Of a stretch of DNA of 64,000 nt, positions 1 through 64,000 are shown one piece after another; position 1 is the stretch's first letter, and the number at the start of each line of letters is the position of its first letter. Below the pieces are notes generated by a model. It was given only the letters and a program-made list of their open reading frames with translations. It did no database searches and was not told where the DNA came from. The position numbers were made by a program, and so were the translations under genes. Source of the stretch: Victivallaceae bacterium (GTDB taxonomy: Bacteria; Verrucomicrobiota; Lentisphaeria; Victivallales; Victivallaceae); the NCBI GenBank assembly GCA_045532655.1, contig JAZSGI010000203.1, forward strand, positions 1,469 to 65,468, given 5' to 3'.

Positions 1-2
1 GG

Positions 3-2393
3 ACAAGAAAAAGCGGCGAAAAATTGATTTCTCTGGTCAGTTGCCGTCAGGGGTGGGGGAGCTTAAAGACGAACCGTTCCATTTCTGACGGTGCAATGAC
101 TCTGGGCGGGCGTACCTATACTTCCGGGTTGGGCACACACGCTGACAGCGAAATCGTCTTTGCCTGTACAACAGAAGTGAAGCGTTTTCAGGCTGTCGCC
201 GGAATAGATGAAAATCCCGATACTGTGAATGCTGCCTGTAAATTGCGTTTTTCGGTACGGGCAGGGAAGCGTGTTTTGTGGAAAAGTGCGCCGGTACGGT
301 GCGGAGAGCCGGTTGTAATTGATATTGCCATTGACAGCGAATGCAGGCAACTGACATTGAGTGTTGTTGCCGACAGTCTCTATCTTGCTCACGTAAACTG
401 GTGCGATGCAAAAATTACTACGGCTGCCGGTACGGTGGTGATGCTCTCTGAAGCTTTGGCAGATCCTGTATGTGATTTGTTGCCGTTGAGTTTCTGTTAC
501 GGCGGAAAACCAGGCGATGAACTGTTGCCTCTGTGGCAGTGGGAGGAACGGCAGGAAAAACACAACGGTATGCAGAGGCGTATTATTTCTGCGGTAAATC
601 CCGTGGATCAGTTCACTGTAATTTGCACGCTTGATGAATATGATGCACTGCCGGTTTCCATCTGGCATGTGACTTTTGCCAACAGAGGCAATAAACCTTC
701 GCAACCCTTGAATTCTGTACGGAGCATCGATCTTATGCTGCCCCGCAGCGAAGTCCGTTACGCCAGAGGCAGTTTCAATTACAGTGCCGGTGCAGCTGAT
801 GGTTCTGCTTACCGGGATAATTTCAAACTTGAACAAATGCCGGCAGAAGCGGAAGAACCTTTGCTGCTGAAGGGCGAAGCCGGGCGTTCAAGTTCCGAAT
901 ATATGCCTTACCTGAATACTGTTTCTGCCGACGGCGGAGTTTTGCTCGCTGTCGGCTGGACTGGGCAGTGGATGGCGGAAATCGTACCATGTTATCCCCA
1001 ATGCACCCGTATTGCCGCAGGAATGGAGTTCCTCGATACTTATCTGGAGCCGGGTGAGGAGATTTCCCAACCGTCAGCATTGCTCATCGATTACGATGGG
1101 GACGATTTTGAACGCGGGCAGAATCTTTTGCGCCGCTTTTTTGCGACGATATGGATCCCGGAAAAAATGCGGCAGCCTCCGGTTTCTTTCAATACATGGG
1201 GCAGTGTGCCGCAAAAAATGCATCTGGAAAGAAATGCAATACTTGATAAGCATGATCTTGATTATGATTGTTACTGGATAGATGCCGGATGGTTTGGCAG
1301 ATTCGGGGAAGATGGCGTTGAGGATTTCAGCACTTCATGGATCATGAATACCGGAAACTGGCAGGTGAATCCTGCTGTATATCCTGACGGTCTCCGTGCT
1401 GTGGCAGATGCTGTGCACGCTTCCGGCAGGAAATTTCTGGTATGGTTCGAACCTGAACGCGGCTGGAACGGTTCGGATATGGTTCTGGAACATCCTGAAT
1501 ATTTTTATGATTTTGAACTCGGCGGCAACAAAATCCTTAATCTCGGTAATCCCGAAGCAGAAAAATGGATGTACGGCATGATTTCCGGAATGATGGATGA
1601 GCAGGGAATAGATTATTACAGGCAGGATTTCAATACTGCTCCTCTGGGCGCATGGCGACGTAACGATAAGCCCGGACGTACAGGTATCAGCGAAATCCGT
1701 CACATTGAGGCTTTGTATCGTATCTGGGACAGACTGATCGGGCGGTATCCAGATATTTTGATTGATAACTGTGCTTCCGGCGGGCGGCGGTTGGATTTTG
1801 AAATGATGCACCGTTCAGTGCCTCTCTGGGCAAGTGACTTCCAGTGTCATCAGTTCTTTGACAGCGAAACAGCGCAGTCGCTGGTTGCCGGTATCAATGC
1901 ATGGTTGCCATGTTTCGGGTTCGGTACACAATACCGTCCCGGAGATACATATAATTTCCGCAGTCTGCTTGGCCCGGGAATGGCATTTGAGCTTTTTATG
2001 TATGAAAATTCTCCGGTAAGCGATGATTATCCTTATGACTGGCACAGGAAGATGTTGGCAGAGTACCGGCGTGCCCGGGAATTTTTGAGCGGCGACTATT
2101 ATGAATTGACCGCGCAGACAAGAGATAAATGCCAATGGCACGTGTTGCAGTTTGACCGTCCTGACAGAAATGGCGGATGTATTATTGCCATGCGCCGCAG
2201 TAACAGTCCCTTCAAAGTATCTGAATTTGTTTTGCGGGGAATAGACCCCAATGCATCGTATGTGTTTGAAGATGCGGATAAAGAAACTTCACAAACTCTG
2301 TCCGGGACTGAACTGATGGAAAATGGTTTGGAAATAGAACTTCCGGAACGACGTTCCAGTGCACTGTTGTTTTATCATAAAAAACAGGCATAA
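3..2393 (+). CDS. GH36-type alpha-galactosidase-like glycoside hydrolase with an N-terminal NPCBM-like carbohydrate-binding module; 5-prime end probably outside the window
   Basis: Track ORF 24..2393 starts at a TTG, and the frame stays open back to base 3 with no ATG or signal peptide, so the gene is likely truncated by the window edge. The N-terminus (GWGSLKTNRSI...GLGTHADSEIVF...AHVNWCDAKI) looks like an NPCBM module. The catalytic part carries GH36/clan-D style motifs YWIDAGWF, LVWFEPER, YYRQDFN, DNCASGGRRLDFEMM and WASDF. Confidence 0.75.
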   Translation, partial: TRKSGEKLISLVSCRQGWGSLKTNRSISDGAMTLGGRTYTSGLGTHADSEIVFACTTEVKRFQAVAGIDENPDTVNAACKLRFSVRAGKRVLWKSAPVRCGEPVVIDIAIDSECRQLTLSVVADSLYLAHVNWCDAKITTAAGTVVMLSEALADPVCDLLPLSFCYGGKPGDELLPLWQWEERQEKHNGMQRRIISAVNPVDQFTVICTLDEYDALPVSIWHVTFANRGNKPSQPLNSVRSIDLMLPRSEVRYARGSFNYSAGAADGSAYRDNFKLEQMPAEAEEPLLLKGEAGRSSSEYMPYLNTVSADGGVLLAVGWTGQWMAEIVPCYPQCTRIAAGMEFLDTYLEPGEEISQPSALLIDYDGDDFERGQNLLRRFFATIWIPEKMRQPPVSFNTWGSVPQKMHLERNAILDKHDLDYDCYWIDAGWFGRFGEDGVEDFSTSWIMNTGNWQVNPAVYPDGLRAVADAVHASGRKFLVWFEPERGWNGSDMVLEHPEYFYDFELGGNKILNLGNPEAEKWMYGMISGMMDEQGIDYYRQDFNTAPLGAWRRNDKPGRTGISEIRHIEALYRIWDRLIGRYPDILIDNCASGGRRLDFEMMHRSVPLWASDFQCHQFFDSETAQSLVAGINAWLPCFGFGTQYRPGDTYNFRSLLGPGMAFELFMYENSPVSDDYPYDWHRKMLAEYRRAREFLSGDYYELTAQTRDKCQWHVLQFDRPDRNGGCIIAMRRSNSPFKVSEFVLRGIDPNASYVFEDADKETSQTLSGTELMENGLEIELPERRSSALLFYHKKQA

Positions 2394-2398
2394 TAAAC

Positions 2399-2438
2399 GG
2401 GGCTGCTGTCTGACATATCAAGTTTTGACAGCAGCCCC
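2399..2438. terminator. Hairpin between convergent genes (possible bidirectional terminator)
   Basis: GGGGCTGCTGTC (2399-2410) pairs perfectly with GACAGCAGCCCC (2427-2438) around a 16-nt loop. It lies between the stops of the GH36 gene and the ribokinase gene. There is no clean T-run. Confidence 0.5.
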
Positions 2439-2465
2439 GAAAGTATTTCAGAGTATTCGATCTTT

Positions 2466-3356
2466 TTACAAAGCGCTGCGCATCGGGATGGATGCCGCTG
2501 CTCCGTGGCGGGATATACAATATGCTGATGCCTTTGCCGCAAGTTCCATTGCTTCGGCAATACTCATTTTGTCGATTATCCCAGCCAGAAAATACCCGAT
2601 AAAAGTATCACCGGCTGCTGTGGTATCAACAACTTTTTCTGCTTTGGCTGCCGGAGTGAATACAGTTTCCTGTGAGTTTGCCGCTTTATACATTGCCCCT
2701 TTTGCGCCCAGTGTCATAAGGATGTTTGTGCCGGGAAAAGCTGATGCCAGGGCAGTAAGCACTTCTTCCGGAGGCAGGTCGGGGGAACATGCGGCAAGAC
2801 CTGCAGCTTCAAGTTCATTAACGATGAATGTATCTATCGCTTCCAGCGGGAGAGCCATTACTCTGCTGTTCATCGGGGCGGGGTTGAAAAATATCCGCAT
2901 GCCTTTTCTGACAGCGGCAGCAATTATTTCATCCATCCGGCTTATTTCGTTTTGCAGCAGCAGGATATCGTTTGATGTCATTCCGGAAAAAACCTCTTCG
3001 ATCTGTGCCGTTGATATATTCATATTGGCTCCACCGAAAAGCACTATGCAGTTTTCGCCTTTGTCGTCCACCTGGATCATGGCGCACCCAGTCAGTTCAT
3101 CCGGGGAGGAAACAAGGAAAGTACAGTTGACTCCGGCAGTTTCCAGCTCCTGACGGAGAAATTCCCCGTCACAGCCGATCCTGCCCGCATGGAGAACCTC
3201 TACCCCGGCTTTGGCCAGAGCAATTGACTGGTTCAAGCCTTTGCCGCCTGAATTACGGTTGAAGCCATCTGCAGAAATCGTTTCTCCGGGGCGGACAAAA
3301 GATTTTACCCGGCAGACATTGTCAATATTAAGTGATCCGAAGTTAAGTACACGCAT
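2466..3356 (-). CDS. rbsK: Ribokinase (PfkB family)
   Basis: Motifs LNFGSLNIDNV, GGKGLNQSIA and the C-terminal DTTAAGDTFIGYF. I prefer the ATG at 3356 (MRVLNFGS), which is preceded by GGAAGGA. The longest ORF extends to 3374. Confidence 0.8.
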   Translation of the reverse strand: MRVLNFGSLNIDNVCRVKSFVRPGETISADGFNRNSGGKGLNQSIALAKAGVEVLHAGRIGCDGEFLRQELETAGVNCTFLVSSPDELTGCAMIQVDDKGENCIVLFGGANMNISTAQIEEVFSGMTSNDILLLQNEISRMDEIIAAAVRKGMRIFFNPAPMNSRVMALPLEAIDTFIVNELEAAGLAACSPDLPPEEVLTALASAFPGTNILMTLGAKGAMYKAANSQETVFTPAAKAEKVVDTTAAGDTFIGYFLAGIIDKMSIAEAMELAAKASAYCISRHGAAASIPMRSAL

Positions 3357-3358
3357 GA

Positions 3359-4555
3359 TCATCCTTCCCGGCATGCTTTTACTGCGGCGGAGATCCCGGC
3401 TGCAGCATTTTTGATAACTTCCTCCGGCACGCAGAAGCTGAAACGTACATATCCGGGCATACCGAATCCGGCACCGGAGACCGCCAGCACACGCTCTTTT
3501 ACAAGGGCGGCAACAAATTTGCTGTCATCGGCAACGGGGGATTTCGGGAAAAAGTAGAATGCACCTTCCGGTACATAAAATTCCAGTCCGGCATCGGCAA
3601 GCACTTTGCGCATTGCTTCCCGGCGGCGGCGGTAAATATCCAGTTCCACCTGTTCACCCAGTGCGGAAAGAACAAGTTTCTGGCCCACGATGGGGGCGTT
3701 TACGAACCCGAGTACACGGTTGGCCACGGTCAATGCGCTCATAAGAGTTTCTGCTTCTTCAACAGCAGGATTGATTGCCAGATATCCCACCCGTTCACCG
3801 GCAAGGGAGAGGGTCTTGGAGAAAGATCCGGCAATGACGGCGTATTTGAAGAAATCCATAAGTGACGGGATTTCCCGGCCATCATAGTTTAATGCTCTGT
3901 ATGGTTCATCTGCCACAACATATATGGCACGCCCGTATTTTGCAACAGCCGTTTCCACCAGTTTACCCAATTGTGCCAATTCCTCCCGTGCGTAGATTTT
4001 GCCCGTGGGGTTATTTGGGGAGTTGATTATGATGGCACGGGTTTTGGGACCTATTGCTGCGGCAAAAGCCTCAAGATCCAGTGAAAAATCAGGTTCAAGT
4101 GTCGGCACGGGACGGAGAATACCGCCGAAGTTGCCTGCGTAAAAACCGTATTCTACAAAATAAGGGGCAGGGACAAGAACCTCATCGCCTTCTTCCAGTA
4201 CAGCCCTGAAAAGTGCATTGATGGCACCTGCGGCACCGCAGCAGAGCATACAATGCTGTGCTGTCAGGGGGTGTCCCTGTTCGGCTGCGAGAAATTTTGC
4301 CAGTTCTTGCCGGACAGCCGGGGCTCCGGCGTTGGGGACGTAGCCGAAAGCGAATGGTTCGGTCGCTTTTGCGGCAATATCCGCCAATCCGGCGGCGACA
4401 GCCGGCGGCGGGGGCAGATCAGGATTGCCGAGGCTGAAATCATAAACATTGTCTGCACCGTATTTTTTCTTGAGTTCAATGCCGGTTTCAAACATTTTGC
4501 GGATCATTGATGATGATCCCAATTGATCTGCAGTTTTTTTGTTGAGAAGAAACAT
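3359..4555 (-). CDS. PLP-dependent class I/II aminotransferase (aspartate/alanine aminotransferase-like)
   Basis: 398 aa. Motifs YDFSLGNPDLPPP, NSPNNPTGKIY and SFSKTLSLAGERVGY (PLP lysine motif). The stop lies 2 nt from the rbsK start. Confidence 0.8.
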   Translation of the reverse strand: MFLLNKKTADQLGSSSMIRKMFETGIELKKKYGADNVYDFSLGNPDLPPPPAVAAGLADIAAKATEPFAFGYVPNAGAPAVRQELAKFLAAEQGHPLTAQHCMLCCGAAGAINALFRAVLEEGDEVLVPAPYFVEYGFYAGNFGGILRPVPTLEPDFSLDLEAFAAAIGPKTRAIIINSPNNPTGKIYAREELAQLGKLVETAVAKYGRAIYVVADEPYRALNYDGREIPSLMDFFKYAVIAGSFSKTLSLAGERVGYLAINPAVEEAETLMSALTVANRVLGFVNAPIVGQKLVLSALGEQVELDIYRRRREAMRKVLADAGLEFYVPEGAFYFFPKSPVADDSKFVAALVKERVLAVSGAGFGMPGYVRFSFCVPEEVIKNAAAGISAAVKACREG

Positions 4556-4578
4556 TTGTATTTATCCTGAAAATGCGG

Positions 4579-6942
4579 TTATTTTGTATGCCTGACAGCG
4601 TGCATGGCTTTGGTGTTGGCAAATGTGCCGTTGTTGGGGGTGATTGCGGAGAGTTCGCCGGAGGGTTTGTTCTGGCGGCAGAAGTTCATGTACGGTACTG
4701 CACTTAAACCGAATTGCGGCAGCGGGATCGCCATTTCGATGATCCATTTGCCGTTTTCGTGGCGGCTGACGCGTTCATATTCTCCGTTCCACGCAGCTTC
4801 GACACGCGGGGCACGGTCGTATATTATACCGTCGGGGTTCATGCAAATCTGCCAGAGACCGCCGGCATCATCAGTAGTAATGAATATTTCGAAAGAGTCG
4901 GCATGCCATACTTCGGCATCGTGTTTTTTGCCGGCGACTTCTTTGTCATTATCTTGAAATTCTGCCAGCAGATAAAGAGTTTCAAAGTTCGGATCGGCAA
5001 CCAATTTTATTGTGCCGGGATCTTTGCAGGGATTTCCGGTGTTGGCATCAACAAATACTTTTGCATCAGCCTGTTGCCATGCAGCATCAGTGATGTCACC
5101 GTCAATAACGGGAACATCTGCTGTTACTGTTATGTCAAGACGCTTTTGAGCAGGGAACTCCGGCATTTCGACAGTCAGAACTTCGCTGTCTTTGATTTCC
5201 ATTCCGGCAGCAGTTGTACCGATGATGAATTCTGCTGTCTTGTTTGCTGCGAGCATAAACAGTGCATCGGCAAGCTCTTTGCCGGTAAAGTTTTCCCGGT
5301 CAGCGGCAGGTTTGACAAGGGTGTTGTTGCGGAGGACTGTGTACGCTCCATCGGGGTCAACACCGGCGAATTTGAAATAATATCCGTATTCTGATTTGTT
5401 ATTGATTTCAAAACGATCGCAACCGTCGGCATTGCCGCTGCTGCAAGGTGCCAATCCCTCCCAGTTGGGCCAGGCAAGATCAAAATTTTTGCCGCAGACT
5501 TTTACGGTATCCTGATTATAATAAACGGGAGCTATGGAAAGTTTTGCCGGATTGGCAGAGAAACGGTTGCGGCGTTCTGCTAATTGAGCCTGTTCCTGTT
5601 TGTATTTCATGAGTTTTGCACCGTATGATTCGCCGAGAACTGCACTGCCGATGAGCCACGGCAGATCACTGTTCTCCAGATTTCCGGTAAAGAAATGGCT
5701 TCCGGCACCGATGGCAGATGTAAGGATTTTGGCAGAGGAGTGCCCGCCTGATGTATAGGCGATACCGATCTGACTGTCGCGCCATTTATAGGCAAATGAT
5801 GCAGCACCTGCGGCATCATTATTGGCAAGGGTATTATTGATTTTTGTTCTGGCGGCATCGTCAAAGGTCACGCCGTAATATTTTTCCAGTTCGGCAATGG
5901 CTCTGCCGTCAGTTACGCTTTCCGGATTCTTGTCAACAAACTTGCTGAACGCTGAAGAGATAGTACTTCTTTCCGCCTTTTGTGCAAGAAGGATGCTGCA
6001 GGCGGCGGGATCGAAATTATCCAACAGCTGCAAACTGCCGGTTTCGTGGTCGGCAGTAAGGACGATAAGGGTTTCTTCCGGGTGCAGGGCGTAGAATTCG
6101 AGAGCTCTTTTCAGCACTGCATCCAGGGCCTGCACTTCGTGTATCATCCAACCGGCGTCATTGCCGTGACCGGAGTAATCGATGAAGCCATTTTCCACCA
6201 TAATGAAAAAGCCGTCGGGATTGTCCAGCATGCGGATGGCCTGATCCAGATAATCTGCCAGTGTCAAACCGGCATCCTGTTCGCCCTGCCATTTCCAGGT
6301 GGGGCACTTGTTCATGTAGACTTTTTCGCCGGGGACAGCGGAATCGTAAAGAGCAGGGTCGTGGATGATCTTGTATCCCGCTTCCCGCAAAGCAGTATAG
6401 GTGTCCTGGTTGCCGGGATTCTGCCCGCCGAAAAATTCGAAACCGCTTGCAGCCATATCTCTGCCGATTTCCACCTGCATACCGCGGCTCAACTGATTGG
6501 CATAATGGGCAGATGGTGTGGCATCGGTGATCAGACTGTTGGAGATGATACCGACTTTCATGCCGTTACTGTGCAGTGTTTTGGCAAGACTTTCTACCGG
6601 GGCACCGTCGGTATTGACACCGATAGCACCGTTATAAGTTTTTATACCGCAAGCTATGGCAGTTCCGCTGGCGGCGGAATCGGTTGTGGAATTCTGTGCA
6701 TTGTTTGTGCCGGTGGGAATGACCGGGAATTCATTCATGGTCAATTTTTCCGGCAGTGCAGCAGTGGCAACAGTGCGTTGATTGGCACCGAAACCGTCAC
6801 CGATAAGCAGGAAAACATATTTTGCCTGTGCAGGCTCATTGCTTTTTTCAGCAGCGGAGACACTTTCCTGTGCTGTACAGCCAAGAGACAGCAAAAATGA
6901 TCCGCTGCAAATCACTGTAAACCATTTTTTTACAAATAACAT
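4579..6942 (-). CDS. Alkaline phosphatase family lipoprotein with a C-terminal CBM9/DOMON-like domain
   Basis: PhoA-type motifs GDGFGANQ, TDSAASGTAIACGIKTYNGAIG and LTADHETG. The C-terminal ~190 aa (IDGDITDAAWQQA...LYLLAEF...DSFEIFIT...WQICMNPDG) resembles a family-9 CBM-like fold. Start chosen at M28 (MLFVKKWF...LSLGC lipobox), preceded by AAGGGA. The longest ORF reaches 7023. Confidence 0.8.
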   Translation of the reverse strand: MLFVKKWFTVICSGSFLLSLGCTAQESVSAAEKSNEPAQAKYVFLLIGDGFGANQRTVATAALPEKLTMNEFPVIPTGTNNAQNSTTDSAASGTAIACGIKTYNGAIGVNTDGAPVESLAKTLHSNGMKVGIISNSLITDATPSAHYANQLSRGMQVEIGRDMAASGFEFFGGQNPGNQDTYTALREAGYKIIHDPALYDSAVPGEKVYMNKCPTWKWQGEQDAGLTLADYLDQAIRMLDNPDGFFIMVENGFIDYSGHGNDAGWMIHEVQALDAVLKRALEFYALHPEETLIVLTADHETGSLQLLDNFDPAACSILLAQKAERSTISSAFSKFVDKNPESVTDGRAIAELEKYYGVTFDDAARTKINNTLANNDAAGAASFAYKWRDSQIGIAYTSGGHSSAKILTSAIGAGSHFFTGNLENSDLPWLIGSAVLGESYGAKLMKYKQEQAQLAERRNRFSANPAKLSIAPVYYNQDTVKVCGKNFDLAWPNWEGLAPCSSGNADGCDRFEINNKSEYGYYFKFAGVDPDGAYTVLRNNTLVKPAADRENFTGKELADALFMLAANKTAEFIIGTTAAGMEIKDSEVLTVEMPEFPAQKRLDITVTADVPVIDGDITDAAWQQADAKVFVDANTGNPCKDPGTIKLVADPNFETLYLLAEFQDNDKEVAGKKHDAEVWHADSFEIFITTDDAGGLWQICMNPDGIIYDRAPRVEAAWNGEYERVSRHENGKWIIEMAIPLPQFGLSAVPYMNFCRQNKPSGELSAITPNNGTFANTKAMHAVRHTK

Positions 6943-7063
6943 AACTTTTTCCCTTAAAATTTTTAAGTTATATGTTTTGTTGAATATTGTGCATAATATA
7001 GCATGGAGAAAGAAGTTTTGCAACAGTCAGCGACATTTTTTTGCAGAATAAAAAGGGGGTTTT

Positions 7064-7501
7064 ATGAAAACAAAGAAAGGGTTCAATTCTCTGTGGCCGC
7101 TGCAGGCCGCAGCTTATTTTTATGCCGGTATAGACGAGGCATCCATGGCGCAGGCGTTTGACGTTGCTCCGGAGAAATTCAGAAGTCTCTGCCGTAAGCA
7201 TCCTGACCTTGCCCGGGCAGTTTCCTGCGGGAAACTTGATGACCCGGTGGAAGAGGCTTTGCTGCGCCGTGCCATAGGTTTCCGCCAAACCGAAGTTGTT
7301 TGCGAGGATATTGTTGACAAAAGTTCCGGAGAAAGTACAGGAACATGCAAAAAAAAGACTGTAACCAAAGAGGTTCCGCCCGATGTCCGGGCATTGCTTT
7401 TCTGGCTGAAAAACCGCCGCCCGGAACGATGGAGGGAAAAGAACGGAACCCCGTTGCAGGAAGCTGATCTTGAATTTGATGAAATCGATTCCGCTCTCTG
7501 A
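7064..7501 (+). CDS. Phage small-terminase-like (TerS-type HTH) protein, orphan
   Basis: 145 aa. The pattern EALLRRAIGFRQTEVV...KKKTVTKEVPPDVRALLFWLKNRRPERWREK matches the characteristic ALGY-x-E...PD-x-x-A-x-IFWLKNRRP-x-x-WRDK signature of small terminase subunits. The RBS AGGGGG precedes the ATG. Confidence 0.5.
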   Translation: MKTKKGFNSLWPLQAAAYFYAGIDEASMAQAFDVAPEKFRSLCRKHPDLARAVSCGKLDDPVEEALLRRAIGFRQTEVVCEDIVDKSSGESTGTCKKKTVTKEVPPDVRALLFWLKNRRPERWREKNGTPLQEADLEFDEIDSAL

Positions 7502-7510
7502 ATTGCCATA

Positions 7511-8149
7511 TCACCTGCCGGAGGCAAATATGGTATTGGCAAGATCATGGACAGTTATTGCCCTGAGACCTTCTGCTGTCATCTGCTGCAGTGTCGGCCA
7601 GTCGGTGTTATTGTTTCCCGGCTGTATCCGGGCAAAGCTGTAACTGCACAAAGATGCCGGTGAACGTGTCAGGAATACCACCAGTCCCATTTCCACCCCA
7701 TCTGTCCGGCACCCGAAGTAATATCCGTTGATGCCGTCAGCAATAAAGGGCTGCAGACCGGTTGTCTTCAATTCCGGATATTGTGTCTGCAGGCCGGTAA
7801 GTTCGTTTGAGGCGGATGACCGGAGCAGGGTGTCGTTTGCGGATATCTTTTGCGGTAATCTGGTGATTATCAGAGTTTCCGTGGTTCCGGCACGTCCGTT
7901 CAGCAGATTTATTTCTGCCTCATTGGCGGAATGTGAGGTTATGAGTTTGCATCCGTTGCCGTTATCCGGCAGCAGCCATTTGCAATAACTGTCATTGTAA
8001 ATGCCGTTGTCGACGGTACCGGATCTTTCTCCTTCCCACTGCAGCGGGGGAGGTGGTTCCGCAAGACGGCATCCTGCTGTCATGACAAGAAAAATGGTAC
8101 ATACATTGAATAATGTTTTCTGAATAGTGGTCGTGCAAGGTGATCTCAT
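7511..8149 (-). CDS. Hypothetical lipoprotein
   Basis: Start chosen at M60 of track ORF 7511..8326 (MRSPCTTTIQKTLFNVCTIFLVMTAGC, signal peptide plus lipobox). Its ATG overlaps the TAA of the upstream dehydrogenase gene by 1 nt (TAATG). I recognise no family. Confidence 0.5.
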   Translation of the reverse strand: MRSPCTTTIQKTLFNVCTIFLVMTAGCRLAEPPPPLQWEGERSGTVDNGIYNDSYCKWLLPDNGNGCKLITSHSANEAEINLLNGRAGTTETLIITRLPQKISANDTLLRSSASNELTGLQTQYPELKTTGLQPFIADGINGYYFGCRTDGVEMGLVVFLTRSPASLCSYSFARIQPGNNNTDWPTLQQMTAEGLRAITVHDLANTIFASGR

Positions 8150-9246
8150 TATGATATTTCTCCATCTGCCAGTTGCTGCTGAACACATTTGGTGAGGGGT
8201 GTTTTCCCCGGGCAGCTGCGGCTTCCATCGCATGATGTGCAGATGAAACTTCCTGCCGGAGCCTGCCTGCCGGAGAAAAAACAGGCGATATTGTGCAATA
8301 CTGAATCGGCAGTGTTTGCAAAACATTCCTGTGTTTGAATACCCTGTTTGAAGGTGACAAGTACGTTTTTCGCCCGTATCAGCTCCTCCAACAGAGGGTT
8401 GTTCATGGAGCAGAAGGTCTGACCGGGCGGGAAAAATCCGCTTTCTTCTTCAAAAATATCCAGAGCTGCTCCGCTCAGTTTGCCTGAATTTACTGCCTGC
8501 AGCAGTTCCTGCATATCAACCAGTCCGCTGCGGCTGGTGTTAAGAAGAATTGCGCCGTCTTTCATCCGTTCAAATTCTTCACGGCCGATCATTTGAACTG
8601 TTGCCGGGGTCAGCGGACAGTGCAGCGAAATAATATCGCTGTGCCGGAGAAGTTCCGGAAATGCAACATACTTGAAACATCCAGCTGCTGCGGCTTCATA
8701 ATCAGGTTCCGGATCATAAGCCAGCACTCTTGTTCCGAATCCATGCAGCAGAGTTGCCAGATGTTTCCCTATCCTGCCGGTTCCTATGATACCGGCTGTT
8801 TTGCCGTGAAGGGCGTGTCCGGCAAGATTGCCGCTGGAGAAATCCCCTTCCCGGACACGGCAGTACGCCTTGTGTATTTTCCGGGTCAGGGTCAGAAGCA
8901 GTGCCAGAGTATATTCTGCGATCCCTTCCGGAGGATATTCTGCTGCGCGGCATACTGTAATCCCGGCAGCTTTGGCGGCTGCCATATTGACGTTGGCAAA
9001 TCCTGTTGTCCGCAAAGCCAGCAGTTTTGTGCCGCCTGCAGCAAGGCTTCTGATCGTGTCAGAGCCAAGATCATCATTTTCTCCGGCACAAACAACAGTA
9101 CATCCTGCAGCCAGTGGCGCATTGTATGGTGTCATACGTTCCTCAAAAAAACGGATGTTGAAATTGTACATGCTGTTTGCACTGCTGAAAGATCTCCTGA
9201 CACAGGGTGTTGTGCTGAAAAAAGCTGCCTGTACGTTGACGTTCAT
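8149..9246 (-). CDS. D-isomer-specific 2-hydroxyacid dehydrogenase, LdhA-like, with an atypical active site
   Basis: Collinear with D-lactate dehydrogenases from the N-terminus (NVQAAFFSTTP...) through GIIGTGRIG (NAD site), SLHCPLTP, NTSRSG and DIFEEE. The expected catalytic His (T-G-H-Q) reads VTFKQG. There is an extra Cys-rich C-terminal tail. Confidence 0.75.
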   Translation of the reverse strand: MNVNVQAAFFSTTPCVRRSFSSANSMYNFNIRFFEERMTPYNAPLAAGCTVVCAGENDDLGSDTIRSLAAGGTKLLALRTTGFANVNMAAAKAAGITVCRAAEYPPEGIAEYTLALLLTLTRKIHKAYCRVREGDFSSGNLAGHALHGKTAGIIGTGRIGKHLATLLHGFGTRVLAYDPEPDYEAAAAGCFKYVAFPELLRHSDIISLHCPLTPATVQMIGREEFERMKDGAILLNTSRSGLVDMQELLQAVNSGKLSGAALDIFEEESGFFPPGQTFCSMNNPLLEELIRAKNVLVTFKQGIQTQECFANTADSVLHNIACFFSGRQAPAGSFICTSCDGSRSCPGKTPLTKCVQQQLADGEIS

Positions 9247-9491
9247 GATTCTTACTCCTCTTCTCTTGTGTTTCTGTCTGCCGCCGGTTAAAATACCTGT
9301 TCAGACATTTTTTCTCCATCTCCACAGCTAAAATACACCCCGCTTACAGATTTGTCAAGTGAGGTGATTTCAAAAATCTTCAAAATTGTTAAAGCTCCTC
9401 CGCTTCGATCTGCAAAGGGAGCTTTCGGGGGGATCGATCATTATAAAACCGGAAAGACAGGGAAAAAACGTTAAAATATGTTCAAATCGTG

Positions 9492-9520
9492 TTGCTAAAA
9501 CCTTTGAATAGTGCTATATT
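9492..9520 (+). promoter_or_regulatory. Sigma-70-like promoter candidate for the htrA operon
   Basis: TTGCTA (9492-9497), a 17-nt spacer, then TATATT (9515-9520), about 28 nt upstream of the ATG at 9549. AGGAG lies upstream of that start. Confidence 0.35.
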
Positions 9521-9548
9521 GCTTTACAACAGAAAAACAGGAGAAAAG

Positions 9549-10898
9549 ATGAGAATATTTTTATTTTTTGCAGTATTGTGTGCATTTACTGCTGCCGGGG
9601 CCGTGCCGGAAAATGTGGCGATAGGATTTCAGGATGTGATCCAGAGTGCCAGGGAGAAAGTTTTCCCTGCCGTTGTGTATATCAGGGCCGTGCGTGAAAA
9701 CCCCGAAAGCGGCAATGACACTGCCAACGTTATTTCCGGTTCAGGCGTCGTTATTGATCCGGCAGGGGAAATTCTGACAAATCATCATGTTATTGACCGG
9801 GTGATAGATATCCGCTGTTTGCTGGAGGATGGGCGTTCATGGCCCGCCGAAATCATCGGCGGCGACAAGGAACTGGATATCGCCTTGATCAGACTTGTAA
9901 GGGACGGGGATGACCATGACCCGCTGCCCACAGCGCAACTGGATGAAATAACCGGCCAGAGCGAAGGAGATTTTGTTATGGCAATGGGAGCCCCCTGGGG
10001 AATGAACCGTTCGGTTTCCATTGGTATTATTTCCTGTGCCAGCCGTTATCTCGCTGAGCAGAGTCAGTACAGTCTGTGGTATCAGACCGATGCTGTTATA
10101 TTCCCCGGCAACTCCGGTGGACCGCTGGTGAATATTTCCGGCAATGTGGTGGGTATAAATACCCTGGGCGGAGATTCCGGTATCGGGTTCGCTGTCCCGG
10201 CTTCCACCATAACGGATGTTTTGCCGCGTTTGCGGGAATACGGTGCGGTGAATTGGAGCTGGTACGGTATCAATTACCAGCCGTTGCGTGATTTTAACCG
10301 CAATATGTATTTCCCGTATGAAAACGGAGTGATGGTTGCAAGTACGGAAGCCAACAGTCCGGGCAGGGAGGCCGGATTCGTGCCGGGGGACAGGATCGTG
10401 GCGGTGAACGGCGAAGCCGTGACTGTGGCGACGGAGGAGGAGCTGCCGGATTTCAGGCGCAAACTTGCCCTTATGCCGTTGGATGTGGCTGTAAGTTTCT
10501 CTGTTGTCAGGGGCGGAGAAACTCTGGAGCTGGAAGTCGTCCCAAAAGAGCGCGGCGCTGTGGGACAGAGCAATATAACTGTTTTCAAACGCTGGGGATT
10601 GTCTGCTGCTGCCATCAACCGTTTTGATACGCCGAATCTCTTCTTTTACCGGCAGACAGGTGTTTATATTGCTGCTGTTGCCACTCCCGGCAATGCTGAT
10701 GGCGCCGGTTTGGTTTCGGGGGATATCATAGTATCTGTAAACGGCATGGAGATAAATTCTGTGGAAGATTTGCAGCAGGCTTATGATGAAGCTGTAAAGT
10801 TGGTGTTTATCAGCCCGAAAGCTGATGTGGTGATATTGCGGAACGGGCAGGAACTCCGCAAAATAATGGATTTTTCAAAGGTTTTTGATCAGGAGTGA
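9549..10898 (+). CDS. htrA: HtrA/DegP family serine protease with PDZ domains
   Basis: Signal peptide MRIFLFFAVLCAFTAAGA. Catalytic triad context TNHHVI, DIALIRL and GNSGGPLVN. Two PDZ-like segments (GVMVASTEANSPGREAGFVPGDRIVAVNG; GVYIAAVATPGNADGAGLVSGDIIVSVNG). The longest ORF starts at 9489. Confidence 0.85.
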   Translation: MRIFLFFAVLCAFTAAGAVPENVAIGFQDVIQSAREKVFPAVVYIRAVRENPESGNDTANVISGSGVVIDPAGEILTNHHVIDRVIDIRCLLEDGRSWPAEIIGGDKELDIALIRLVRDGDDHDPLPTAQLDEITGQSEGDFVMAMGAPWGMNRSVSIGIISCASRYLAEQSQYSLWYQTDAVIFPGNSGGPLVNISGNVVGINTLGGDSGIGFAVPASTITDVLPRLREYGAVNWSWYGINYQPLRDFNRNMYFPYENGVMVASTEANSPGREAGFVPGDRIVAVNGEAVTVATEEELPDFRRKLALMPLDVAVSFSVVRGGETLELEVVPKERGAVGQSNITVFKRWGLSAAAINRFDTPNLFFYRQTGVYIAAVATPGNADGAGLVSGDIIVSVNGMEINSVEDLQQAYDEAVKLVFISPKADVVILRNGQELRKIMDFSKVFDQE

Positions 10899-10903
10899 AA
10901 ATT

Positions 10904-13084
10904 ATGAAGAATTTTTTTCTGACCGCAGTTATTAGTGCGCTTTGTTGCGGGTTTTTTGCCGGATGTGTTGCCGGCAGGGGGCAGCATCCCCATACAACAC
11001 TGTTTGATACTGTTGACGGACGGCTGCGGCCGGGGATAGTAAAGGTCAGGATAACGCCGGAAGCTGCTCCTGACGGCAGAAAAAGTACGGCAATCTTGAG
11101 TTTTGATTGTCCCAACTGCAAATCAAGACACAATACTTATATCGATACTCTCATTGAAAACTGCCGTTATCTGGAACTGCCGGGATATGTAATGGAAAAC
11201 GGTGATATCATTACTGTTGATCCCGGGTTCTGCAGTGAACAGAAGATGCATCTTGAGGTTGTCGGGGCGTCGGGAGAAGCGGTTCCGGTATCAGTAGCAG
11301 CATATTTCCCGGACCGGAAAGCTGTTGCATTGCGTACTGCTGACGGTGGCATCCCTGCAGGAAGTGAACCCCTGGTATTTAAAAAGCCTTTGCCGGAAAC
11401 ATCACTCTTTGATTATTATTATGTCAGTGAAGAAGGTATATGGGTATCTGGTATTTCGCCGCACAATCCCGGCAGGTATTCCAAAGTTCCCGCCGGGGCC
11501 GTGACCACTGCTGATTTCACTTCCCCCCAGAGTATAGTTACTGATCCTGCCGGCAATCCGGTGACTGTTATCCTGAGCAGCGAATGTGATATTGCTGATG
11601 AGTATCTTATGACTGCGCCGGAATCATGGCTGCGTATTTCTGCAGAAGAGATGAAAGCCGGTGAGGAAAAGATCAGGCAAACTGTCAGGTCAGGAATTTT
11701 CCCTGTTCACTTTACTTTCCGGCCTGTGGATCTGCGGCAGGAAAGGATCGACGGCAACGCTGATCCCACACTGGATAAAAATCACGAGGATGCTGTTGGC
11801 ATTCTGATGCCCGATGGTACTGTCATGGTAACCTCGGAACAGTCGCCGGATATGACTGCTCGTATAACATCGGTAACAATAGATACGCCGGAAAAAAGTA
11901 TTGAAGGGGAATTTGTCCGGGCTCTTGAAGATTACAATATAATATTTATCCGTCCCCTTGAAAAGATCGCAGATACCGGAACTCTTGTTTATGCCGACAA
12001 TATTATTGCCTTGTACAGTAAAAAGGTTTGGGGCGTATCGGTTGAAAATTACGGTGATGAGTATGATGTTGAGCTGCACAGAGGCATAATTGAAGGCGTT
12101 ATGAACGGATATAATAATGTCCCTGCAGCAATAATTTCCGGTAAAGAAGACAATGATTATATTTTTACAGACGATGGCGAACTTGTGGCATTGAATGTTT
12201 CAGTGCGGCAGCCGGTGATGAACGGCAGAGTTGCCCACTCTGTTTCTGCCGTCGGCAGTGTCCCCGCTGCGGCTCTCATGCTTGCCGCAGACAGCAGGGT
12301 CATAATGCCGAAAACTCCCGGAGAACGTTTGAATTTTGACTGGCTCGGTATTGAGACCCGTTTGGTGAATGAAGATCTTGCTGCCGCTTATTCGGCTTCC
12401 GCATTTACCGGCAACGGTTCCCACGGGATCGTGATATCCAAGGTTTATCCGGCAACTCCGGCGGAGACCGCCGGTCTGGTTCCGGGTGATATTATTTTAA
12501 GTATCAGGGATCACCGCAACAGATTGTTTATCATGGATCATTCGATTTTTGATGTGCCTGACTGGGAAGGAAACTTTATGTGGGATGATTATGATTCCAT
12601 TCCGGAAAATCAGTATGACAGTATTCCCACTCCGTGGGTGAATCAGCGTACCCCATTGAATTTACTGCTTACCCAGTTGGGACCGGAGGCGGAGGTGACT
12701 GTTAATTATGCCAGAGATGGGGAACTTTGTTCAACTGCAGTACAGGCGGAAGCTGCGCCCCCATGCTTTGAAAACGCTCCCCGTACAGTTATATCTGCTC
12801 TGGGATTGACGGTGCTTGATCCTACTGTGGAAGTCCGGGACTATTTCCGGCTTGCTGCCGATGAACCCGGTGTGCTTATTGCCCGTGTACGTTCCGGTTC
12901 AAAGGCAAGTGTTGCCGGATTGATGCCTTACGAGATCATTACGGCTGTCAACGACAAAGCTGTTACCGGTGCCGCAGGTTTTGCCGCCGCTCTTGAAGAA
13001 CTCGGCAGGGAAAAGAGCGAAGTCGTACTTACTGTACGCCGTCTCGGTGTGTCAAGACTTGTTACCATGCGTACCGGCAGATGA
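10904..13084 (+). CDS. HtrA-like pseudoprotease lipoprotein with two C-terminal PDZ domains
   Basis: Signal peptide plus lipobox (MKNFFLTAVISALCCGFFAGC), with AGGAG 8 nt upstream. The central region aligns by eye to the neighbouring HtrA, but TNHHV is replaced by TSEQS and GNSGGPLVN by GKEDNDYIF. PDZ-like segments: GIVISKVYPATPAETAGLVPGDIILSI and GVLIARVRSGSKASVAGLMPYEIITAVNDKAV. The longest ORF starts at GTG 10895, overlapping the htrA stop. Confidence 0.6.
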   Translation: MKNFFLTAVISALCCGFFAGCVAGRGQHPHTTLFDTVDGRLRPGIVKVRITPEAAPDGRKSTAILSFDCPNCKSRHNTYIDTLIENCRYLELPGYVMENGDIITVDPGFCSEQKMHLEVVGASGEAVPVSVAAYFPDRKAVALRTADGGIPAGSEPLVFKKPLPETSLFDYYYVSEEGIWVSGISPHNPGRYSKVPAGAVTTADFTSPQSIVTDPAGNPVTVILSSECDIADEYLMTAPESWLRISAEEMKAGEEKIRQTVRSGIFPVHFTFRPVDLRQERIDGNADPTLDKNHEDAVGILMPDGTVMVTSEQSPDMTARITSVTIDTPEKSIEGEFVRALEDYNIIFIRPLEKIADTGTLVYADNIIALYSKKVWGVSVENYGDEYDVELHRGIIEGVMNGYNNVPAAIISGKEDNDYIFTDDGELVALNVSVRQPVMNGRVAHSVSAVGSVPAAALMLAADSRVIMPKTPGERLNFDWLGIETRLVNEDLAAAYSASAFTGNGSHGIVISKVYPATPAETAGLVPGDIILSIRDHRNRLFIMDHSIFDVPDWEGNFMWDDYDSIPENQYDSIPTPWVNQRTPLNLLLTQLGPEAEVTVNYARDGELCSTAVQAEAAPPCFENAPRTVISALGLTVLDPTVEVRDYFRLAADEPGVLIARVRSGSKASVAGLMPYEIITAVNDKAVTGAAGFAAALEELGREKSEVVLTVRRLGVSRLVTMRTGR

Positions 13085-14616
13085 AAAAGGCAAAAGTATT
13101 CTTCAACGCCCGTATCTGTGACGGTACAGGCGTTGCGGAAATATACAGGGGCTATGTTGTTATCGGTGGCGATGGACGGATAGCTGATACCGGACGCGGA
13201 GAGCCTCCGGGCATATACAGAAATTATGAAACTGTGGATGTCGGCGGTTTGCTGTTGACACCCGGTTTTATCGATGTTCACAGTCATTCAGATTTATCAG
13301 TGTTCCCGGCCGGGGGGTATAATACCAAAAGTGCCTGCGGCGTAACTGCTGAAATTGTCGGGAACTGCGGTTTGAGTGCCTTTCCTGTTACCCCGTACAA
13401 CCGTGAACACCTGCAGGAATTGTGGTCGGGGTATGGAGTGGAGATAAGCTGGCGGGATTACAACGGATACATTGCGGCACTGCAGGAAGCGGGTGTCAGG
13501 CAGCATATATTTTCGCTGTTGGGGCACAATACTCTCCGTGCCGCAGTTGCCGGGTATGAAGCAAAAGAACTTACTGCGGACGAAAAAAATACAATGGATA
13601 TTCTGGCGCAAACGGCTTTCCGGCAGGGCGTTTGCGGTTTTTCCACCGGGTTGCTGTATGTTCCGGGGTGTTTTGCGGAAAAGGAAGAAATTTCCGCTTT
13701 GCTTGCCGGACTTGCTGAATTTGATCCTGTGTATGTCACACATTTGCGCAGTGAAGGAAACAGATTGTGCGAAGCATTGACAGAAGCTGTTGATATCTGC
13801 CGGGCAGGGAACTGGCGGCGGCTGCACATAAGTCACTTCAAAACTGCAGGAGTGGACAATTACGGAAAACTTGACAGTGCATTGGATATTCTTTATGATT
13901 CCGGACTGGATTTTTCCTGCGATACATATTGTTACGACGAAAGTCTGACTCAGTTGAGTGTAATATTGCCCGGAGAATGGGAAAGCATGCCAGACAGTGC
14001 AATAACCCGCCGTCTGCAGGATTCATCTGCAGCGGCACAACTGCGCAGTGACCTGAAAACAGTGCTTACCCCGGCGAAGGTTGCCTCGATACGCATTGCC
14101 CAGACTCCGGATGGTATGGAATTCATGGGGTGGAACGGCAGAAAACTTGATGATATCTGCCGGGGTTCCGGTATGAACCCGGCAGATGTTGTTCTGGCTT
14201 TGCTCAAAACGGATTCTGACGGTACTCTTGCTGCATTCAGCTCCATAAGCCGGGAGAATATGGAAAGAATCGCTGCACTGCCTTTTTGTATGCCGGCAAG
14301 TGACGAAAATGCTCGCGCTTTTGATGGTTCCTGCGGTTACGGACACCCGCGTGGTGCAGGCAATCCGGCTGAATTTCTGGCATTGATGCAGAAACACGGA
14401 GTGCCGCTGCATAAAGCTGTATGGAAACTTACCGGGCTTGCCGCAAGAAACTTCCGGCTGCCAGGGATCGGAACTCTGGCAAAAGGCAATTCCGCCGACA
14501 TCCTTTTGTGGGATCCTGATAAATTTCGCAGCAAGGCTGATTTTACTGCACCCCTTTCTCCGCCGGAGGGGATGGAGGCAGTGTATTGTCAGGGCGAACT
14601 TGTGGGCGGCAGGTAA
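13081..14616 (+). CDS. N-acyl-D-amino-acid deacylase (D-aminoacylase) family amidohydrolase
   Basis: 511 aa. Metal-binding motif PGFIDVHSHSD, plus YVTHLRSEG and the overall D-aminoacylase layout. Its ATG overlaps the upstream stop (ATGA). Confidence 0.75.
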   Translation: MKKAKVFFNARICDGTGVAEIYRGYVVIGGDGRIADTGRGEPPGIYRNYETVDVGGLLLTPGFIDVHSHSDLSVFPAGGYNTKSACGVTAEIVGNCGLSAFPVTPYNREHLQELWSGYGVEISWRDYNGYIAALQEAGVRQHIFSLLGHNTLRAAVAGYEAKELTADEKNTMDILAQTAFRQGVCGFSTGLLYVPGCFAEKEEISALLAGLAEFDPVYVTHLRSEGNRLCEALTEAVDICRAGNWRRLHISHFKTAGVDNYGKLDSALDILYDSGLDFSCDTYCYDESLTQLSVILPGEWESMPDSAITRRLQDSSAAAQLRSDLKTVLTPAKVASIRIAQTPDGMEFMGWNGRKLDDICRGSGMNPADVVLALLKTDSDGTLAAFSSISRENMERIAALPFCMPASDENARAFDGSCGYGHPRGAGNPAEFLALMQKHGVPLHKAVWKLTGLAARNFRLPGIGTLAKGNSADILLWDPDKFRSKADFTAPLSPPEGMEAVYCQGELVGGR

Positions 14617-14619
14617 GAT

Positions 14620-15390
14620 TTACAGTTCCCAGGGGATGAGATCCCGCACCTGTTTGAAGGATGTTATCAAAGGTTGCGTATATGCCGGATCAGCGTAAGA
14701 AGTTACTCCGAATGTTACAGCCAAACCCAACTTGGTGCCGATAAAACGGTGCAGTTTGCTGAATTTGCCATTACTGAGGTGGATAAAGGGTTTCGGGAAA
14801 TTCTCTGCCAGATAAATATCTGCCTTTATTGCTTCGAGAAAGCCCGCTTCCGTATCCGTGCAGGTGACGATCTTGCAAATATCCGCTCCACGCTCCGCCT
14901 GTATTCCCAATGCTTTGATTATTTCCGGTGCCGTCATAGGCGGCAGGTTGTGCATGTGGCTGGAAATAAGAACCTTCGCATTACGCAGATGAATATTGTC
15001 AATAAGTTCCTGCTGTTTTTTCACTGCTGCCATGTCAAGGGTCAGTTCATTGGCGCAAGGTGCGTAAAGATCACCCATTACATCGATGACTTCCGCCCCT
15101 GCTTCTGCCGCTGTAAGCAATGACTCCTGCCGTTTGGCATCGTCATTGCCATACCATTGACAGGAACGGTAACAGAGAAACATAAATGGCAGGGGGGCGG
15201 CGGCAATAAGTGCGGAAAAGACCTCTTTTGTCCGGTATTCCGGGGGCAGTTTATTCAAATCGACAGCAATGCCTTCAGCTCCTGCGGCAGCTGCGGTGTG
15301 TATTTTGGCGGTAATTTCTTCCGGAGAAGCTCCATTGAAAAGTGCAGTAACTACAGTTGAATTACGGTTGAAAAAGGTTTTTACTGCCAT
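14620..15390 (-). CDS. Type I 3-dehydroquinate dehydratase-like protein
   Basis: VLISSHMHNLPPMTAPEIIKALGIQAERGADICKIVTCTDT parallels the AroD segment S-x-H-D-F-x-x-TP...GADI-x-KIA, so the candidate His and Schiff-base Lys are retained. HLSNGKFSKLHRFIG resembles the SMG-x-x-G-x-x-SR motif. Start at the ATG at 15390, with GAGGAG upstream. The longest ORF starts at GTG 15405. Confidence 0.5.
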   Translation of the reverse strand: MAVKTFFNRNSTVVTALFNGASPEEITAKIHTAAAAGAEGIAVDLNKLPPEYRTKEVFSALIAAAPLPFMFLCYRSCQWYGNDDAKRQESLLTAAEAGAEVIDVMGDLYAPCANELTLDMAAVKKQQELIDNIHLRNAKVLISSHMHNLPPMTAPEIIKALGIQAERGADICKIVTCTDTEAGFLEAIKADIYLAENFPKPFIHLSNGKFSKLHRFIGTKLGLAVTFGVTSYADPAYTQPLITSFKQVRDLIPWEL

Positions 15391-15394
15391 TTTT

Positions 15395-16360
15395 TTACTC
15401 CTCACAAACTGTCATTACTACTTTGCCGGTATTTTCTGCCCTGCGCAACACACCGTGGGCCTTTTCCACTTCACGGATAGGGAAAACTGCATGGATATTG
15501 GTAAGCAGTTTGCCGCTGCTGAAAAGCGGCCATAATTCTTTGTGCAATGCCTGCAGAATTGCGGTTTTTTCTGCAGATGTCCTGCTGCGCAGGGTACTGC
15601 CGATAAGCCTGATACGTTTGCGCCACACGGTTTCCAGATTTATCACTGTTTCGGCACCTGCCATGGTTGCGATCATGATCCAGCGGCCGCCGAATACCAT
15701 GTTTTTGAAACATTCCCCCATAAGTTTGCCGCCTATGCAGTCCAGAGCCACTGCGGGAGGATTTGCCTCCAGTACCGGCCGGATATCTTCAGTGCGGTAA
15801 TCAAGGACAAAGTCAGCTCCCAGCTTGCGGACAAATTCCGCTTTTGCCGGGGAATCCACCGTTGTCACCACCTTTGCCCCGGCAAGTTTGGCAAACTGTA
15901 TCGCCGCCAACCCCACACCGCTTGCTCCTGCCTGCATATAAAAGACTTCTCCGGGTTTAATACCGCCTGCCTCCAGCTGCAGATTCAGGTATACAGTTGC
16001 CCACACCTCCGGCAGAGAAGCCGCTTCTGTCATGGAAAGACCTTCCGGTATGGGGATCACCATTCCCGCCGGTGCGGTTACAAGTTCTGAATAACCGCCG
16101 CCGCCGAGGAGGGCGCAGACCTTGTCGCCGGGTTTGACGTGACAGCAGGAGGGGGCTTCCTGTACTATACCGGAAACTTCAAGTCCGCACGACTGGGGCC
16201 AGTCAGGGGGGGAGGCATAGCAGCCGTCTTTCTGCATCAGATCAGCACGGTTGATGCTGGCTGCACAAACTTTTATAAGTACTTCATCTTCTTTCCGTAC
16301 CGGGTCAGGCATTTCCTGCCATTTGAATTCAAGATTTTCGTCAAGTATCATTGCATACAT
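15395..16360 (-). CDS. NAD(P)H:quinone oxidoreductase-like medium-chain dehydrogenase/reductase
   Basis: 321 aa. INRADLMQKDGCYASPP, GLEVSGIV and AGASGVGLAAIQFAKLAGA are typical of the Qor/PIG3 subgroup without zinc ligands. Confidence 0.8.
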   Translation of the reverse strand: MYAMILDENLEFKWQEMPDPVRKEDEVLIKVCAASINRADLMQKDGCYASPPDWPQSCGLEVSGIVQEAPSCCHVKPGDKVCALLGGGGYSELVTAPAGMVIPIPEGLSMTEAASLPEVWATVYLNLQLEAGGIKPGEVFYMQAGASGVGLAAIQFAKLAGAKVVTTVDSPAKAEFVRKLGADFVLDYRTEDIRPVLEANPPAVALDCIGGKLMGECFKNMVFGGRWIMIATMAGAETVINLETVWRKRIRLIGSTLRSRTSAEKTAILQALHKELWPLFSSGKLLTNIHAVFPIREVEKAHGVLRRAENTGKVVMTVCEE

Positions 16361-17025
16361 AATATACCTCTGTATTGATTTATATCCGGTTCATGACCGG
16401 GGATTATTTTCACGCCCTCTGCGGCGTATTTGCTGAATACTGCACTGTGCGGGTTCATCCCGTCAAGTGCGGCTTGTGTATAGGCGGCATCGGCAGTCAG
16501 GAGAAACCTTCCTTTCCCGGTATTTATCAGCAGCGATTGATGTCCCGGCGTGTGTCCGGGTGTAAAGATAAGCTGTACGGAGCCGTCATTGTAAAGATCA
16601 CAGCTGCCATTTACCTGTATACATCTTTCTGCCGGGAAATCCGGATCATGACAACATTCGAGTTCCTGCTGCTGAATAATGATGCGGGCAGAGGGAAAGT
16701 CCTGTATTCCGGCGGCATGGTCACTGTGGAGATGGGAAAGGATTATATATTTGACACTTTCAGGAGTGATGGAGAAGTGTTTCAGGATATTTACAGCTTT
16801 TTCCTCTTCACTCATCATGGTGATGAAAGGTTCATCCGCACCTTGAACGCACGCAGAAGGTGTCTGCCCCGAATCAAAAAGTACCACTTCGTCCCGGTGT
16901 TTTATCAGATAAAACGGTACCGGTACAATGATACGCTCTGCTGCAGAAGCACCCTGTACCAGCAAATCCTTCCGGGCATTGATAAAGCCGGAAAAGAAAC
17001 ACTCAAATTCCTTTACTGCTGCCAT
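16348..17025 (-). CDS. MBL-fold metallo-hydrolase (lactonase-like)
   Basis: 225 aa. H-x-H-x-DH motif SHLHSDHAAG, and a later TPGHTPGH. The size and layout resemble AHL-lactonase-type enzymes. It overlaps both neighbours by 13 nt. Confidence 0.7.
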   Translation of the reverse strand: MAAVKEFECFFSGFINARKDLLVQGASAAERIIVPVPFYLIKHRDEVVLFDSGQTPSACVQGADEPFITMMSEEEKAVNILKHFSITPESVKYIILSHLHSDHAAGIQDFPSARIIIQQQELECCHDPDFPAERCIQVNGSCDLYNDGSVQLIFTPGHTPGHQSLLINTGKGRFLLTADAAYTQAALDGMNPHSAVFSKYAAEGVKIIPGHEPDINQYRGILCMQ

Positions 17026-18038
17026 TCTGTATATCCTGATGCAGCCAGAATGACCCTGTGGGTGAGCAGGTCATGATCTGCGGTATAAACTGTTTCTGTT
17101 TCTTCGCCCTTGATCATTGCTGCAAACTTCAGCAGCTGTTCCCTGTACCGGTCAAATACCGGCGGGAAGGAGATGGTATGTTCTCCGGCAGGGAAATTCC
17201 CGGCAGGTTTTGTCAGCAGTAATTTGATTTTATTTCCTTGCCCGTCGAAACGTTCCAGTGGAGAAAAGGTTATTGCTCCTGTTATCCCGGTGATTTTCAT
17301 ACTGCGTGTGGCGATACAACCGGGTGTTTTGCCGCAAACATTGATTTTGGCAAAAGCGTCGGGATATTCCAACAGGGCAAAACAATTGTTACGGCTCTCC
17401 GGAGGGTCGCCGGGGACAGAACGGAGGAATGAGCTGATTTTGTCCGGATTCCCCATGGCTGCGACAATGAAATCCAGCAAATGACAGCCGAGATTATACA
17501 TGATCCCTCCGGCAAATCTGCTTATATATTCCCGGTATGGTTCACCTCCGTAACAGTGGTTCATATCGCACTCAATGGATATGACTTCTCCGATGATTTT
17601 CTCTTTTATTGCCTGCAGGGAGAATTGGAAAGCCGGATTACCCCGGAACATGTAAGCTATTTGAAAAGGTATGTTTCTCTGTTGGCAGAGGTTGCGCAAC
17701 TCTGTGAAAAGCTCCATGTTTTCTCCCGCAGGTTTATCCATGTGTACCGCGATACCTTTGCGGGCAAAGGTGAGTGATGCTGCCACAAGTTCGTTGTTTG
17801 GAGTTTCCACATTTACTGCCTGCAGATCCGGCATGTCAAGAACTTCCTGCAGGGTAAGTTCCGGCAAGCCGTTGTATATGGGCTGGAGAGTATTGACAAC
17901 ATGCGGGGTGGAGGCATTTTGCAAATCATTTACATAGCCGGCAACTTCAAAGACATCATCCATGCCCAGCAATGTTGTCATTTTGCCTTCGGCATGTTCG
18001 TGGGTCACTCCTATTTGTACGATTTTGATTTTTTGCAT
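17013..18038 (-). CDS. Gfo/Idh/MocA family oxidoreductase
   Basis: N-terminal Rossmann start MQKIKIVQIGVTHEHA, then EKPAG-like MDKPAGEN. Start at the ATG at 18038, preceded by AGGGG. The longest ORF reaches 18059. Confidence 0.8.
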   Translation of the reverse strand: MQKIKIVQIGVTHEHAEGKMTTLLGMDDVFEVAGYVNDLQNASTPHVVNTLQPIYNGLPELTLQEVLDMPDLQAVNVETPNNELVAASLTFARKGIAVHMDKPAGENMELFTELRNLCQQRNIPFQIAYMFRGNPAFQFSLQAIKEKIIGEVISIECDMNHCYGGEPYREYISRFAGGIMYNLGCHLLDFIVAAMGNPDKISSFLRSVPGDPPESRNNCFALLEYPDAFAKINVCGKTPGCIATRSMKITGITGAITFSPLERFDGQGNKIKLLLTKPAGNFPAGEHTISFPPVFDRYREQLLKFAAMIKGEETETVYTADHDLLTHRVILAASGYTEWQQ

Positions 18039-18055
18039 ATTACAGCCCCTGTTGT

Positions 18056-19075
18056 TCATTTGTCAATATCACGCCAGTCAAAAAGATTACCGAGGGGCGG
18101 ATCTTTCAGGGTGGAAAGCTCATGAAATACCTGTTGGCAATCCCGGGGCGAGACCACTTGGGTTATCACCGGAGCAACTTGCAGTCTGCCTGACTGCACC
18201 AACTTGAAAAAGGTTGCATAATCATCTTTTTCGCTCCAACCTGTTGCGGTTCTGTCGACGTTGGGACGGGCAAAGGTATGACAACCAAGTAACTGTATGC
18301 CGCGCCGGTGAACATATTTATAAAAATCTATAGTCTGATCTGATGTCCTTGTACAGCCCAGTAGTGCTATTCTGCCGCCGAAAGCAACACATTCCAGAGC
18401 TTGCTGCAGGGCATTGATATAACCTGTTACCTCAACCACGCACTCAACACCATTTCCCCCCGTGACCTCAAGTACCTTGTTGATGTAATCAGTGTCGGCA
18501 GGATCAAAAGCATGATCTGCCCCCAGTTTCAGGGCAAGCTCCCTGCGGTAGGGGGAATGGTCACTTACTATAACCGGATAAGCTCCGGCGATCCGTGCCA
18601 GCTGACCGGCAAATATTCCCAGTAATCCCTGACCGGCTATGAGACATGCCTCGCCCAACTGGATATTCAGTTTTCTTATTGCCAGGAGGGGGAAGCAGCA
18701 GAGGTGTGCCGCAGCTGCATCCTGCATACTGATACCGTCGGGGATTGGCATGATATTATGTCTTGCATCGAATAGCATGCGTGAACAGTGCCCCTGCCAT
18801 GCTGTTATTACTTTGTCTCCGGGTTTTAAATTTTTTACTTCGCTGCCGGTGTCAAGAACTGTGCCTGAAGCAGAGTACCCCATTCTTATGGGGAAATTAT
18901 TTCCTGCAGTTCCTGTATTGGGCAAACCCCGGTAATTTGCAAGTTCTGTGCCGGTACTGATAAGGTCGTACTCCGTTTTTACAAGAACCTCAAAGGGGTT
19001 GAGATTTCGTTCTATGTTTTCTGTACACAGTTCAGCCTTTTCTTTTGCGGTGAATAAAACTGTTGAAATTTGCAT
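18056..19075 (-). CDS. Zinc-type alcohol/polyol dehydrogenase (MDR family)
   Basis: 339 aa. GTELANYRG, GYSASGTV and the nucleotide-binding AGQGLLGIFAGQLARIAGA are typical of the sorbitol/threonine dehydrogenase-like subgroup. Confidence 0.8.
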   Translation of the reverse strand: MQISTVLFTAKEKAELCTENIERNLNPFEVLVKTEYDLISTGTELANYRGLPNTGTAGNNFPIRMGYSASGTVLDTGSEVKNLKPGDKVITAWQGHCSRMLFDARHNIMPIPDGISMQDAAAAHLCCFPLLAIRKLNIQLGEACLIAGQGLLGIFAGQLARIAGAYPVIVSDHSPYRRELALKLGADHAFDPADTDYINKVLEVTGGNGVECVVEVTGYINALQQALECVAFGGRIALLGCTRTSDQTIDFYKYVHRRGIQLLGCHTFARPNVDRTATGWSEKDDYATFFKLVQSGRLQVAPVITQVVSPRDCQQVFHELSTLKDPPLGNLFDWRDIDK

Positions 19076-19233
19076 GGCATGACTCCTTTGGTTTCTGGCT
19101 TACTATACTTCGGAAAAAACGATAAACAAGGGAGGAAAATTTTTTTTGCAGAAAAATTTCATGCAACAATTGATTTGATTTCGTAAAAATTTGTGATATA
19201 TTGAAACATTATCAGAAAATGGAGAAACAGTTT

Positions 19234-20211
19234 ATGAATATTCGGGAAATCGCTGCCGCTGCCGGAGTATCTCCGGCTACAGTATCAAGAGTTTTTAACA
19301 GAAATCCCGGAGTCAGTCCTGCTGTTGCGGAACGTGTATTGCAGGCGGCGCGGGAAAATAATTATCATCCCCGTATGCCGGAAAAACAGAAAAATGTGGT
19401 ACTCATAACCCCATACAACAATATTTATCCGGTACAGAGCTGTATAGATATGCTGCTTATGGAATTGGCGCAGGTATTGCCCAAAGCCGGATTCCGTGTG
19501 GAGATACTGCCGGTAAACAGTATTGAACGACTTGCAGAAATAAGCTTCTGCGGAGCTGTTGCAGTTGGGATCGACCCTCATGAATTAAGCGGTTGGGACA
19601 GCCGTTACGGTACTCCGCTTATTTTTCTGGACAGACATCCTGCGGAGAACGCAGCAAAAGAGTATAATGTGTGTTATGTGAATTCCGATGAAACAATGGG
19701 GATGGAACTTGCTCTCGATCATCTTGCCGGTCGCGGATGTTGTAAAATCGGTTGTATCATTCACGGCGAACCCGGTGAAGGTAATTGTTCCATCCGCTAC
19801 CGGGCAATTGCAGACTGGTTTCAGAAAAAATCCATCCCTTTTGATGAACGTCTTGTTCTTTTTGCCGGAAATGACAGTGGCAAATATGTGGAGCTGACCG
19901 GAAAATTACTGAAGTACGGATGCGATGCTCTTTTCTGTCCCGGAGGCAATGCCGGAATAACTGTATTGTATGCGCTGTCGCTTTACGGGAAAAAGGTTCC
20001 GGAAGATATTTCACTCATAGCTTCGGAGCAAAGTTTCTTTTCCAAATACGCTGTTCCGCCACAGACTGCTGTTACCCAGCAGTACGATCTTGTGGCTGCT
20101 GCTGTGGTAAAAGTTTTGCAGCAAAGCATGTCCGGAACTCCTGTGTCTGCAGTCACAACTTTACCGTACCGCCTGATACACAGAGAGAGTGTCAGACCGG
20201 AACTGTATTAA
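19234..20211 (+). CDS. LacI family transcriptional regulator
   Basis: HTH motif MNIREIAAAAGVSPATVSRVFN followed by a periplasmic-binding-protein-like sugar-binding fold. GGAGAA lies 8 nt upstream. It is divergent from the 14.6-19.1 kb operon. Confidence 0.85.
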   Translation: MNIREIAAAAGVSPATVSRVFNRNPGVSPAVAERVLQAARENNYHPRMPEKQKNVVLITPYNNIYPVQSCIDMLLMELAQVLPKAGFRVEILPVNSIERLAEISFCGAVAVGIDPHELSGWDSRYGTPLIFLDRHPAENAAKEYNVCYVNSDETMGMELALDHLAGRGCCKIGCIIHGEPGEGNCSIRYRAIADWFQKKSIPFDERLVLFAGNDSGKYVELTGKLLKYGCDALFCPGGNAGITVLYALSLYGKKVPEDISLIASEQSFFSKYAVPPQTAVTQQYDLVAAAVVKVLQQSMSGTPVSAVTTLPYRLIHRESVRPELY

Positions 20212-21050
20212 AGGGTTGGCGTATATTTACGGCCTTTGGTTTTACGGAACTCTGCCGGAGATACGCCGGTTGCCCGCCGGAAACTTCTGGAAAATGCAAA
20301 AGGGTGTTCATAACCGCACATATTTGCTATAGTTTTTATGGGATACTCTGTCAGCAGTAAAAGTTCTTCCGCCAGTTCCAGACGGAACTTTTTCAGCAGC
20401 TGAAACGGGGATATACCATAATGTTTACGGCAGAGTGCAAAGAAGTAAGAAACTGATATCCCGCAGTAATTTGCCATCTTTTCCACACTCCATTCCTCTT
20501 GCGGATGCAGGTGCATCCTATTTTTCAGCATTTGAAATACTGTTTTGCTGCCGGAGGAGCGTAACTCCTCTTCCAGCAGGGCAAAGAGCAGACGGCCGAG
20601 GGGACGGCGGATCGATTCGGAGTTTTCTCCGGCATCAATACCGGCGGCTTTGGTCAGCAGCTGCCAGATGAGTTCAGGATCTTTGGCTTTGCCATGTCTG
20701 AATACAGGATCTCCCCATACAGAATCCGGGGTGAGCAGGAGAAAGAAACTTTGACATTTCACAGCAGAGGATATTTTCTGTATACCGCCTGCTGGCATTA
20801 TAAGGATTTCTCCGGCCTTCAGGATGCCGGATGTATTTTCGTAGGTGTAATTGAATTCTCCGCGGCGGCAGTAAAGTACATTATGACGTTTTGATTCCGG
20901 GTAAGTTACCATATACCCGGGGGTATATGAACATACTCCTGCCATAAAAATGTTTTTACCGAAATATTCTTTGCCGCCGAGAGAGGAAAAGTCAACGAAC
21001 CGTTCAGAACTTCCTGGTGGAATAAAAATAGTTTTGGTTAGGTTTTTCAT
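20208..21050 (-). CDS. AraC family transcriptional regulator
   Basis: 280 aa. N-terminal cupin-like sensor (ILIMPAGG) and a C-terminal double HTH (WSVEKMANYCGISVSYFFALCRKHYGISP...IANMCGYEHPFAFSRSFRRATGVSPAEFR). It is divergent from abfA. Confidence 0.85.
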   Translation of the reverse strand: MKNLTKTIFIPPGSSERFVDFSSLGGKEYFGKNIFMAGVCSYTPGYMVTYPESKRHNVLYCRRGEFNYTYENTSGILKAGEILIMPAGGIQKISSAVKCQSFFLLLTPDSVWGDPVFRHGKAKDPELIWQLLTKAAGIDAGENSESIRRPLGRLLFALLEEELRSSGSKTVFQMLKNRMHLHPQEEWSVEKMANYCGISVSYFFALCRKHYGISPFQLLKKFRLELAEELLLLTEYPIKTIANMCGYEHPFAFSRSFRRATGVSPAEFRKTKGRKYTPTL

Positions 21051-21072
21051 ATTTATTGCCTGCAGGTTTTTT

Positions 21073-21101
21073 TTGAATATTCAGAATATATGTCATATAT
21101 T
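21073..21101 (+). promoter_or_regulatory. Sigma-70-like promoter candidate for the abfA-GRE operon
   Basis: TTGAAT (21073-21078), a 17-nt spacer, then TATATT (21096-21101). The region is AT-rich and contains the palindrome GAATATTC. Chance matches are plausible in AT-rich DNA. Confidence 0.3.
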
Positions 21102-21145
21102 AATATAGTTTGATATAACGATAATGCAAAAAAGCGAGGCTGTTT

Positions 21146-22669
21146 ATGAAAGCAAAATTGACAGTAAATAAGAACTTCACTATCGGTGAAGCCGATAAAA
21201 ATATTTTCGGCGGGTTCCTTGAGCACCTCGGCAGATGTATATATAATGGTATTTATGAGCCGGAGCACGAACAGGCAGACGAAAACGGCTTCAGAAAAGA
21301 TGTCATCGAACTGGTAAGAGAACTTGATATGCCTTTGACCCGTTATCCCGGCGGTAACTTTGTTTCCGGTTATGACTGGAAAGATGGCATCGGCCCTGTA
21401 GAAAAACGTCCTGTGCGTGCAGATTACGCCTGGAAGTCCCTTGAACCGAATCTTGTGGGGATAGATGAGTTTATAAAGTGGTGCCGTCTGGCTGGTACAG
21501 AACCGGTCTATGCAGTAAATATCTGTACCAATACTCCCAAAGCTGCACAGGAGCTTGTGGAATATTGCAATTCTTCCAAAAACAGCTATTGGAGCAATAA
21601 ACGCCGGGAAAATGGTTCAGAGGCTCCTTACAACATCCGTTACTGGTGTCTGGGCAACGAGGTTGACGGGGAGTGGCAGATAGGACATATGACTTCGCAG
21701 GAATACGGCCGTGCGGCTCATGAAGCCGCCAAAATGATGCGTATGGTCGATCCGGATATCAAACTTTGCGCCTGCGGGTCATCTACTTGCGGTATGCCGA
21801 CATACGGTACATGGGACAGGGAAATAATGGAACATCTTTTTGACGATGTCGATTATCTTTCCATACATATGTATTTCCGTAATGATTTCAAAAATATTCC
21901 TGAATTTCTCGCTTCAGCCGAGAGTGTTGATCAGGGTATAGAAAATGCTGTTGCCTGCTGTGATCATGTTGCCGCCTGCCGCAAATCAGCCAAAAAGATT
22001 ATGATTGCCCTTGATGAGTGGAACGTCTGGTATCGCGGCAGTACCCATGTTGCTGATGATGCCGAATGGGTTTACGGCAAGCCGCTTAATGAAGAGATCT
22101 ATGATATGGCAGATGTACTTGTTAACGGCGGGGTGCTTTTGAGTATGCTTGATCATGCAGACCGCCTTAAAGTTGGATGCCTTGCCCAGACCGTAAATGT
22201 CATTGCCCCGATCATGACCCGTACGGGAGGCGGTGCATGGCGGCAGACGATTTTTTATCCTTTCCGGGAGACTTCAAAGTATGGCAGAGGGACTGTCCTG
22301 CGCGGGGCGGTTGATTCTCCTGAATACAGCATTAAAAATCACTTTTCAAGGGACCCGGCGGAAACAAGTGTAAAATATCTCCGGGCAACCGCTGTATGGC
22401 GCAAAGAGGCTGGAGAAATTACGGTATTTGCCATCAATCGTGCCGGTGAGGAAATGGATTTTGAAGCCGTTCTCGGCGATTTTGAGGTCGAAAGTATTGT
22501 TGCAGCCTCAGAGATACATCACGATTCTCTTGATGCCGTCAATACAGGGACGGAAGAACAGGTTCGTCCCGCAGAAATAGACGGCAGCCGGTATTCACTT
22601 GCAGGAAATGTATTGCAGGCACAACTTAAACCATATTCATGGAACATGTTCAGAGTAAAGGTGGGATGA
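21146..22669 (+). CDS. abfA: Alpha-L-arabinofuranosidase, GH51
   Basis: 507 aa. The N-terminus (IFGGFLEHLGRCIYNGIYEP, RYPGGNFVSGYDWKDGIGP) and WCLGNEVDGEWQIGH (acid/base Glu context) are typical of GH51 AbfA. Confidence 0.9.
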   Translation: MKAKLTVNKNFTIGEADKNIFGGFLEHLGRCIYNGIYEPEHEQADENGFRKDVIELVRELDMPLTRYPGGNFVSGYDWKDGIGPVEKRPVRADYAWKSLEPNLVGIDEFIKWCRLAGTEPVYAVNICTNTPKAAQELVEYCNSSKNSYWSNKRRENGSEAPYNIRYWCLGNEVDGEWQIGHMTSQEYGRAAHEAAKMMRMVDPDIKLCACGSSTCGMPTYGTWDREIMEHLFDDVDYLSIHMYFRNDFKNIPEFLASAESVDQGIENAVACCDHVAACRKSAKKIMIALDEWNVWYRGSTHVADDAEWVYGKPLNEEIYDMADVLVNGGVLLSMLDHADRLKVGCLAQTVNVIAPIMTRTGGGAWRQTIFYPFRETSKYGRGTVLRGAVDSPEYSIKNHFSRDPAETSVKYLRATAVWRKEAGEITVFAINRAGEEMDFEAVLGDFEVESIVAASEIHHDSLDAVNTGTEEQVRPAEIDGSRYSLAGNVLQAQLKPYSWNMFRVKVG

Positions 22670-24720
22670 TGAACGGACGGATAAAAAATCTCAGAGAATA
22701 TATTCTTGACGGCAAACACCGCAACTGCCGCCGTACAGTTGATTGGCATCTGGCAGAAGATTTTGCCGCTGCCGGATTTACACCGTTGGAACGTTCTGTA
22801 AGGGCTTTGGAACATGTCCTTGCCGCAGAATGTCCGGCATTTATTCCGGAGAGCCGCATAGTATTTATGCGTACAGTCGCCAATCTTCCGGATTTATATA
22901 CGGCGGAGGAAATGACGGAATTGCGCAAAAAATATACTTTTTGCGAAAAAGGAGTACCATTTAATTTCACTCCGGATTATGCTTCGGTATTGGATATCGG
23001 ACTTGATGCATTCCGGGAAAAAATCCTCAATACAATGAAGGAATGTGATGAAGATGGCAGGGCGTTTCTTGCCGCATCTCTGCGCGGACTTGATGCTCTG
23101 ACCGCTCTTGTTGACAGGTATATCGCTGCTGCGGCGGAACAGGGGCTGAATGACGCTGTCGGGTTATTGAAAAGTGTCAGGCACAGAGCTCCGGAAACTT
23201 TTCCTGAAGCAATGCAGCTTTTCCGTATTCTCCATTACGCATTGTGGTGTGAAGGCGGATATCATATGGGTATAGGCAGAGTTGATGTGATTTTCCGCAA
23301 ATATTATGAAAGTGATATTGCTTCCGGCCGGTATACCGCAGAGGAGGAATTTGATTTCCTTGAAGAATTTTTCCTTACTTTCAATATAGACAGTGACCTT
23401 TATGTAGGCGTACAACAGGGGGATAATGGTCAGAGTCTGATGATCGGCGGCTGCGACAGCCGGGGTGATGATATCTGGAATCCGTTGAGTGAAAAAATAC
23501 TTGAAGCATCATGCGAACTTAAACTGATCGATCCGAAAATAAATTTTCGTGTCAACAGCAGCACCCCGGTGGAACGTCTTGCGCTCGGCAGCCGTTTGAC
23601 CCGTGCCGGATTGGGTTTCCCCCAATATTCAAATGATGATATTATGCTGCCGGCTCTGGAAAGCTGGGGGTATTCACCGGAGGACGCCCGTGATTATTCC
23701 TGTGCTGCATGCTGGGAACTGATCATTCCCGGCAAAGCATGTGAATTTGTTAATCTTGATGCCGTTTCCATTCCCGGAGTTTTGCTGGAATGTATGGACT
23801 CCCGGGCTGCTGATTTCGAAGAATTCTGCACACTTTTCCGCCGTAAGTTACGGCAGAAAACAGAGGCTGTCGTTGCCAAATATTCCAATGTTTCGGTATT
23901 GCCATCTCCCTTTGTTTCTGCCTTGTGTCCTGTTGCTTTGAGCTGCGGACGGAATATCAATGAAGCAGGTATTTATCATAACTGGGGAATGCACGGTTCC
24001 GGCATGGCTGTTGCGGCAGATTCACTGGCAGCGTTGGAGGAAATGGTTTACAGAAAGAAGATGATCTCCCTTGCTGAAATGAAAAATCTTCTGGACAGAG
24101 ATTTTGCCGGAGATGAGGAATTCCGTACCGGATTGCGTGAAAACTGTTCAAAACTCGGAGGCAAAGAACCTGAAAATGCCGAAAAGATGCTTGCCATGCT
24201 CCTGCAGTGGTGGGCGGAGGCATGGAAGGGGTTGAAAACTCCCGAGGGCGGGGTTATTCGTCCGGGGACAGGCAGTGCCATGTATTATATATGGCACAGT
24301 TCAGGGTTGGGGGCAACTCCCGACGGCAGAAAAGCCGGTGAACCCTTCCCGGCAAATTTTTCTCCGTCATTGGATATACCATTGGCAGGACCTCTTTCGG
24401 TGATCCGTTCTTTTGCGCTGCCGGAGATTGCCGGAGCGTGTAACGGGGGACCATTGACAATAGAACTCCATGACAGTGTATTTTCTGCGGACGATGCAGA
24501 GTTGAAAGTCGCTCACCTTATTGCTGAATTCATCCGCCGCGGAGGACATCAGCTGCAGTTGAATACTGTAAACAGTACAATTTTGCGGGAGGCGCAGCTG
24601 CATCCGGAACGTTACAAAAATCTGATCGTGAGGGTTTGGGGCTGGAGCGGCAGATTTGTGGAACTGGACAAAGTCTATCAGGATCATATTATCCGCAGGA
24701 GTGAATTGTCTTTTGGATAA
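22666..24720 (+). CDS. Glycyl radical enzyme, PFL2/dehydratase-like (eliminase-type), unusually short at 684 aa
   Basis: C-terminal glycyl radical motif NLIVRVWGWSGRFVELDKVYQDHIIRRSE. Cys loop ARDYSCAACWELIIPG, with Glu at Cys+2. GRE core motifs NGQSLMIGG and GFPQYSNDD. The N-terminus (RIKNLREYIL) is typical of the family. Its ATG (22666) overlaps the abfA TGA (22667-22669). Confidence 0.85.
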   Translation: MMNGRIKNLREYILDGKHRNCRRTVDWHLAEDFAAAGFTPLERSVRALEHVLAAECPAFIPESRIVFMRTVANLPDLYTAEEMTELRKKYTFCEKGVPFNFTPDYASVLDIGLDAFREKILNTMKECDEDGRAFLAASLRGLDALTALVDRYIAAAAEQGLNDAVGLLKSVRHRAPETFPEAMQLFRILHYALWCEGGYHMGIGRVDVIFRKYYESDIASGRYTAEEEFDFLEEFFLTFNIDSDLYVGVQQGDNGQSLMIGGCDSRGDDIWNPLSEKILEASCELKLIDPKINFRVNSSTPVERLALGSRLTRAGLGFPQYSNDDIMLPALESWGYSPEDARDYSCAACWELIIPGKACEFVNLDAVSIPGVLLECMDSRAADFEEFCTLFRRKLRQKTEAVVAKYSNVSVLPSPFVSALCPVALSCGRNINEAGIYHNWGMHGSGMAVAADSLAALEEMVYRKKMISLAEMKNLLDRDFAGDEEFRTGLRENCSKLGGKEPENAEKMLAMLLQWWAEAWKGLKTPEGGVIRPGTGSAMYYIWHSSGLGATPDGRKAGEPFPANFSPSLDIPLAGPLSVIRSFALPEIAGACNGGPLTIELHDSVFSADDAELKVAHLIAEFIRRGGHQLQLNTVNSTILREAQLHPERYKNLIVRVWGWSGRFVELDKVYQDHIIRRSELSFG

Positions 24721-25453
24721 ATCAGAGGTCAGAGGAATCATCGGGGAAATCAGGGAATTTTGTCTTCATGACGGGCCCGGAGTAAGGACGACTCTTTTTT
24801 TGAAGGGGTGTCCTCTCCGCTGTCCATGGTGTCATAATCCTGAATTCATCCGACCTGGCGTTGAAACGGGTGTTGCCCGTTATTATACTGCATCGGAAGT
24901 TGCAAAATTGATTTTGCGGGACAGGAATATTCTGGAGACATCCGGTGGCGGTGTGACTTTTTCCGGGGGGGAAGTTCTTATGCAATGGGAATTTGCTTCT
25001 GCGATTGCCGGACTTTTGCAAGGGTTGCATATTGCAGTGGAAACCTCCGGATTTGCTTCTGCCGCCATCTATTCATCCATGCTTGACCAATGTGATTTTA
25101 TTTTTCAGGACATCAAATGCATGGATGAGGAGCTGCATAAACGTCTGACCGGAGTCGGCAACAGGCAGATATTGGAAAATTTACGTTTGCTGCAGAGATC
25201 CGGCAGACCGTATATCATCCGTATGCCTTATGTTCCGGGGTTCAATGATATTACCGGCGAAGTGGAGGCTCTTGCCCGTTTTTTGAGTTCTGCTCCCGGC
25301 AACCTGCAAAAAGTGGAAATACTGCCTTACCATGCCGGAGGTGTAAGCAAATTAAAAAAAATGGGAGTTCCGGTGCCGCCGGGCTTACAGGCAGAAGATG
25401 GTACGGTGCCGGAGGTTGTAAAGAAGATTTTGTCTGAATACGGGCTGCCGTGA
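24713..25453 (+). CDS. Glycyl radical enzyme activating enzyme (radical SAM)
   Basis: GPGVRTTLFLKGCPLRCPWCHNPE (CX3CX2C), with GGGVTFSGGEV as the SAM-binding motif. The start is uncertain. I prefer TTG 24713 (AGGAG 11 nt upstream), which gives 246 aa. In-frame GTG 24701 and ATG 24656 also exist. Confidence 0.85.
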   Translation: MDKSEVRGIIGEIREFCLHDGPGVRTTLFLKGCPLRCPWCHNPEFIRPGVETGVARYYTASEVAKLILRDRNILETSGGGVTFSGGEVLMQWEFASAIAGLLQGLHIAVETSGFASAAIYSSMLDQCDFIFQDIKCMDEELHKRLTGVGNRQILENLRLLQRSGRPYIIRMPYVPGFNDITGEVEALARFLSSAPGNLQKVEILPYHAGGVSKLKKMGVPVPPGLQAEDGTVPEVVKKILSEYGLP

Positions 25454-25524
25454 AGCCGGAACTTCTTTGCCCCCGCTTGACTTTTTCTGTAAACAGGTGT
25501 ATCTTAATCGAAAAAAGGAAATAT

Positions 25525-26925
25525 ATGGATACACTTCTCCGTGTGATCGGATGTATAAACGAATATCTCTCTGATTATGTCCTCCTGTTTTTATTGATCG
25601 GCGCCGGACTCTGTTTCAGCTGGCGCACCCGTTTTGTGCAGGTGCGCTGCCTCGGCGAAGGGTTCCGTAATGTTTTCGGTACTTTTTCCCTTAACGGGAA
25701 AAGCCGCAAAGGAGGCTTGAGTCCTTTTCAGGCTCTGACCGCCGCTGTTGCCGCCCAAGTGGGAACAGGCAATATTGTCGGTGCAGCTGGGGCAGTGATC
25801 ACCGGCGGCCCCGGAGCGATCTTCTGGATGTGGATAATCGCTTTTCTCGGTATGGCGACAATTTATGCCGAGGCGGTGCTGGCCCAGAACACTAAAGTTA
25901 CTGAAGCCGATGGCAATATACATGGCGGACCGGTCTATTACATCAAAAAGGCTTTCCCTAACTGGGCGGGGCGATTTATGGCGGTGTTTTTTGCTGCTGC
26001 AACTGTGATCGGTGTCGGATTTACCGGATGCATGGTGCAGGCCAATGCGATAGGTGCTGCGTGTCATGACGCTTTCGGTGTGCCCTCCTGGGTGATCGGA
26101 GTTTTGCTGGCACTGGCGGGCGGGGCGATTTTTATGGGCGGTGTTACCCGGCTTGCCAAAGTGACGGAGAAACTTGTTCCGGCGATGGCGATCCTTTATC
26201 TTGCGGGTGGATTTTATATTCTGGCAATGCGTTGGCAATATCTTCCGGAAACTTTCTGGATCATAATAAAATATGCATTCGATCCTGCTGCACTTATCGG
26301 CGGCAGTATCGGCTATGCTTTGAAAACTGCCGTGAGTCAGGGGGCGAAACGAGGGCTTTTTTCCAATGAGGCCGGTATGGGAACTACACCTCATGCTCAT
26401 GCAGCGGCACGGGGGACAGTACCCCATGTGCAGGGGACTGTTGCCATAATCGGGGTATTTATTGATACGGCGGTGGTATTGACCATGACGTCCTTTATTA
26501 TCATATCTGTTTTTTATGTCGGCGACGGTCCGCTTGCGCTTGCTGACGGCAGTACCTACTCCGGTTTGCTTGCCGCCAGTGGGCTTACCCAGACAAATCT
26601 TGTGGCAGAGGCAGTGGCATCTGTTACCACCGTGGGATTCGGAAGGGTGTTTGTGGCGGTTTGTCTTCTGTTTTTTGCCTTTTCCACAATAATCAGCTGG
26701 AATTATTTCGGCAGGATCAATATGCAGTACCTTTTCGGGCAGAAGTCATTAAAAATATATTCACTTATTGCCGTACTCTGTATTTTTGCCGGGACACTGC
26801 TGAAAAGCGATCTTGTCTGGGCGCTGCAGGATATGTGCAATCAGCTGATAGTTCTGCCCAATATTGCCGCTTTGCTGGTTCTTGGCCGCATCGTTGCAGA
26901 GGCTTCAAAACAAAAAGAACAATAA
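25525..26925 (+). CDS. Sodium:alanine/glycine symporter (AGCS) family transporter
   Basis: Multi-TM protein with the AGCS signature region SPFQALTAAVAAQVGTGNIVGAAGAV and GLFSNEAGMGTTPHAHAAA. The ATG at 25525 is preceded by AAGGAA. The longest ORF starts at 25450. Confidence 0.85.
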   Translation: MDTLLRVIGCINEYLSDYVLLFLLIGAGLCFSWRTRFVQVRCLGEGFRNVFGTFSLNGKSRKGGLSPFQALTAAVAAQVGTGNIVGAAGAVITGGPGAIFWMWIIAFLGMATIYAEAVLAQNTKVTEADGNIHGGPVYYIKKAFPNWAGRFMAVFFAAATVIGVGFTGCMVQANAIGAACHDAFGVPSWVIGVLLALAGGAIFMGGVTRLAKVTEKLVPAMAILYLAGGFYILAMRWQYLPETFWIIIKYAFDPAALIGGSIGYALKTAVSQGAKRGLFSNEAGMGTTPHAHAAARGTVPHVQGTVAIIGVFIDTAVVLTMTSFIIISVFYVGDGPLALADGSTYSGLLAASGLTQTNLVAEAVASVTTVGFGRVFVAVCLLFFAFSTIISWNYFGRINMQYLFGQKSLKIYSLIAVLCIFAGTLLKSDLVWALQDMCNQLIVLPNIAALLVLGRIVAEASKQKEQ

Positions 26926-26961
26926 ATACGCTCCTGCAAAAGCGGAGCAGAAAGGATTTTT

Positions 26962-27594
26962 ATGACAAAAACTATTGTTTTTCAGGGTGATTCCATTACC
27001 GATGCCGGTCGCAGTTATGATGCATCTCTGCCTGCCAATACTTTGCTGGGCGGCGGATATGTCTGTACAACGGCTGTTGATCTTGCCGCTTATGAACCGG
27101 AAAAGGAATGGCAAGTCTATAACCGTGGTATAAGCGGCAACAGGGTGGTGGATCTTTATGCAAGATGGAAGGTGGATGCCCTGAATTTGCGTCCTGATAT
27201 ATTGAGTATTCTTATCGGTGTCAATGATCTGTGGCACGAAATTGATTTCAAGAATGGTGTGGAAGTACCCCGTTATGATACTTTTTACCGCATGATCATG
27301 GATTGGACACGCAAAGAATTGCCGGAAACAAAAATTATTCTTATAGAGCCTTTTGTGCTTGTTACCGGTGCAGTTACAGAAGATTGGCTGGACGATATAA
27401 ACGCCCGCAGAGAAGTCGTGAAAAAAATTGCAGAGGATTATGGTACTTTGTTCCTTCCGGCACAGAGTGTTTTTGACGAAGCCTGCAAACGTGCTCCTGC
27501 AAGTTACTGGCTGCAGGATGGAGTACACCCCACTTCATGGGGACACAGGCTCCTGGCAGATGCCTGGCTGAAAGCAACTGAAAGTATCCGCTGA
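26962..27594 (+). CDS. SGNH/GDSL hydrolase (esterase)
   Basis: Block I IVFQGDSITDAG, block III GVNDLW, and block V DGVHPTSWGH. Confidence 0.8.
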   Translation: MTKTIVFQGDSITDAGRSYDASLPANTLLGGGYVCTTAVDLAAYEPEKEWQVYNRGISGNRVVDLYARWKVDALNLRPDILSILIGVNDLWHEIDFKNGVEVPRYDTFYRMIMDWTRKELPETKIILIEPFVLVTGAVTEDWLDDINARREVVKKIAEDYGTLFLPAQSVFDEACKRAPASYWLQDGVHPTSWGHRLLADAWLKATESIR

Positions 27595-27612
27595 TTCATT
27601 TTGTTGTTATCG

Positions 27613-27657
27613 GGCTGTTGCAAAACCTCAAAAAAAGGCAGGCAACAGCCTTTTTTT
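27613..27657 (+). terminator. Rho-independent terminator ending the abfA-GRE-symporter-esterase operon
   Basis: GGCTGTTGC (27613-27621) pairs with GCAACAGCC (27642-27650) and is followed by TTTTTTT (27651-27657). Confidence 0.6.
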
Positions 27658-27755
27658 ATTGTCCGGGATGAAAATCGGAACTGTAACAATGGAGTGCGGA
27701 GAAAGAAACTTTATTCATAAAGGTTTTCTCCGCAAAACAGTTTTGCAATAATTTT

Positions 27756-28691
27756 TTATAATATTACGTTTTGCCAGCGGCGGTTGGTGAGAAGTTCAGC
27801 ATCTTTGCCGAGGAAGAATTTCCCGGCTTCCCTGTCGCCTTTCAGCCAATAAGAGAACCATGCGGCAAGATATGGTTGGCTTTCCCACAGGGAATCAACA
27901 TGACCGCTGTTTTTGTCTGATGTGACAGCTATTACTACAGGGATATTGCCGTTTGAACGTATTTCTTTGCGGTTCGCCAGCATGGATTGCAAATTACATA
28001 TGCCGGGTTCTTTGCTGCCGGGCCAATAAACATCCCAGCCGTCGGGTTTGCTGGTGGAGGTCATCATAACAGGGATCCTGATAAGCGATGGTTCGTACGG
28101 ACTTTGCAGAAATGATTCTTCTGCAAGCTGCCTGTTTACACCGCTTATAGCGAAAAGAGCTTTGAAATGTCCGCTGTTTTTGAATTTGGATGCACCATTG
28201 AAGGCTCCTGCACCGCCCTGTGAGTGACCGGCAATACCGGCATTATTCAGGTCGATTTTGTTGAAAAATATACTTTGCGGATCACTGTTGCTTGCGATCA
28301 TGAAATCCAGACATTCAGATGCCCCTTTCCCTTTACCGGACATGGTTTCCTCTGTACCGACTGCAATAAATCCCCATGTGGCAAGATGGCGGAAGATATT
28401 CTGATAAAAAGAAGCCTTGCAGCCGGTTCCGTTACAGAAGATTATCACAGGAAATTTTTCATTTTCCGTCTTCACCATCCGTTCCGGATACCATATTTCG
28501 TATTTCTCCAGATTTCTGTTTGCTGCCGGAGCTTCAAAATAAGCTGCTTTTTCCGGACCGTCGGCAAGGAATTTAAGTTCCACAGGTGCTGAAGTTTTGA
28601 TCCTGTTCTGAAAATCCCCTGAAATCTCACATGCCGTCATGACCAGTGTCATGCAGAATGCCGCCGCAATACAAAATATTCTTTTTCTCAT
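27756..28691 (-). CDS. Secreted alpha/beta hydrolase lipoprotein (chlorophyllase/cutinase-like esterase)
   Basis: Start at M27 of the track ORF (MRKRIFCIAAAFCMTLVMTAC lipobox), preceded by AGGGGGA. Nucleophile elbow GIAGHSQGGAGAF. Confidence 0.7.
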   Translation of the reverse strand: MRKRIFCIAAAFCMTLVMTACEISGDFQNRIKTSAPVELKFLADGPEKAAYFEAPAANRNLEKYEIWYPERMVKTENEKFPVIIFCNGTGCKASFYQNIFRHLATWGFIAVGTEETMSGKGKGASECLDFMIASNSDPQSIFFNKIDLNNAGIAGHSQGGAGAFNGASKFKNSGHFKALFAISGVNRQLAEESFLQSPYEPSLIRIPVMMTSTSKPDGWDVYWPGSKEPGICNLQSMLANRKEIRSNGNIPVVIAVTSDKNSGHVDSLWESQPYLAAWFSYWLKGDREAGKFFLGKDAELLTNRRWQNVIL

Positions 28692-28822
28692 ATTTCCCCC
28701 TTGTTTTGTAGCCGGAATAAATATAATATTAAAAATGGAGCTTTGCAAGAAAAAAATTGCAATTTTCAATTTTTTGTATTATATTAAAAGAAAAACAACA
28801 ATATATTACAGAGGGAAAACAG

Positions 28823-29482
28823 ATGACAGATAATTACGGCGTTATTTCAGCCATCAACGGTTTTACCAAAACATTTATCAATGCAATTATGGCAGGGATC
28901 TTTATCGGTATTGCAGGGACGGTTTTCCTCTCCGTGCCGTCAGCACCGCTAGGGGCGTTTCTCTTTGCTTTCGGATTGCTGACCATTCTCTGTTATCAGT
29001 TCAAACTTTTTACCGGAGCTATAGGTTATCTTGCCAATCAGGGGAAAAAATCCCCCGGTTATCTTATAACCATGCTGGCAATATGGACAGGGAACCTTGC
29101 AGGATGTTTTGCCGTGGGAACACTGGTGCGCTGCAGCCGTATTGCCGGGAATATAGTGCCGAGAGTACAGGGCATGTGCCAGGTCAAACTTGGGGATTCT
29201 TTCGCAAGTTTGCTGATATTATCCTTTTTTTGCGGGATACTTATGTATGTTGCAGTGGAAACTTTCCGCAAAGAAGAGATAAATCCCTTTGCCCGTACGC
29301 TTATGGTTTTTCTCTGTGTGGTGATCTTTATCCTTTCCGGCTTTGAACACAGTATTGCCGGGATGTACTATTTTTCTGCTGCCGGGATGTGGGGCTGGCA
29401 GGCTCTTGCGGCAACAGGTATTATGACTCTTGGCAATGCTCTTGGGGGCATGCTGCTGCCGATGGCGGATAAAATAAGGTGA
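28823..29482 (+). CDS. Formate/nitrite transporter (FNT) family channel, short form
   Basis: 219 aa. FINAIMAGIFIGIAGTVFL, the FNT signature FEHSIAGMYYF, and C-terminal TLGNALGGMLLP. GAGGGA lies upstream of the ATG at 28823. Confidence 0.75.
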   Translation: MTDNYGVISAINGFTKTFINAIMAGIFIGIAGTVFLSVPSAPLGAFLFAFGLLTILCYQFKLFTGAIGYLANQGKKSPGYLITMLAIWTGNLAGCFAVGTLVRCSRIAGNIVPRVQGMCQVKLGDSFASLLILSFFCGILMYVAVETFRKEEINPFARTLMVFLCVVIFILSGFEHSIAGMYYFSAAGMWGWQALAATGIMTLGNALGGMLLPMADKIR

Positions 29483-29485
29483 AAG

Positions 29486-29986
29486 ATGAAAGTTATCAGC
29501 AAACAACACAACAGCCGCATGTGTGTGATTTGCGGTCTTGACAACCCTTTCGGGGTAAAGGCTCCATTTTACAATATGGAGGACGGCAGTGTAATGACGC
29601 TTTTCCGCTATCAGGAACATCATCAGAGCTATCCCGGCAGGGTCCATGGCGGTCTTATTACTGCCATGCTTGACGAAATGGGTTTGCGGGCGGCATGGGC
29701 AAAACATCTGAATGAAGATGATTTCGGAGTGACAACTTCTCTTGATACAAGTTACCGCAAGCCTGTTCCTTACAGTGTTGATTTGCTTGGCAGGGGTGTG
29801 CTTGTCAGAGAGAGTTCCCGATTCAGTATTGTTGAATCAACGATCATGGATTTGGCCGGGCAGGTGCTTGCCAACGGAACTATAAAATATCTGAAACTTG
29901 ATGTCAGCAAAATCGCAGGCAATGCGACTGTGCATGAAGAAATGCCTTATCTTATTGCAGATAATATAACCCAACTGGAGTTTTGA
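29486..29986 (+). CDS. Hotdog-fold (PaaI-like) thioesterase
   Basis: 166 aa. The HGGLITAMLDEMGLRAAW motif is typical of PaaI/4HBT-type thioesterases. The N-terminus carries a CVICG element. Confidence 0.65.
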   Translation: MKVISKQHNSRMCVICGLDNPFGVKAPFYNMEDGSVMTLFRYQEHHQSYPGRVHGGLITAMLDEMGLRAAWAKHLNEDDFGVTTSLDTSYRKPVPYSVDLLGRGVLVRESSRFSIVESTIMDLAGQVLANGTIKYLKLDVSKIAGNATVHEEMPYLIADNITQLEF

Positions 29987-29988
29987 AA

Positions 29989-30477
29989 ATGGCTTTTAAA
30001 TTCAAATGCAAGTATTGTGATCAGCACATTGAAGCCGAGGATTTTATGGTGGGAAATGAATTTTTCTGCCCCTCATGCAATCAGCCGCTGATCGTGCCCG
30101 CCGTTGACCGTATAACTGAATTGGACGAGATCCAGCCTGTACAGGCACCAGGCGGGTATTTCCGCAGTGAAGTTCCGCCTCCGCCGCCGGAGTTGCCGGG
30201 AATGATCCCGCAGATCACCGGAATATACGAGAAACCTTCATGCTTGAACAGAATTATTGCTGTTCTTGCTTGTGTCAATACCGTTCTGCTGCTTGCTGTG
30301 CTGGTGGTTCTCATTATAATGGCATGTGGTTGCGGCAAAAAGAACAAGGGGGATGAGCAGGAGTTTATGCCTGTAGAGAAGGTTGCCGTTGAATCTGCAG
30401 CTGAAAGTGTTCAGGCTCAGCCGGTCGACGTTCCTGTCAATACTGCTCCCCGCCGGACAAAAAGCAGCCGCCGTTAA
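29989..30477 (+). CDS. Zinc-ribbon membrane protein, function unknown
   Basis: N-terminal CxxC...CxxC ribbon (FKCKYCDQHIEAEDFMVGNEFFCPSCNQPLIVP), a Pro-rich linker, one TM helix (IIAVLACVNTVLLLAVLVVLIIMA), and a charged tail. GGAG lies 8 nt upstream of the ATG at 29989. Confidence 0.55.
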   Translation: MAFKFKCKYCDQHIEAEDFMVGNEFFCPSCNQPLIVPAVDRITELDEIQPVQAPGGYFRSEVPPPPPELPGMIPQITGIYEKPSCLNRIIAVLACVNTVLLLAVLVVLIIMACGCGKKNKGDEQEFMPVEKVAVESAAESVQAQPVDVPVNTAPRRTKSSRR

Positions 30478-30491
30478 AATCATGATGCAGT

Positions 30492-30536
30492 AAGGCGGAG
30501 GAAAAACTTTTCAACAAGTTCACCCCCGCCTTTTTT
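30492..30536 (+). terminator. Rho-independent terminator
   Basis: AAGGCGGAGG (30492-30501) pairs with CCCCCGCCTT (30523-30532), a 10-bp stem with one mismatch. It runs into TTTTTT. Confidence 0.5.
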
Positions 30537-30555
30537 GGGGGGCTATGCCCCCTTC

Positions 30556-31314
30556 TTATTTACTTGCGCCACTGCATGGGAGCCATTCCGCCCAAAGCAG
30601 TGTTGCATCGGTGTTGATTTTGTAAAAATTGCCTCTGGGAACGAAAATCATTGCCTGCAGACTGCTTATTCCCAAACATTGCTGGGTGTCTCCAACAGCA
30701 TTATTTTCGTTACCATCTTTCCAAGTGATGATTTCAAGATACTGCCCTGCGGTTGAAGCATTGACATGCGCCGAGAGCCAGCCGTCTGTCAGTGCTTGCG
30801 CCGTGGTGTTTACCGCGGTGATCTGCGTACCGGAATGATAGCCGCACCACCCCAAAGCAATATTCTTTCCTGTGTCAGAAACATTATCCAAATGTGTATC
30901 TGCCGGATTAGGACAAACCGGAATAAACACGCCCCCGATTTCAATACCATCAGCTCCGGTCTCCGGTGCGGCTTCCGGTATATCAACGGTCGTATCTTCA
31001 GGAGTAACAACATCGTCACCACCATCATCACCACTATCACTGCCCCCGCCGGGATAAACAGCAACATTGGGTTCTTTACCCACAATGCCATTTATTCCGA
31101 TCTGATATTTGCCGAGGGGCGAACCTGTTGAAGGTGCTACATAATGCGCCATTGTGCCGGGAAATCCGACATACATGCAATAAATACCGTCACTTGATGC
31201 CGTGATATAGGTTGTGCCGTTTTCATTAGCATAATAGGGATGCCCGTTAGCTGTTCCGGCTTCTCTGAATATACCTGAAAATGGTGTATCGGCACTGGTT
31301 GAATATAAATCCAT
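30556..31314 (-). CDS. Hypothetical protein, paralog A of a tandem pair (tail-fibre-associated?)
   Basis: 252 aa with no signal peptide. It shares with paralog B an acidic Gly/Asp linker and a C-terminal module: FIPVCPNP-DTHL--VSDTGKNIALGW...QALTDGWLSAHV...GQYLE...FVPRG-FYK...WLPC-GAS. The RBS GGGGGA precedes the start. Confidence 0.6.
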   Translation of the reverse strand: MDLYSTSADTPFSGIFREAGTANGHPYYANENGTTYITASSDGIYCMYVGFPGTMAHYVAPSTGSPLGKYQIGINGIVGKEPNVAVYPGGGSDSGDDGGDDVVTPEDTTVDIPEAAPETGADGIEIGGVFIPVCPNPADTHLDNVSDTGKNIALGWCGYHSGTQITAVNTTAQALTDGWLSAHVNASTAGQYLEIITWKDGNENNAVGDTQQCLGISSLQAMIFVPRGNFYKINTDATLLWAEWLPCSGASK

Positions 31315-31326
31315 CTTGTTTCCCCC

Positions 31327-32088
31327 TTATTCACTTGCCCCATTGCACGGCAGCCACAGTGTTTTAACAAGAGTGGCATTGCTTCGCACTTTGTAAAACA
31401 TCCCTCTGGGTACAAACATCATTGCCCGGAGATCACCGCTTGAATATGAATATCTGGTATTGCCGTAACGATGTTCGGAATCATTGTCACCACGATAAAC
31501 CAGTAATTCAAGATATTGTCCTCCAGCAGTCGCTGTTACATGTGCCGAGAGCCAACCGTCTGTCAGTGCCTGAAATTGCACATCAAGTCCGGTTATATCC
31601 ACTCCGTCACCAAAACCGAGCCATCCCAGCGCAATATTCTTCCCTGTATCAGAAACTTTGCTCAAATGGGTATCGACAGGGTTTGGACAAACCGGAATAA
31701 ACATATTTCCGACCTTAAGGCCTTTTTCGCCAACTTCGGGAGTTGAATCCGGCACAATAATGGTCGTATCTTCGGGGTCAACGACACCGCCGCCGGAAGT
31801 GTCCTCTGTGTATTCCGTAACTGTCGGGCCGGGAATGGTTGAAGTAGCCTGCCCCCATGAACCGGCTATATCGTCTGCACTAGAGTTTGAGAACATCCAC
31901 AAGGGTGGAGTCCCGCCCAGCGGTGTCCCCAAATAGTGCACATACATGCCGGGAGTAGTTTGCATCGTCCAAATATAATATTCACGGCTCTCGTGCTTGT
32001 ATGCAGGGAAGCCATTGTATGCCCCGCTCTCACGGTAAATACCAGCCGCCTCATGAACGGCAGTAAAAGTAACCTTATAACTTGCCAT
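31327..32088 (-). CDS. Hypothetical protein, paralog B of a tandem pair
   Basis: 253 aa. See paralog A. The RBS GGAGG lies inside the 3-prime end of the collagen-like gene, and there are 2 nt between that gene's stop and this start. Confidence 0.6.
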   Translation of the reverse strand: MASYKVTFTAVHEAAGIYRESGAYNGFPAYKHESREYYIWTMQTTPGMYVHYLGTPLGGTPPLWMFSNSSADDIAGSWGQATSTIPGPTVTEYTEDTSGGGVVDPEDTTIIVPDSTPEVGEKGLKVGNMFIPVCPNPVDTHLSKVSDTGKNIALGWLGFGDGVDITGLDVQFQALTDGWLSAHVTATAGGQYLELLVYRGDNDSEHRYGNTRYSYSSGDLRAMMFVPRGMFYKVRSNATLVKTLWLPCNGASE

Positions 32089-32090
32089 AA

Positions 32091-33314
32091 TTACGCCTCC
32101 GTCTTATCGTACTTCAAAGCATAACTCATTCCGTCAGCTCCGGTAACAGTGGCAGTCTTTGATGTTGTATCAACCGCCGTAACGGTGCAGAACTGCACAT
32201 CAACAGAACCGCCGCCGGAGGTTGTACCCCCTTGCGGAATACCGAAAGCAAAGCTGAAAACCTTTGCCGTGTTTTCTCCGGAAGTTGTGACTGACACTGT
32301 GGGAGAAGCTCCTGCCGGAAGTGTTGTTACTGCTGCAGTTGGTATGCCGAACCCGGCAGGTGTTCCATCCGCACCGTCCGCTCCGGTATCGCCTTTTTCA
32401 CCTTTAAGCGACGCAAGCCATTCGAGGCAGGAACCGGCGTATCCATTATTGACAGCTACTTCGTAAGCATCGGCGCCATCCTTGCCTTTTTCGCCTTTGT
32501 CGCCTTTTTCGCCGGGAATGCCGGGAACTCCGGTATCTCCTCTGTCGCCCTTTTCGCCTGTTGCACCTGTATCGCCTTTGTCGCCTTTTTCCCCTTTTGT
32601 TCCTGTTGCACCAGTTGCACCTGGTTCTCCTGTATCACCTTTGTCGCCTTTACTGCCTTTTTCGCCCAGGGCACTGATGCCGGTATCTTTATTGCCGATA
32701 AACCAGTTGCCGGAAAGAGGATCAATCTGTGGAGTTTCTCCGTGAGGCAAAGTCAGCCAATCGCTCCAGACACCGTCTTCCGCCATTCTGATACGGAAAC
32801 TTCTGTGGTCAGGGCTTTGTTCAGTTTTCAGTCCGGCACGGAACATAGCCTTAACTTGAGTCATGGAAACATTGTCTGCGGCAAGTGGAAGTTCAGCTCC
32901 GCCGTGATAATCTGCAACAGCATGTGCGGTAACAGGAATCCGGAAACGCCATATACATTTGCCGTCAGCATCCATGCCGTATATTTCCAGAATCGTTTCC
33001 AGTTCATAATTACGGCTCATGGAAACTGCTTTCCGGAACGATGCTGTTGTACATTCCACACGGCACGAAATTATTCCGTTCCTGGTTTGGGAACGGTCAA
33101 ATTTATCATCAGTGATCCTGACAAGCGGCGGTCGGGAAGAATTGACAAATTCAGCAACGGCTCCACGCCATGCTGCAGCATCGGAGAGGTCGCAGAAATT
33201 TTCTGTTTCTGCAAAAACATGTATATCCAGATCAATACAATCCCCGCACCCCAGCCGCAACGGAGTGGCGGTAAAATCCTCCGATCCCCACGAAACAGTG
33301 ACTTGTTTTTTCAT
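32091..33314 (-). CDS. Collagen triple-helix repeat protein, phage tail-fibre-like
   Basis: 407 aa from the ATG at 33314 (AAGGAG 7 nt upstream). It has 21 uninterrupted G-X-Y triplets (GEKGSKGDKGDTGEPGATG...), a second short run, and the phage-fibre-style junctions SGNWFIGNKDTGISALGEKG and AYEVAVNNGYAGSCLEWLASLKGEKGDTG. Confidence 0.8.
   Translation of the reverse strand: MKKQVTVSWGSEDFTATPLRLGCGDCIDLDIHVFAETENFCDLSDAAAWRGAVAEFVNSSRPPLVRITDDKFDRSQTRNGIISCRVECTTASFRKAVSMSRNYELETILEIYGMDADGKCIWRFRIPVTAHAVADYHGGAELPLAADNVSMTQVKAMFRAGLKTEQSPDHRSFRIRMAEDGVWSDWLTLPHGETPQIDPLSGNWFIGNKDTGISALGEKGSKGDKGDTGEPGATGATGTKGEKGDKGDTGATGEKGDRGDTGVPGIPGEKGDKGEKGKDGADAYEVAVNNGYAGSCLEWLASLKGEKGDTGADGADGTPAGFGIPTAAVTTLPAGASPTVSVTTSGENTAKVFSFAFGIPQGGTTSGGGSVDVQFCTVTAVDTTSKTATVTGADGMSYALKYDKTEA
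32475..32666 (-). repeat. Imperfect 9-nt periodic coding repeat (G-X-Y collagen run)
   Basis: The DNA reads as reiterated ggcgacaaaggc / ggcgaaaaaggc-type units on the coding strand, encoding residues G230-G293 of the track ORF. Confidence 0.8.
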
Positions 33315-33379
33315 ATTTTGCTCCTTGTGAAAATAAACCAGGGCAAAAATCAACTGTCGTTTGGGGGAACGGAATATCT

Positions 33380-33808
33380 TTAATGCAAAAGAGTTAGGAG
33401 TTCAGGGGCTATTTCCTGCATTGGCTGCAGTACAAACTCTCTGCAATATGCTCTCGGGTGGGGTATTATAAGTTCAGGCATGGAGATTTTTTCTTCTCCC
33501 AGCAGAATAATATCAATATCCAGGGGGCGTGCCTGATCACTGCGGTGGACATCCGGTCTGCCGAAGTGCCGTTCTATACTTTGGGTGAGGTGCAACAACT
33601 CCATGGGGGCGCCACCCCATTTACCGCGGGCGGCGGCATTGTAAAAATCAGGTGTTCCCGGAACACAATTTACCGGAGCTGTTTTTATGACAGAGGAAAA
33701 CTTTTCCTGTTCCCAGCCAGCGGATACCAAAAGAGCCAATGCCCCCTGGAAAATTTCCGGGGCATTGGCTTCATTACTGCCAAAGGCAAGGATACATGTT
33801 TTTTTCAT
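33380..33808 (-). CDS. folK: 2-amino-4-hydroxy-6-hydroxymethyldihydropteridine pyrophosphokinase (HPPK)
   Basis: 142 aa. ILAFGSN, RPLDIDIILLGEE and LIIPHPRAYCREFVLQPMQEIAP are classic HPPK motifs. Its start overlaps the hisD stop (ATGA). Confidence 0.85.
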   Translation of the reverse strand: MKKTCILAFGSNEANAPEIFQGALALLVSAGWEQEKFSSVIKTAPVNCVPGTPDFYNAAARGKWGGAPMELLHLTQSIERHFGRPDVHRSDQARPLDIDIILLGEEKISMPELIIPHPRAYCREFVLQPMQEIAPELLTLLH

Positions 33809-35094
33809 GAGCGGGACATTGCGCTTCTGCCGTGGGCATCCAGACCTTCCATGGCGGCAAAACGTGCGGCAATGGGGCCTTCACGTCTGATCGCGTCCCT
33901 GCTGTACATCACCAGACTTGAACGGCGGAAAAAACTGTCCACCGAAAGTCCGGCGAAGAATTTGGCACTGCCTGCTGTCGGCAGTACATGGCTGGGACCT
34001 GCACAGAAATCGCCAATGGGTTCAGGTGTGTAAGGCCCGATGAATATTGCACCGGCAGCTGTTACCCTGCCTGCCGCCTCCAGGGGATCGGCAACACACA
34101 TTTCCAAATGTTCCGGAGCGTATCTTCCTGCCAGTTCAATGGCTTCATCCCGTGAAGAGGCGAGAATCAGAAATACGCCTTTTTCCAGAACTCTGTCCAC
34201 AGTTTCTATGCGGGAAAGTTCTTTTTTCTGGCGGAGTATTTCCTTTTCCACATTGTCAAGCAGTTCTGCCGATGTGGAAACAATGACCGCCTGTTCCAAG
34301 CCTGAACCGTGCTCTGCCTGCGAAAGCATATCGGCAGCAAGACAGGCAGGATCGTTATCGGCATCGGCAACTATCATGATCTCCGACGGTCCCGCCACCA
34401 TATCGATGGCAACTTCGCCGTAAAGGAGCTTTTTGGCACAGGTGACATAAGCGTTGCCGGGACCGGCGATTTTTTCAACTTTCTTTATGGTTTCTGTACC
34501 GCAGGCGAGGGCGGCTACACCATAAACACCGCCGAGACGGTATGCTTCGGTAACGCCGCATGCCTGCATGGCATAAAGAACTTCAGGATGGATGGGAGCA
34601 CCGTTGCGGCCGGGGGGAGTGACTGCCACAATTTCTTTTACTCCGGCGGCAGCGGCAATACCTGCTGTATGGATGACCGTTGAAACCAGAGGAGCAGTTC
34701 CGCCGGGGATGTAAACACCGACACGGTCAAGGGGCCGGAACTGTTCGCCCAGAGAGACTCCGTCACGCATGGGTTCAAACCAGTTTTCCGGGAGTTTTTT
34801 CCGTGCAAAAGCCTGCACATTGGCAAGTGCCGCATTGATCGCAGCGGCATCTTCCGGTGCTATCTTTGCTGCAGCTTCTTTGAACTCTGCTTCGGTAATG
34901 CGTATGGATTCTTCTGTAATGACTGCCTTGTCAAACTCCATGGCGCATTGTACAAGAGCCTTGTTGCCTCCTGTACGGACACGATTGATAATGGCGGCAA
35001 CATTTTCCTCGATTTCCCTCATTGACCCGGTGCGGTGCTGCAGTGCTGCAAAATCATTTTCAAAGTTTTTATCTGCAGTATCAAGTCTGATCAT
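33805..35094 (-). CDS. hisD: Histidinol dehydrogenase
   Basis: 429 aa. Typical HisD length and motifs (VGVYIPGGTAPLVSTVIHTAGIAAAAGV, AGPSEIMIVADA, SQAEHG, GDFCAGPSHVLPT). Confidence 0.92.
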   Translation of the reverse strand: MIRLDTADKNFENDFAALQHRTGSMREIEENVAAIINRVRTGGNKALVQCAMEFDKAVITEESIRITEAEFKEAAAKIAPEDAAAINAALANVQAFARKKLPENWFEPMRDGVSLGEQFRPLDRVGVYIPGGTAPLVSTVIHTAGIAAAAGVKEIVAVTPPGRNGAPIHPEVLYAMQACGVTEAYRLGGVYGVAALACGTETIKKVEKIAGPGNAYVTCAKKLLYGEVAIDMVAGPSEIMIVADADNDPACLAADMLSQAEHGSGLEQAVIVSTSAELLDNVEKEILRQKKELSRIETVDRVLEKGVFLILASSRDEAIELAGRYAPEHLEMCVADPLEAAGRVTAAGAIFIGPYTPEPIGDFCAGPSHVLPTAGSAKFFAGLSVDSFFRRSSLVMYSRDAIRREGPIAARFAAMEGLDAHGRSAMSRS

Positions 35095-35927
35095 TTGAAC
35101 CTCACAATCGTATTATCAATAAGGCGTGTTGAACCGTAATAAACAGCTGCCGCAGCAAGTATCTCTGTGGTTTCGGCAGTGGGAGCTTCCAGGGTCTCTG
35201 TGTCAACGATCTCGAAATAATCGATTCTGCCCCCGGCATCAGTTATTGATTTTTTCCCTGCTTCCACCCTTGCGGCGATTTCTTCCAGCGGACATTCTTC
35301 CAAAGCAAGGATTGCCCGGGAAAGGGAACGTGCACTGATCCTTTCCTCTGCGCTCAGGTATTTATTGCGGGATGAAAGGGCAACATTGTCACTGTCCCGA
35401 ATCAGGGGTGCAGTGATGATCTCTATGCCGTAGTTGAGATCTCTGACCATACGCCGTATTATCAGCGCCTGCTGTGCATCTTTCTGTCCGAAAACCGCCA
35501 CATCCGGCAGGGCAATGTTGAAAAGTTTGGCGACCACCGTGCATACACCACGGAAATGTATCGGCCGTGACAGTCCGCACAGATGGTTGGAAAGAGTCTC
35601 TTCCACCACCCATACGCTGCTGTCCGGGTGGTACATACTTTCCGGCACAGGAGCAAAGATTGCGGCAGCTCCGTGAGCTTCGCATCCTCTGCAGTCCGCT
35701 TCAAAGGTACGGGGATATTTGGCAAGATCTTCAGTCGGACCGAATTGTGTGGGGTTGACAAAAATACTGACAATAACCACATCGGCATGCTGAGAAGCAA
35801 TATCAATAAGGGAGAAGTGACCGTCATGCAGACAGCCCATGGTGGGTACCAGGGCTATTTTCAAGCCCTCTTTTCTGCACTGGCGGCTGAATGAGGTAAC
35901 TTCTGCCGGCTGGGTAAAAATTTTCAT
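35091..35927 (-). CDS. panC: Pantoate--beta-alanine ligase
   Basis: 278 aa. VPTMGCLHDGHFSLI, VSIFVNPTQFGP and FGQKDAQQ. Confidence 0.92.
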   Translation of the reverse strand: MKIFTQPAEVTSFSRQCRKEGLKIALVPTMGCLHDGHFSLIDIASQHADVVIVSIFVNPTQFGPTEDLAKYPRTFEADCRGCEAHGAAAIFAPVPESMYHPDSSVWVVEETLSNHLCGLSRPIHFRGVCTVVAKLFNIALPDVAVFGQKDAQQALIIRRMVRDLNYGIEIITAPLIRDSDNVALSSRNKYLSAEERISARSLSRAILALEECPLEEIAARVEAGKKSITDAGGRIDYFEIVDTETLEAPTAETTEILAAAAVYYGSTRLIDNTIVRFK

Positions 35928-36928
35928 ATTTCCAACATCCAGTTGTAAACGTCGGGACGTTCGCCGTACTGGATACCTGTAAGTTCATCGTAAAGGCGTT
36001 TCAGCGTGGGGCCGATCTCTTCGGAATAGGTGTAAACCTTGTCACCGTCGAAAAGTTTGCCGACGGGGGTGAGAACCACAGCTGTACCGCAAGCGGCGAC
36101 TTCGGCGAAACCGGGAACTTCTTCCTTGAGTATCGGACGGCGTTCGACGGTGATGCCCAATCCTTCGGCAACAGTCATGAGAGACATGTTGGTGATGGAG
36201 GGGAGAACTGATGAGGATTCGGGAGTGACATACTTGCCGTCCTGAGTAATGGCAAGGAAGTTGCTGGTACCGAATTCATCAACATATTTGTGTTCTGCCG
36301 GATCCATAAAAAGGGCAACTGCACAGCCGTTGTCGTGGGCGATTTTGGAAGAAAGCAGACTTGCGGCGTAGTTCCCTGCGGCTTTGATATGTCCGGTACC
36401 GTGGGGCGCGGCACGGTCAAAATCTTTGGAAATCATGGCATTCATGGGTTTGATACCGCCTTTGTAGTATGCGCCGACAGGGACGACCATGATAACGAAT
36501 TCATATTCTGTTGCGGCATTGACACCGATCTGGGGGGTGGTGCCGAACATTACCGGACGGACATAAAGTGCGCCGCCGGTACCGTAGGGGGGGATATATT
36601 CTTCGTTGTCTTTGACTACCTGACGGAGACCGGCAAGGAACTGTTCTTCGCTGATTTCCGGCATCAGCAGATGGCGGGCAGAGCTGTTGAGACGGGCGAT
36701 ATTTGCCCAGGGGCGGAAAGCGCGGATCTTGCCGTCTTTGCAGCGGAATACTTTCATCCCTTCAAAGATTGCCTGCCCGTAGTGCATGCAGTTTGATGCC
36801 ACGGACATGGTGATATCGTAAGTGTTGAAAAGTTTGCCTTCTTCCCACTTGCCGTTGGCGTAATGTGCGCGGTAGTTGGATTTGACAGGCATGAAATTAA
36901 AACCGAGATTTTCCCAATCAAGTTCCAT
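35924..36928 (-). CDS. ilvE: Branched-chain amino acid aminotransferase
   Basis: Class IV aminotransferase features (YGQAIFEGMKVF, LYVRPVMFG, GHIKAAGNYAASL, GTAVVLTPVG). Start at the ATG at 36928 (MELDWENLGF), with AGGAGG upstream. The longest ORF reaches 36961. Confidence 0.9.
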   Translation of the reverse strand: MELDWENLGFNFMPVKSNYRAHYANGKWEEGKLFNTYDITMSVASNCMHYGQAIFEGMKVFRCKDGKIRAFRPWANIARLNSSARHLLMPEISEEQFLAGLRQVVKDNEEYIPPYGTGGALYVRPVMFGTTPQIGVNAATEYEFVIMVVPVGAYYKGGIKPMNAMISKDFDRAAPHGTGHIKAAGNYAASLLSSKIAHDNGCAVALFMDPAEHKYVDEFGTSNFLAITQDGKYVTPESSSVLPSITNMSLMTVAEGLGITVERRPILKEEVPGFAEVAACGTAVVLTPVGKLFDGDKVYTYSEEIGPTLKRLYDELTGIQYGERPDVYNWMLEI

Positions 36929-36969
36929 AGTAACCTCCTGTAAAGAACTTTTTAAATGCACTTGGTATT

Positions 36970-36998
36970 AATATACCATAAAACAGTGTATTTGGCAA
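36970..36998 (-). promoter_or_regulatory. Sigma-70-like promoter candidate for the ilvE-panC-hisD-folK operon
   Basis: On the minus strand: TTGCCA (36998-36993), a 17-nt spacer, then TATATT (36975-36970), about 40 nt upstream of the ilvE ATG. Confidence 0.4.
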
Positions 36999-37031
36999 CC
37001 CCCGTTGAAGCGTATGGGTGCAATATTTTGC

Positions 37032-37063
37032 AAAAAAAACGCTGCCTCCGTCTTTCCCGGCAG
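37032..37063 (-). terminator. Weak hairpin plus U-tract terminator after the esterase gene
   Basis: On the minus strand, CTGCC/GGCAG form a 5-bp stem (37063-37059 with 37046-37042), followed by T8 (the plus-strand A-run 37032-37039). Confidence 0.35.
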
Positions 37064-37116
37064 ATCAGAACCTTTTCGCGGAGTGCGGATGCGGCAGTGG
37101 GAACGGGACATTTGTG

Positions 37117-38037
37117 TCAGTAATCGTATTCTGAAAGATATTCTTCCCCGGTTCCCGGAGGGTAAAAATGCGGCAGGGAAGGTGCTTTGCGGTTGAATTC
37201 CTCCAGTGTGGACGACCCTGATGCCGCCAGAAGGAAATCTGTTATTACATCCCATGCTTCCGGTGAAGCCGTATGGAGATCGGAGGCAGAAAGAGGCTCA
37301 AAAACAGCAAACCACACCGGCAGACGGTTCTGCAATGCGTGCTGCAGCATGCTTTTGTTGGCGCGTTCCACCCTGTCTCCGGCAGAATGGGCAAGAAAAA
37401 GGGGCGGCATATCATTTGACGGCAAAGTATGATCGTATATGCTGCCGCCGAATCCTGCCCCGGCGGCGATTTTTTCCGGGTGAGCGACGGCAAGCCTTTG
37501 CAGAAGTGATGCTCCGGAGGACTGCCCCGTGATGAACAGCGGTTTTACCGGTATTGAGAAACGTTTTGCTATAATATCCCGGCAGCGGAAAATTATGGGA
37601 TACCATCCGGCTTCCCTGTAGATGTAGTATTTTTTCCTGTCGTGTATGATCCTTGAATTTGCCTTCATACGCATGGAAAAGACGCTCCAGCCGTATTGGG
37701 TGACGAAATCTTTAAGCCACGGGTATGAATCTATGGCGGTGCTGCCGTCCTCGCCGTTGAAAGGCACATAAAAGAGAATATTTTCCGCAGAGGGCAGGGG
37801 GACGCCGTCTGCATCTGCCGGAACAATGCAGGATACTTTTGTTGTAAAGTTCATGGCACATCCTGCGTACAGGGAGAATGAACATTCTATAAAATGCCTG
37901 TCGGTATCCTGATATGTCATTTTCGTTGATTTCTGCTGAAAATCCCACGGCATGACCGCAGCAAAATATACTGCGGCAAAGAAAATACCTGCTGCTGTCA
38001 AAAGGAGTATTGACCAAAAAAATAACCTTTTTTTCAT
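37117..38037 (-). CDS. Membrane-anchored alpha/beta hydrolase (esterase)
   Basis: N-terminal TM helix (LFFWSILLLTAAGIFFAAVYFAAV) and the G-x-S-x-G elbow ITGQSSGASLL. Its start overlaps the upstream stop by 4 nt. Confidence 0.6.
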   Translation of the reverse strand: MKKRLFFWSILLLTAAGIFFAAVYFAAVMPWDFQQKSTKMTYQDTDRHFIECSFSLYAGCAMNFTTKVSCIVPADADGVPLPSAENILFYVPFNGEDGSTAIDSYPWLKDFVTQYGWSVFSMRMKANSRIIHDRKKYYIYREAGWYPIIFRCRDIIAKRFSIPVKPLFITGQSSGASLLQRLAVAHPEKIAAGAGFGGSIYDHTLPSNDMPPLFLAHSAGDRVERANKSMLQHALQNRLPVWFAVFEPLSASDLHTASPEAWDVITDFLLAASGSSTLEEFNRKAPSLPHFYPPGTGEEYLSEYDY

Positions 38038-39410
38038 TTTATGCGTTCCTGTTGATTTTTTTGCTGAATTATGTACTGCATGATCTCTTCCGGCTGCATT
38101 TGCTGCTGCAGGAGCCGGAACGGGAAATCAGCTTCCGTCAGATAATTTGCCGGGGAAAGTTCCGGCAGCGGCCATTCTGATTCCATATTCAGAAAAACAC
38201 TGTTTCTGATCTTTTCCTGCCGGGGAAATTTTGCCGCCGCAACAAAGGCATTTGCCGCAGCCAGATCACTTCCTGCAATGTGTACTTCTGAAGAAACTGA
38301 AAGAATTTCTTCGAGGAAAGCCTCTGCTTTTGCCAGTCCATCAAGCCCGGAATCGATACCGCATAAATGGATCTTTATACCTTTTACTGCATACTGCCTT
38401 ACATCGGGCGGAGGGAGTTTGCCGCCGTAAATATCTTCTGCCGGATAAAAAAACACCACTTCTGCTGCCGGACTCCCGATGGGGATGAATGTGAATTTTT
38501 GATTTTCCCATTCCGGTATGACTTTGTAGGGTACAGTTACGGCATGTCCCGCAGTATAAATGGCAAGTGTAATGGCAGCAGCACCTGCGGCTGAAAAAAG
38601 CAAATGACGCAGCCGGAAGTGCCATTTTTTCCGGATACAGCACCACACTATTCCGGAGGAGAGAGCCGCTGCCAGCATGATCCAGGCGTTTCTTATCCTT
38701 GCAACATGGTAAAATGTGGAGAAGCACCCGGCAATAAATGCTCCGGCAATTCCTGCCGTCAATCCCGGCAGCGGAGCAAAGCCGCATTGCCGGTAACAGG
38801 ATATTCCGGTATACAGCAGAAACAGCAACAGGAAAACAGCTGCGAAAATTGCACCCAGTCCGTAATTTCCACCCAGAGTCAGAATATCGTTGAGGAAATT
38901 TCTGTATTCAGCATTTATTTCCGGGGGCATATACTGCAATTCATAATAATCCCCTATGGGATAAGGCGAGCCGGATACTGGAAATTCAGCGACAGTTCCC
39001 AGTGCGCCCCGCCACAGATACAATCTGTTGGCAATACTGCCTTCACTGATATTTGCCGAACTTGCCGCCCGTTGTACTCCTGCCGGAATCACTGCAAGTA
39101 TGGCAACGAATGTAAATAAACAGAAAAAAGTCTTCTTCTTGCGGGTAATAAAATAATATACTGCCAATACAGTCAACCATGCCAGATAACCACCACGGGA
39201 ATAAGTCAGTCCCAGCAGTATTTCTCCGGCAACAAGCAATATCCATACCGGTACCTGAAAAAATCTTTTCTGCAAACACGGGAGATCCCCGGCGGTTATA
39301 ACTGCCGCCAGCAGTATCGTCAGAAATGCCGCCAGCATGTTCGGTGTTGAAAATCCCCACGATAACCGCGGGATATCAAGATAATAAAACATGCTGTACG
39401 GCTTCCCCAC
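38034..39410 (-). CDS. O-antigen ligase (Wzy_C)-like polytopic membrane protein with a C-terminal soluble domain
   Basis: About 10 predicted TM segments. The loop YSRGGYLAWLTVLAVYYFITRKK is typical of O-antigen ligase/polymerase-like proteins. The C-terminal ~150 aa is non-membrane. The alternative start is the ATG at 39392. Confidence 0.55.
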   Translation of the reverse strand: MGKPYSMFYYLDIPRLSWGFSTPNMLAAFLTILLAAVITAGDLPCLQKRFFQVPVWILLVAGEILLGLTYSRGGYLAWLTVLAVYYFITRKKKTFFCLFTFVAILAVIPAGVQRAASSANISEGSIANRLYLWRGALGTVAEFPVSGSPYPIGDYYELQYMPPEINAEYRNFLNDILTLGGNYGLGAIFAAVFLLLFLLYTGISCYRQCGFAPLPGLTAGIAGAFIAGCFSTFYHVARIRNAWIMLAAALSSGIVWCCIRKKWHFRLRHLLFSAAGAAAITLAIYTAGHAVTVPYKVIPEWENQKFTFIPIGSPAAEVVFFYPAEDIYGGKLPPPDVRQYAVKGIKIHLCGIDSGLDGLAKAEAFLEEILSVSSEVHIAGSDLAAANAFVAAAKFPRQEKIRNSVFLNMESEWPLPELSPANYLTEADFPFRLLQQQMQPEEIMQYIIQQKNQQERIK

Positions 39411-39416
39411 TGCGTA

Positions 39417-40346
39417 TTATCTGCGCTTGTATGCTTTGTGGGTACTGCGCTTATACGCTCTGTTGACACTGTGTTTGACTATAAGTATCCCGACAATGGC
39501 AATGACTGCAATACTGATAGTGAAATAGTGCCCGTATCTGAATATCCAGTCAACGATTCTGGAAAGCAAATAAGGCAGTTTTTCTGCAAAACCCGAACCA
39601 CGGTCAAGCATTTCCTGATAATTGCGTTGGGAAAATGACGCTGCCGTGAGATATGTTCCGGAGATCCAGAAAGGAGCATCGAATTCCTCTATATCTGTTT
39701 CCTCCTGAGTTACCGAACCGAGATCAAGTTCGAAGATTAATTTGCCTTTGGAATTAAAATGTTTGCGATTATATATCTGTAAAGAGCTTTTATCTATGAT
39801 GAATTCATAACGGAAGGCTTTTTTCTCCATATATCTTCCCCGGTTGGCATCATAAAACTGAGGCCAGTCTCCGGTAAGTCTCATAAGGAACTCTTTTGTT
39901 TTCGGCACTGAAACAGAGATCTTCCAGCAGGGAATGCCATTGCGGTCAAAATTTGACATGGAAAAATCACCTTCAGAGATTTCAAGTTCGTGCAGAGGCT
40001 TGGCAATGAGTTCGGGATGCCATAGATACGGTATGTGTATGATCTTTGCAGAATAACCGTCAAAGTCTGTGCCGAATTCACCAAGATCATTTTTGACATA
40101 AGACTCTATCAATTCTCCGCCATTATAAATTTCCAGCCTCAAAAAAAGTTTTCCGTTCCGGTAGAGACGTTTGAATATCCATCTTTTGCCGTGGTAAGAT
40201 TTTACAGGGTTGGTGAATTCTGCCGTGATGCTGCTGACTTCAGCTTTGGCAAAAGCCTCCTCCAAAGTGCCTCTGGCTGATGCTCCAAGAAGAATGGAGG
40301 CAGAACAGAACAGCAAAACCATTGATATAAATATTTTTTTTACCAT
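39417..40346 (-). CDS. Hypothetical envelope protein (signal peptide plus C-terminal TM anchor)
   Basis: 309 aa. Signal peptide MVKKIFISMVLLFCSASILLGASA, and a C-terminal helix YFTISIAVIAIVGILIV followed by a basic tail. I recognise no family. Confidence 0.5.
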   Translation of the reverse strand: MVKKIFISMVLLFCSASILLGASARGTLEEAFAKAEVSSITAEFTNPVKSYHGKRWIFKRLYRNGKLFLRLEIYNGGELIESYVKNDLGEFGTDFDGYSAKIIHIPYLWHPELIAKPLHELEISEGDFSMSNFDRNGIPCWKISVSVPKTKEFLMRLTGDWPQFYDANRGRYMEKKAFRYEFIIDKSSLQIYNRKHFNSKGKLIFELDLGSVTQEETDIEEFDAPFWISGTYLTAASFSQRNYQEMLDRGSGFAEKLPYLLSRIVDWIFRYGHYFTISIAVIAIVGILIVKHSVNRAYKRSTHKAYKRR

Positions 40347-40843
40347 TCGTCAAGCTCCCAATTTTCTCTTGAAATAAAAACCCGCCAACCGGCACCCCGG
40401 GCAAGTTCAACATGTTCCTGACCATAGTAATGAAAATTTTTCAGAGTGGTCACATTGCCATCGGCATTGATAATTATATCGTATGTTCCGCACTGATTGA
40501 CTTTTTCCTGTGCATAAGGGCTTACTGCATCTGCTTCCGGATCTCCTGTTAAGAGGCGGACAGGGTTGCGGACAAGGATTTCGTGCTCATCATCGACAGA
40601 TGTCATGATTATATTGCAGCTGATTCCTTCCCGGATACTGATCCCGTGATAAAATGCTCTTGCACTGACGGTAGCCGGTTTGAAAAAAGGTTCATCAAGA
40701 AAGATGTGCAGTCTGCCGTAATCAGGTTCAAACATTTCCATTCTGACATCTTTGTCATTATCAGAACAACCGCCGGATGCCAACATTGTAAGTGACAGGG
40801 CTGAAGCTGATAATATCATTATGAGTAATTTCGTAATATTCAT
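40340..40843 (-). CDS. Hypothetical lipoprotein
   Basis: 167 aa. Signal peptide plus lipobox (LSLTMLASGGC). It overlaps the downstream gene by 7 nt. Confidence 0.55.
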   Translation of the reverse strand: MNITKLLIMILSASALSLTMLASGGCSDNDKDVRMEMFEPDYGRLHIFLDEPFFKPATVSARAFYHGISIREGISCNIIMTSVDDEHEILVRNPVRLLTGDPEADAVSPYAQEKVNQCGTYDIIINADGNVTTLKNFHYYGQEHVELARGAGWRVFISRENWELDEW

Positions 40844-40849
40844 ATATTT

Positions 40850-41179
40850 TTATTCCAAATGCGTGCATTGCCCATGTTGTGATTTGTCAAGTGTTACTAT
40901 TGTAACCGGTTGCAGAATACCATTTGCATCTGTCCATAAATAACCGGTGACCTCTTGCTTCAAACGACTGCAGCCTAACCCGCTTCCATCATGAGGCCAG
41001 CCATAGAAATTCAGAGAATAAACTCTCTCTTCCGCAACAAGTTCCATTTGGGTAAATCCCATTTTCAGTAAACTTGCAGAAGTATACAAGCCGTTAACTT
41101 GTACTGATTTAACTTGATCTCCGCATCTTTCCAAATCTTCTGCAATGCCTACTGCAATTGCAGTCGCATTGGGCTTCAA
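40850..41179 (-). CDS. Hypothetical small protein (weak call)
   Basis: 109-aa ORF with a TTG start, no obvious RBS, no signal peptide and no family recognised. It is kept only because it abuts the downstream operon (6 nt spacing). Confidence 0.25.
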   Translation of the reverse strand: MKPNATAIAVGIAEDLERCGDQVKSVQVNGLYTSASLLKMGFTQMELVAEERVYSLNFYGWPHDGSGLGCSRLKQEVTGYLWTDANGILQPVTIVTLDKSQHGQCTHLE

Positions 41180-41338
41180 AACGACTCTTGGCGCAGGTGC
41201 TGAAGCTGTCGTTGCAACATGATTTTCTGCTGACAGTAATCAAATAAATATAATTTTTTCTTTTTTACCCTTTCTTTGATTTTGAAAATCATGGCATGTA
41301 TATTCGCTGTGAAAAAGTTATTTAACTGCGGTATACTG

Positions 41339-41734
41339 TCATTTTTCGTGATCGCATGGAACGTTTGTCAGAATATCTCTGTATGTTATTACCGGAGGCA
41401 GCCAATCGTTGCCACCGATAATCTCAATGGAATACGTGGCTATTTGCGTCCTTGTAGATGATCCCTGACATGTACCGTCATGAGGAGCTCCGGAAAGATC
41501 ATCTGTGTAGCATACCGGTCCGTTGAGAAAAGCCCCTGCAAAAGAGTACTGTTCCAGTATCGGAGTGGTGAATGTCCCGTAAACATGTACCGGTGCAGCA
41601 GGTTGACCACACCGTACTGTTGCAGATGCTGTTGTGGTAAACCCATAAATGAATCTTTCTCTGGGACCGTCTGCTCCGTAAAGGCTGCTTCCGGCGGCAA
41701 TTACCAGACCTGCTGTGATCAACATTTTTTTCAC
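41339..41734 (-). CDS. Small secreted Cys-containing protein, unknown function
   Basis: Start at GTG 41734 (AAGGGGGG 5 nt upstream), giving the signal peptide KKMLITAGLVIAAGSSLYGA. The mature part is about 110 aa with 5 Cys. The longest ORF reaches 41791. Confidence 0.4.
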   Translation of the reverse strand: MKKMLITAGLVIAAGSSLYGADGPRERFIYGFTTTASATVRCGQPAAPVHVYGTFTTPILEQYSFAGAFLNGPVCYTDDLSGAPHDGTCQGSSTRTQIATYSIEIIGGNDWLPPVITYRDILTNVPCDHEK

Positions 41735-41953
41735 GATAACCCCCCTTGTCAGAATAGTTGCGGACATGGATATGTTTGCACAGTTGCTCACATATTACCT
41801 GCAATATAAGCCTTGAATATGAAAATGTCAAGAGCAAACCGGAAAATATTTCCGGAAAAGTCAGTGAGTATTTTCTGACGGGGAGAATGATGTGCGTAAA
41901 ATGATATTCTGCCGCAAGCGCATCAGCACGATAACCGGGCTTACGGCAGAATC

Positions 41954-42547
41954 TTAAAGCAGAGAAGACAACCGTTTGAAAAGATAATTCATCATCCTTT
42001 GCAGATGCTTGATTTTTTTGCGTTCCTCTGTGGTCATGCAGGTAAAGTCATCTGTTACGATTTCCAGAAGCTCTTCGTATTTTTCCTGCAATACACCCAA
42101 CATCAGCGACGGATCATCTTCAAGTTGTTTGAGCCGGTAAAAAGTTTCGATTTCCGGACTGTTGGGGGTCATTTCGAGTACTATCTGTTCCAACTCTTCC
42201 CGCGGGCAATTTTTGATGAAAGTTTCCCATGGATCCTCTTCATCGCCGGTTTCTGCTTCTGCTCTGGATATAAATTCCAATCCTGCCGCCACAATATGTT
42301 TGCAGAACTTGCCCTCTTCGCCCAACGGACAGGAACAGGCTCCGTAAAAAATGTCATTTTCGGCTACAATACAGACACTGTACAATTCAGTTCCCTGTAC
42401 TGTTGCAGTAATGCTGCAGGGGGAGGAAACAGTCAATGTTTTGACACGCTGTTCCTTAAAATATTTTTCTCCGCGTAGAAAATAAGTGTCGCCTGCTTGC
42501 TGCAGCAGCGCATAGCGGGTTATTGTTTTTGTCAACAAATTTTTCAT
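41954..42547 (-). CDS. SWIM zinc-finger domain protein
   Basis: 197 aa. C-x-C-x(n)-C-x-H signature GACSCPLGEEGKFCKHIVAAGLEF, followed by an acidic helical C-terminal half. Confidence 0.7.
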   Translation of the reverse strand: MKNLLTKTITRYALLQQAGDTYFLRGEKYFKEQRVKTLTVSSPCSITATVQGTELYSVCIVAENDIFYGACSCPLGEEGKFCKHIVAAGLEFISRAEAETGDEEDPWETFIKNCPREELEQIVLEMTPNSPEIETFYRLKQLEDDPSLMLGVLQEKYEELLEIVTDDFTCMTTEERKKIKHLQRMMNYLFKRLSSLL

Positions 42548-42577
42548 GATTTCCCCCTTTGTCTGGAAAATTGAATA

Positions 42578-43597
42578 TCAATCTTTTTTGGTCGCTTTAC
42601 GTTGATGATATGCCTTGGCATCGTAAAAACGCTCCCGGGCACGATGGGCGTAAAAGGGATATTTTGCTGCAAGTTCTTCCGGAGCATCCGCAGGTATATA
42701 GCGGAAACGGGGATAGCTCCACAGATATTGTTCAGGCCGTTTGGCGATTTCGGCAGTGGAAATGTCCAGCAATTCCTGTACAAGTTCAATATCACTTGTA
42801 TAATCTGTGATCGGCTTACTCAGGGGAATTGTGTAAAAGTGTATTTTCCCGTCAGATTCACGAACAGCCATACTGTAACAGATGTTGGTGGGCATATTTT
42901 TGTTCAGGCAGTATTTGGCAAGCACTGCCGGGGAAAGACTTGATGGGGCGGGCAGACCGAAGAAGTTTACAAAAGCTCCGCCGTCACGCACTTTGGTATT
43001 CTGGTCGATAAGTATCCCCAGACTTTTCTTTTCTCCGAATGCTTTGATCGTGCCGCGCAATGCCCCTGTTGAATAGATTACCTGTATCCCGGGCACATTT
43101 CCGCGCACTCCTCCATTGAAAAGTTTGTCAAGATAGGGATTTTTTACAGCTTTGACGATTACTGCAACGCCGCTTTTTTCCCGCATTGCTTTGGCGATGA
43201 TGGCAGAAGCTCCTTCCCAGCTTGCCATGTGGGGGTTGACATACAGAGTACGTTCCTCTGCGGCAACGCGTTTGCGGAGTTTTTCCGCTTCTTCATCGCT
43301 CAGCAAATAACTTCTGTCAAGTCTTGACTGATTTTTTGTTGCCCAGATATATTCCAGAAGACACAGGATGAAATTGGTACCGCTGGCTTTGATTATTTTC
43401 CGCCTCTGTTTCCTGTTAAGTTCCGGCAGGGCTATCTGCAGGTTGGCATCTGATACTTTGACAAAGTTTTTTGACCACATAAGGAAAAATCCTCCCGTAT
43501 GCGCTAACCATGTTATGAAAAAACGCGGTGAGTTGCGCAAAATGAGAAAACCCGGCAGAGCGGCGAGATAAACAAGATAGTCACAAAATTTTTTCAT
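42578..43597 (-). CDS. Lipid A biosynthesis (LpxL/HtrB-type) lysophospholipid acyltransferase family protein
   Basis: 339 aa. N-terminal TM helix, H-x4-E/D catalytic motif NPHMASWEG, and GILIDQN. The overall layout is that of Kdo2-lipid IVA acyltransferases. Confidence 0.7.
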   Translation of the reverse strand: MKKFCDYLVYLAALPGFLILRNSPRFFITWLAHTGGFFLMWSKNFVKVSDANLQIALPELNRKQRRKIIKASGTNFILCLLEYIWATKNQSRLDRSYLLSDEEAEKLRKRVAAEERTLYVNPHMASWEGASAIIAKAMREKSGVAVIVKAVKNPYLDKLFNGGVRGNVPGIQVIYSTGALRGTIKAFGEKKSLGILIDQNTKVRDGGAFVNFFGLPAPSSLSPAVLAKYCLNKNMPTNICYSMAVRESDGKIHFYTIPLSKPITDYTSDIELVQELLDISTAEIAKRPEQYLWSYPRFRYIPADAPEELAAKYPFYAHRARERFYDAKAYHQRKATKKD

Positions 43598-43645
43598 ATT
43601 TTCCTTTGTTTGGTATATTATTACAGTAATAATATGTTACTTGAA

Positions 43646-45244
43646 TCAACGTTTCTGTCTGGCAAGCTCCAGTGCTTCCAGACAGTTTTGCCTTGCCTGT
43701 ACGGTCCATTGCCGCCGTAATGCTGTTACTGCAGCAATGTCGTTGCCTTCCCGTACCCACAGGGCATCAGCGGCCTCATCCGCCTGCTGGTATGAGAAAG
43801 GCATACGTGTAAATGCCTCCATTGCTTCCGGAACCGCTTCAGGCCCTCCGGCCGCAATTATTTCCTGCCATGTCCGGCGCAATTCCGGCTGGATATCCAG
43901 CATACAGCACCGGATCACAACCCTTATAAGTCCGAAATACTTTCCAGTCCATTCATAATGGTACACTACATCACTGGCAGCCGAAATGGGGTCATAATCC
44001 GGATCAGAACGGAAACTTTTCCATTCCTCAGAATAGAGTTCAAGCCGGACAGGCGCACGGCGCAGGGCATTTTGGACGGGACCGCCGGGAGTACCGGTTT
44101 TGAAGGCATAAATTTTCTGTCCTTCCAGTGACAGGAGAAAACTTATGAATTCCTGTGCCGCCGCCCTGGCCGGGGCACCGCGCAGCAGTTGCACAGGGTC
44201 TGCCGAAACAGTGGAGCCCCGGTATGGCGTTACATAAAAAAGCGGCGGGGGGACTGCGCCTTCCTTTTCCTGCCAGTCAGCTGCGCTTGAAACATAAAAG
44301 TCTATGCCTATACCGCATACAGCTTCGCCGGATGCAACATGATTTACAGCCATACTGGCGCTGTCGGAGATCAGTGAAGAGTTTGCAGTTATCTGTCTGA
44401 TGATGTTCATACCGTCCTGCCATCCTTCCGCCGGAGTACCGCCTGCGGCGATCCTCTCTGCCATTGCCTGCTGAATTATCAGTTCATAGCATTTGGCAAC
44501 GGAACCTGATTTTGTGGGGTCGGCAAGGGCAAGACGGTCAAAAAATTCCGGTTTTGCAAGGTCTGACCAGCGTTCCGGGGTTTTCAGACCGGCTTCTTCC
44601 AGCCGTGTGCGGTTGCAGGCTATCCCGAAACTGGAGAGACATACTCCGTAGAAACAACCGTCGGGATCGTATATCGCTTCGCCGGATATTTCCTGACGCA
44701 TGGCATCGGGAGTGAAATATTCCGGAAGCAATGCTGCGATGCCGCCGTCAACAGCATAACCGGCACTTTTGTTTTTGCCGTGGTCGTAAGTACCGCCTCC
44801 CCAGAAGAGATCGGCATCGATGGATACAGAACTCTCCAGAAACATTTTCCGGGCAAGAGCCGCTTCGCCGTCAAGATCCGGCGATGATGATCTGAATCCG
44901 TTGGCAACGGCATCGTTCCATTCTCTGCCGGAAGCCTCCCATTCTTTTCTGAAAGCGTTGGTAAAACGATCATTTATATAATTGACGATATCCGTTGTGC
45001 CGCCGGGTGAACGGAAATCAAGTTTTATGCTTCTGCCGGTCTTTGCCTGATAATAGCGGCAGAAAGCACCGCCCACTTCCCTGCGGATACTTTCCGGGTG
45101 CGGTGTATATATCACAAGCACATCATCCGTACTGACAGTAACGTTTCCGCTGTTTTCACCTGTTACAGTAAAAATACTGAAAAATACCGGGATGATGCCG
45201 ATAATGATCACAGGTATAAGTGCAGAAAGAATTTTTTTTGTCAT
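43646..45244 (-). CDS. Membrane-anchored ABC-type extracellular solute-binding protein (iron/polyamine-type SBP fold) with a C-terminal extension
   Basis: 532 aa. N-terminal TM anchor (ILSALIPVIIIGIIPVFFSIF). The SBP-like core includes VLVIYTPHPE and DLFWGGGT. There is an extra ~100-aa helical tail. Its ATG overlaps the ATPase TAA (TAATG). Confidence 0.7.
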   Translation of the reverse strand: MTKKILSALIPVIIIGIIPVFFSIFTVTGENSGNVTVSTDDVLVIYTPHPESIRREVGGAFCRYYQAKTGRSIKLDFRSPGGTTDIVNYINDRFTNAFRKEWEASGREWNDAVANGFRSSSPDLDGEAALARKMFLESSVSIDADLFWGGGTYDHGKNKSAGYAVDGGIAALLPEYFTPDAMRQEISGEAIYDPDGCFYGVCLSSFGIACNRTRLEEAGLKTPERWSDLAKPEFFDRLALADPTKSGSVAKCYELIIQQAMAERIAAGGTPAEGWQDGMNIIRQITANSSLISDSASMAVNHVASGEAVCGIGIDFYVSSAADWQEKEGAVPPPLFYVTPYRGSTVSADPVQLLRGAPARAAAQEFISFLLSLEGQKIYAFKTGTPGGPVQNALRRAPVRLELYSEEWKSFRSDPDYDPISAASDVVYHYEWTGKYFGLIRVVIRCCMLDIQPELRRTWQEIIAAGGPEAVPEAMEAFTRMPFSYQQADEAADALWVREGNDIAAVTALRRQWTVQARQNCLEALELARQKR

Positions 45245-46296
45245 TATATGTCTCCGTCATCCTGCTGCAGCGGTATCAGTGCTGCTGATGAACATCCGGC
45301 ATCTATGGTCATTCCCGGCGAGAAGGAGGCGCCGGTTGTATCAAAGGCTCGCAATCCGCAGGCAAAGTCCAGAGTTGTACGTTCGCCTTCAAAACGGACT
45401 GCCGATACTGTAAGACGGAAACGGTTGGCACACTCTGCCGCCCGTGCGCCGGTAAGGATATTTTCCGGTCTGCAGCAAAGTGTGATTTCCGAACCGGCAG
45501 GTGTCTTTATACCGTCGGCGAAAAGTTCCCCCCGGTCAGTTAAGACTCCTGAAGACGTTACAGTACCTGAAATAAAATTGGCGTCACCCATGAATTCAGC
45601 GGCAAATCGTGTTTGCGGTCTGCGGTACATTTCTTCCGGAGTACCCAGCGCAGCGATCCTGCCGTTGCGCAGCAGGGCTATACGGTCGGCCATGCCCAGA
45701 GCTTCGCGGCGGTCATGGGTCACATAGATGCTTGTAAGGGAACGTTCCCGGCAGATGGCAAGAAGCTCCCGGCGCATTTCTTCCCTGAGATTGCTGTCCA
45801 GATTTGAAAGCGGTTCATCAAGCAGGATCAAACCTGGAGCCGAAGCGAGGCAGCGGGCAAGGGCGACACGCTGTTGCTGCCCGCCGGAGAGTTCACCGGG
45901 TCTCCTGGCAGCAAAATGCTGCATCTGCACTGCTTCCAGAGCTGCTGCAGCTCTCTTCCGGCGTTCTGCGGCAGAGATTTTTTGTGCTTCGAGAGCGAAA
46001 AGCACATTCTGTTCCACAGTCATTGTCGGCCAGAGAGCGTAATTCTGGAATACCATCGGCGAATTGCGTTTTTCCGGAGGGAGAGAGGTAACATCGGTAC
46101 CATTGAATAAGATACATCCGCTGTCCGGAGTCAGGAGACCTGCGATAATACGCAGCAGAGTTGATTTACCGCATCCTGACGGGCCGAGAAGAAAAAACTT
46201 TTCACCGGCTTCAACAGTAAGGTTGAGTTGTTTAAGAACAGGATCGCCGCCTTTGGTATAGCGTTTGCTGATATCACGTATTTCTACTTTTACCAT
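45244..46296 (-). CDS. ABC transporter ATP-binding protein (PotA/FbpC/MalK-like, with a TOBE-like C-terminus)
   Basis: Walker A GPSGCGKST, Q-loop, signature LSGGQQQRVALARC, Walker B LILLDEPLS, and H-loop YVTHD. Start at the ATG at 46296 (MVKVEIRDIS), with GGAGA upstream. The longest ORF reaches 46323. Confidence 0.9.
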   Translation of the reverse strand: MVKVEIRDISKRYTKGGDPVLKQLNLTVEAGEKFFLLGPSGCGKSTLLRIIAGLLTPDSGCILFNGTDVTSLPPEKRNSPMVFQNYALWPTMTVEQNVLFALEAQKISAAERRKRAAAALEAVQMQHFAARRPGELSGGQQQRVALARCLASAPGLILLDEPLSNLDSNLREEMRRELLAICRERSLTSIYVTHDRREALGMADRIALLRNGRIAALGTPEEMYRRPQTRFAAEFMGDANFISGTVTSSGVLTDRGELFADGIKTPAGSEITLCCRPENILTGARAAECANRFRLTVSAVRFEGERTTLDFACGLRAFDTTGASFSPGMTIDAGCSSAALIPLQQDDGDI

Positions 46297-46517
46297 CTTT
46301 TCTCCGGGATTATCGGTTAACACTCATGCCGGCAGGCACTTAGTGCGAAAATTTTTTGCTCTTCCCAAAATACAGGGACATTATAATATAACACAACAGC
46401 AACTTTTTTCATAAAATATTTGCAAAAAAACTTGAAATTTTCCAAAAGACATCTAAAATAGAATAATGACAAGTTGAATCGAAAGTAAACTGTATAACAA
46501 AATGAAAGGAATTTGAA

Positions 46518-47312
46518 ATGTTTACAGAACCGCTTTTCAGTATCCCTGCGATCCTTATTATGATTGCCGGATTTATCGGTCTTAAGGTTGTCAGCGGCAA
46601 ACAGCGTACTCTGGCCAGTGCCAATGCCATCGCTGCTGCATTGCTGGTGGTGATCCTTGTTTGCGCCGGTACTCTTTTCTGGTTTGAGTTTCTCCGTGAC
46701 GTTGTTACAGACAAGGTTGAACTCGGCAAAATGCAGAGAGCCAATTCGTTCCAGGCACAGGCCTACGGTATCGCTAAAAAAGTCGGTTCTGCCGGCAAGG
46801 TTTGCGTTATTGCCACTTCCATGACAGAAGAAAGTTCCATTGATGGTTTTGTCGAAGGTCTCAAAGAAGGTGGTTTCACCGATGTTGAAGTCAAATATAT
46901 CGACAACAAAAAAGGTGGCTATACCCGTATCCCCGCTCCCGAAGGCATGCCCATGATGCCCATGATGCCCCAGTATTCTGCAAATGATGTCAAAAATGCC
47001 GCCAAGGGTGCCGATGTTATCATCAGTGTTGCTACTCTGCCCCAGCTTATGGGCCGCGGCGCAGGAATTTCCAGCCGTGATGATATGACCCAGAAAGGCA
47101 AAGTCATCTTTGTTTCCGCCGGTGACAACCAGTATCCCCAGAATGTTCTCCGTCAGATGCTCAAAGCCGGTTATATTACTTATGCAGTTGCCGCCAAGAG
47201 CTATCTGCCCCAGTATGACAGACTGGATAACGGTTCTGATGCAGTCTTTGAGAAATTCTATGGTATCTACGGTCAGAACGATACCATTCCTGATATCAAG
47301 GACGAAGACTGA
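46518..47312 (+). CDS. Hypothetical membrane protein (two N-terminal TM helices plus a soluble alpha/beta-looking domain)
   Basis: 264 aa. TM helices FSIPAILIMIAGFIGLKVV and AIAAALLVVILVCAGTLFWF. The soluble part has alternating beta-alpha character (KVCVIATS..., ADVIISVATLP, KVIFVSAGD) and an odd PMMPMMP insert. I prefer it over the 360-aa antisense ORF. Confidence 0.55.
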   Translation: MFTEPLFSIPAILIMIAGFIGLKVVSGKQRTLASANAIAAALLVVILVCAGTLFWFEFLRDVVTDKVELGKMQRANSFQAQAYGIAKKVGSAGKVCVIATSMTEESSIDGFVEGLKEGGFTDVEVKYIDNKKGGYTRIPAPEGMPMMPMMPQYSANDVKNAAKGADVIISVATLPQLMGRGAGISSRDDMTQKGKVIFVSAGDNQYPQNVLRQMLKAGYITYAVAAKSYLPQYDRLDNGSDAVFEKFYGIYGQNDTIPDIKDED

Positions 47313-47458
47313 TCCTGATATAATGGACGATGCCCGCCGGTATGCTGTGCGGGTATTGTTCAGTTGCTGAAGATTATATTTGCCCGGTTCCGTTTCCATG
47401 CGGAGCTGGGTGTTTTTGTGAATAAGGTTTGCCTGCAGGTTTCTGTAATGGGGCTTTT

Positions 47459-48661
47459 ATGAAACAGATGATTTTGAAAAAAGGGCGCGAGAAATCTGTT
47501 CTCCGCCGTCATCCATGGATATTTTCCGGAGCCGTGGAAAGTATCACCGGCGATCCGGAGAATGGAGAGGCCGTCACAGTTGCAGACTGGCGGGGAAGAC
47601 CTTTGGCTGTTGCTTCGTGGAGCAGAGAATCCCAGATCAGTGGCAGGATATGGAGTTTTGAGCCGGGTTGTGTCATTGACGGTGATTTTTTTTCTGCCCG
47701 TATCAAAGCGGCCTTTGATTACAGAAAATCCCTTGCTCTTGATAATGTTACTGCGTTCCGTTGTATCGCCAGTGAAGCTGACGGTATGCCCGGGGTTATC
47801 GCTGATTACTATGACGGGTGGCTCGTGGTGCAGTACCTTGCCATGTCAGGTGAATATTATGCTCCGGTAATCAACAGTATTTTTCGCAAATTTGCTGCTG
47901 CACAGGGCTGGCACGGCATATATGAACGCAGTGATGCTGATATCCGTAAACGTGAAGGACTGGAACTGCGTAAGCGCTGTATAATGGGTGATTATCCGCC
48001 GGAAAAAGTGGAAGTATCCGAAGGCAGACTTAAATTTTTTGTGGATATCAGGCGGGGCCACAAAACCGGTTTTTATTGTGATCAACGTGATAACCGCTCC
48101 AAGGTCTTTGCCGGAGTGAAACCGGGGAACCGTGTTTTGAATGTTTTCAGTTATACCGGAGGATTCGGCGTTGCAGCCGCCGTTGGCGGTGCCGCTGAAG
48201 TGGTAAATATCGATTCCAGTCTTCCGGCTCTGGAGGCTGCAGGCGCCAATATGGAGTTGAACGGTATAGATCCTGACCGTTACAGTAACATTGCCGGTGA
48301 TGCTTTTGAACTGTTGCGGCAACTTGCAGCGGAGCGGCCGGCATCTTTTGACGTTATAATCCTTGATCCGCCGAAACTTGTGGATCGTGCCGGAGCATTG
48401 ATGAAAGGGGCGAGGGCTTATAAGGATCTTGCCATACAGGCGTTCCGGCTGCTTGCCCCCGGCGGCAGGCTTTTTACATTTTCCTGTTCCGGTCTTATGA
48501 CCCGTGAACTTTTTGAGAAAATAACCTTTGAAGCAGCATTGGATGCCGGAGTTTTTGCCAATATCGTCCAACATCTTGCCCAGGCTCCAGATCATCCGGT
48601 GCCGCTGAATTATCCGGAAGCGTTTTATCTTAAAGGTTTGGAGGTGGTGCTTTGCAGCTGA
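47459..48661 (+). CDS. rlmI: 23S rRNA (cytosine-C5)-methyltransferase RlmI-like
   Basis: The N-terminus ILKKGREKSVLRRHPWIFSGAV is nearly identical in pattern to RlmI (PUA-like start). SAM-binding segment VLNVFSYTGGFGVAAA and DVIILDPPK. The longest ORF starts at 47429. Confidence 0.85.
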   Translation: MKQMILKKGREKSVLRRHPWIFSGAVESITGDPENGEAVTVADWRGRPLAVASWSRESQISGRIWSFEPGCVIDGDFFSARIKAAFDYRKSLALDNVTAFRCIASEADGMPGVIADYYDGWLVVQYLAMSGEYYAPVINSIFRKFAAAQGWHGIYERSDADIRKREGLELRKRCIMGDYPPEKVEVSEGRLKFFVDIRRGHKTGFYCDQRDNRSKVFAGVKPGNRVLNVFSYTGGFGVAAAVGGAAEVVNIDSSLPALEAAGANMELNGIDPDRYSNIAGDAFELLRQLAAERPASFDVIILDPPKLVDRAGALMKGARAYKDLAIQAFRLLAPGGRLFTFSCSGLMTRELFEKITFEAALDAGVFANIVQHLAQAPDHPVPLNYPEAFYLKGLEVVLCS

Positions 48662-49116
48662 CGATCATACTTGACAGATTACGCAGTGCCCACAACACCG
48701 GCAATATATTCCGTCTTGCCGAGGCTGTCGGGGCCGATATTATTGCCTGCGGTTATACCCCCTGTCCCCCGCATCCCAAGCTGGCAAAAACAGCAATGGG
48801 GTGCGATGAACTTGTCAAATGCCGTCATTGTGAGGATGCCGCCAGTGCCATAAGGATGCTGAAAGCGGAGGAAGAAAATATCGAAGTGCTTGCTCTTGAT
48901 GTGCTGCCCGGTGCTGTTGAGGTTTGGAAACGCAGTTACTCCGGCAGAATAGCCATTGTTGCCGGTAATGAGGCTCTTGGAATAAGCGAGGAGGCGCTTG
49001 CATTGTGTGATGGGGCGATCAAGTTGCCTATGTTCGGACAGAAAGCATCTGTAAATGTGGGCAATGCTGTTGCTGCGGCGCTTTTTGCAATCGAGGCGAA
49101 TTACAGGGAGAGTTGA
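48652..49116 (+). CDS. SpoU/TrmH family RNA 2-prime-O-methyltransferase
   Basis: 154 aa. SAHNTGNIFRLAEAVGA, IVAGNEALGISEE and SVNVGNAVAAALF are the three SpoU motifs. The TTG start at 48652 has GGAGGTG 5 nt upstream and overlaps the rlmI stop. Confidence 0.75.
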   Translation: MQLTIILDRLRSAHNTGNIFRLAEAVGADIIACGYTPCPPHPKLAKTAMGCDELVKCRHCEDAASAIRMLKAEEENIEVLALDVLPGAVEVWKRSYSGRIAIVAGNEALGISEEALALCDGAIKLPMFGQKASVNVGNAVAAALFAIEANYRES

Positions 49117-49120
49117 GTTT

Positions 49121-49858
49121 ATGAAGTGTTTTTTTGCCGGGAAAAATTCTGTTGATGTACTGGAACTGTTGTCTGCTGCAGGTTGTGTTGTGACAGATTC
49201 TCCGGCAGAGGCTGATTTTGTTGTTGCCCATGGCGGTGATGGGTCTCTGCTGCAGGCGTGCCGTCAGTTCCGTTCTCTGCCGGTACTGGCACTGCGTGAC
49301 AGGCTCAATTCAGAACTCTGTTCCAGGCACAGTCAGGAAGATATTATCAAACGGTTTCTCAAAGGAGATATGAAAAAACGCCGTTTGCCGTTTCTGGAAG
49401 GTACCTGCGGCGGAAGAACGATCTACGGCATAAACGATATTTTTATCCATAATTGTCAGCGTGGTAATGCTTTGCGTTATGCTGTGACAATCGATGGCAG
49501 AAATTACGCTTCCGGTGTGATCGGTGATGCCGTAGGGGTTGCAACAGTACACGGGGCAACGGCTTATTACAGGAGCATCACCAGAAGTATTTTTCGTGTC
49601 GGTATCGGGCTTGCTTTCAGCAATTCAACGGAGCTTGTCAATCATCTTGTGCTGGCGGAGGATTCTGTAGTGGATGTGGAGATAATCCGGGGACCGGGGG
49701 TGATGATCGCTGACAATTCACCGGAGGAAATTTGTGTTCCCCAGGGAGGGTCGGTAACTTTGTGCCAAAGCAGTATTACTGCTGAAGTATACGGTCTTGA
49801 GGAATTCATGTGTGCAAAATGCCGTGATTTACGGCATCCGAGGGTTGTGGAAGAATGA
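49121..49858 (+). CDS. nadK: NAD kinase-like protein (divergent)
   Basis: 245 aa from the ATG at 49121. ADFVVAHGGDGSLLQA (GGDG motif), INDIFIH, and GDAVGVATVHGATAYYRSI (compare DG-x-x-x-x-TP-x-GSTAY). Confidence 0.65.
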   Translation: MKCFFAGKNSVDVLELLSAAGCVVTDSPAEADFVVAHGGDGSLLQACRQFRSLPVLALRDRLNSELCSRHSQEDIIKRFLKGDMKKRRLPFLEGTCGGRTIYGINDIFIHNCQRGNALRYAVTIDGRNYASGVIGDAVGVATVHGATAYYRSITRSIFRVGIGLAFSNSTELVNHLVLAEDSVVDVEIIRGPGVMIADNSPEEICVPQGGSVTLCQSSITAEVYGLEEFMCAKCRDLRHPRVVEE

Positions 49859-50490
49859 AAAAAATACTTATCAGTGCCGGGCCCACCCGTGAAGCCATCG
49901 ATCAGGTACGCTTTATTACCAACGGTTCCACCGGCAGGATGGGATATGCCCTTGCAGCTGCTGCCGCTGCAAGGGGACATTATGTCCGGCTTGTTTCCGG
50001 TCCCGTTGCTTTACCTCCGCCGGACGGCGTGGAAATGAAATATGTGACAAGTGCAGTGGAAATGGCAGATGCGATCCTGCCTGTATTTCTGGAATTTGAT
50101 GCGGTTATCATGACTGCAGCAGTTGCTGATTACCGTCCGGTCAGAGTTTTTGACGGTAAATTGAAGAAAACTCCGGGCAATATGGTTCTGGAGATGGAGC
50201 GTACTGTTGATATCCTTGCCGCTATGGGAGCTGCCCGGGGCGGGGCGTCCTCTCCGCTTTTGATCGGCTTTGCGGCCGAGTACGGTGCAGATGAATCATT
50301 GCCGCAGGAGAAATTGCGTAAAAAAAATTGCGACTGGATCGCCTTTAATGATGTCTCTCTCCCTGGTGCCGGATTCGGTACAGCTACCAACGAAATGATC
50401 CTTTTCAGTGCTTCCGGTATACGGATACCGCTGGATATGGCAGATAAAAAAGACATTGCAGTGCAGATACTGCACCATACGGGACTTTAA
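49855..50490 (+). CDS. coaB: Phosphopantothenate--cysteine ligase (stand-alone CoaB domain)
   Basis: 211 aa. KKILISAGPTREAIDQVRFITNGSTGRMGYALA and AAVADYRP match the CoaB half of bifunctional Dfp. No CoaC flavoprotein half is fused or adjacent. Confidence 0.8.
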   Translation: MKKILISAGPTREAIDQVRFITNGSTGRMGYALAAAAAARGHYVRLVSGPVALPPPDGVEMKYVTSAVEMADAILPVFLEFDAVIMTAAVADYRPVRVFDGKLKKTPGNMVLEMERTVDILAAMGAARGGASSPLLIGFAAEYGADESLPQEKLRKKNCDWIAFNDVSLPGAGFGTATNEMILFSASGIRIPLDMADKKDIAVQILHHTGL

Positions 50491-51897
50491 ATGTTATTCT
50501 GCAGGTGTTTGTTCTTTTGTGCCGCAGTTATCACCGTATCCGGCTGCTCTGTGTCTGAAGTGATACAATGGCAGCACGGTACAGTCAATGGTGCATATTT
50601 TTCCTGTCCGCAGGAACAGGTTTTTGCTCCGGGGACTTTTCCTGAACCGGAAAGCTGCTTTGACGGGGAATATTTACCTTTACGCAATGATCTCTCTCTC
50701 AGTGCATTGCAGGAAATGGCGGAATGCTTTGCTGACCGTAACATCTGTTTTGTACTTCTGCTCTATCCTGATCCATGGGAAGTTGCCGCTGTCAAACTCA
50801 ATAAGGCATCCATTTTGCCGAATTCCCTGCGGGCGGCGGAAGAACTGCGGGCAAAGGGAATCCCCGTCATTGCGCCATGGCAGGAAATTCTTGACATCAG
50901 CGAAGGCGGGTTGTGGTTTTATTATGATATCCCCGGCGACCCGCACCCGGATGTGCCTGTGCAGAAAACTGCCGCCCGGCTTCTGGCAGAATATTTACGT
51001 ACTCACGCCATTCTTCCGCCGGGAAATAAAGGAGAATTTTCCTTCGCAGAACGTCCCTCCCTTGCCGGGCGCAAAGATCCCCGGAACGGTGCGGATATCG
51101 TGGATGATATTGTACTTTTCAACGGCAAACCGCCCTCTTTCCGTCACAATGGTTCCCCTGTTCTTATTTTCGGCAACAGCCTGTGTGCCACGCCGTCTGG
51201 CAATGAACTTGCTGCCAGACTGGGTGTTGAACTGGGGTTCATGCCCGACTGTATCCGGATAGACGGGGCAGGGCTTTCCAAAAGTATGGCACGGTATTTT
51301 GTGCCCGGTATGTCCGGAGAAACCGATGGGCGTGCAGCCGTCATAATTGCTTTGAGCGTAAATCAGTTGTACGAGAGGTGGCTTGCACCGTCAGTTATCG
51401 GCAGTTTGTCTGAAGCATCAGTATTGCGGAAGCAGATGCCGCCGGAGGAATGGCAGGGTGAGTGTGCAGTGACAGAGGAGTTCGACGGGTTTATGTCTTT
51501 TATCAGCAGAACATGGCGGTCAGCTGACAGACTTTCCCCGGCGGAAGAAAGCGCAGTCAGTTACTGGCGCAGAACTTCGCCGCTTCTTGCCGGAATGAAG
51601 ATACATAAAAACGGCGCCCCCGCCCGGGTATGCTGGCAGGATATACCCGTACCGTCCGGCAGCGGGCGGGTATTGGCTGTGGAATTGTTTACGACGGCTC
51701 CACCCGGTTATGCGGCGATCGATATAATATCAGGAGCAGACGGAGAATCTGTTTTTTCAACAGTGAACACCAGTGAGGCTGATTTGATACGCTGTCTGCT
51801 GCCGGATGATACAGACAGTGTGGATATCCATCTGGAACTGCTGCTGCCGGAATGTGTTGCCGCAGCCGGAACACTGACTGTCAGCACTCTCCGGTAA
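50491..51897 (+). CDS. Hypothetical lipoprotein (possible AlgX/AlgJ-like SGNH-fold domain)
   Basis: 468 aa. Signal peptide plus lipobox (FFCAAVITVSGC). Weak hints of an SGNH/AlgJ-type fold (GDPHPD, VLIFGNSL). Otherwise I do not recognise it. Confidence 0.5.
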   Translation: MLFCRCLFFCAAVITVSGCSVSEVIQWQHGTVNGAYFSCPQEQVFAPGTFPEPESCFDGEYLPLRNDLSLSALQEMAECFADRNICFVLLLYPDPWEVAAVKLNKASILPNSLRAAEELRAKGIPVIAPWQEILDISEGGLWFYYDIPGDPHPDVPVQKTAARLLAEYLRTHAILPPGNKGEFSFAERPSLAGRKDPRNGADIVDDIVLFNGKPPSFRHNGSPVLIFGNSLCATPSGNELAARLGVELGFMPDCIRIDGAGLSKSMARYFVPGMSGETDGRAAVIIALSVNQLYERWLAPSVIGSLSEASVLRKQMPPEEWQGECAVTEEFDGFMSFISRTWRSADRLSPAEESAVSYWRRTSPLLAGMKIHKNGAPARVCWQDIPVPSGSGRVLAVELFTTAPPGYAAIDIISGADGESVFSTVNTSEADLIRCLLPDDTDSVDIHLELLLPECVAAAGTLTVSTLR

Positions 51898-53692
51898 GTT
51901 TTGCCAGTTTATTGACATTGGCTGCAAAAACCTGCAGACTTGCTTCGACACAACTGCCGTCAGTGAAGGTGAGTCCGGCGTCACTCAAAATATCCAGTAC
52001 CGGTTTGGAGCACCCTGCGGCAAGGAATTTTTTGTACTTCATGACAGCATCTTTATTGCCTGAAAGTATCATTTCTGAAGCCTGCACAGCAGCAGCAAGT
52101 CCCGTGGCATATTTGTAAACATAGAAATTGTAGTAGAAATGGGGTATTCTTGCCCACTCAACTTCAACAAGTTTTGAATTTTTCACAGCCGGTCCCGTAT
52201 AACGGCTTTTGAGTTCATAGTACGCCGCATTCAGAGTTTCGGCTACCAGCGGTGTTCCTGCTTCTGCCATGCGGTGTATGGCAAGTTCAAATTCTGCAAA
52301 CATTGTCTGGCGGTACATTGTAGTACGGAACTGTTCAGCAAGATGCACACACAAATAAAGTGCAAAATCCCTGTCTGTATTGCCGTACATTTTCTCCAGA
52401 TGCCGGAAGAGAAGCATTTCATTGGTTATGGAAGCTATTTCGGCGGCGAAAATGGAATATTCACTGTAACGGTATGGCTGTTCCTGCCGTGAATACCATG
52501 AGTGCATCGAGTGACCAAGTTCGTGGGCAAGGGTGAATACATCGTCAAGTGATCCGTGGAAATTTGTCAGAATATAGGGATTTGAACCGTAACAGCCGGA
52601 TGAATATGCGCCTGAACGTTTACCCTCGGTCTCCGGCAGATCTATCCAGCGTTCATCAAAGGCTCTGTTGAGTACGGCAATATAATCATCCCCCATTGGG
52701 GCAAGGGCCCCTGTAATAAGTTTGCGGGCATCCTCAAAAGAAAAATTCATCTCTTTTTGCTGCTGCAGCGGGACATAAAGATCGTAAATATCAAGTTTTT
52801 CCACATCAAGGACACGGCGTCTTATTTCCAGATAACGGTGCAGGTGGGCAAGATTGTTGTTGACAGCTGTTACAAGGCCGTGATATACGCTTTCCGGAAT
52901 TTCGTCCTCAAAGAGTGCGGCGGAGAGTGCCGACGGGAAATTTCTTATGGAGGCATTGACATAGTGAGTGTTCACATTGGCGGCAAGCACTGCCGCCATG
53001 GTATGTTCAAGGTCTTTATGTGCGCTGAACATGGATTTGAAGGCTTTGCGCCTGATTTCTCTGTTTTTGTCTTCCAGAAAAGTACTGTAACTGCCATGGG
53101 TGATCTTGCGTTTTGTGCCGGAACTGTCCCTGATTGCCTTGAATTTCATATCTGCATTGCTCAGCAGCGAGAAAATATGTCCGGGGGCATTCAGTGTTTC
53201 TGACAGAAGTCCGAGGATACGTTCTTCACTGTCACTCAGGACATGTTCCCTTGCTCTTGCCAGTTCCCGGAGGGCGAAAGAGTACGGGGCAAGTTCCGGA
53301 GCCTGGCAGAACTCCTGCCATACATCCCGTGGAACAGCGGCAAGTTCCGGTTCAAACCATGCAATACTGCCTGCCAATGCAGCGTATTTCCCTCTTATGC
53401 GTTCAAGCAGCTGCTGACTGCCGCTATCTCTTGTGTCTTCATCTGCACGGAGATGTGCATAGCAGTAAAGACGGTCGACGGCAAGTGCGAGCTCGTCTTC
53501 TTTTTCCAGAGCTTGCCGCAGCACCGCCGGGGATCCGGCGGCTCTGCCTTTGAAGGCATTGAACGCCTCAGCTTTGGCATCAAGCATGGCAAACTCCTCT
53601 TCCCATGCCCCGGTATCCGGGTACAGCGAAGTGAGATCCCATGTATATTCTTCCGGTACTTCTTTGCGGATGCGTACTGTATTATGTTCCAT
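51881..53692 (-). CDS. pepF: Oligoendopeptidase F (M3B)
   Basis: 603 aa. Zinc motif FTLAHELGHSMHS and the overall PepF pattern. Confidence 0.9.
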   Translation of the reverse strand: MEHNTVRIRKEVPEEYTWDLTSLYPDTGAWEEEFAMLDAKAEAFNAFKGRAAGSPAVLRQALEKEDELALAVDRLYCYAHLRADEDTRDSGSQQLLERIRGKYAALAGSIAWFEPELAAVPRDVWQEFCQAPELAPYSFALRELARAREHVLSDSEERILGLLSETLNAPGHIFSLLSNADMKFKAIRDSSGTKRKITHGSYSTFLEDKNREIRRKAFKSMFSAHKDLEHTMAAVLAANVNTHYVNASIRNFPSALSAALFEDEIPESVYHGLVTAVNNNLAHLHRYLEIRRRVLDVEKLDIYDLYVPLQQQKEMNFSFEDARKLITGALAPMGDDYIAVLNRAFDERWIDLPETEGKRSGAYSSGCYGSNPYILTNFHGSLDDVFTLAHELGHSMHSWYSRQEQPYRYSEYSIFAAEIASITNEMLLFRHLEKMYGNTDRDFALYLCVHLAEQFRTTMYRQTMFAEFELAIHRMAEAGTPLVAETLNAAYYELKSRYTGPAVKNSKLVEVEWARIPHFYYNFYVYKYATGLAAAVQASEMILSGNKDAVMKYKKFLAAGCSKPVLDILSDAGLTFTDGSCVEASLQVFAANVNKLAKLTGEC

Positions 53693-53828
53693 AATGATAC
53701 TCCCCTTTTCTGTTGTTACCGGGATAATATAACCCTTTTTACAGTAATTTCAACTCTTCTCATTGGAATAATGTCATTATAAGATGTATATTAAAAGATA
53801 CGATCATGTTAACCCCGAAGGAATACCA

Positions 53829-55589
53829 ATGGCAGATTTTTCCCAATTCGGACTTTCGCCGTCCACTCTGGAGGCTTTGAACCTCAAATCAATAACAGTA
53901 CCGACACCCATACAGGAGGAGGCAATACCGCTTTTGCTTGAAGGTGTGCATGACGTTCTGGCGCAGGCCCGTACCGGAACGGGAAAAACCGCTGCATTCG
54001 GTATCCCCATAATCGAGCGTATAACTCCCGGACTTAAATACCCCAGGGCTCTTGTGCTGACTCCAACCCGTGAACTCTGTATGCAGGTGGCGGCGGAGAT
54101 GCAGAGCCTTTCCTGCGATCCTGATCTTGTGGTGGCAAGTGTCTATGGCGGAGCTGCTATCGAAAGTCAGATACGGCAGTTGAAAAAAGGTTGTGATATA
54201 GTCGTGGGAACTCCCGGCAGGGTGATGGATCTGTACCGTCGGGAGGTGCTTATCTTTGATGAATTGACCTTTGCGGTGCTTGACGAGGCGGACGAAATGC
54301 TCGATATGGGCTTTCTTGAAGATATCGAAGCTATTCTTGATCTTACGCCGGTGGATAAACAGATGCTGATGTTTTCGGCAACAATGCCTGCCGGTATTAT
54401 GAAGATCGCCGAGCGTTTCATGCGTAAGTGCCGTATCATAAAGGTTGACAGTCAGCCTGACAATACCGGTCAGATCCGGCAATACGGTTATATCGTTGCC
54501 CGTGAAGACAAAATGGATGCCCTCAGCAGACTTCTGGAAGGCGATCCGGATATGTATGCTCTTGTTTTCTGCCGTACCCGTGCCGATGTGGATGAATTGT
54601 GTGAAGCCATGTCCCGGAAACATTTCCGTGTTGAGGCTCTGCACGGCGAAATATCCCAGGCGCAGCGTACAAAAGTCACAGAACGTTTCAAACGCAAATC
54701 ATTCAATATTTTGATTGCCACTGATGTTGCTGCCCGTGGTATAGATGTTGCCGGATTGACCCACGTTATCAATTATTCGCTGCCGATGAATCCGGAAATA
54801 TATATCCACCGTATCGGCCGTACCGGCAGGGCAGGCAAAACCGGGACTGCTGTCACATTTGTTACTCCGGGAGAAAAACGGAAACTTTCAGCCCTTGCCA
54901 AAGCTATGGGCAAGCCTCTTGAGATCCGGGAATTGCCCTCGTGGCAGCAGGTTCTTGCTGCGAAGCAGGAGGCATTGCTGGCAAAGATTTCTTCTGTCGA
55001 GCCGGATGCTGTATATCTGGCAATGGCAGACAAACTGCTGCAGGACAAAGATCCCCGTACTGTTGCCGCCGCATTGCTGGAAACGGGTTTCGGTTCCAAG
55101 CTCAAGTTGCATCTGCCTGTACCGCAGCAGGAAACTGCCGGAGAGGAAGATATGAAATGGGTTCGTTTGCGTTTTGATGCCGGCAAGAAAGACGGTCTTA
55201 CCCCGCCGGTAATGCTGGATATTATTTACGAAGCAAGTAAAATTCCCTCCCGCAAACTGGGGAAGATCGATTGTATGTCACACAGTGCCTTTATTGATGT
55301 TCCGGAAAAGTTTGCTGCAAAAATCATCCGCGGAGTGAACCTGCCCGGCGAAGAACCTCTTGTTTCTCTTGATGACCGTCCGCCGAAAAAGGGCAGGAAA
55401 GAGGATAGGGCCGGAGCGGAGGAAAATGTGGAAAAAGGCAGAAAAGAGAAAACTGCCGGCAGCAGAACAGGCAGGAAAAAAAAGGAACGCAAGGAGACGG
55501 CTGCCGGTAATTCCATATCGCTCATGATCTCTGAATTCAAGGATCAGCCTCTGGAAAAAAAGGAAAAGAGCAGGAAAAAGTCTAAATAA
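53829..55589 (+). CDS. deaD: DEAD-box ATP-dependent RNA helicase (DeaD/CsdA-like) with a DbpA-type C-terminal domain and a Lys-rich tail
   Basis: Q motif F..FGLSP...PTPIQ, AQARTGTGKTAAF, PTRELC, VLDEADEML (DEAD), SAT, ATDVAARGID and HRIGRTGRAG. The C-terminal ~70 aa are K/E/R-rich. The ATG at 53829 is preceded by GAAGGAA. Confidence 0.9.
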   Translation: MADFSQFGLSPSTLEALNLKSITVPTPIQEEAIPLLLEGVHDVLAQARTGTGKTAAFGIPIIERITPGLKYPRALVLTPTRELCMQVAAEMQSLSCDPDLVVASVYGGAAIESQIRQLKKGCDIVVGTPGRVMDLYRREVLIFDELTFAVLDEADEMLDMGFLEDIEAILDLTPVDKQMLMFSATMPAGIMKIAERFMRKCRIIKVDSQPDNTGQIRQYGYIVAREDKMDALSRLLEGDPDMYALVFCRTRADVDELCEAMSRKHFRVEALHGEISQAQRTKVTERFKRKSFNILIATDVAARGIDVAGLTHVINYSLPMNPEIYIHRIGRTGRAGKTGTAVTFVTPGEKRKLSALAKAMGKPLEIRELPSWQQVLAAKQEALLAKISSVEPDAVYLAMADKLLQDKDPRTVAAALLETGFGSKLKLHLPVPQQETAGEEDMKWVRLRFDAGKKDGLTPPVMLDIIYEASKIPSRKLGKIDCMSHSAFIDVPEKFAAKIIRGVNLPGEEPLVSLDDRPPKKGRKEDRAGAEENVEKGRKEKTAGSRTGRKKKERKETAAGNSISLMISEFKDQPLEKKEKSRKKSK

Positions 55590-55610
55590 CTCTGTGAAGG
55601 GATAATTATT

Positions 55611-56498
55611 ATGGCAAAAATACAGATTTTAAAAGGCGGTATGCGGGCTGCTCTGCGCAGCATCCCCTTTGAGGAAGTGGTACGCAAGGTGCGTTTAAGT
55701 TGTCTGGAAGCCGCATGTGTCCTGCCTCCGGATGTACGGGAGGCTATTCAGAAGGCCTTTGAGACCGAGAGCAATATCAGAGCAAAGGACTTTCTGCAGC
55801 AGTATCTTGATAATGCCAGAATCGCTGAAGCGGAAAAAATGCCCATCTGTCAGGATACAGGTTTTGCCGTCTTTTTTGTTCAGATGGGGGAAATGGTGAA
55901 GATCGAGGGCGGTTCCATTTACAGTGCCATAACCGAGGGCGTTGCCCAGGGCTACAAGGATGGTTTTCTGCGGAAATCTATTGTCTCTGATCCCCTTTTC
56001 AAGCGTATGAACACCCTTGACAATACACCGCCGATCATTCATCTTGAGATGGTTCCGGGTGATAAACTTTCTGTGATCCTTGCCCCCAAAGGCGGCGGGT
56101 CGGAAAATATGAGTGCCCTTAAAATGCTTACTCCGGCAGCAGGCAGGAGCGGTGTCAGGGATTTTGTTGTGGATACTGTTGTGTCAGCGGGCGGTTGTCC
56201 CTGTCCGCCGACAATAGTCGGTGTCGGTATCGGTGGAACATTTGAGAAAGCGGCATTTCTTGCCAAAAAAGCTCTTCTCCGCAAGGTCGGTGAACCGAGC
56301 CCTGATCCCGAATACGCTGAATTGGAACAGGAAATTCTGGCAAAAATCAATGCTTCCGGTGTCGGCAGTCAGGGACTTGGCGGTGATATAACCAGTTTTG
56401 CCTGTCATATCGAATATTTCCCCTGCCACATTGCCAGTCTGCCTGTGGCGGTGAATATCAATTGCCATGCGGCACGTCATGCGGGGTTTGAAATATGA
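55611..56498 (+). CDS. Class I (Fe-S) fumarate hydratase / tartrate dehydratase family, alpha subunit
   Basis: 295 aa. PICQDTGFAVFFV, LAPKGGGSENMS and the conserved Cys pattern are typical of the N-terminal catalytic domain of Fe-S hydro-lyases. Confidence 0.85.
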   Translation: MAKIQILKGGMRAALRSIPFEEVVRKVRLSCLEAACVLPPDVREAIQKAFETESNIRAKDFLQQYLDNARIAEAEKMPICQDTGFAVFFVQMGEMVKIEGGSIYSAITEGVAQGYKDGFLRKSIVSDPLFKRMNTLDNTPPIIHLEMVPGDKLSVILAPKGGGSENMSALKMLTPAAGRSGVRDFVVDTVVSAGGCPCPPTIVGVGIGGTFEKAAFLAKKALLRKVGEPSPDPEYAELEQEILAKINASGVGSQGLGGDITSFACHIEYFPCHIASLPVAVNINCHAARHAGFEI

Positions 56499-57025
56499 AA
56501 ATCACTGCTCCTGTTGATGAAAAGACTGCCCGCAGCCTGAAGGCCGGGGATATCGTTGAACTTTCCGGTGTCATCTATACCGGCAGGGATGCCGCCCATA
56601 AACGCCTGACAGAAATGCTTGCCAGAGGTGAAGAATCCCCCATCGTGCTTGAAGATCAGGTGATATATTATTGTGGTCCGTGTCCTGCCCCTCCCGGCAG
56701 ACCCATCGGTTCGGCGGGCCCCACATCCAGTTTGCGTATGGATTCTTATTCACCTGAACTCATCCGCAAGTACGGTCTGCGTGCCATGATCGGCAAGGGA
56801 GCCCGTTCCGGAGAGGTCGTTGAGGCTATGAAAGAGGCGGGTGGAGTGTATTTTGCCGCTACCGGCGGAGCAGGGGCTCTGGTGGCAAAGGCTGTGGTGA
56901 AGTGCGAAGTTGCCGCTTTCGGCGATCTCGGACCGGAAGCGATTTACCGTCTGGAAGTCAAGGATCTGCGCCTGATAGTGGCAACAGATTCAGAAGGCAA
57001 CTCCTTGTACAAAAGTTCACATTGA
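56495..57025 (+). CDS. Class I fumarate hydratase / tartrate dehydratase family, beta subunit
   Basis: 176 aa. LSGVIYTGRDAAHKRL, GPTSSLRMD and MIGKGARS. Its start overlaps the alpha-subunit stop (ATGA). Confidence 0.85.
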   Translation: MKITAPVDEKTARSLKAGDIVELSGVIYTGRDAAHKRLTEMLARGEESPIVLEDQVIYYCGPCPAPPGRPIGSAGPTSSLRMDSYSPELIRKYGLRAMIGKGARSGEVVEAMKEAGGVYFAATGGAGALVAKAVVKCEVAAFGDLGPEAIYRLEVKDLRLIVATDSEGNSLYKSSH

Positions 57026-57053
57026 AGGATATCCGTTCCGGGACAGAATATTT

Positions 57054-58064
57054 ATGGCAGTAACTTTGATGGATATAGCAGAGGCGGCGGGCAAAAGTTA
57101 TACCACAGTCAGCCGTGCTTTGAGCGATCATCCGAAGATCAGCAAAAAAACCAAGGCGGAGATATGCCGTCTTGCTGCTGAACTGGGGTACAGACCATCC
57201 TTTGCAGGAAAAGCCCTCAAGGATGGCAGAACCCGGATAATTTCGGTGCTTGTGCCGGATATTTCCGACCCTTTTTATACTGAATTTGTCCGCAATCTGA
57301 AAATTGAAGCCGCCGGTTACGGGTACGATATTGTACTGTATGATTACGAAATGACCCCGGAACTGGAGAACCGGTATCTGGAACTTATGCTTACCGGCAG
57401 ATGCGATGCCGCTGCAGCATTTCTTACCAGTTTTGATTACACCGGGGAGCTGGTGGAGCGTATGTGGCACATGCATTTCCCGCTTATTGCCATCGGAACA
57501 CCAGTTTCGGCAAATATCCATGCGGATATTGTGACTGTTGATGATACTGATGCTCTGCAGAGTATCTTTGCGCAGCTGGCGGAACAGGGCAGAAAACACA
57601 TGGCAGTCCTGCAGGAAAAAATGTCGCCGGAAACATTTATGCGCCTGAAGGAGATCCTTGTGAGCCGTTTCAGGGATGTGCCGCTGGAATTTGATCCTGA
57701 CAGGGATTTTTTCTGTCCTGTCCCCGGAACTGCATCGCAGGCGGAGGACGGGTATAAATTTGCCCGCAAAATATTGCACGATGATCCGGAAATCGATGTT
57801 ATTGTCACTTCCCACAGTATCCAGGCATGCGGTGTATTGCGGGCAGCTGCTGAAGCCGGGAAACATATCCCGGCAGATCTGTCAGTTATAACTTTGGATA
57901 ATTCATGGCCTGCCGAGTACTCTGCCCGTCCGGTGTATTCGCTGGATCAGCGGCTGGACGAATTGGCAAAAAGTGCCTTTTTCCTGCTGCGCAAGCGTTT
58001 GACCGAAAAAGAGTGGGGAGAGCCTGAAATCATCCAGATCCCGGCGGTTGTTCACCGGATTTGA
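57054..58064 (+). CDS. LacI family transcriptional regulator
   Basis: HTH motif VTLMDIAEAAGKSYTTVSRALS followed by a sugar-binding fold. It lies directly upstream of the pseudopilin/GH operon. Confidence 0.85.
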   Translation: MAVTLMDIAEAAGKSYTTVSRALSDHPKISKKTKAEICRLAAELGYRPSFAGKALKDGRTRIISVLVPDISDPFYTEFVRNLKIEAAGYGYDIVLYDYEMTPELENRYLELMLTGRCDAAAAFLTSFDYTGELVERMWHMHFPLIAIGTPVSANIHADIVTVDDTDALQSIFAQLAEQGRKHMAVLQEKMSPETFMRLKEILVSRFRDVPLEFDPDRDFFCPVPGTASQAEDGYKFARKILHDDPEIDVIVTSHSIQACGVLRAAAEAGKHIPADLSVITLDNSWPAEYSARPVYSLDQRLDELAKSAFFLLRKRLTEKEWGEPEIIQIPAVVHRI

Positions 58065-58254
58065 AGTTGCCCCGGACATGTGCGGCATGCCGTTGCAGGA
58101 ATGTGGAGGAGAAACATTACCATCCAGGCAGGGATAAGAAAGCAGGCTGAAACATGGATTTCCGTGGAATCCTCCGATATATGCCTCAAAAAAAAGTCAA
58201 TTTTTTTCAAAGATACTCTTGACTTTTGATTTTCTCAGGTTATTGTAAGAATAG

Positions 58255-58268
58255 TGCAAACGTGTGCA
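58255..58268. promoter_or_regulatory. LacI-type operator candidate
   Basis: TGCAAACGTGTGCA is a 14-bp near-palindrome with a central CG; 12 of its 14 positions are self-complementary. It lies downstream of a TTGACT (58219-58224) / TATTGT (58241-58246) promoter-like pair and 34 nt upstream of the pseudopilin ATG. Confidence 0.45.
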
Positions 58269-58301
58269 TAGAGTGGAAACAACCAACCGAAAGGGAAAAA
58301 A

Positions 58302-58934
58302 ATGAAAAAGAATTTTACACTCATAGAATTGCTGGTCGTTATTGCTATTATTGCAATTCTCGCCTCCATGTTGTTGCCGGCTTTGAGCAAGGCCCGTGCC
58401 GCCGCTCAGCAGATCAAATGCAAGAGCAATCTCAAGCAGATGGGGCTGGCGGAAGCTCTTTATACCCACAATTACGATGATTACCTTGCCCCCGGTCTGA
58501 TTCCGAATTATGTCTGGTGCAACCTGCTGGCAGAGGAAATCGGCAATAATGAGAAACTCTTTGACTGCCCCTCCAATACTTCCACCGGCGTGCCCTGGAA
58601 CAGTTCATACCTCGGTTACAATCAGAACTACTCCATCGGCAGCCATCAGGCATATCCTTACCTCAAAAATACCCGTATCACCCAGTGGAAGAATCCTTCT
58701 GCCTCCATTCTTATTCTTGACGGTCACAACGATAGTGCCGTCTATTGTAAATTCTCAATCACCTGTACCGAAGCCGATGCCCGTCACAACAACCGTGCCA
58801 ACATCCTCTTCATTGATGGTCATGTGGGTGATGACAAGCTGCAGCAGCTCAAAATCGATGCCTATGACAACAGCAGTGCACCTTATTACTGGAGTACTGA
58901 AGGCAACACCGAAAAAGGCAATATCCGCGCCTGA
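58302..58934 (+). CDS. Prepilin-type N-terminal cleavage/methylation domain protein with the H-X9-DG motif (DUF1559-like pseudopilin)
   Basis: [28 protein letters not shown] is a classic type IV prepilin leader plus hydrophobic helix. The C-terminal [16 protein letters not shown] fits H-X9-DG. Confidence 0.85.
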
Positions 58935-59110
58935 TGCCGTTTTTTGCCGCTTGCCCCGCTGTGCATGATGCGGGGTGCGGTATAAGAAAGCAACGGGGAG
59001 GGGTTTGGGTGTTACTGCCCCCCCTTTCCTGCAATAAAAACGTAACTGCTTTGCGTTTATCCGGGCAGTCTGTGTCCACTTTTTACCAGTTCTGACTCAA
59101 TTTTGAATTT

Positions 59111-61990
59111 ATGAATTTGCCATTAATGAAAATAATAATTTTGTTTGTTGGTGTTATGATGGTATCTGCTTGTACTCTTTCTGCCGGAGGTGTCGGCAGC
59201 GCAAATCTTCTTGCAAATGATCCTGAATGGGTTTTTTACGGCGAAAACGGCTCTGCCACTGCCGCTCCCGACGGTGGGATAACTCTTCTTTCTGAAGCTC
59301 CTGCCGGTGAGGTTTTTCTCGCTCTGCCGCTTATGCCGGTGGAGGCCGGAGTCACCAGACAGCTTAATGCCCGTTTTATGCTCCTCAACCGTTCCTGTGC
59401 CAATATCCATTTGCGTGTGAAGTTTTTCCGTACCGATAATACTGCTCCGGTGCGCAGTGTCGATGGTTCCGGCACATACGTTTCCATGCCGACAGATATC
59501 CGTTACCCTGCAGGCGAATGGCAATGGATGCGGCTGCGCTTCACCCCTGAAGCAGGCGAAAAGTTCTGTTCAGTGGAAGTTGTTATCAAAGACGGTGCCT
59601 GCGAAATGACACTGGCAGAGATCAACTGCGTTGATCCTGAACCCCGTCCGTTAAGTCCCACCTGGGCGTGTGATTCAGTCAGCGGTATTGAACCGGAACC
59701 AAATTACAGGGAACCGGAAGAGGAGATCATTCCTCCGCTTACCGATGAGATACGGGAAATCATCCGCAACCGTCCGTGGCAGACAGCCAATGTGGAAACT
59801 TTCAACGGTCGTCCCATGTTCATGCTCAACGGCGAACCCATGGCACCGGCTTTTTACAACGGCTGCTGGTTCAATCCCGGCCGTTCCCAGTTCGGTGATT
59901 TTCACCGTGCCGGTATACATACTTATATGATGACTGCTTCACTGGGCAGAAATCTTTACGGCAACGGTGCCTGGACCGGTAAGGATACATACGATTTCAG
60001 TACCTTTGATGATACCTTGTGGCGGATATTGCGTGTAGATCCCTACGCCAATGTTATACTTTATCTGGGCTGTGATCCCTACGTTGAATGGGGTGCCGAA
60101 AACCCTGATGACGTGACTTGCGACCACAACGGCAACAAGGCAGTTGTTGATTTCCATACCAAACGTTTCGGCGGCGAAGCTCCCGGCGAGGGGGAAAGAT
60201 ACGGTCAGAGCCTTGTTTCCGCCAAATACCGCCGTGACTGCGGCGAAGCTCTGCAGAAACTTATTGAACACATCAAATCCACCGATATCGGCAAAGCTGT
60301 TATCGGTTATCACCTCTGTGGATTTTCCGACGGTCAGTTTTTTGATTGGGATTACGGCTGGAAAAATCAGGCAATAGCCGATTATTCCCCTGCCGGAATG
60401 GCAAGTTTCCGTGATTGGCTGAGCCGCCGCTACAACGGCGACGTGGAAGCCCTGCGCCGGGCGTGGAACGATCCGGAAGTAACTTTTGAAACTGCCATGC
60501 GTCCCACTGTGGACGAAATATGGACAGACAGATATCTTGTGGATTCCCAGCAGGTTGCCGATCACAACCGTTTTGCCAGCGAAGGACAGGCGGAAACAGT
60601 ACTTTATTTTGCCCGTGTCATCCACGAGGCAACCGGCGGCGAAGCCCTTATCAGCACATATTATGAAGATATTACCGGTACAGTTTATAATCACAGTGCG
60701 TTGAATATGTACCTGGCTTCTCCTTACATTGATTTTCTTGCCGGACCCGCAGACTACCGTATTCGCAAAGGCGGTTATTGCGGCGGTGTCAGAACTATTT
60801 TCGGTTCGACTTTGCTTCACGGCAAAATGTTCATTACCGAGCAGGATTGGCGCAGCTGGACAGCCGGGCCCAACTCCCCTGTGGAAAACTTTGCTTACGG
60901 CAGAGCGGAAACCCCGGAAGAACACAATGCCATGGTGCGCCGGGAAAGCGGTATGATGCTTGCTTTCGGTCTCGGTACATGGTGGTATGATTTAGCGGGA
61001 AAGTGGTTCCGCGATGACAGTATCATGGCAGGTATTGCCGAAGCCGTGGATGCTTTTGAAACCGCACTTGATGTTCCCGGTATGCCCGTTGCCGATCTTG
61101 CGGTCTTTGTCAGCGAAGAGAGCAACTATTACAACACTTTGCGTACAGCCGAGATCATGCGCAGCAATATTACCCGCCAGCGTGTACAGCTCAATACCTC
61201 TGGAGTTCCCTACCGTCTTTACCTTATGAGCGACGCCTGTTCAGAGGATTTGCCGGAACATCAGATATACATGTTTATTGACTGTATGGCAATGAACAGT
61301 GCCCAGCGTGAATTTATACAAAGTCTGAAGCGGGACGGCAAAACTCTGATTTTTGTCGGACCCACCGGGATCATTGATACTGACCGGTATTACAGCGGTA
61401 ATGTGCTGGAGGAAGAGCGGGATGCTGCCATTGCGGCCGCAGAGGATATTACCGGTATCGGGCTGAAACACTTCAAGGGTGAACTCGCCGCATTTACCAT
61501 CCCCTATGCCCATTCCCTTACCTGGGGTGTCGGCGACAGAGTGGCAAGACCTTTCCGGCATTACACATTCGGTGTTGATTTCCCGCAGGATCAGGTGCCG
61601 GGTTTTGCAGTAAACGACCCTGCGGCAGTGCCGCTTGCGTATTTCAATGATATGCAGACGGTTTCTGTTGCAGTCAAAGATTTTGCTGATCACCGGGTCA
61701 TTTATTCGGCAGTGCCTTCCCTTGCTGATACTTTTATCAACAATATAGCTTGCGAAGGCAATGCCTGGGTCGCTGCTGCACCCGGCGATGCCGTATATAT
61801 CAACGACTATTTTGCCACTGTTCACGCAATGCACGGCCTGAATGAGGGCAGGAAAGAGATCCGGCTGCGCCGTCCGGCCAGGGTGATCGACCTTACTGAT
61901 GGCAGTGAGGTATACACTGATACAGATTCTATCGTTCTTGATATGAATATTGGCGAAACCAGATGGTTCCGTCTTGAGCCTCTTGATTAA
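59111..61990 (+). CDS. Large secreted lipoprotein, putative glycoside hydrolase (GH42-like barrel, N-terminal CBM-like domain)
   Basis: 959 aa. Signal peptide plus lipobox (VGVMMVSAC). The mid-region resembles GH42-type beta-galactosidase architecture (DTYDFSTFDDTLWRI..., DYSPAGMASFRDWLSRRYNGDVEALRRAWND). The family assignment is tentative. Confidence 0.5.
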   Translation: MNLPLMKIIILFVGVMMVSACTLSAGGVGSANLLANDPEWVFYGENGSATAAPDGGITLLSEAPAGEVFLALPLMPVEAGVTRQLNARFMLLNRSCANIHLRVKFFRTDNTAPVRSVDGSGTYVSMPTDIRYPAGEWQWMRLRFTPEAGEKFCSVEVVIKDGACEMTLAEINCVDPEPRPLSPTWACDSVSGIEPEPNYREPEEEIIPPLTDEIREIIRNRPWQTANVETFNGRPMFMLNGEPMAPAFYNGCWFNPGRSQFGDFHRAGIHTYMMTASLGRNLYGNGAWTGKDTYDFSTFDDTLWRILRVDPYANVILYLGCDPYVEWGAENPDDVTCDHNGNKAVVDFHTKRFGGEAPGEGERYGQSLVSAKYRRDCGEALQKLIEHIKSTDIGKAVIGYHLCGFSDGQFFDWDYGWKNQAIADYSPAGMASFRDWLSRRYNGDVEALRRAWNDPEVTFETAMRPTVDEIWTDRYLVDSQQVADHNRFASEGQAETVLYFARVIHEATGGEALISTYYEDITGTVYNHSALNMYLASPYIDFLAGPADYRIRKGGYCGGVRTIFGSTLLHGKMFITEQDWRSWTAGPNSPVENFAYGRAETPEEHNAMVRRESGMMLAFGLGTWWYDLAGKWFRDDSIMAGIAEAVDAFETALDVPGMPVADLAVFVSEESNYYNTLRTAEIMRSNITRQRVQLNTSGVPYRLYLMSDACSEDLPEHQIYMFIDCMAMNSAQREFIQSLKRDGKTLIFVGPTGIIDTDRYYSGNVLEEERDAAIAAAEDITGIGLKHFKGELAAFTIPYAHSLTWGVGDRVARPFRHYTFGVDFPQDQVPGFAVNDPAAVPLAYFNDMQTVSVAVKDFADHRVIYSAVPSLADTFINNIACEGNAWVAAAPGDAVYINDYFATVHAMHGLNEGRKEIRLRRPARVIDLTDGSEVYTDTDSIVLDMNIGETRWFRLEPLD

Positions 61991-61994
61991 TAGA

Positions 61995-62017
61995 GCAGGG
62001 GGGCCAGTCCCCCCTGC
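61995..62017 (+). terminator. GC-rich intercistronic stem-loop (terminator/attenuator or RNA-processing site)
   Basis: GCAGGGGGG (61995-62003) pairs perfectly with CCCCCCTGC (62009-62017) around a 5-nt loop. It starts 5 nt after the stop at 61990. No T-run follows. Confidence 0.35.
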
Positions 62018-62035
62018 CAACCATGGAAAAAATAA

Positions 62036-64000
62036 ATGTCTCAGCCTTGCAACAACGGAAAAAATTTTCGTCCCATACCTTTTTATTTTGTCAATACCAC
62101 AGATGAATCCCTGTTGACGCAGGAAAAAATCGATACGGGTGTCAAACGCCTTGCCGATCAGCATTTCGGCGGTTTGTTGCTTTTCAATAAGCCGCCGGAC
62201 GGTTTTTCCTGTGAAGAATATTTAAGTGACAAATGGTTTGCCATGACTGAACGTTTTGTGCTTGCCTGTCTTAAATACGGTATGGAGCTCTGGCTGAACG
62301 ACGGGTTCAATTTCCCTCCCGGCGATGCCGGCGGCAGAATAGAGAAAGCTGCTCCGTGGCTCAAACAGCAGGTTTTGCTGCTTGATGAGGATGATCAGGT
62401 GCAGATCCGTGAGGTGGACTGGGGTTTTCCCGCCTTTGAAGATCCGGAAAGTTCTGAACTTTTTATCCGTTTTGTTTATGAAGAATACCGGAAACGTCTG
62501 GGTAAATATTTCGGCTGCGGCATAAAAGGATTTTTTTCTGATGCCGACAACCGCCGTGTGAATCATTTTACCAAAGATCTCCTTGACGGCAGGAGTTATT
62601 TCCCGTGGTGCAGGAATTTTGCCGATATCTTCCGTAAGGCCTGCGGGTATGATATTGTGCCTTTTCTCCCCCGCATACTTAAAGGTGAAAAGGGCGATTT
62701 CTCCCGTGATTACTGGCATGTGGCAGGTATGGTATACCAGCAATGGTTTGCCAATAATTATAAATGGTGTGAAGCGAACGGGCTGGAATATACGTTCCAC
62801 ACTTCCGATACCGGGCCTTTTACCATGGAAGCAATGCCCCGCAGTTCCATTTACACCGAGGGGAACATTTTTGAACTTATGGCTTATTCCCACTGCCCCG
62901 GTACAGATCATGAACTTCTCCGGCTTGATGGTGGTACACACTATGATTCACGTTATTATATCCCGGAATCTCCATACGGTCAGGAATATGCCGCAAAGAA
63001 GGATTTTGCAGTTACAGTTGACGATGTCCGGGCTAAATATGTATCCAGTGCTGCTTATTATCACCGGCGGGAACGGGTGCTTTGCGAAGCCTATGCTGCA
63101 ACCAACTGGGGCGTTTCTTTCAATGAATTGCGCCGCATAACTTCATGGCAGATAATGCAGGGAATAAACTTTTTTGTTCCTCATGCGGTGCATCATGTTC
63201 CGGGTGGTGATGTTAAGTTTTTTGCGCCGCCTGAATTTTCCAATAGTCCGCTGGCGGCAGGTGTTGTGCAGTTCAACGATTTTACGGCCCGCTTCTGTGC
63301 CGAAGCCTCTTCCGGTGAATATGTTGCACCCATAGCAGTAATCGATCCTGTATTTGATATCTGGCAGGGGAGAGATACGGGCAGAAGGTTGTTTGAAATA
63401 TGTGACCGTCTGAACCGTCAGGGCTGGGGGTACCATATTGTTCCCCGGGATGCCGCCGGAACTTATGAATGGGTATTTGACCCCGCAGCGGATGCCGGGA
63501 GTGATCCGGTACTTCCTCCTGCTCCGGTGCAGTTCAATGGAAACGGCGATCTTCATTTCATGCTCCGCCGGGAAGCCGACGGCAGATTGAAAGTGCTTGC
63601 GGCAAATATTTGGAGCGATGCAGCTGTCAGCGGCACCATAAGGTTCTGCGGTCTGGAATATCCTGTTAATATACCTTCCGGCGGTATAGAAATTTTGCTT
63701 GAGGGGGATGCCCCGCAGAGTGATGCTGCAGCACATAAGGAATCAGCGGCGGCAGAAAATGTTGACGTGGAATTGCTTGATCGTCAGATAATACCCTTGC
63801 GTGATCTCCGGTGCTGGAAAGTGCAGGATGGCGTTGGAGAACTCTCTTTGCTTGTTCCGGAACGCTGGGCAGGGAATGTGGTGGTGAATGGCACGCAGCT
63901 GCCGTGGACGGGGGATGAAATATCGGTTTCCGGTGACCGTTGCCGTGTGTTTGCCCTGCCTGCTGCTGCCGGAGAGTATGCTCTGACTTTTCCCGATGGA
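62036..64000 (+). CDS. Putative glycoside hydrolase (unclassified; N-terminus reminiscent of GH106-like enzymes), 3-prime end outside the window
   Basis: My own translation from the ATG at 62036 gives 655 codons with no stop up to base 64000 (MSQPCNNGKNFRPIPFYFVNTTDE...GGLLLFNKPPDG...EYLSDKWF...WLNDGFNFPPGDAGGRI...). The ORF track omits it because there is no in-window stop. The minus-strand ORFs here (62222..62941 and 63143..63736) look like shadows. Confidence 0.6.
   Translation, partial: MSQPCNNGKNFRPIPFYFVNTTDESLLTQEKIDTGVKRLADQHFGGLLLFNKPPDGFSCEEYLSDKWFAMTERFVLACLKYGMELWLNDGFNFPPGDAGGRIEKAAPWLKQQVLLLDEDDQVQIREVDWGFPAFEDPESSELFIRFVYEEYRKRLGKYFGCGIKGFFSDADNRRVNHFTKDLLDGRSYFPWCRNFADIFRKACGYDIVPFLPRILKGEKGDFSRDYWHVAGMVYQQWFANNYKWCEANGLEYTFHTSDTGPFTMEAMPRSSIYTEGNIFELMAYSHCPGTDHELLRLDGGTHYDSRYYIPESPYGQEYAAKKDFAVTVDDVRAKYVSSAAYYHRRERVLCEAYAATNWGVSFNELRRITSWQIMQGINFFVPHAVHHVPGGDVKFFAPPEFSNSPLAAGVVQFNDFTARFCAEASSGEYVAPIAVIDPVFDIWQGRDTGRRLFEICDRLNRQGWGYHIVPRDAAGTYEWVFDPAADAGSDPVLPPAPVQFNGNGDLHFMLRREADGRLKVLAANIWSDAAVSGTIRFCGLEYPVNIPSGGIEILLEGDAPQSDAAAHKESAAAENVDVELLDRQIIPLRDLRCWKVQDGVGELSLLVPERWAGNVVVNGTQLPWTGDEISVSGDRCRVFALPAAAGEYALTFPDG

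Follow-up and report, generated by a model that had tools for sequence, protein, structure and literature searches.

The described glycyl radical enzymes (GREs) closest to the one reported here are the glycerol dehydratase of C. butyricum (PDB 1R8W/1R9D), the 1,2-propanediol dehydratase of R. inulinivorans (5I2G), the trans-4-hydroxy-L-proline dehydratase HypD (6VXC), and YbiW/PflD (8ID7, 8ID0, 8YJO), which are 1,5-anhydroglucitol-6-phosphate/1,5-anhydromannitol-6-phosphate isomerases. To our knowledge, no GREs other than YbiW/PflD have been characterised as acting on sugars; a Cys-x-Glu motif serves them in cleaving a C-O bond of the ring, and a downstream aldolase step has been described with this chemistry (PMC13450708); in glycerol dehydratase, His164 is the proton donor (PMC13450708).

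In the 64-kb stretch of DNA analysed here (the window), a compact Cys-x-Glu-type GRE sits in an operon ordered GH51 arabinofuranosidase, GRE, activase, AGCS symporter, SGNH esterase and terminator (Table 1). The earlier note had described this same-strand unit, its closing hairpin and the divergent AraC gene, all of which hold. The GH51 TGA stop (22667–22669) overlaps the GRE ATG at 22666, and a second GRE ATG at 22669 gives a 1-nt TGATG overlap, as seen in relatives. The activase TTG precedes the last base of the GRE stop by 8 nt and follows an AGGAG at 24698–24702, and the activase N-terminus aligns with those of relatives, in which the stop/start overlaps at both junctions are kept. Translational coupling had been proposed to extend to the symporter as well; the GH51–GRE overlap is confirmed, but the symporter is probably not coupled. 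Its TIGR00835 match leaves out the first 44 residues of the longest ORF, and its ATG, 72 nt past the activase stop, has its own AAGGAA ribosome-binding site, with a promoter-like site upstream at 25477–25505 (consensus scan). On a 99%-identical contig, an independent gene call likewise begins the symporter at this ATG. The operon genes are presumably co-transcribed.

Table 1. Positions in the window of the operon features and of the elements flanking them.
Feature	Position	Strand	Evidence and remarks
AraC-family transcription regulator	20208..21050	-	PF12833 77.9 bits, PF00165; divergent from operon
Putative intergenic control region	21051..21145	+	promoter-like hexamers at 21073-21101 and 21080-21109 (consensus scan, matching at consensus level only); RBS ahead of ATG 21146
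GH51 alpha-L-arabinofuranosidase, ArfA type	21146..22669	+	NCBIfam NF051901 676.6 bits (cut-off 625); PF06964
Compact Cys-x-Glu-type GRE, 684 aa (683 aa from ATG 22669)	22666..24720	+	PF02901 234 bits, PF01228 52 bits
Glycyl-radical activating enzyme, radical SAM, without ferredoxin-like insert, 246 aa	24713..25453	+	TTG start; C33-X3-C37-X2-C40
AGCS-family Na+/alanine-glycine symporter	25526..26925	+	TIGR00835 398.9 bits; longest ORF from GTG 25450
SGNH/GDSL esterase, final gene of the unit	26962..27594	+	PF13472 84.7 bits
Strong intrinsic terminator	27612..27657	+	10-bp stem then U7; -19.4 kcal/mol, z = -3.15

The N-terminus of the GH51 enzyme (MKAKLTVNKNFTIGE) is without a hydrophobic leader, and because a signal peptide is absent we place the enzyme in the cytoplasm. 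A divergent AraC gene is found too at the locus of a 61%-identical relative (L088), and the operon probably serves carbohydrate utilisation under the control of this AraC-type regulator. The window ORFs scanned, which make up most of those of at least 100 aa, include no shell gene of a microcompartment and, as the earlier note had also reported, no aldehyde dehydrogenase, proC or sulfite reductase.

The motifs first noticed in the GRE are present as described: a Cys loop CAACWELI with Cys349 and Glu351, which align with Cys433 and Glu435 of glycerol dehydratase, and a glycyl motif VRVWGWSGRF with Gly659. An AlphaFold model predicts a complete barrel (pLDDT 88.8, pTM 0.89) that matches solved GREs with TM-scores of 0.86–0.89. 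The predicted barrel is ten-stranded, as in glycerol and propanediol dehydratase (TM-score 0.86–0.88), and these enzymes also share with the GRE the Cys-x-Glu loop, its spacing to the PG turn and an RVxG glycyl loop; the logic of radical 1,2-elimination is probably common to them. However, the GRE is 24% identical to these dehydratases and ~100 residues shorter (~60 at the N-terminus, and several shorter loops), its Gly loop reads RVWGWSG, unlike theirs, and it lacks their microcompartment or aldehyde-processing context. Where the dehydratases have the loop NGVGH with the proton-donor His164/166, the GRE family has an invariant FN-type loop (E94-K-G-x-x-F-N100) without His. Glycerol dehydratase residues His164, Asp447 and Tyr640 thus become Asn, Asn363 (invariant in the family) and Gly536 (98% conserved). 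The latter two changes are expected to give a larger, polar cavity, and since the general-acid His is absent, a simple dehydratase mechanism would require a different proton donor.

None of the curated GRE models reaches its cut-off on this protein: TIGR01774 comes closest (257 bits against 678), and the HypD, CutC, HpfG, HpsG and PflD-type models score 148–221 bits against cut-offs of at least 1000. Identity between the family and any solved GRE is at most 24%. On sequence grounds, then, the GRE is an uncharacterised subfamily outside every characterised clade, as the earlier note had supposed. We found at least 583 relatives among GTDB species genomes. The best 120 homologues are 678–722 aa long and 47–99% identical, and hundreds at 43–64% identity, spread over Lentisphaerae, Kiritimatiellae, Planctomycetes, Verrucomicrobia, Clostridia, Bacteroidales and Spirochaetes, are all ~685 aa. 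Because an independent sample (the 99%-identical contig) shows the same gene order and the homologues share this length, the short GRE is genuine, and the possibility of an assembly artefact can be set aside. In 100 sequences, 21 residues examined in the motif regions are 99–100% invariant. Compact size alone is not unique in GRE sequence space, where many further clades of 650–750 aa occur.

The activase resembles PflA (PDB 3C8F/3CB8) in having one radical-SAM domain, ~245 aa and a single CX3CX2C cluster, and the 3c8f structure aligns with it collinearly, end to end, in one stretch. Its description as PflA-sized is therefore apt, but orthology to PflA does not follow: the PflA model TIGR02493 fails (168.8 bits against a cut-off of 231.75), whereas the general GRE-activase model TIGR02494 passes (222.9 against 174) in two stretches that flank the site of a deleted ferredoxin insert. 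Unlike PflA, it belongs to a family whose members usually bear this insert. About two thirds of the adjacent activases in the GRE family retain it, relatives carry a compact 2 x CX2CX2CX3C insert exactly at the gap position, and it has been lost in at least 4–5 clades. Since relatives keep the insert at this position and the two models divide as they do, the PflA-like size is convergent and arose by deletion, and the window activase is a ferredoxin-domain deletion derivative and not a PflA orthologue. Outside CPLRCPWC it has three cysteines (C17, C127 and C136), not the two counted before; auxiliary-cluster motifs are absent, as had been claimed, and CX2CX2CX3C occurs in no real ORF across the window.

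Gene neighbourhoods were compared at 88 non-redundant loci. Loci were taken as the 80 best hits, a choice that favours relatives of the query, and genes were counted with a crude longest-ORF caller and BLAST labels. Partners within four genes of the GRE were the activase (52 loci), a sugar-porter MFS (22), GH36/27-like hydrolases (15), GH51 (12) and mutarotase (8). At least one sugar-related partner was present in 44 of the 88 loci and absent in the other half, where some contexts look housekeeping-like, such as tlyA-GRE-yciO. The porter is XylE-like (TIGR00879) and mostly directly upstream of the GRE (16 of 22 cluster members); a stand-alone MFS-GRE-activase module is common in the family. 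GH51 is conserved beside the GRE in the closest clade (56–64% identity) and recurs in distant clades, across GH51 identities of 24–72%, with three gene orders overall (GH51-GRE-AE, AE-GRE-GH51 and GH51-GalM-MFS-AE-GRE). The adjacent mutarotase (at L066, L067, L068, L083, L061 and L073) suggests a reducing sugar with anomer specificity. Downstream genes are heterogeneous and form no coherent pathway: xylulokinase, glycerate kinase, class II aldolase, FGGY kinase and a hydroxypyruvate-isomerase-like protein.

The symporter, in contrast, lies beside the GRE in one of the 88 loci, namely in the window and its 99%-identical contig. Of the linkages expected to be conserved, that with GH51 therefore stands and that with the symporter does not. 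No amino-acid transporter was found in the operons of relatives with the GH51-GRE-activase module, and no homologue of the SGNH esterase in other GRE-family loci. Three genes make up the conserved core, for a cytoplasmic GH51, a compact GRE and its cognate activase, and the symporter and esterase are lineage-specific additions outside it. In Clostridia, GDSL-like proteins unrelated to the window esterase recur near the GRE.

From the gene neighbourhood, we propose that the GRE is an uncharacterised sugar-directed C-O-cleaving enzyme, whose likeliest substrate here is L-arabinose that GH51 would release intracellularly, or else a closely similar galacto-configured sugar; we give this reading a probability of roughly 0.5. 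The activase, with its single [4Fe-4S] cluster and S-adenosylmethionine, would abstract H from Gly659 (RVWGWSG), and the glycyl radical would pass to a thiyl radical on Cys349. This could take H from a small neutral sugar, at a carbinol or hemiacetal carbon, while Glu351 deprotonates the adjacent hydroxyl. The resulting ketyl radical may expel the neighbouring C-O substituent, by dehydration or ring opening as in 1,2-eliminase and isomerase GREs, with Cys349 giving H back at the end of the cycle. The invariant active site argues for a single substrate, but the partner genes suggest two, L-arabinose from GH51 and D-galactose from the GH36-like hydrolases.

A possible but doubtful alternative is that the GRE is an isomerase or dehydratase of anhydro-sugars or polyols, its substrate a porter-imported, non-reducing neutral carbohydrate, for instance a 1,5-anhydro-alditol without phosphate, or a pentitol. 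A deoxy-ketose or deoxy-aldose product would be phosphorylated by an FGGY kinase and cleaved by an aldolase, as an unphosphorylated counterpart of YbiW/PflD "anhydroglycolysis". E. coli PflD (8yjo) ranks near the top in both profile and fold comparisons (340 bits, TM-score 0.88), with similarity equal to that of the dehydratases (identity 21–24%), and the stand-alone MFS module would fit. So would the kinase and aldolase that the YbiW/PflD pathway requires: L070 and L105 each combine an FGGY kinase with a class II ketose-bisphosphate-aldolase-like gene, and a bona fide xylulokinase lies directly downstream of the GRE at L044 (486 bits, cut-off 380). However, PflD's conserved His is Asn in the family, the PflD-type model reaches 221 bits where its cut-off is 1109, and anhydro-alditols have no known natural source tied to an arabinofuranosidase. 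Whereas YbiW/PflD receive PTS-delivered sugar phosphates, the partners here are an MFS porter, glycosidases and mutarotase, which suggests an unphosphorylated substrate; the mutarotase and the retaining glycosidases (GH51, GH36-like) indicate a reducing one.

It seems unlikely that the GRE is a short-chain diol dehydratase for glycerol, 1,2-propanediol or ethylene glycol arising downstream of sugar fermentation. B12-independent glycerol and propanediol dehydratase are the best matches to the family profile (362 and 348 bits; Foldseek ranks 1–2) and have the Cys-x-Glu motif, but similarity to glycerol dehydratase barely exceeds that to PflD, CutC and HypD, TIGR01774 is missed widely and the three substituted contact or catalytic positions are at odds with this chemistry. 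Genes for 1,3-propanediol or aldehyde dehydrogenase and microcompartments are missing from the window ORFs scanned and are not among relatives' common neighbours. Still less probable is a formate-lyase-type C-C cleaver acting on a keto-acid or keto-sugar, with formate exported through a nearby FNT channel. Homologues are named pyruvate formate-lyase in source databases, the activase architecture is PflA-like, and a FocA-like FNT gene lies at 28757–29482; against this, the terminator and a gene on the other strand separate the FNT gene from the operon, other loci show no FNT gene, an invariant Ala348 precedes Cys349 in place of a Cys-Cys pair, TIGR01255 scores 44 bits against 994, and E. coli PFL, at 90 bits, ranks near the bottom of the full-length matches to this profile of the GRE family.

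Hydroxyproline-linked arabinose is mainly beta-L-arabinofuranose and is handled by GH127/GH121, not GH51. The idea of the earlier note, that the substrate is a small amino acid imported by the symporter or hydroxyproline-type material from arabinosylated glycoproteins, has lost its basis and is hardly credible: the symporter directly follows the activase on the same strand, and characterised hydroxyproline dehydratases share Cys-x-Glu (PMC13450708), as HypD shares the eliminase fold (TM-score 0.88), but HypD is 20% identical, its model NF043068 scores 196 bits against 1100, proC and a conserved amino-acid transporter are lacking, and the symporter, adjacent only in the window's species, is likely initiated separately, while across the family the GRE is partnered by sugar porters, alpha-galactosidase-like hydrolases and mutarotase.

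The GRE family occurs in anaerobes of several hundred species, with gut and rumen the source of many, and it probably acts on a plant sugar, not an amino acid, by oxygen-free chemistry.

The 684-aa enzyme encoded in the window belongs to the GREs: its C-terminal glycyl radical domain scores 52.5 bits with PF01228 (cut-off 22.2), its PFL-like barrel scores 234 bits with PF02901, and Cys349 aligns with Cys433 of glycerol dehydratase. The motifs CAACWE (Cys349, Glu351) and RVWGWSGRF (Gly659), read from the sequence in the earlier note, were confirmed. The RVWGWSG motif puts the predicted radical site at Gly659, which is Gly in 99 of 100 sequences of the compact (~685-aa) family, the remaining row being a gap. 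An AlphaFold model, computed with 32 sequences of the family, is confident (pLDDT 88.8, pTM 0.89) and matches all eliminase/isomerase structures with TM-scores of 0.86–0.89 at no more than 24% identity, so the fold is predicted to be a complete but trimmed barrel. Compared to glycerol dehydratase, whose residue 129 aligns with family residue 68, about 60 N-terminal residues are absent and several loops are shorter.

The short length is genuine, which settles the concern that it might be an assembly artefact or truncation. A 99%-identical GRE with the same GH51-GRE-activase-symporter order occurs in Logan contig SRR17418349, from an unrelated sequencing run, and the best 120 database homologues are all 678–722 aa long; excluding the near-identical copy, they are 47–64% identical to the window GRE, and where a name is given it is just 'pyruvate formate-lyase (family)' or 'hypothetical protein'. 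Searching GTDB species genomes with two family peptides (GVQQGDNG and GFPQY[AS]ND) returned at least 583 relatives in Lentisphaerae, Kiritimatiellae, Planctomycetes (Thermoguttaceae), Verrucomicrobia, Clostridia, Bacteroidales and Spirochaetes. Many of these relatives are MAGs from gut or rumen, and each titled match is a MAG or metagenome-derived assembly. In a 50%-identity representative library we found further compact GRE clades (650–750 aa, 27–37% identical) carrying related ACWE and RVWG[WF]S motifs; small size thus belongs to a wider unexplored branch. In one 681-aa homologue (P0163, 30% identity), neither the catalytic Cys ('VSSRGEP') nor the radical Gly ('RLWSSGVPF') is present; judging from these motifs, it may be inactive or act as an aminoacyl-radical enzyme. 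Two short 'formate acetyltransferases' in the PDB (38la and 38lb, 687 and 739 aa) were considered as kin, but they score 41–46 bits with the family profile and thus represent a separate lineage. Our full-text literature searches found no description of the compact family; of the characterised GREs that a 2026 review (PMC13450708) mentions in the sections consulted, none belongs to it.

The GRE gene is one of five co-oriented ORFs, and the cognate radical-SAM activase is encoded with it. The GH51/GRE junction reads GGGATGATGAAC: the GH51 stop (TGA, 22667–22669) overlaps the GRE ATG at 22666, and a second ATG at 22669 would give a 1-nt overlap, as in relatives. The activase gene also overlaps the GRE stop: its likeliest start is TTG 24713, downstream of AGGAG (24698–24702). 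From there its N-terminus matches those of relatives, in which this overlap measures 4 nt. The upstream enzyme passes the ArfA model NF051901 (676.6 bits, cut-off 625), scores 125.5 bits with PF06964, the GH51 C-terminal domain, and has no signal peptide. The symporter belongs to the AGCS family (TIGR00835, 398.9 bits, cut-off 272.65; PF01235) and had been thought to be translationally coupled. It probably starts instead at ATG 25526, 72 nt past the activase stop, with its own AAGGAA site and a promoter-like site upstream; an independent gene call picks the same start, and the symporter is therefore probably not coupled. No riboswitch or other RNA family was found in the window with Rfam.

Features of the operon and other genes in the window
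Feature	Positions	Strand	Remarks
GH36 alpha-galactosidase	24–2393	+	N-terminal NPCBM domain; ~19 kb upstream of GRE
Putative sugar or cyclitol oxidation block	14620–20211	−	Directly upstream of AraC gene
AraC-family gene	20208–21050		Divergent from operon
GH51 arabinofuranosidase	21146–22669	+	Co-oriented with GRE
GRE	22666–24720	+	Co-oriented with GH51
Radical-SAM activase	24713–25453	+	Co-oriented with GRE
102-aa ORF	24722–25030	−	Antisense within activase gene; almost certainly spurious
SGNH esterase	26962–27594	+	Co-oriented with GRE
Terminator	27612–27657		10-bp hairpin plus U7; −19.4 kcal/mol, z = −3.15; closes unit
FocA-like formate/nitrite transporter	28757–29482	+	PF01226, 90 bits; ~1.1 kb past terminator
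Two tandem ~252-aa paralogues, then collagen-triple-helix-repeat protein	30556–33353	−	Paralogues without Pfam match
Protein with prepilin-type N-terminus	58302–58934	+	

Several other genes in the window deserve mention. The FocA-like channel was considered as a GRE partner and rejected: it lies beyond the terminator, separated from it by an opposite-strand alpha/beta-hydrolase gene, and does not recur near family GREs elsewhere. GH36-like genes such as the one near the start of the window are frequent direct neighbours of family GREs in other genomes. The block upstream of the AraC gene encodes a type I dehydroquinase-like protein, two Zn-dependent dehydrogenases, a metallo-beta-lactamase-fold protein, a Gfo/Idh/MocA oxidoreductase and a divergent LacI, and looks like a separate unit. 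Proteins with prepilin-type N-termini are numerous in Lentisphaerae and Victivallales, so the one found here accords with where the nearest GRE homologues fall taxonomically.

Which neighbours matter was assessed across the family using crude ORF calls labelled by BLAST and Pfam. After collapsing loci with GREs at least 95% identical, 88 loci with at least two neighbours remained, and we counted genes within four of the GRE. An activase is present in 52, a sugar-porter MFS in 22 (XylE-like by TIGR00879, mostly directly 5′ of the GRE), a GH36/27-like gene in 15 (nearest to Thermotoga GH36 alpha-galactosidase or raffinose-synthase-type enzymes), GH51 in 12, LacI in nine and aldose 1-epimerase in eight. 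The earlier note had linked the GRE to both GH51 and the AGCS symporter; the GH51 half holds, whereas the symporter, like the window-type SGNH esterase, occurs in one locus, that of the window, and neither is a conserved partner. The GH51-GRE-activase order is found in the window, in the loci of homologues P0001, P0007, P0009 (also with a divergent AraC gene) and P0017, and in sampled loci L006, L093 and L096, though not with P0002 or P0004. It is rearranged in distant clades, as activase-GRE-GH51 (L099, L100) or GH51-activase-GRE (L104), and in Prolixibacteraceae as GH51-GalM-MFS-activase-GRE, where the GH51 has a signal peptide. Such repeated, rearranged adjacency is good evidence for a functional link. 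The conserved unit here comprises GH51, GRE and activase, probably controlled by an AraC-type regulator. Other recurrent partners are a xylulokinase (L044), glycerate kinase (L054, L076), a FucI-like isomerase with class II aldolase and FGGY kinase (L070, L105), a hydroxypyruvate-isomerase-like protein (L067) and a small HAD phosphatase (L061, L073).

Two contexts stand apart. A few loci from Lentisphaerae and Verrucomicrobia (L003/L004/L005, L009, L012; GRE at ~8001–12061) have a housekeeping-like arrangement, with a tlyA-like rRNA methyltransferase gene on one side of the GRE, a yciO/sua5-like gene on the other and no activase nearby, which a sugar substrate does not explain. In Clostridia (L042, L050, L063, L085), three to four tandem ~350–400-aa paralogues with a weak GDSL-like N-terminal signature lie upstream of the GRE. 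The GRE-activase pair there is bordered by BspA-type leucine-rich-repeat surface proteins. These GDSL-like proteins are unrelated paralogue arrays and not counterparts of the SGNH esterase.

Given the GH51 module here, and the sugar porter, alpha-galactosidase-like hydrolases and mutarotase that accompany the same invariant enzyme in other lineages, we favour a sugar-directed Cys-x-Glu GRE that would cleave a C–O bond; a sugar as substrate has roughly even odds (about 0.5). Because the window GH51 lacks a signal peptide, it would release L-arabinose in the cytoplasm, beside the GRE, and a mutarotase makes sense only for a reducing sugar. L-arabinose is in keeping with GH51, GalM and the porter, and could also suit the GH27/36-like genes if these are beta-L-arabinopyranosidases; as the specific substrate it is a tentative choice. 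D-galactose, which shares the C1–C4 configuration of L-arabinose, is the alternative.

The active site bears on what such an enzyme might do. The review (PMC13450708) defines Cys-x-Glu as the motif of GRE 1,2-eliminases and isomerases, and C349-W350-E351 is invariant in the 100 family sequences. Among the positions examined, 21 are 99–100% invariant in these members, including E94, G96, N100, W194, H200, Q250, D253, N254, Q256, A348-C349-W350-E351, N363, H443, G534, Y541, E600 and R656-x-W658-G659-W660-S661. The pocket, compared through profile alignments and alignment spacing, differs from that of glycerol dehydratase at three substrate-contact positions. The 'NGVGH' loop carrying His164 (His166 in propanediol dehydratase, and also present in PflD) is replaced by E94-K-G-V-P-F-N100-F-T-P-D-Y, with no His before DY and an invariant Asn100; Asp447 becomes the invariant Asn363; and Tyr640 becomes Gly536, kept in 98 of 100 sequences. 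In the mechanism now given for glycerol dehydratase, Glu435 takes the proton from the C1 hydroxyl and His164 donates one to the leaving hydroxyl (PMC13450708). That the family retains the Glu but not the His argues, at the level of aligned residues, for a related kind of radical chemistry acting on another, larger, polyhydroxylated substrate. In a glycerol dehydratase-like version on a sugar, H would be abstracted from the anomeric carbon, Glu351 would deprotonate the C1 hydroxyl and the C2 hydroxyl would be lost, giving a 2-deoxy-aldonolactone. Ring-opening isomerisation, as in YbiW/PflD, would be equally possible.

Alternatives were weighed using curated models and profile scores against PDB structures. 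All curated cut-offs were missed, which places the GRE outside the characterised clades, as the earlier note had supposed: the HypD, CutC, HpfG, HpsG, PflD-type, HPAD and IAD equivalogs gave 141–221 bits against cut-offs of 1000–1150 (HpfG 198 against 1000, CutC 167 against 1050). An anhydro-sugar enzyme of the PflD type, or a polyol enzyme, is unlikely: E. coli PflD is among the best structural matches to the family profile (340 bits), but the PflD-type model reached 221 bits against 1109 and PflD's His is missing. Less probable again is a short-chain diol dehydratase; glycerol and propanediol dehydratase head the structure scores (362 and 348 bits, with CutC and HypD close behind PflD), yet the PFL2/glycerol dehydratase model TIGR01774 gave 257.3 bits against 678.2, and the positions of His164, Asp447 and Tyr640 are changed. 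A formate-lyase-type enzyme, as the database names imply, is very improbable, since Ala348-Cys349 replaces the Cys-Cys pair, TIGR01255 scores 44.4 bits against 994 and the PFL structure scores 90. The amino-acid or hydroxyproline substrate suggested by the adjoining symporter can hardly be maintained, with the symporter confined to one of 88 loci and the HypD model at 196 bits against 1100.

The activase, described as PflA-sized, does have that size and a single cluster motif (CPLRCPWC), and it is collinear with the PflA structure 3c8f; only its architecture is PflA-like. It fails the PflA equivalog TIGR02493 (168.8 bits, cut-off 231.75) and passes the general model TIGR02494 (222.9 bits, cut-off 174.35) in two stretches around a gap. 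Three of its six Cys, rather than two as the earlier note counted, lie outside CX3CX2C; they form no cluster motif, and the reported lack of auxiliary-cluster cysteines stands. CX2CX2CX3C is absent from every real ORF of the 64-kb window, which rules out a split-off ferredoxin gene. We aligned 46 activases adjoining family GREs: in about 30, a compact ferredoxin-like insert lies exactly at this gap, with two CX2CX2CX3C motifs or, in Clostridia, a 7-Cys variant. About 15, including those of the window and its closest relatives, lack it and fall in at least four to five separate clades of a neighbour-joining GRE tree. Since most adjacent activases have the insert, as does L090, the sister lineage of the window clade (56% identical, GH51-GRE-activase), the window form is a derived one, produced by deletion. 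Two activase-like genes in tandem adjoin a single family GRE, on its upstream side, in L063 (7350–8996) and L105. The review states that the PFL and class III RNR activases are the only ones to comprise the radical-SAM domain alone, and describes the ferredoxin domain's structure and role as unresolved (PMC13450708).

The compact enzyme is a GRE, and so of a known kind, but its architecture, pocket, Gly loop, form of activase and probable class of substrate set it apart. It is possible, if doubtful in full, that the ~685-aa 'AACWE / RVWGWSG / GVQQGDNGQ' enzymes form a new GRE class that acts directly on a reducing sugar in free form, L-arabinose and/or D-galactose, for example through a radical reaction that dehydrates the hemiacetal to a deoxy-aldonolactone or deoxy-ketose, as a novel oxygen-independent entry of pentoses or hexoses in PVC-group, clostridial and Bacteroidales anaerobes, with a dispensable and repeatedly discarded activase ferredoxin domain.

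A GRE family served by activases with and without the insert is a natural experiment on the function of that domain, and sister loci such as the window and L090 differ solely in the insert. The review counts activase production among the main bottlenecks (PMC13450708); single-domain activases may be easier to produce.

GREs perform the hardest oxygen-free reactions of gut microbes. The compact clade is large, spanning several hundred species, many of them known as MAGs from gut or rumen. Its residues of active-site type show strict conservation, and its tie to enzymes that release and import plant-cell-wall sugars yields a short list of testable substrates. A sugar-acting GRE beyond the phosphorylated anhydro-sugar case would, if true, add a route for anaerobic fibre fermentation, and the enzyme described here is a specific candidate, open to testing, for sugar catabolism by radical chemistry in anaerobes that degrade fibre.
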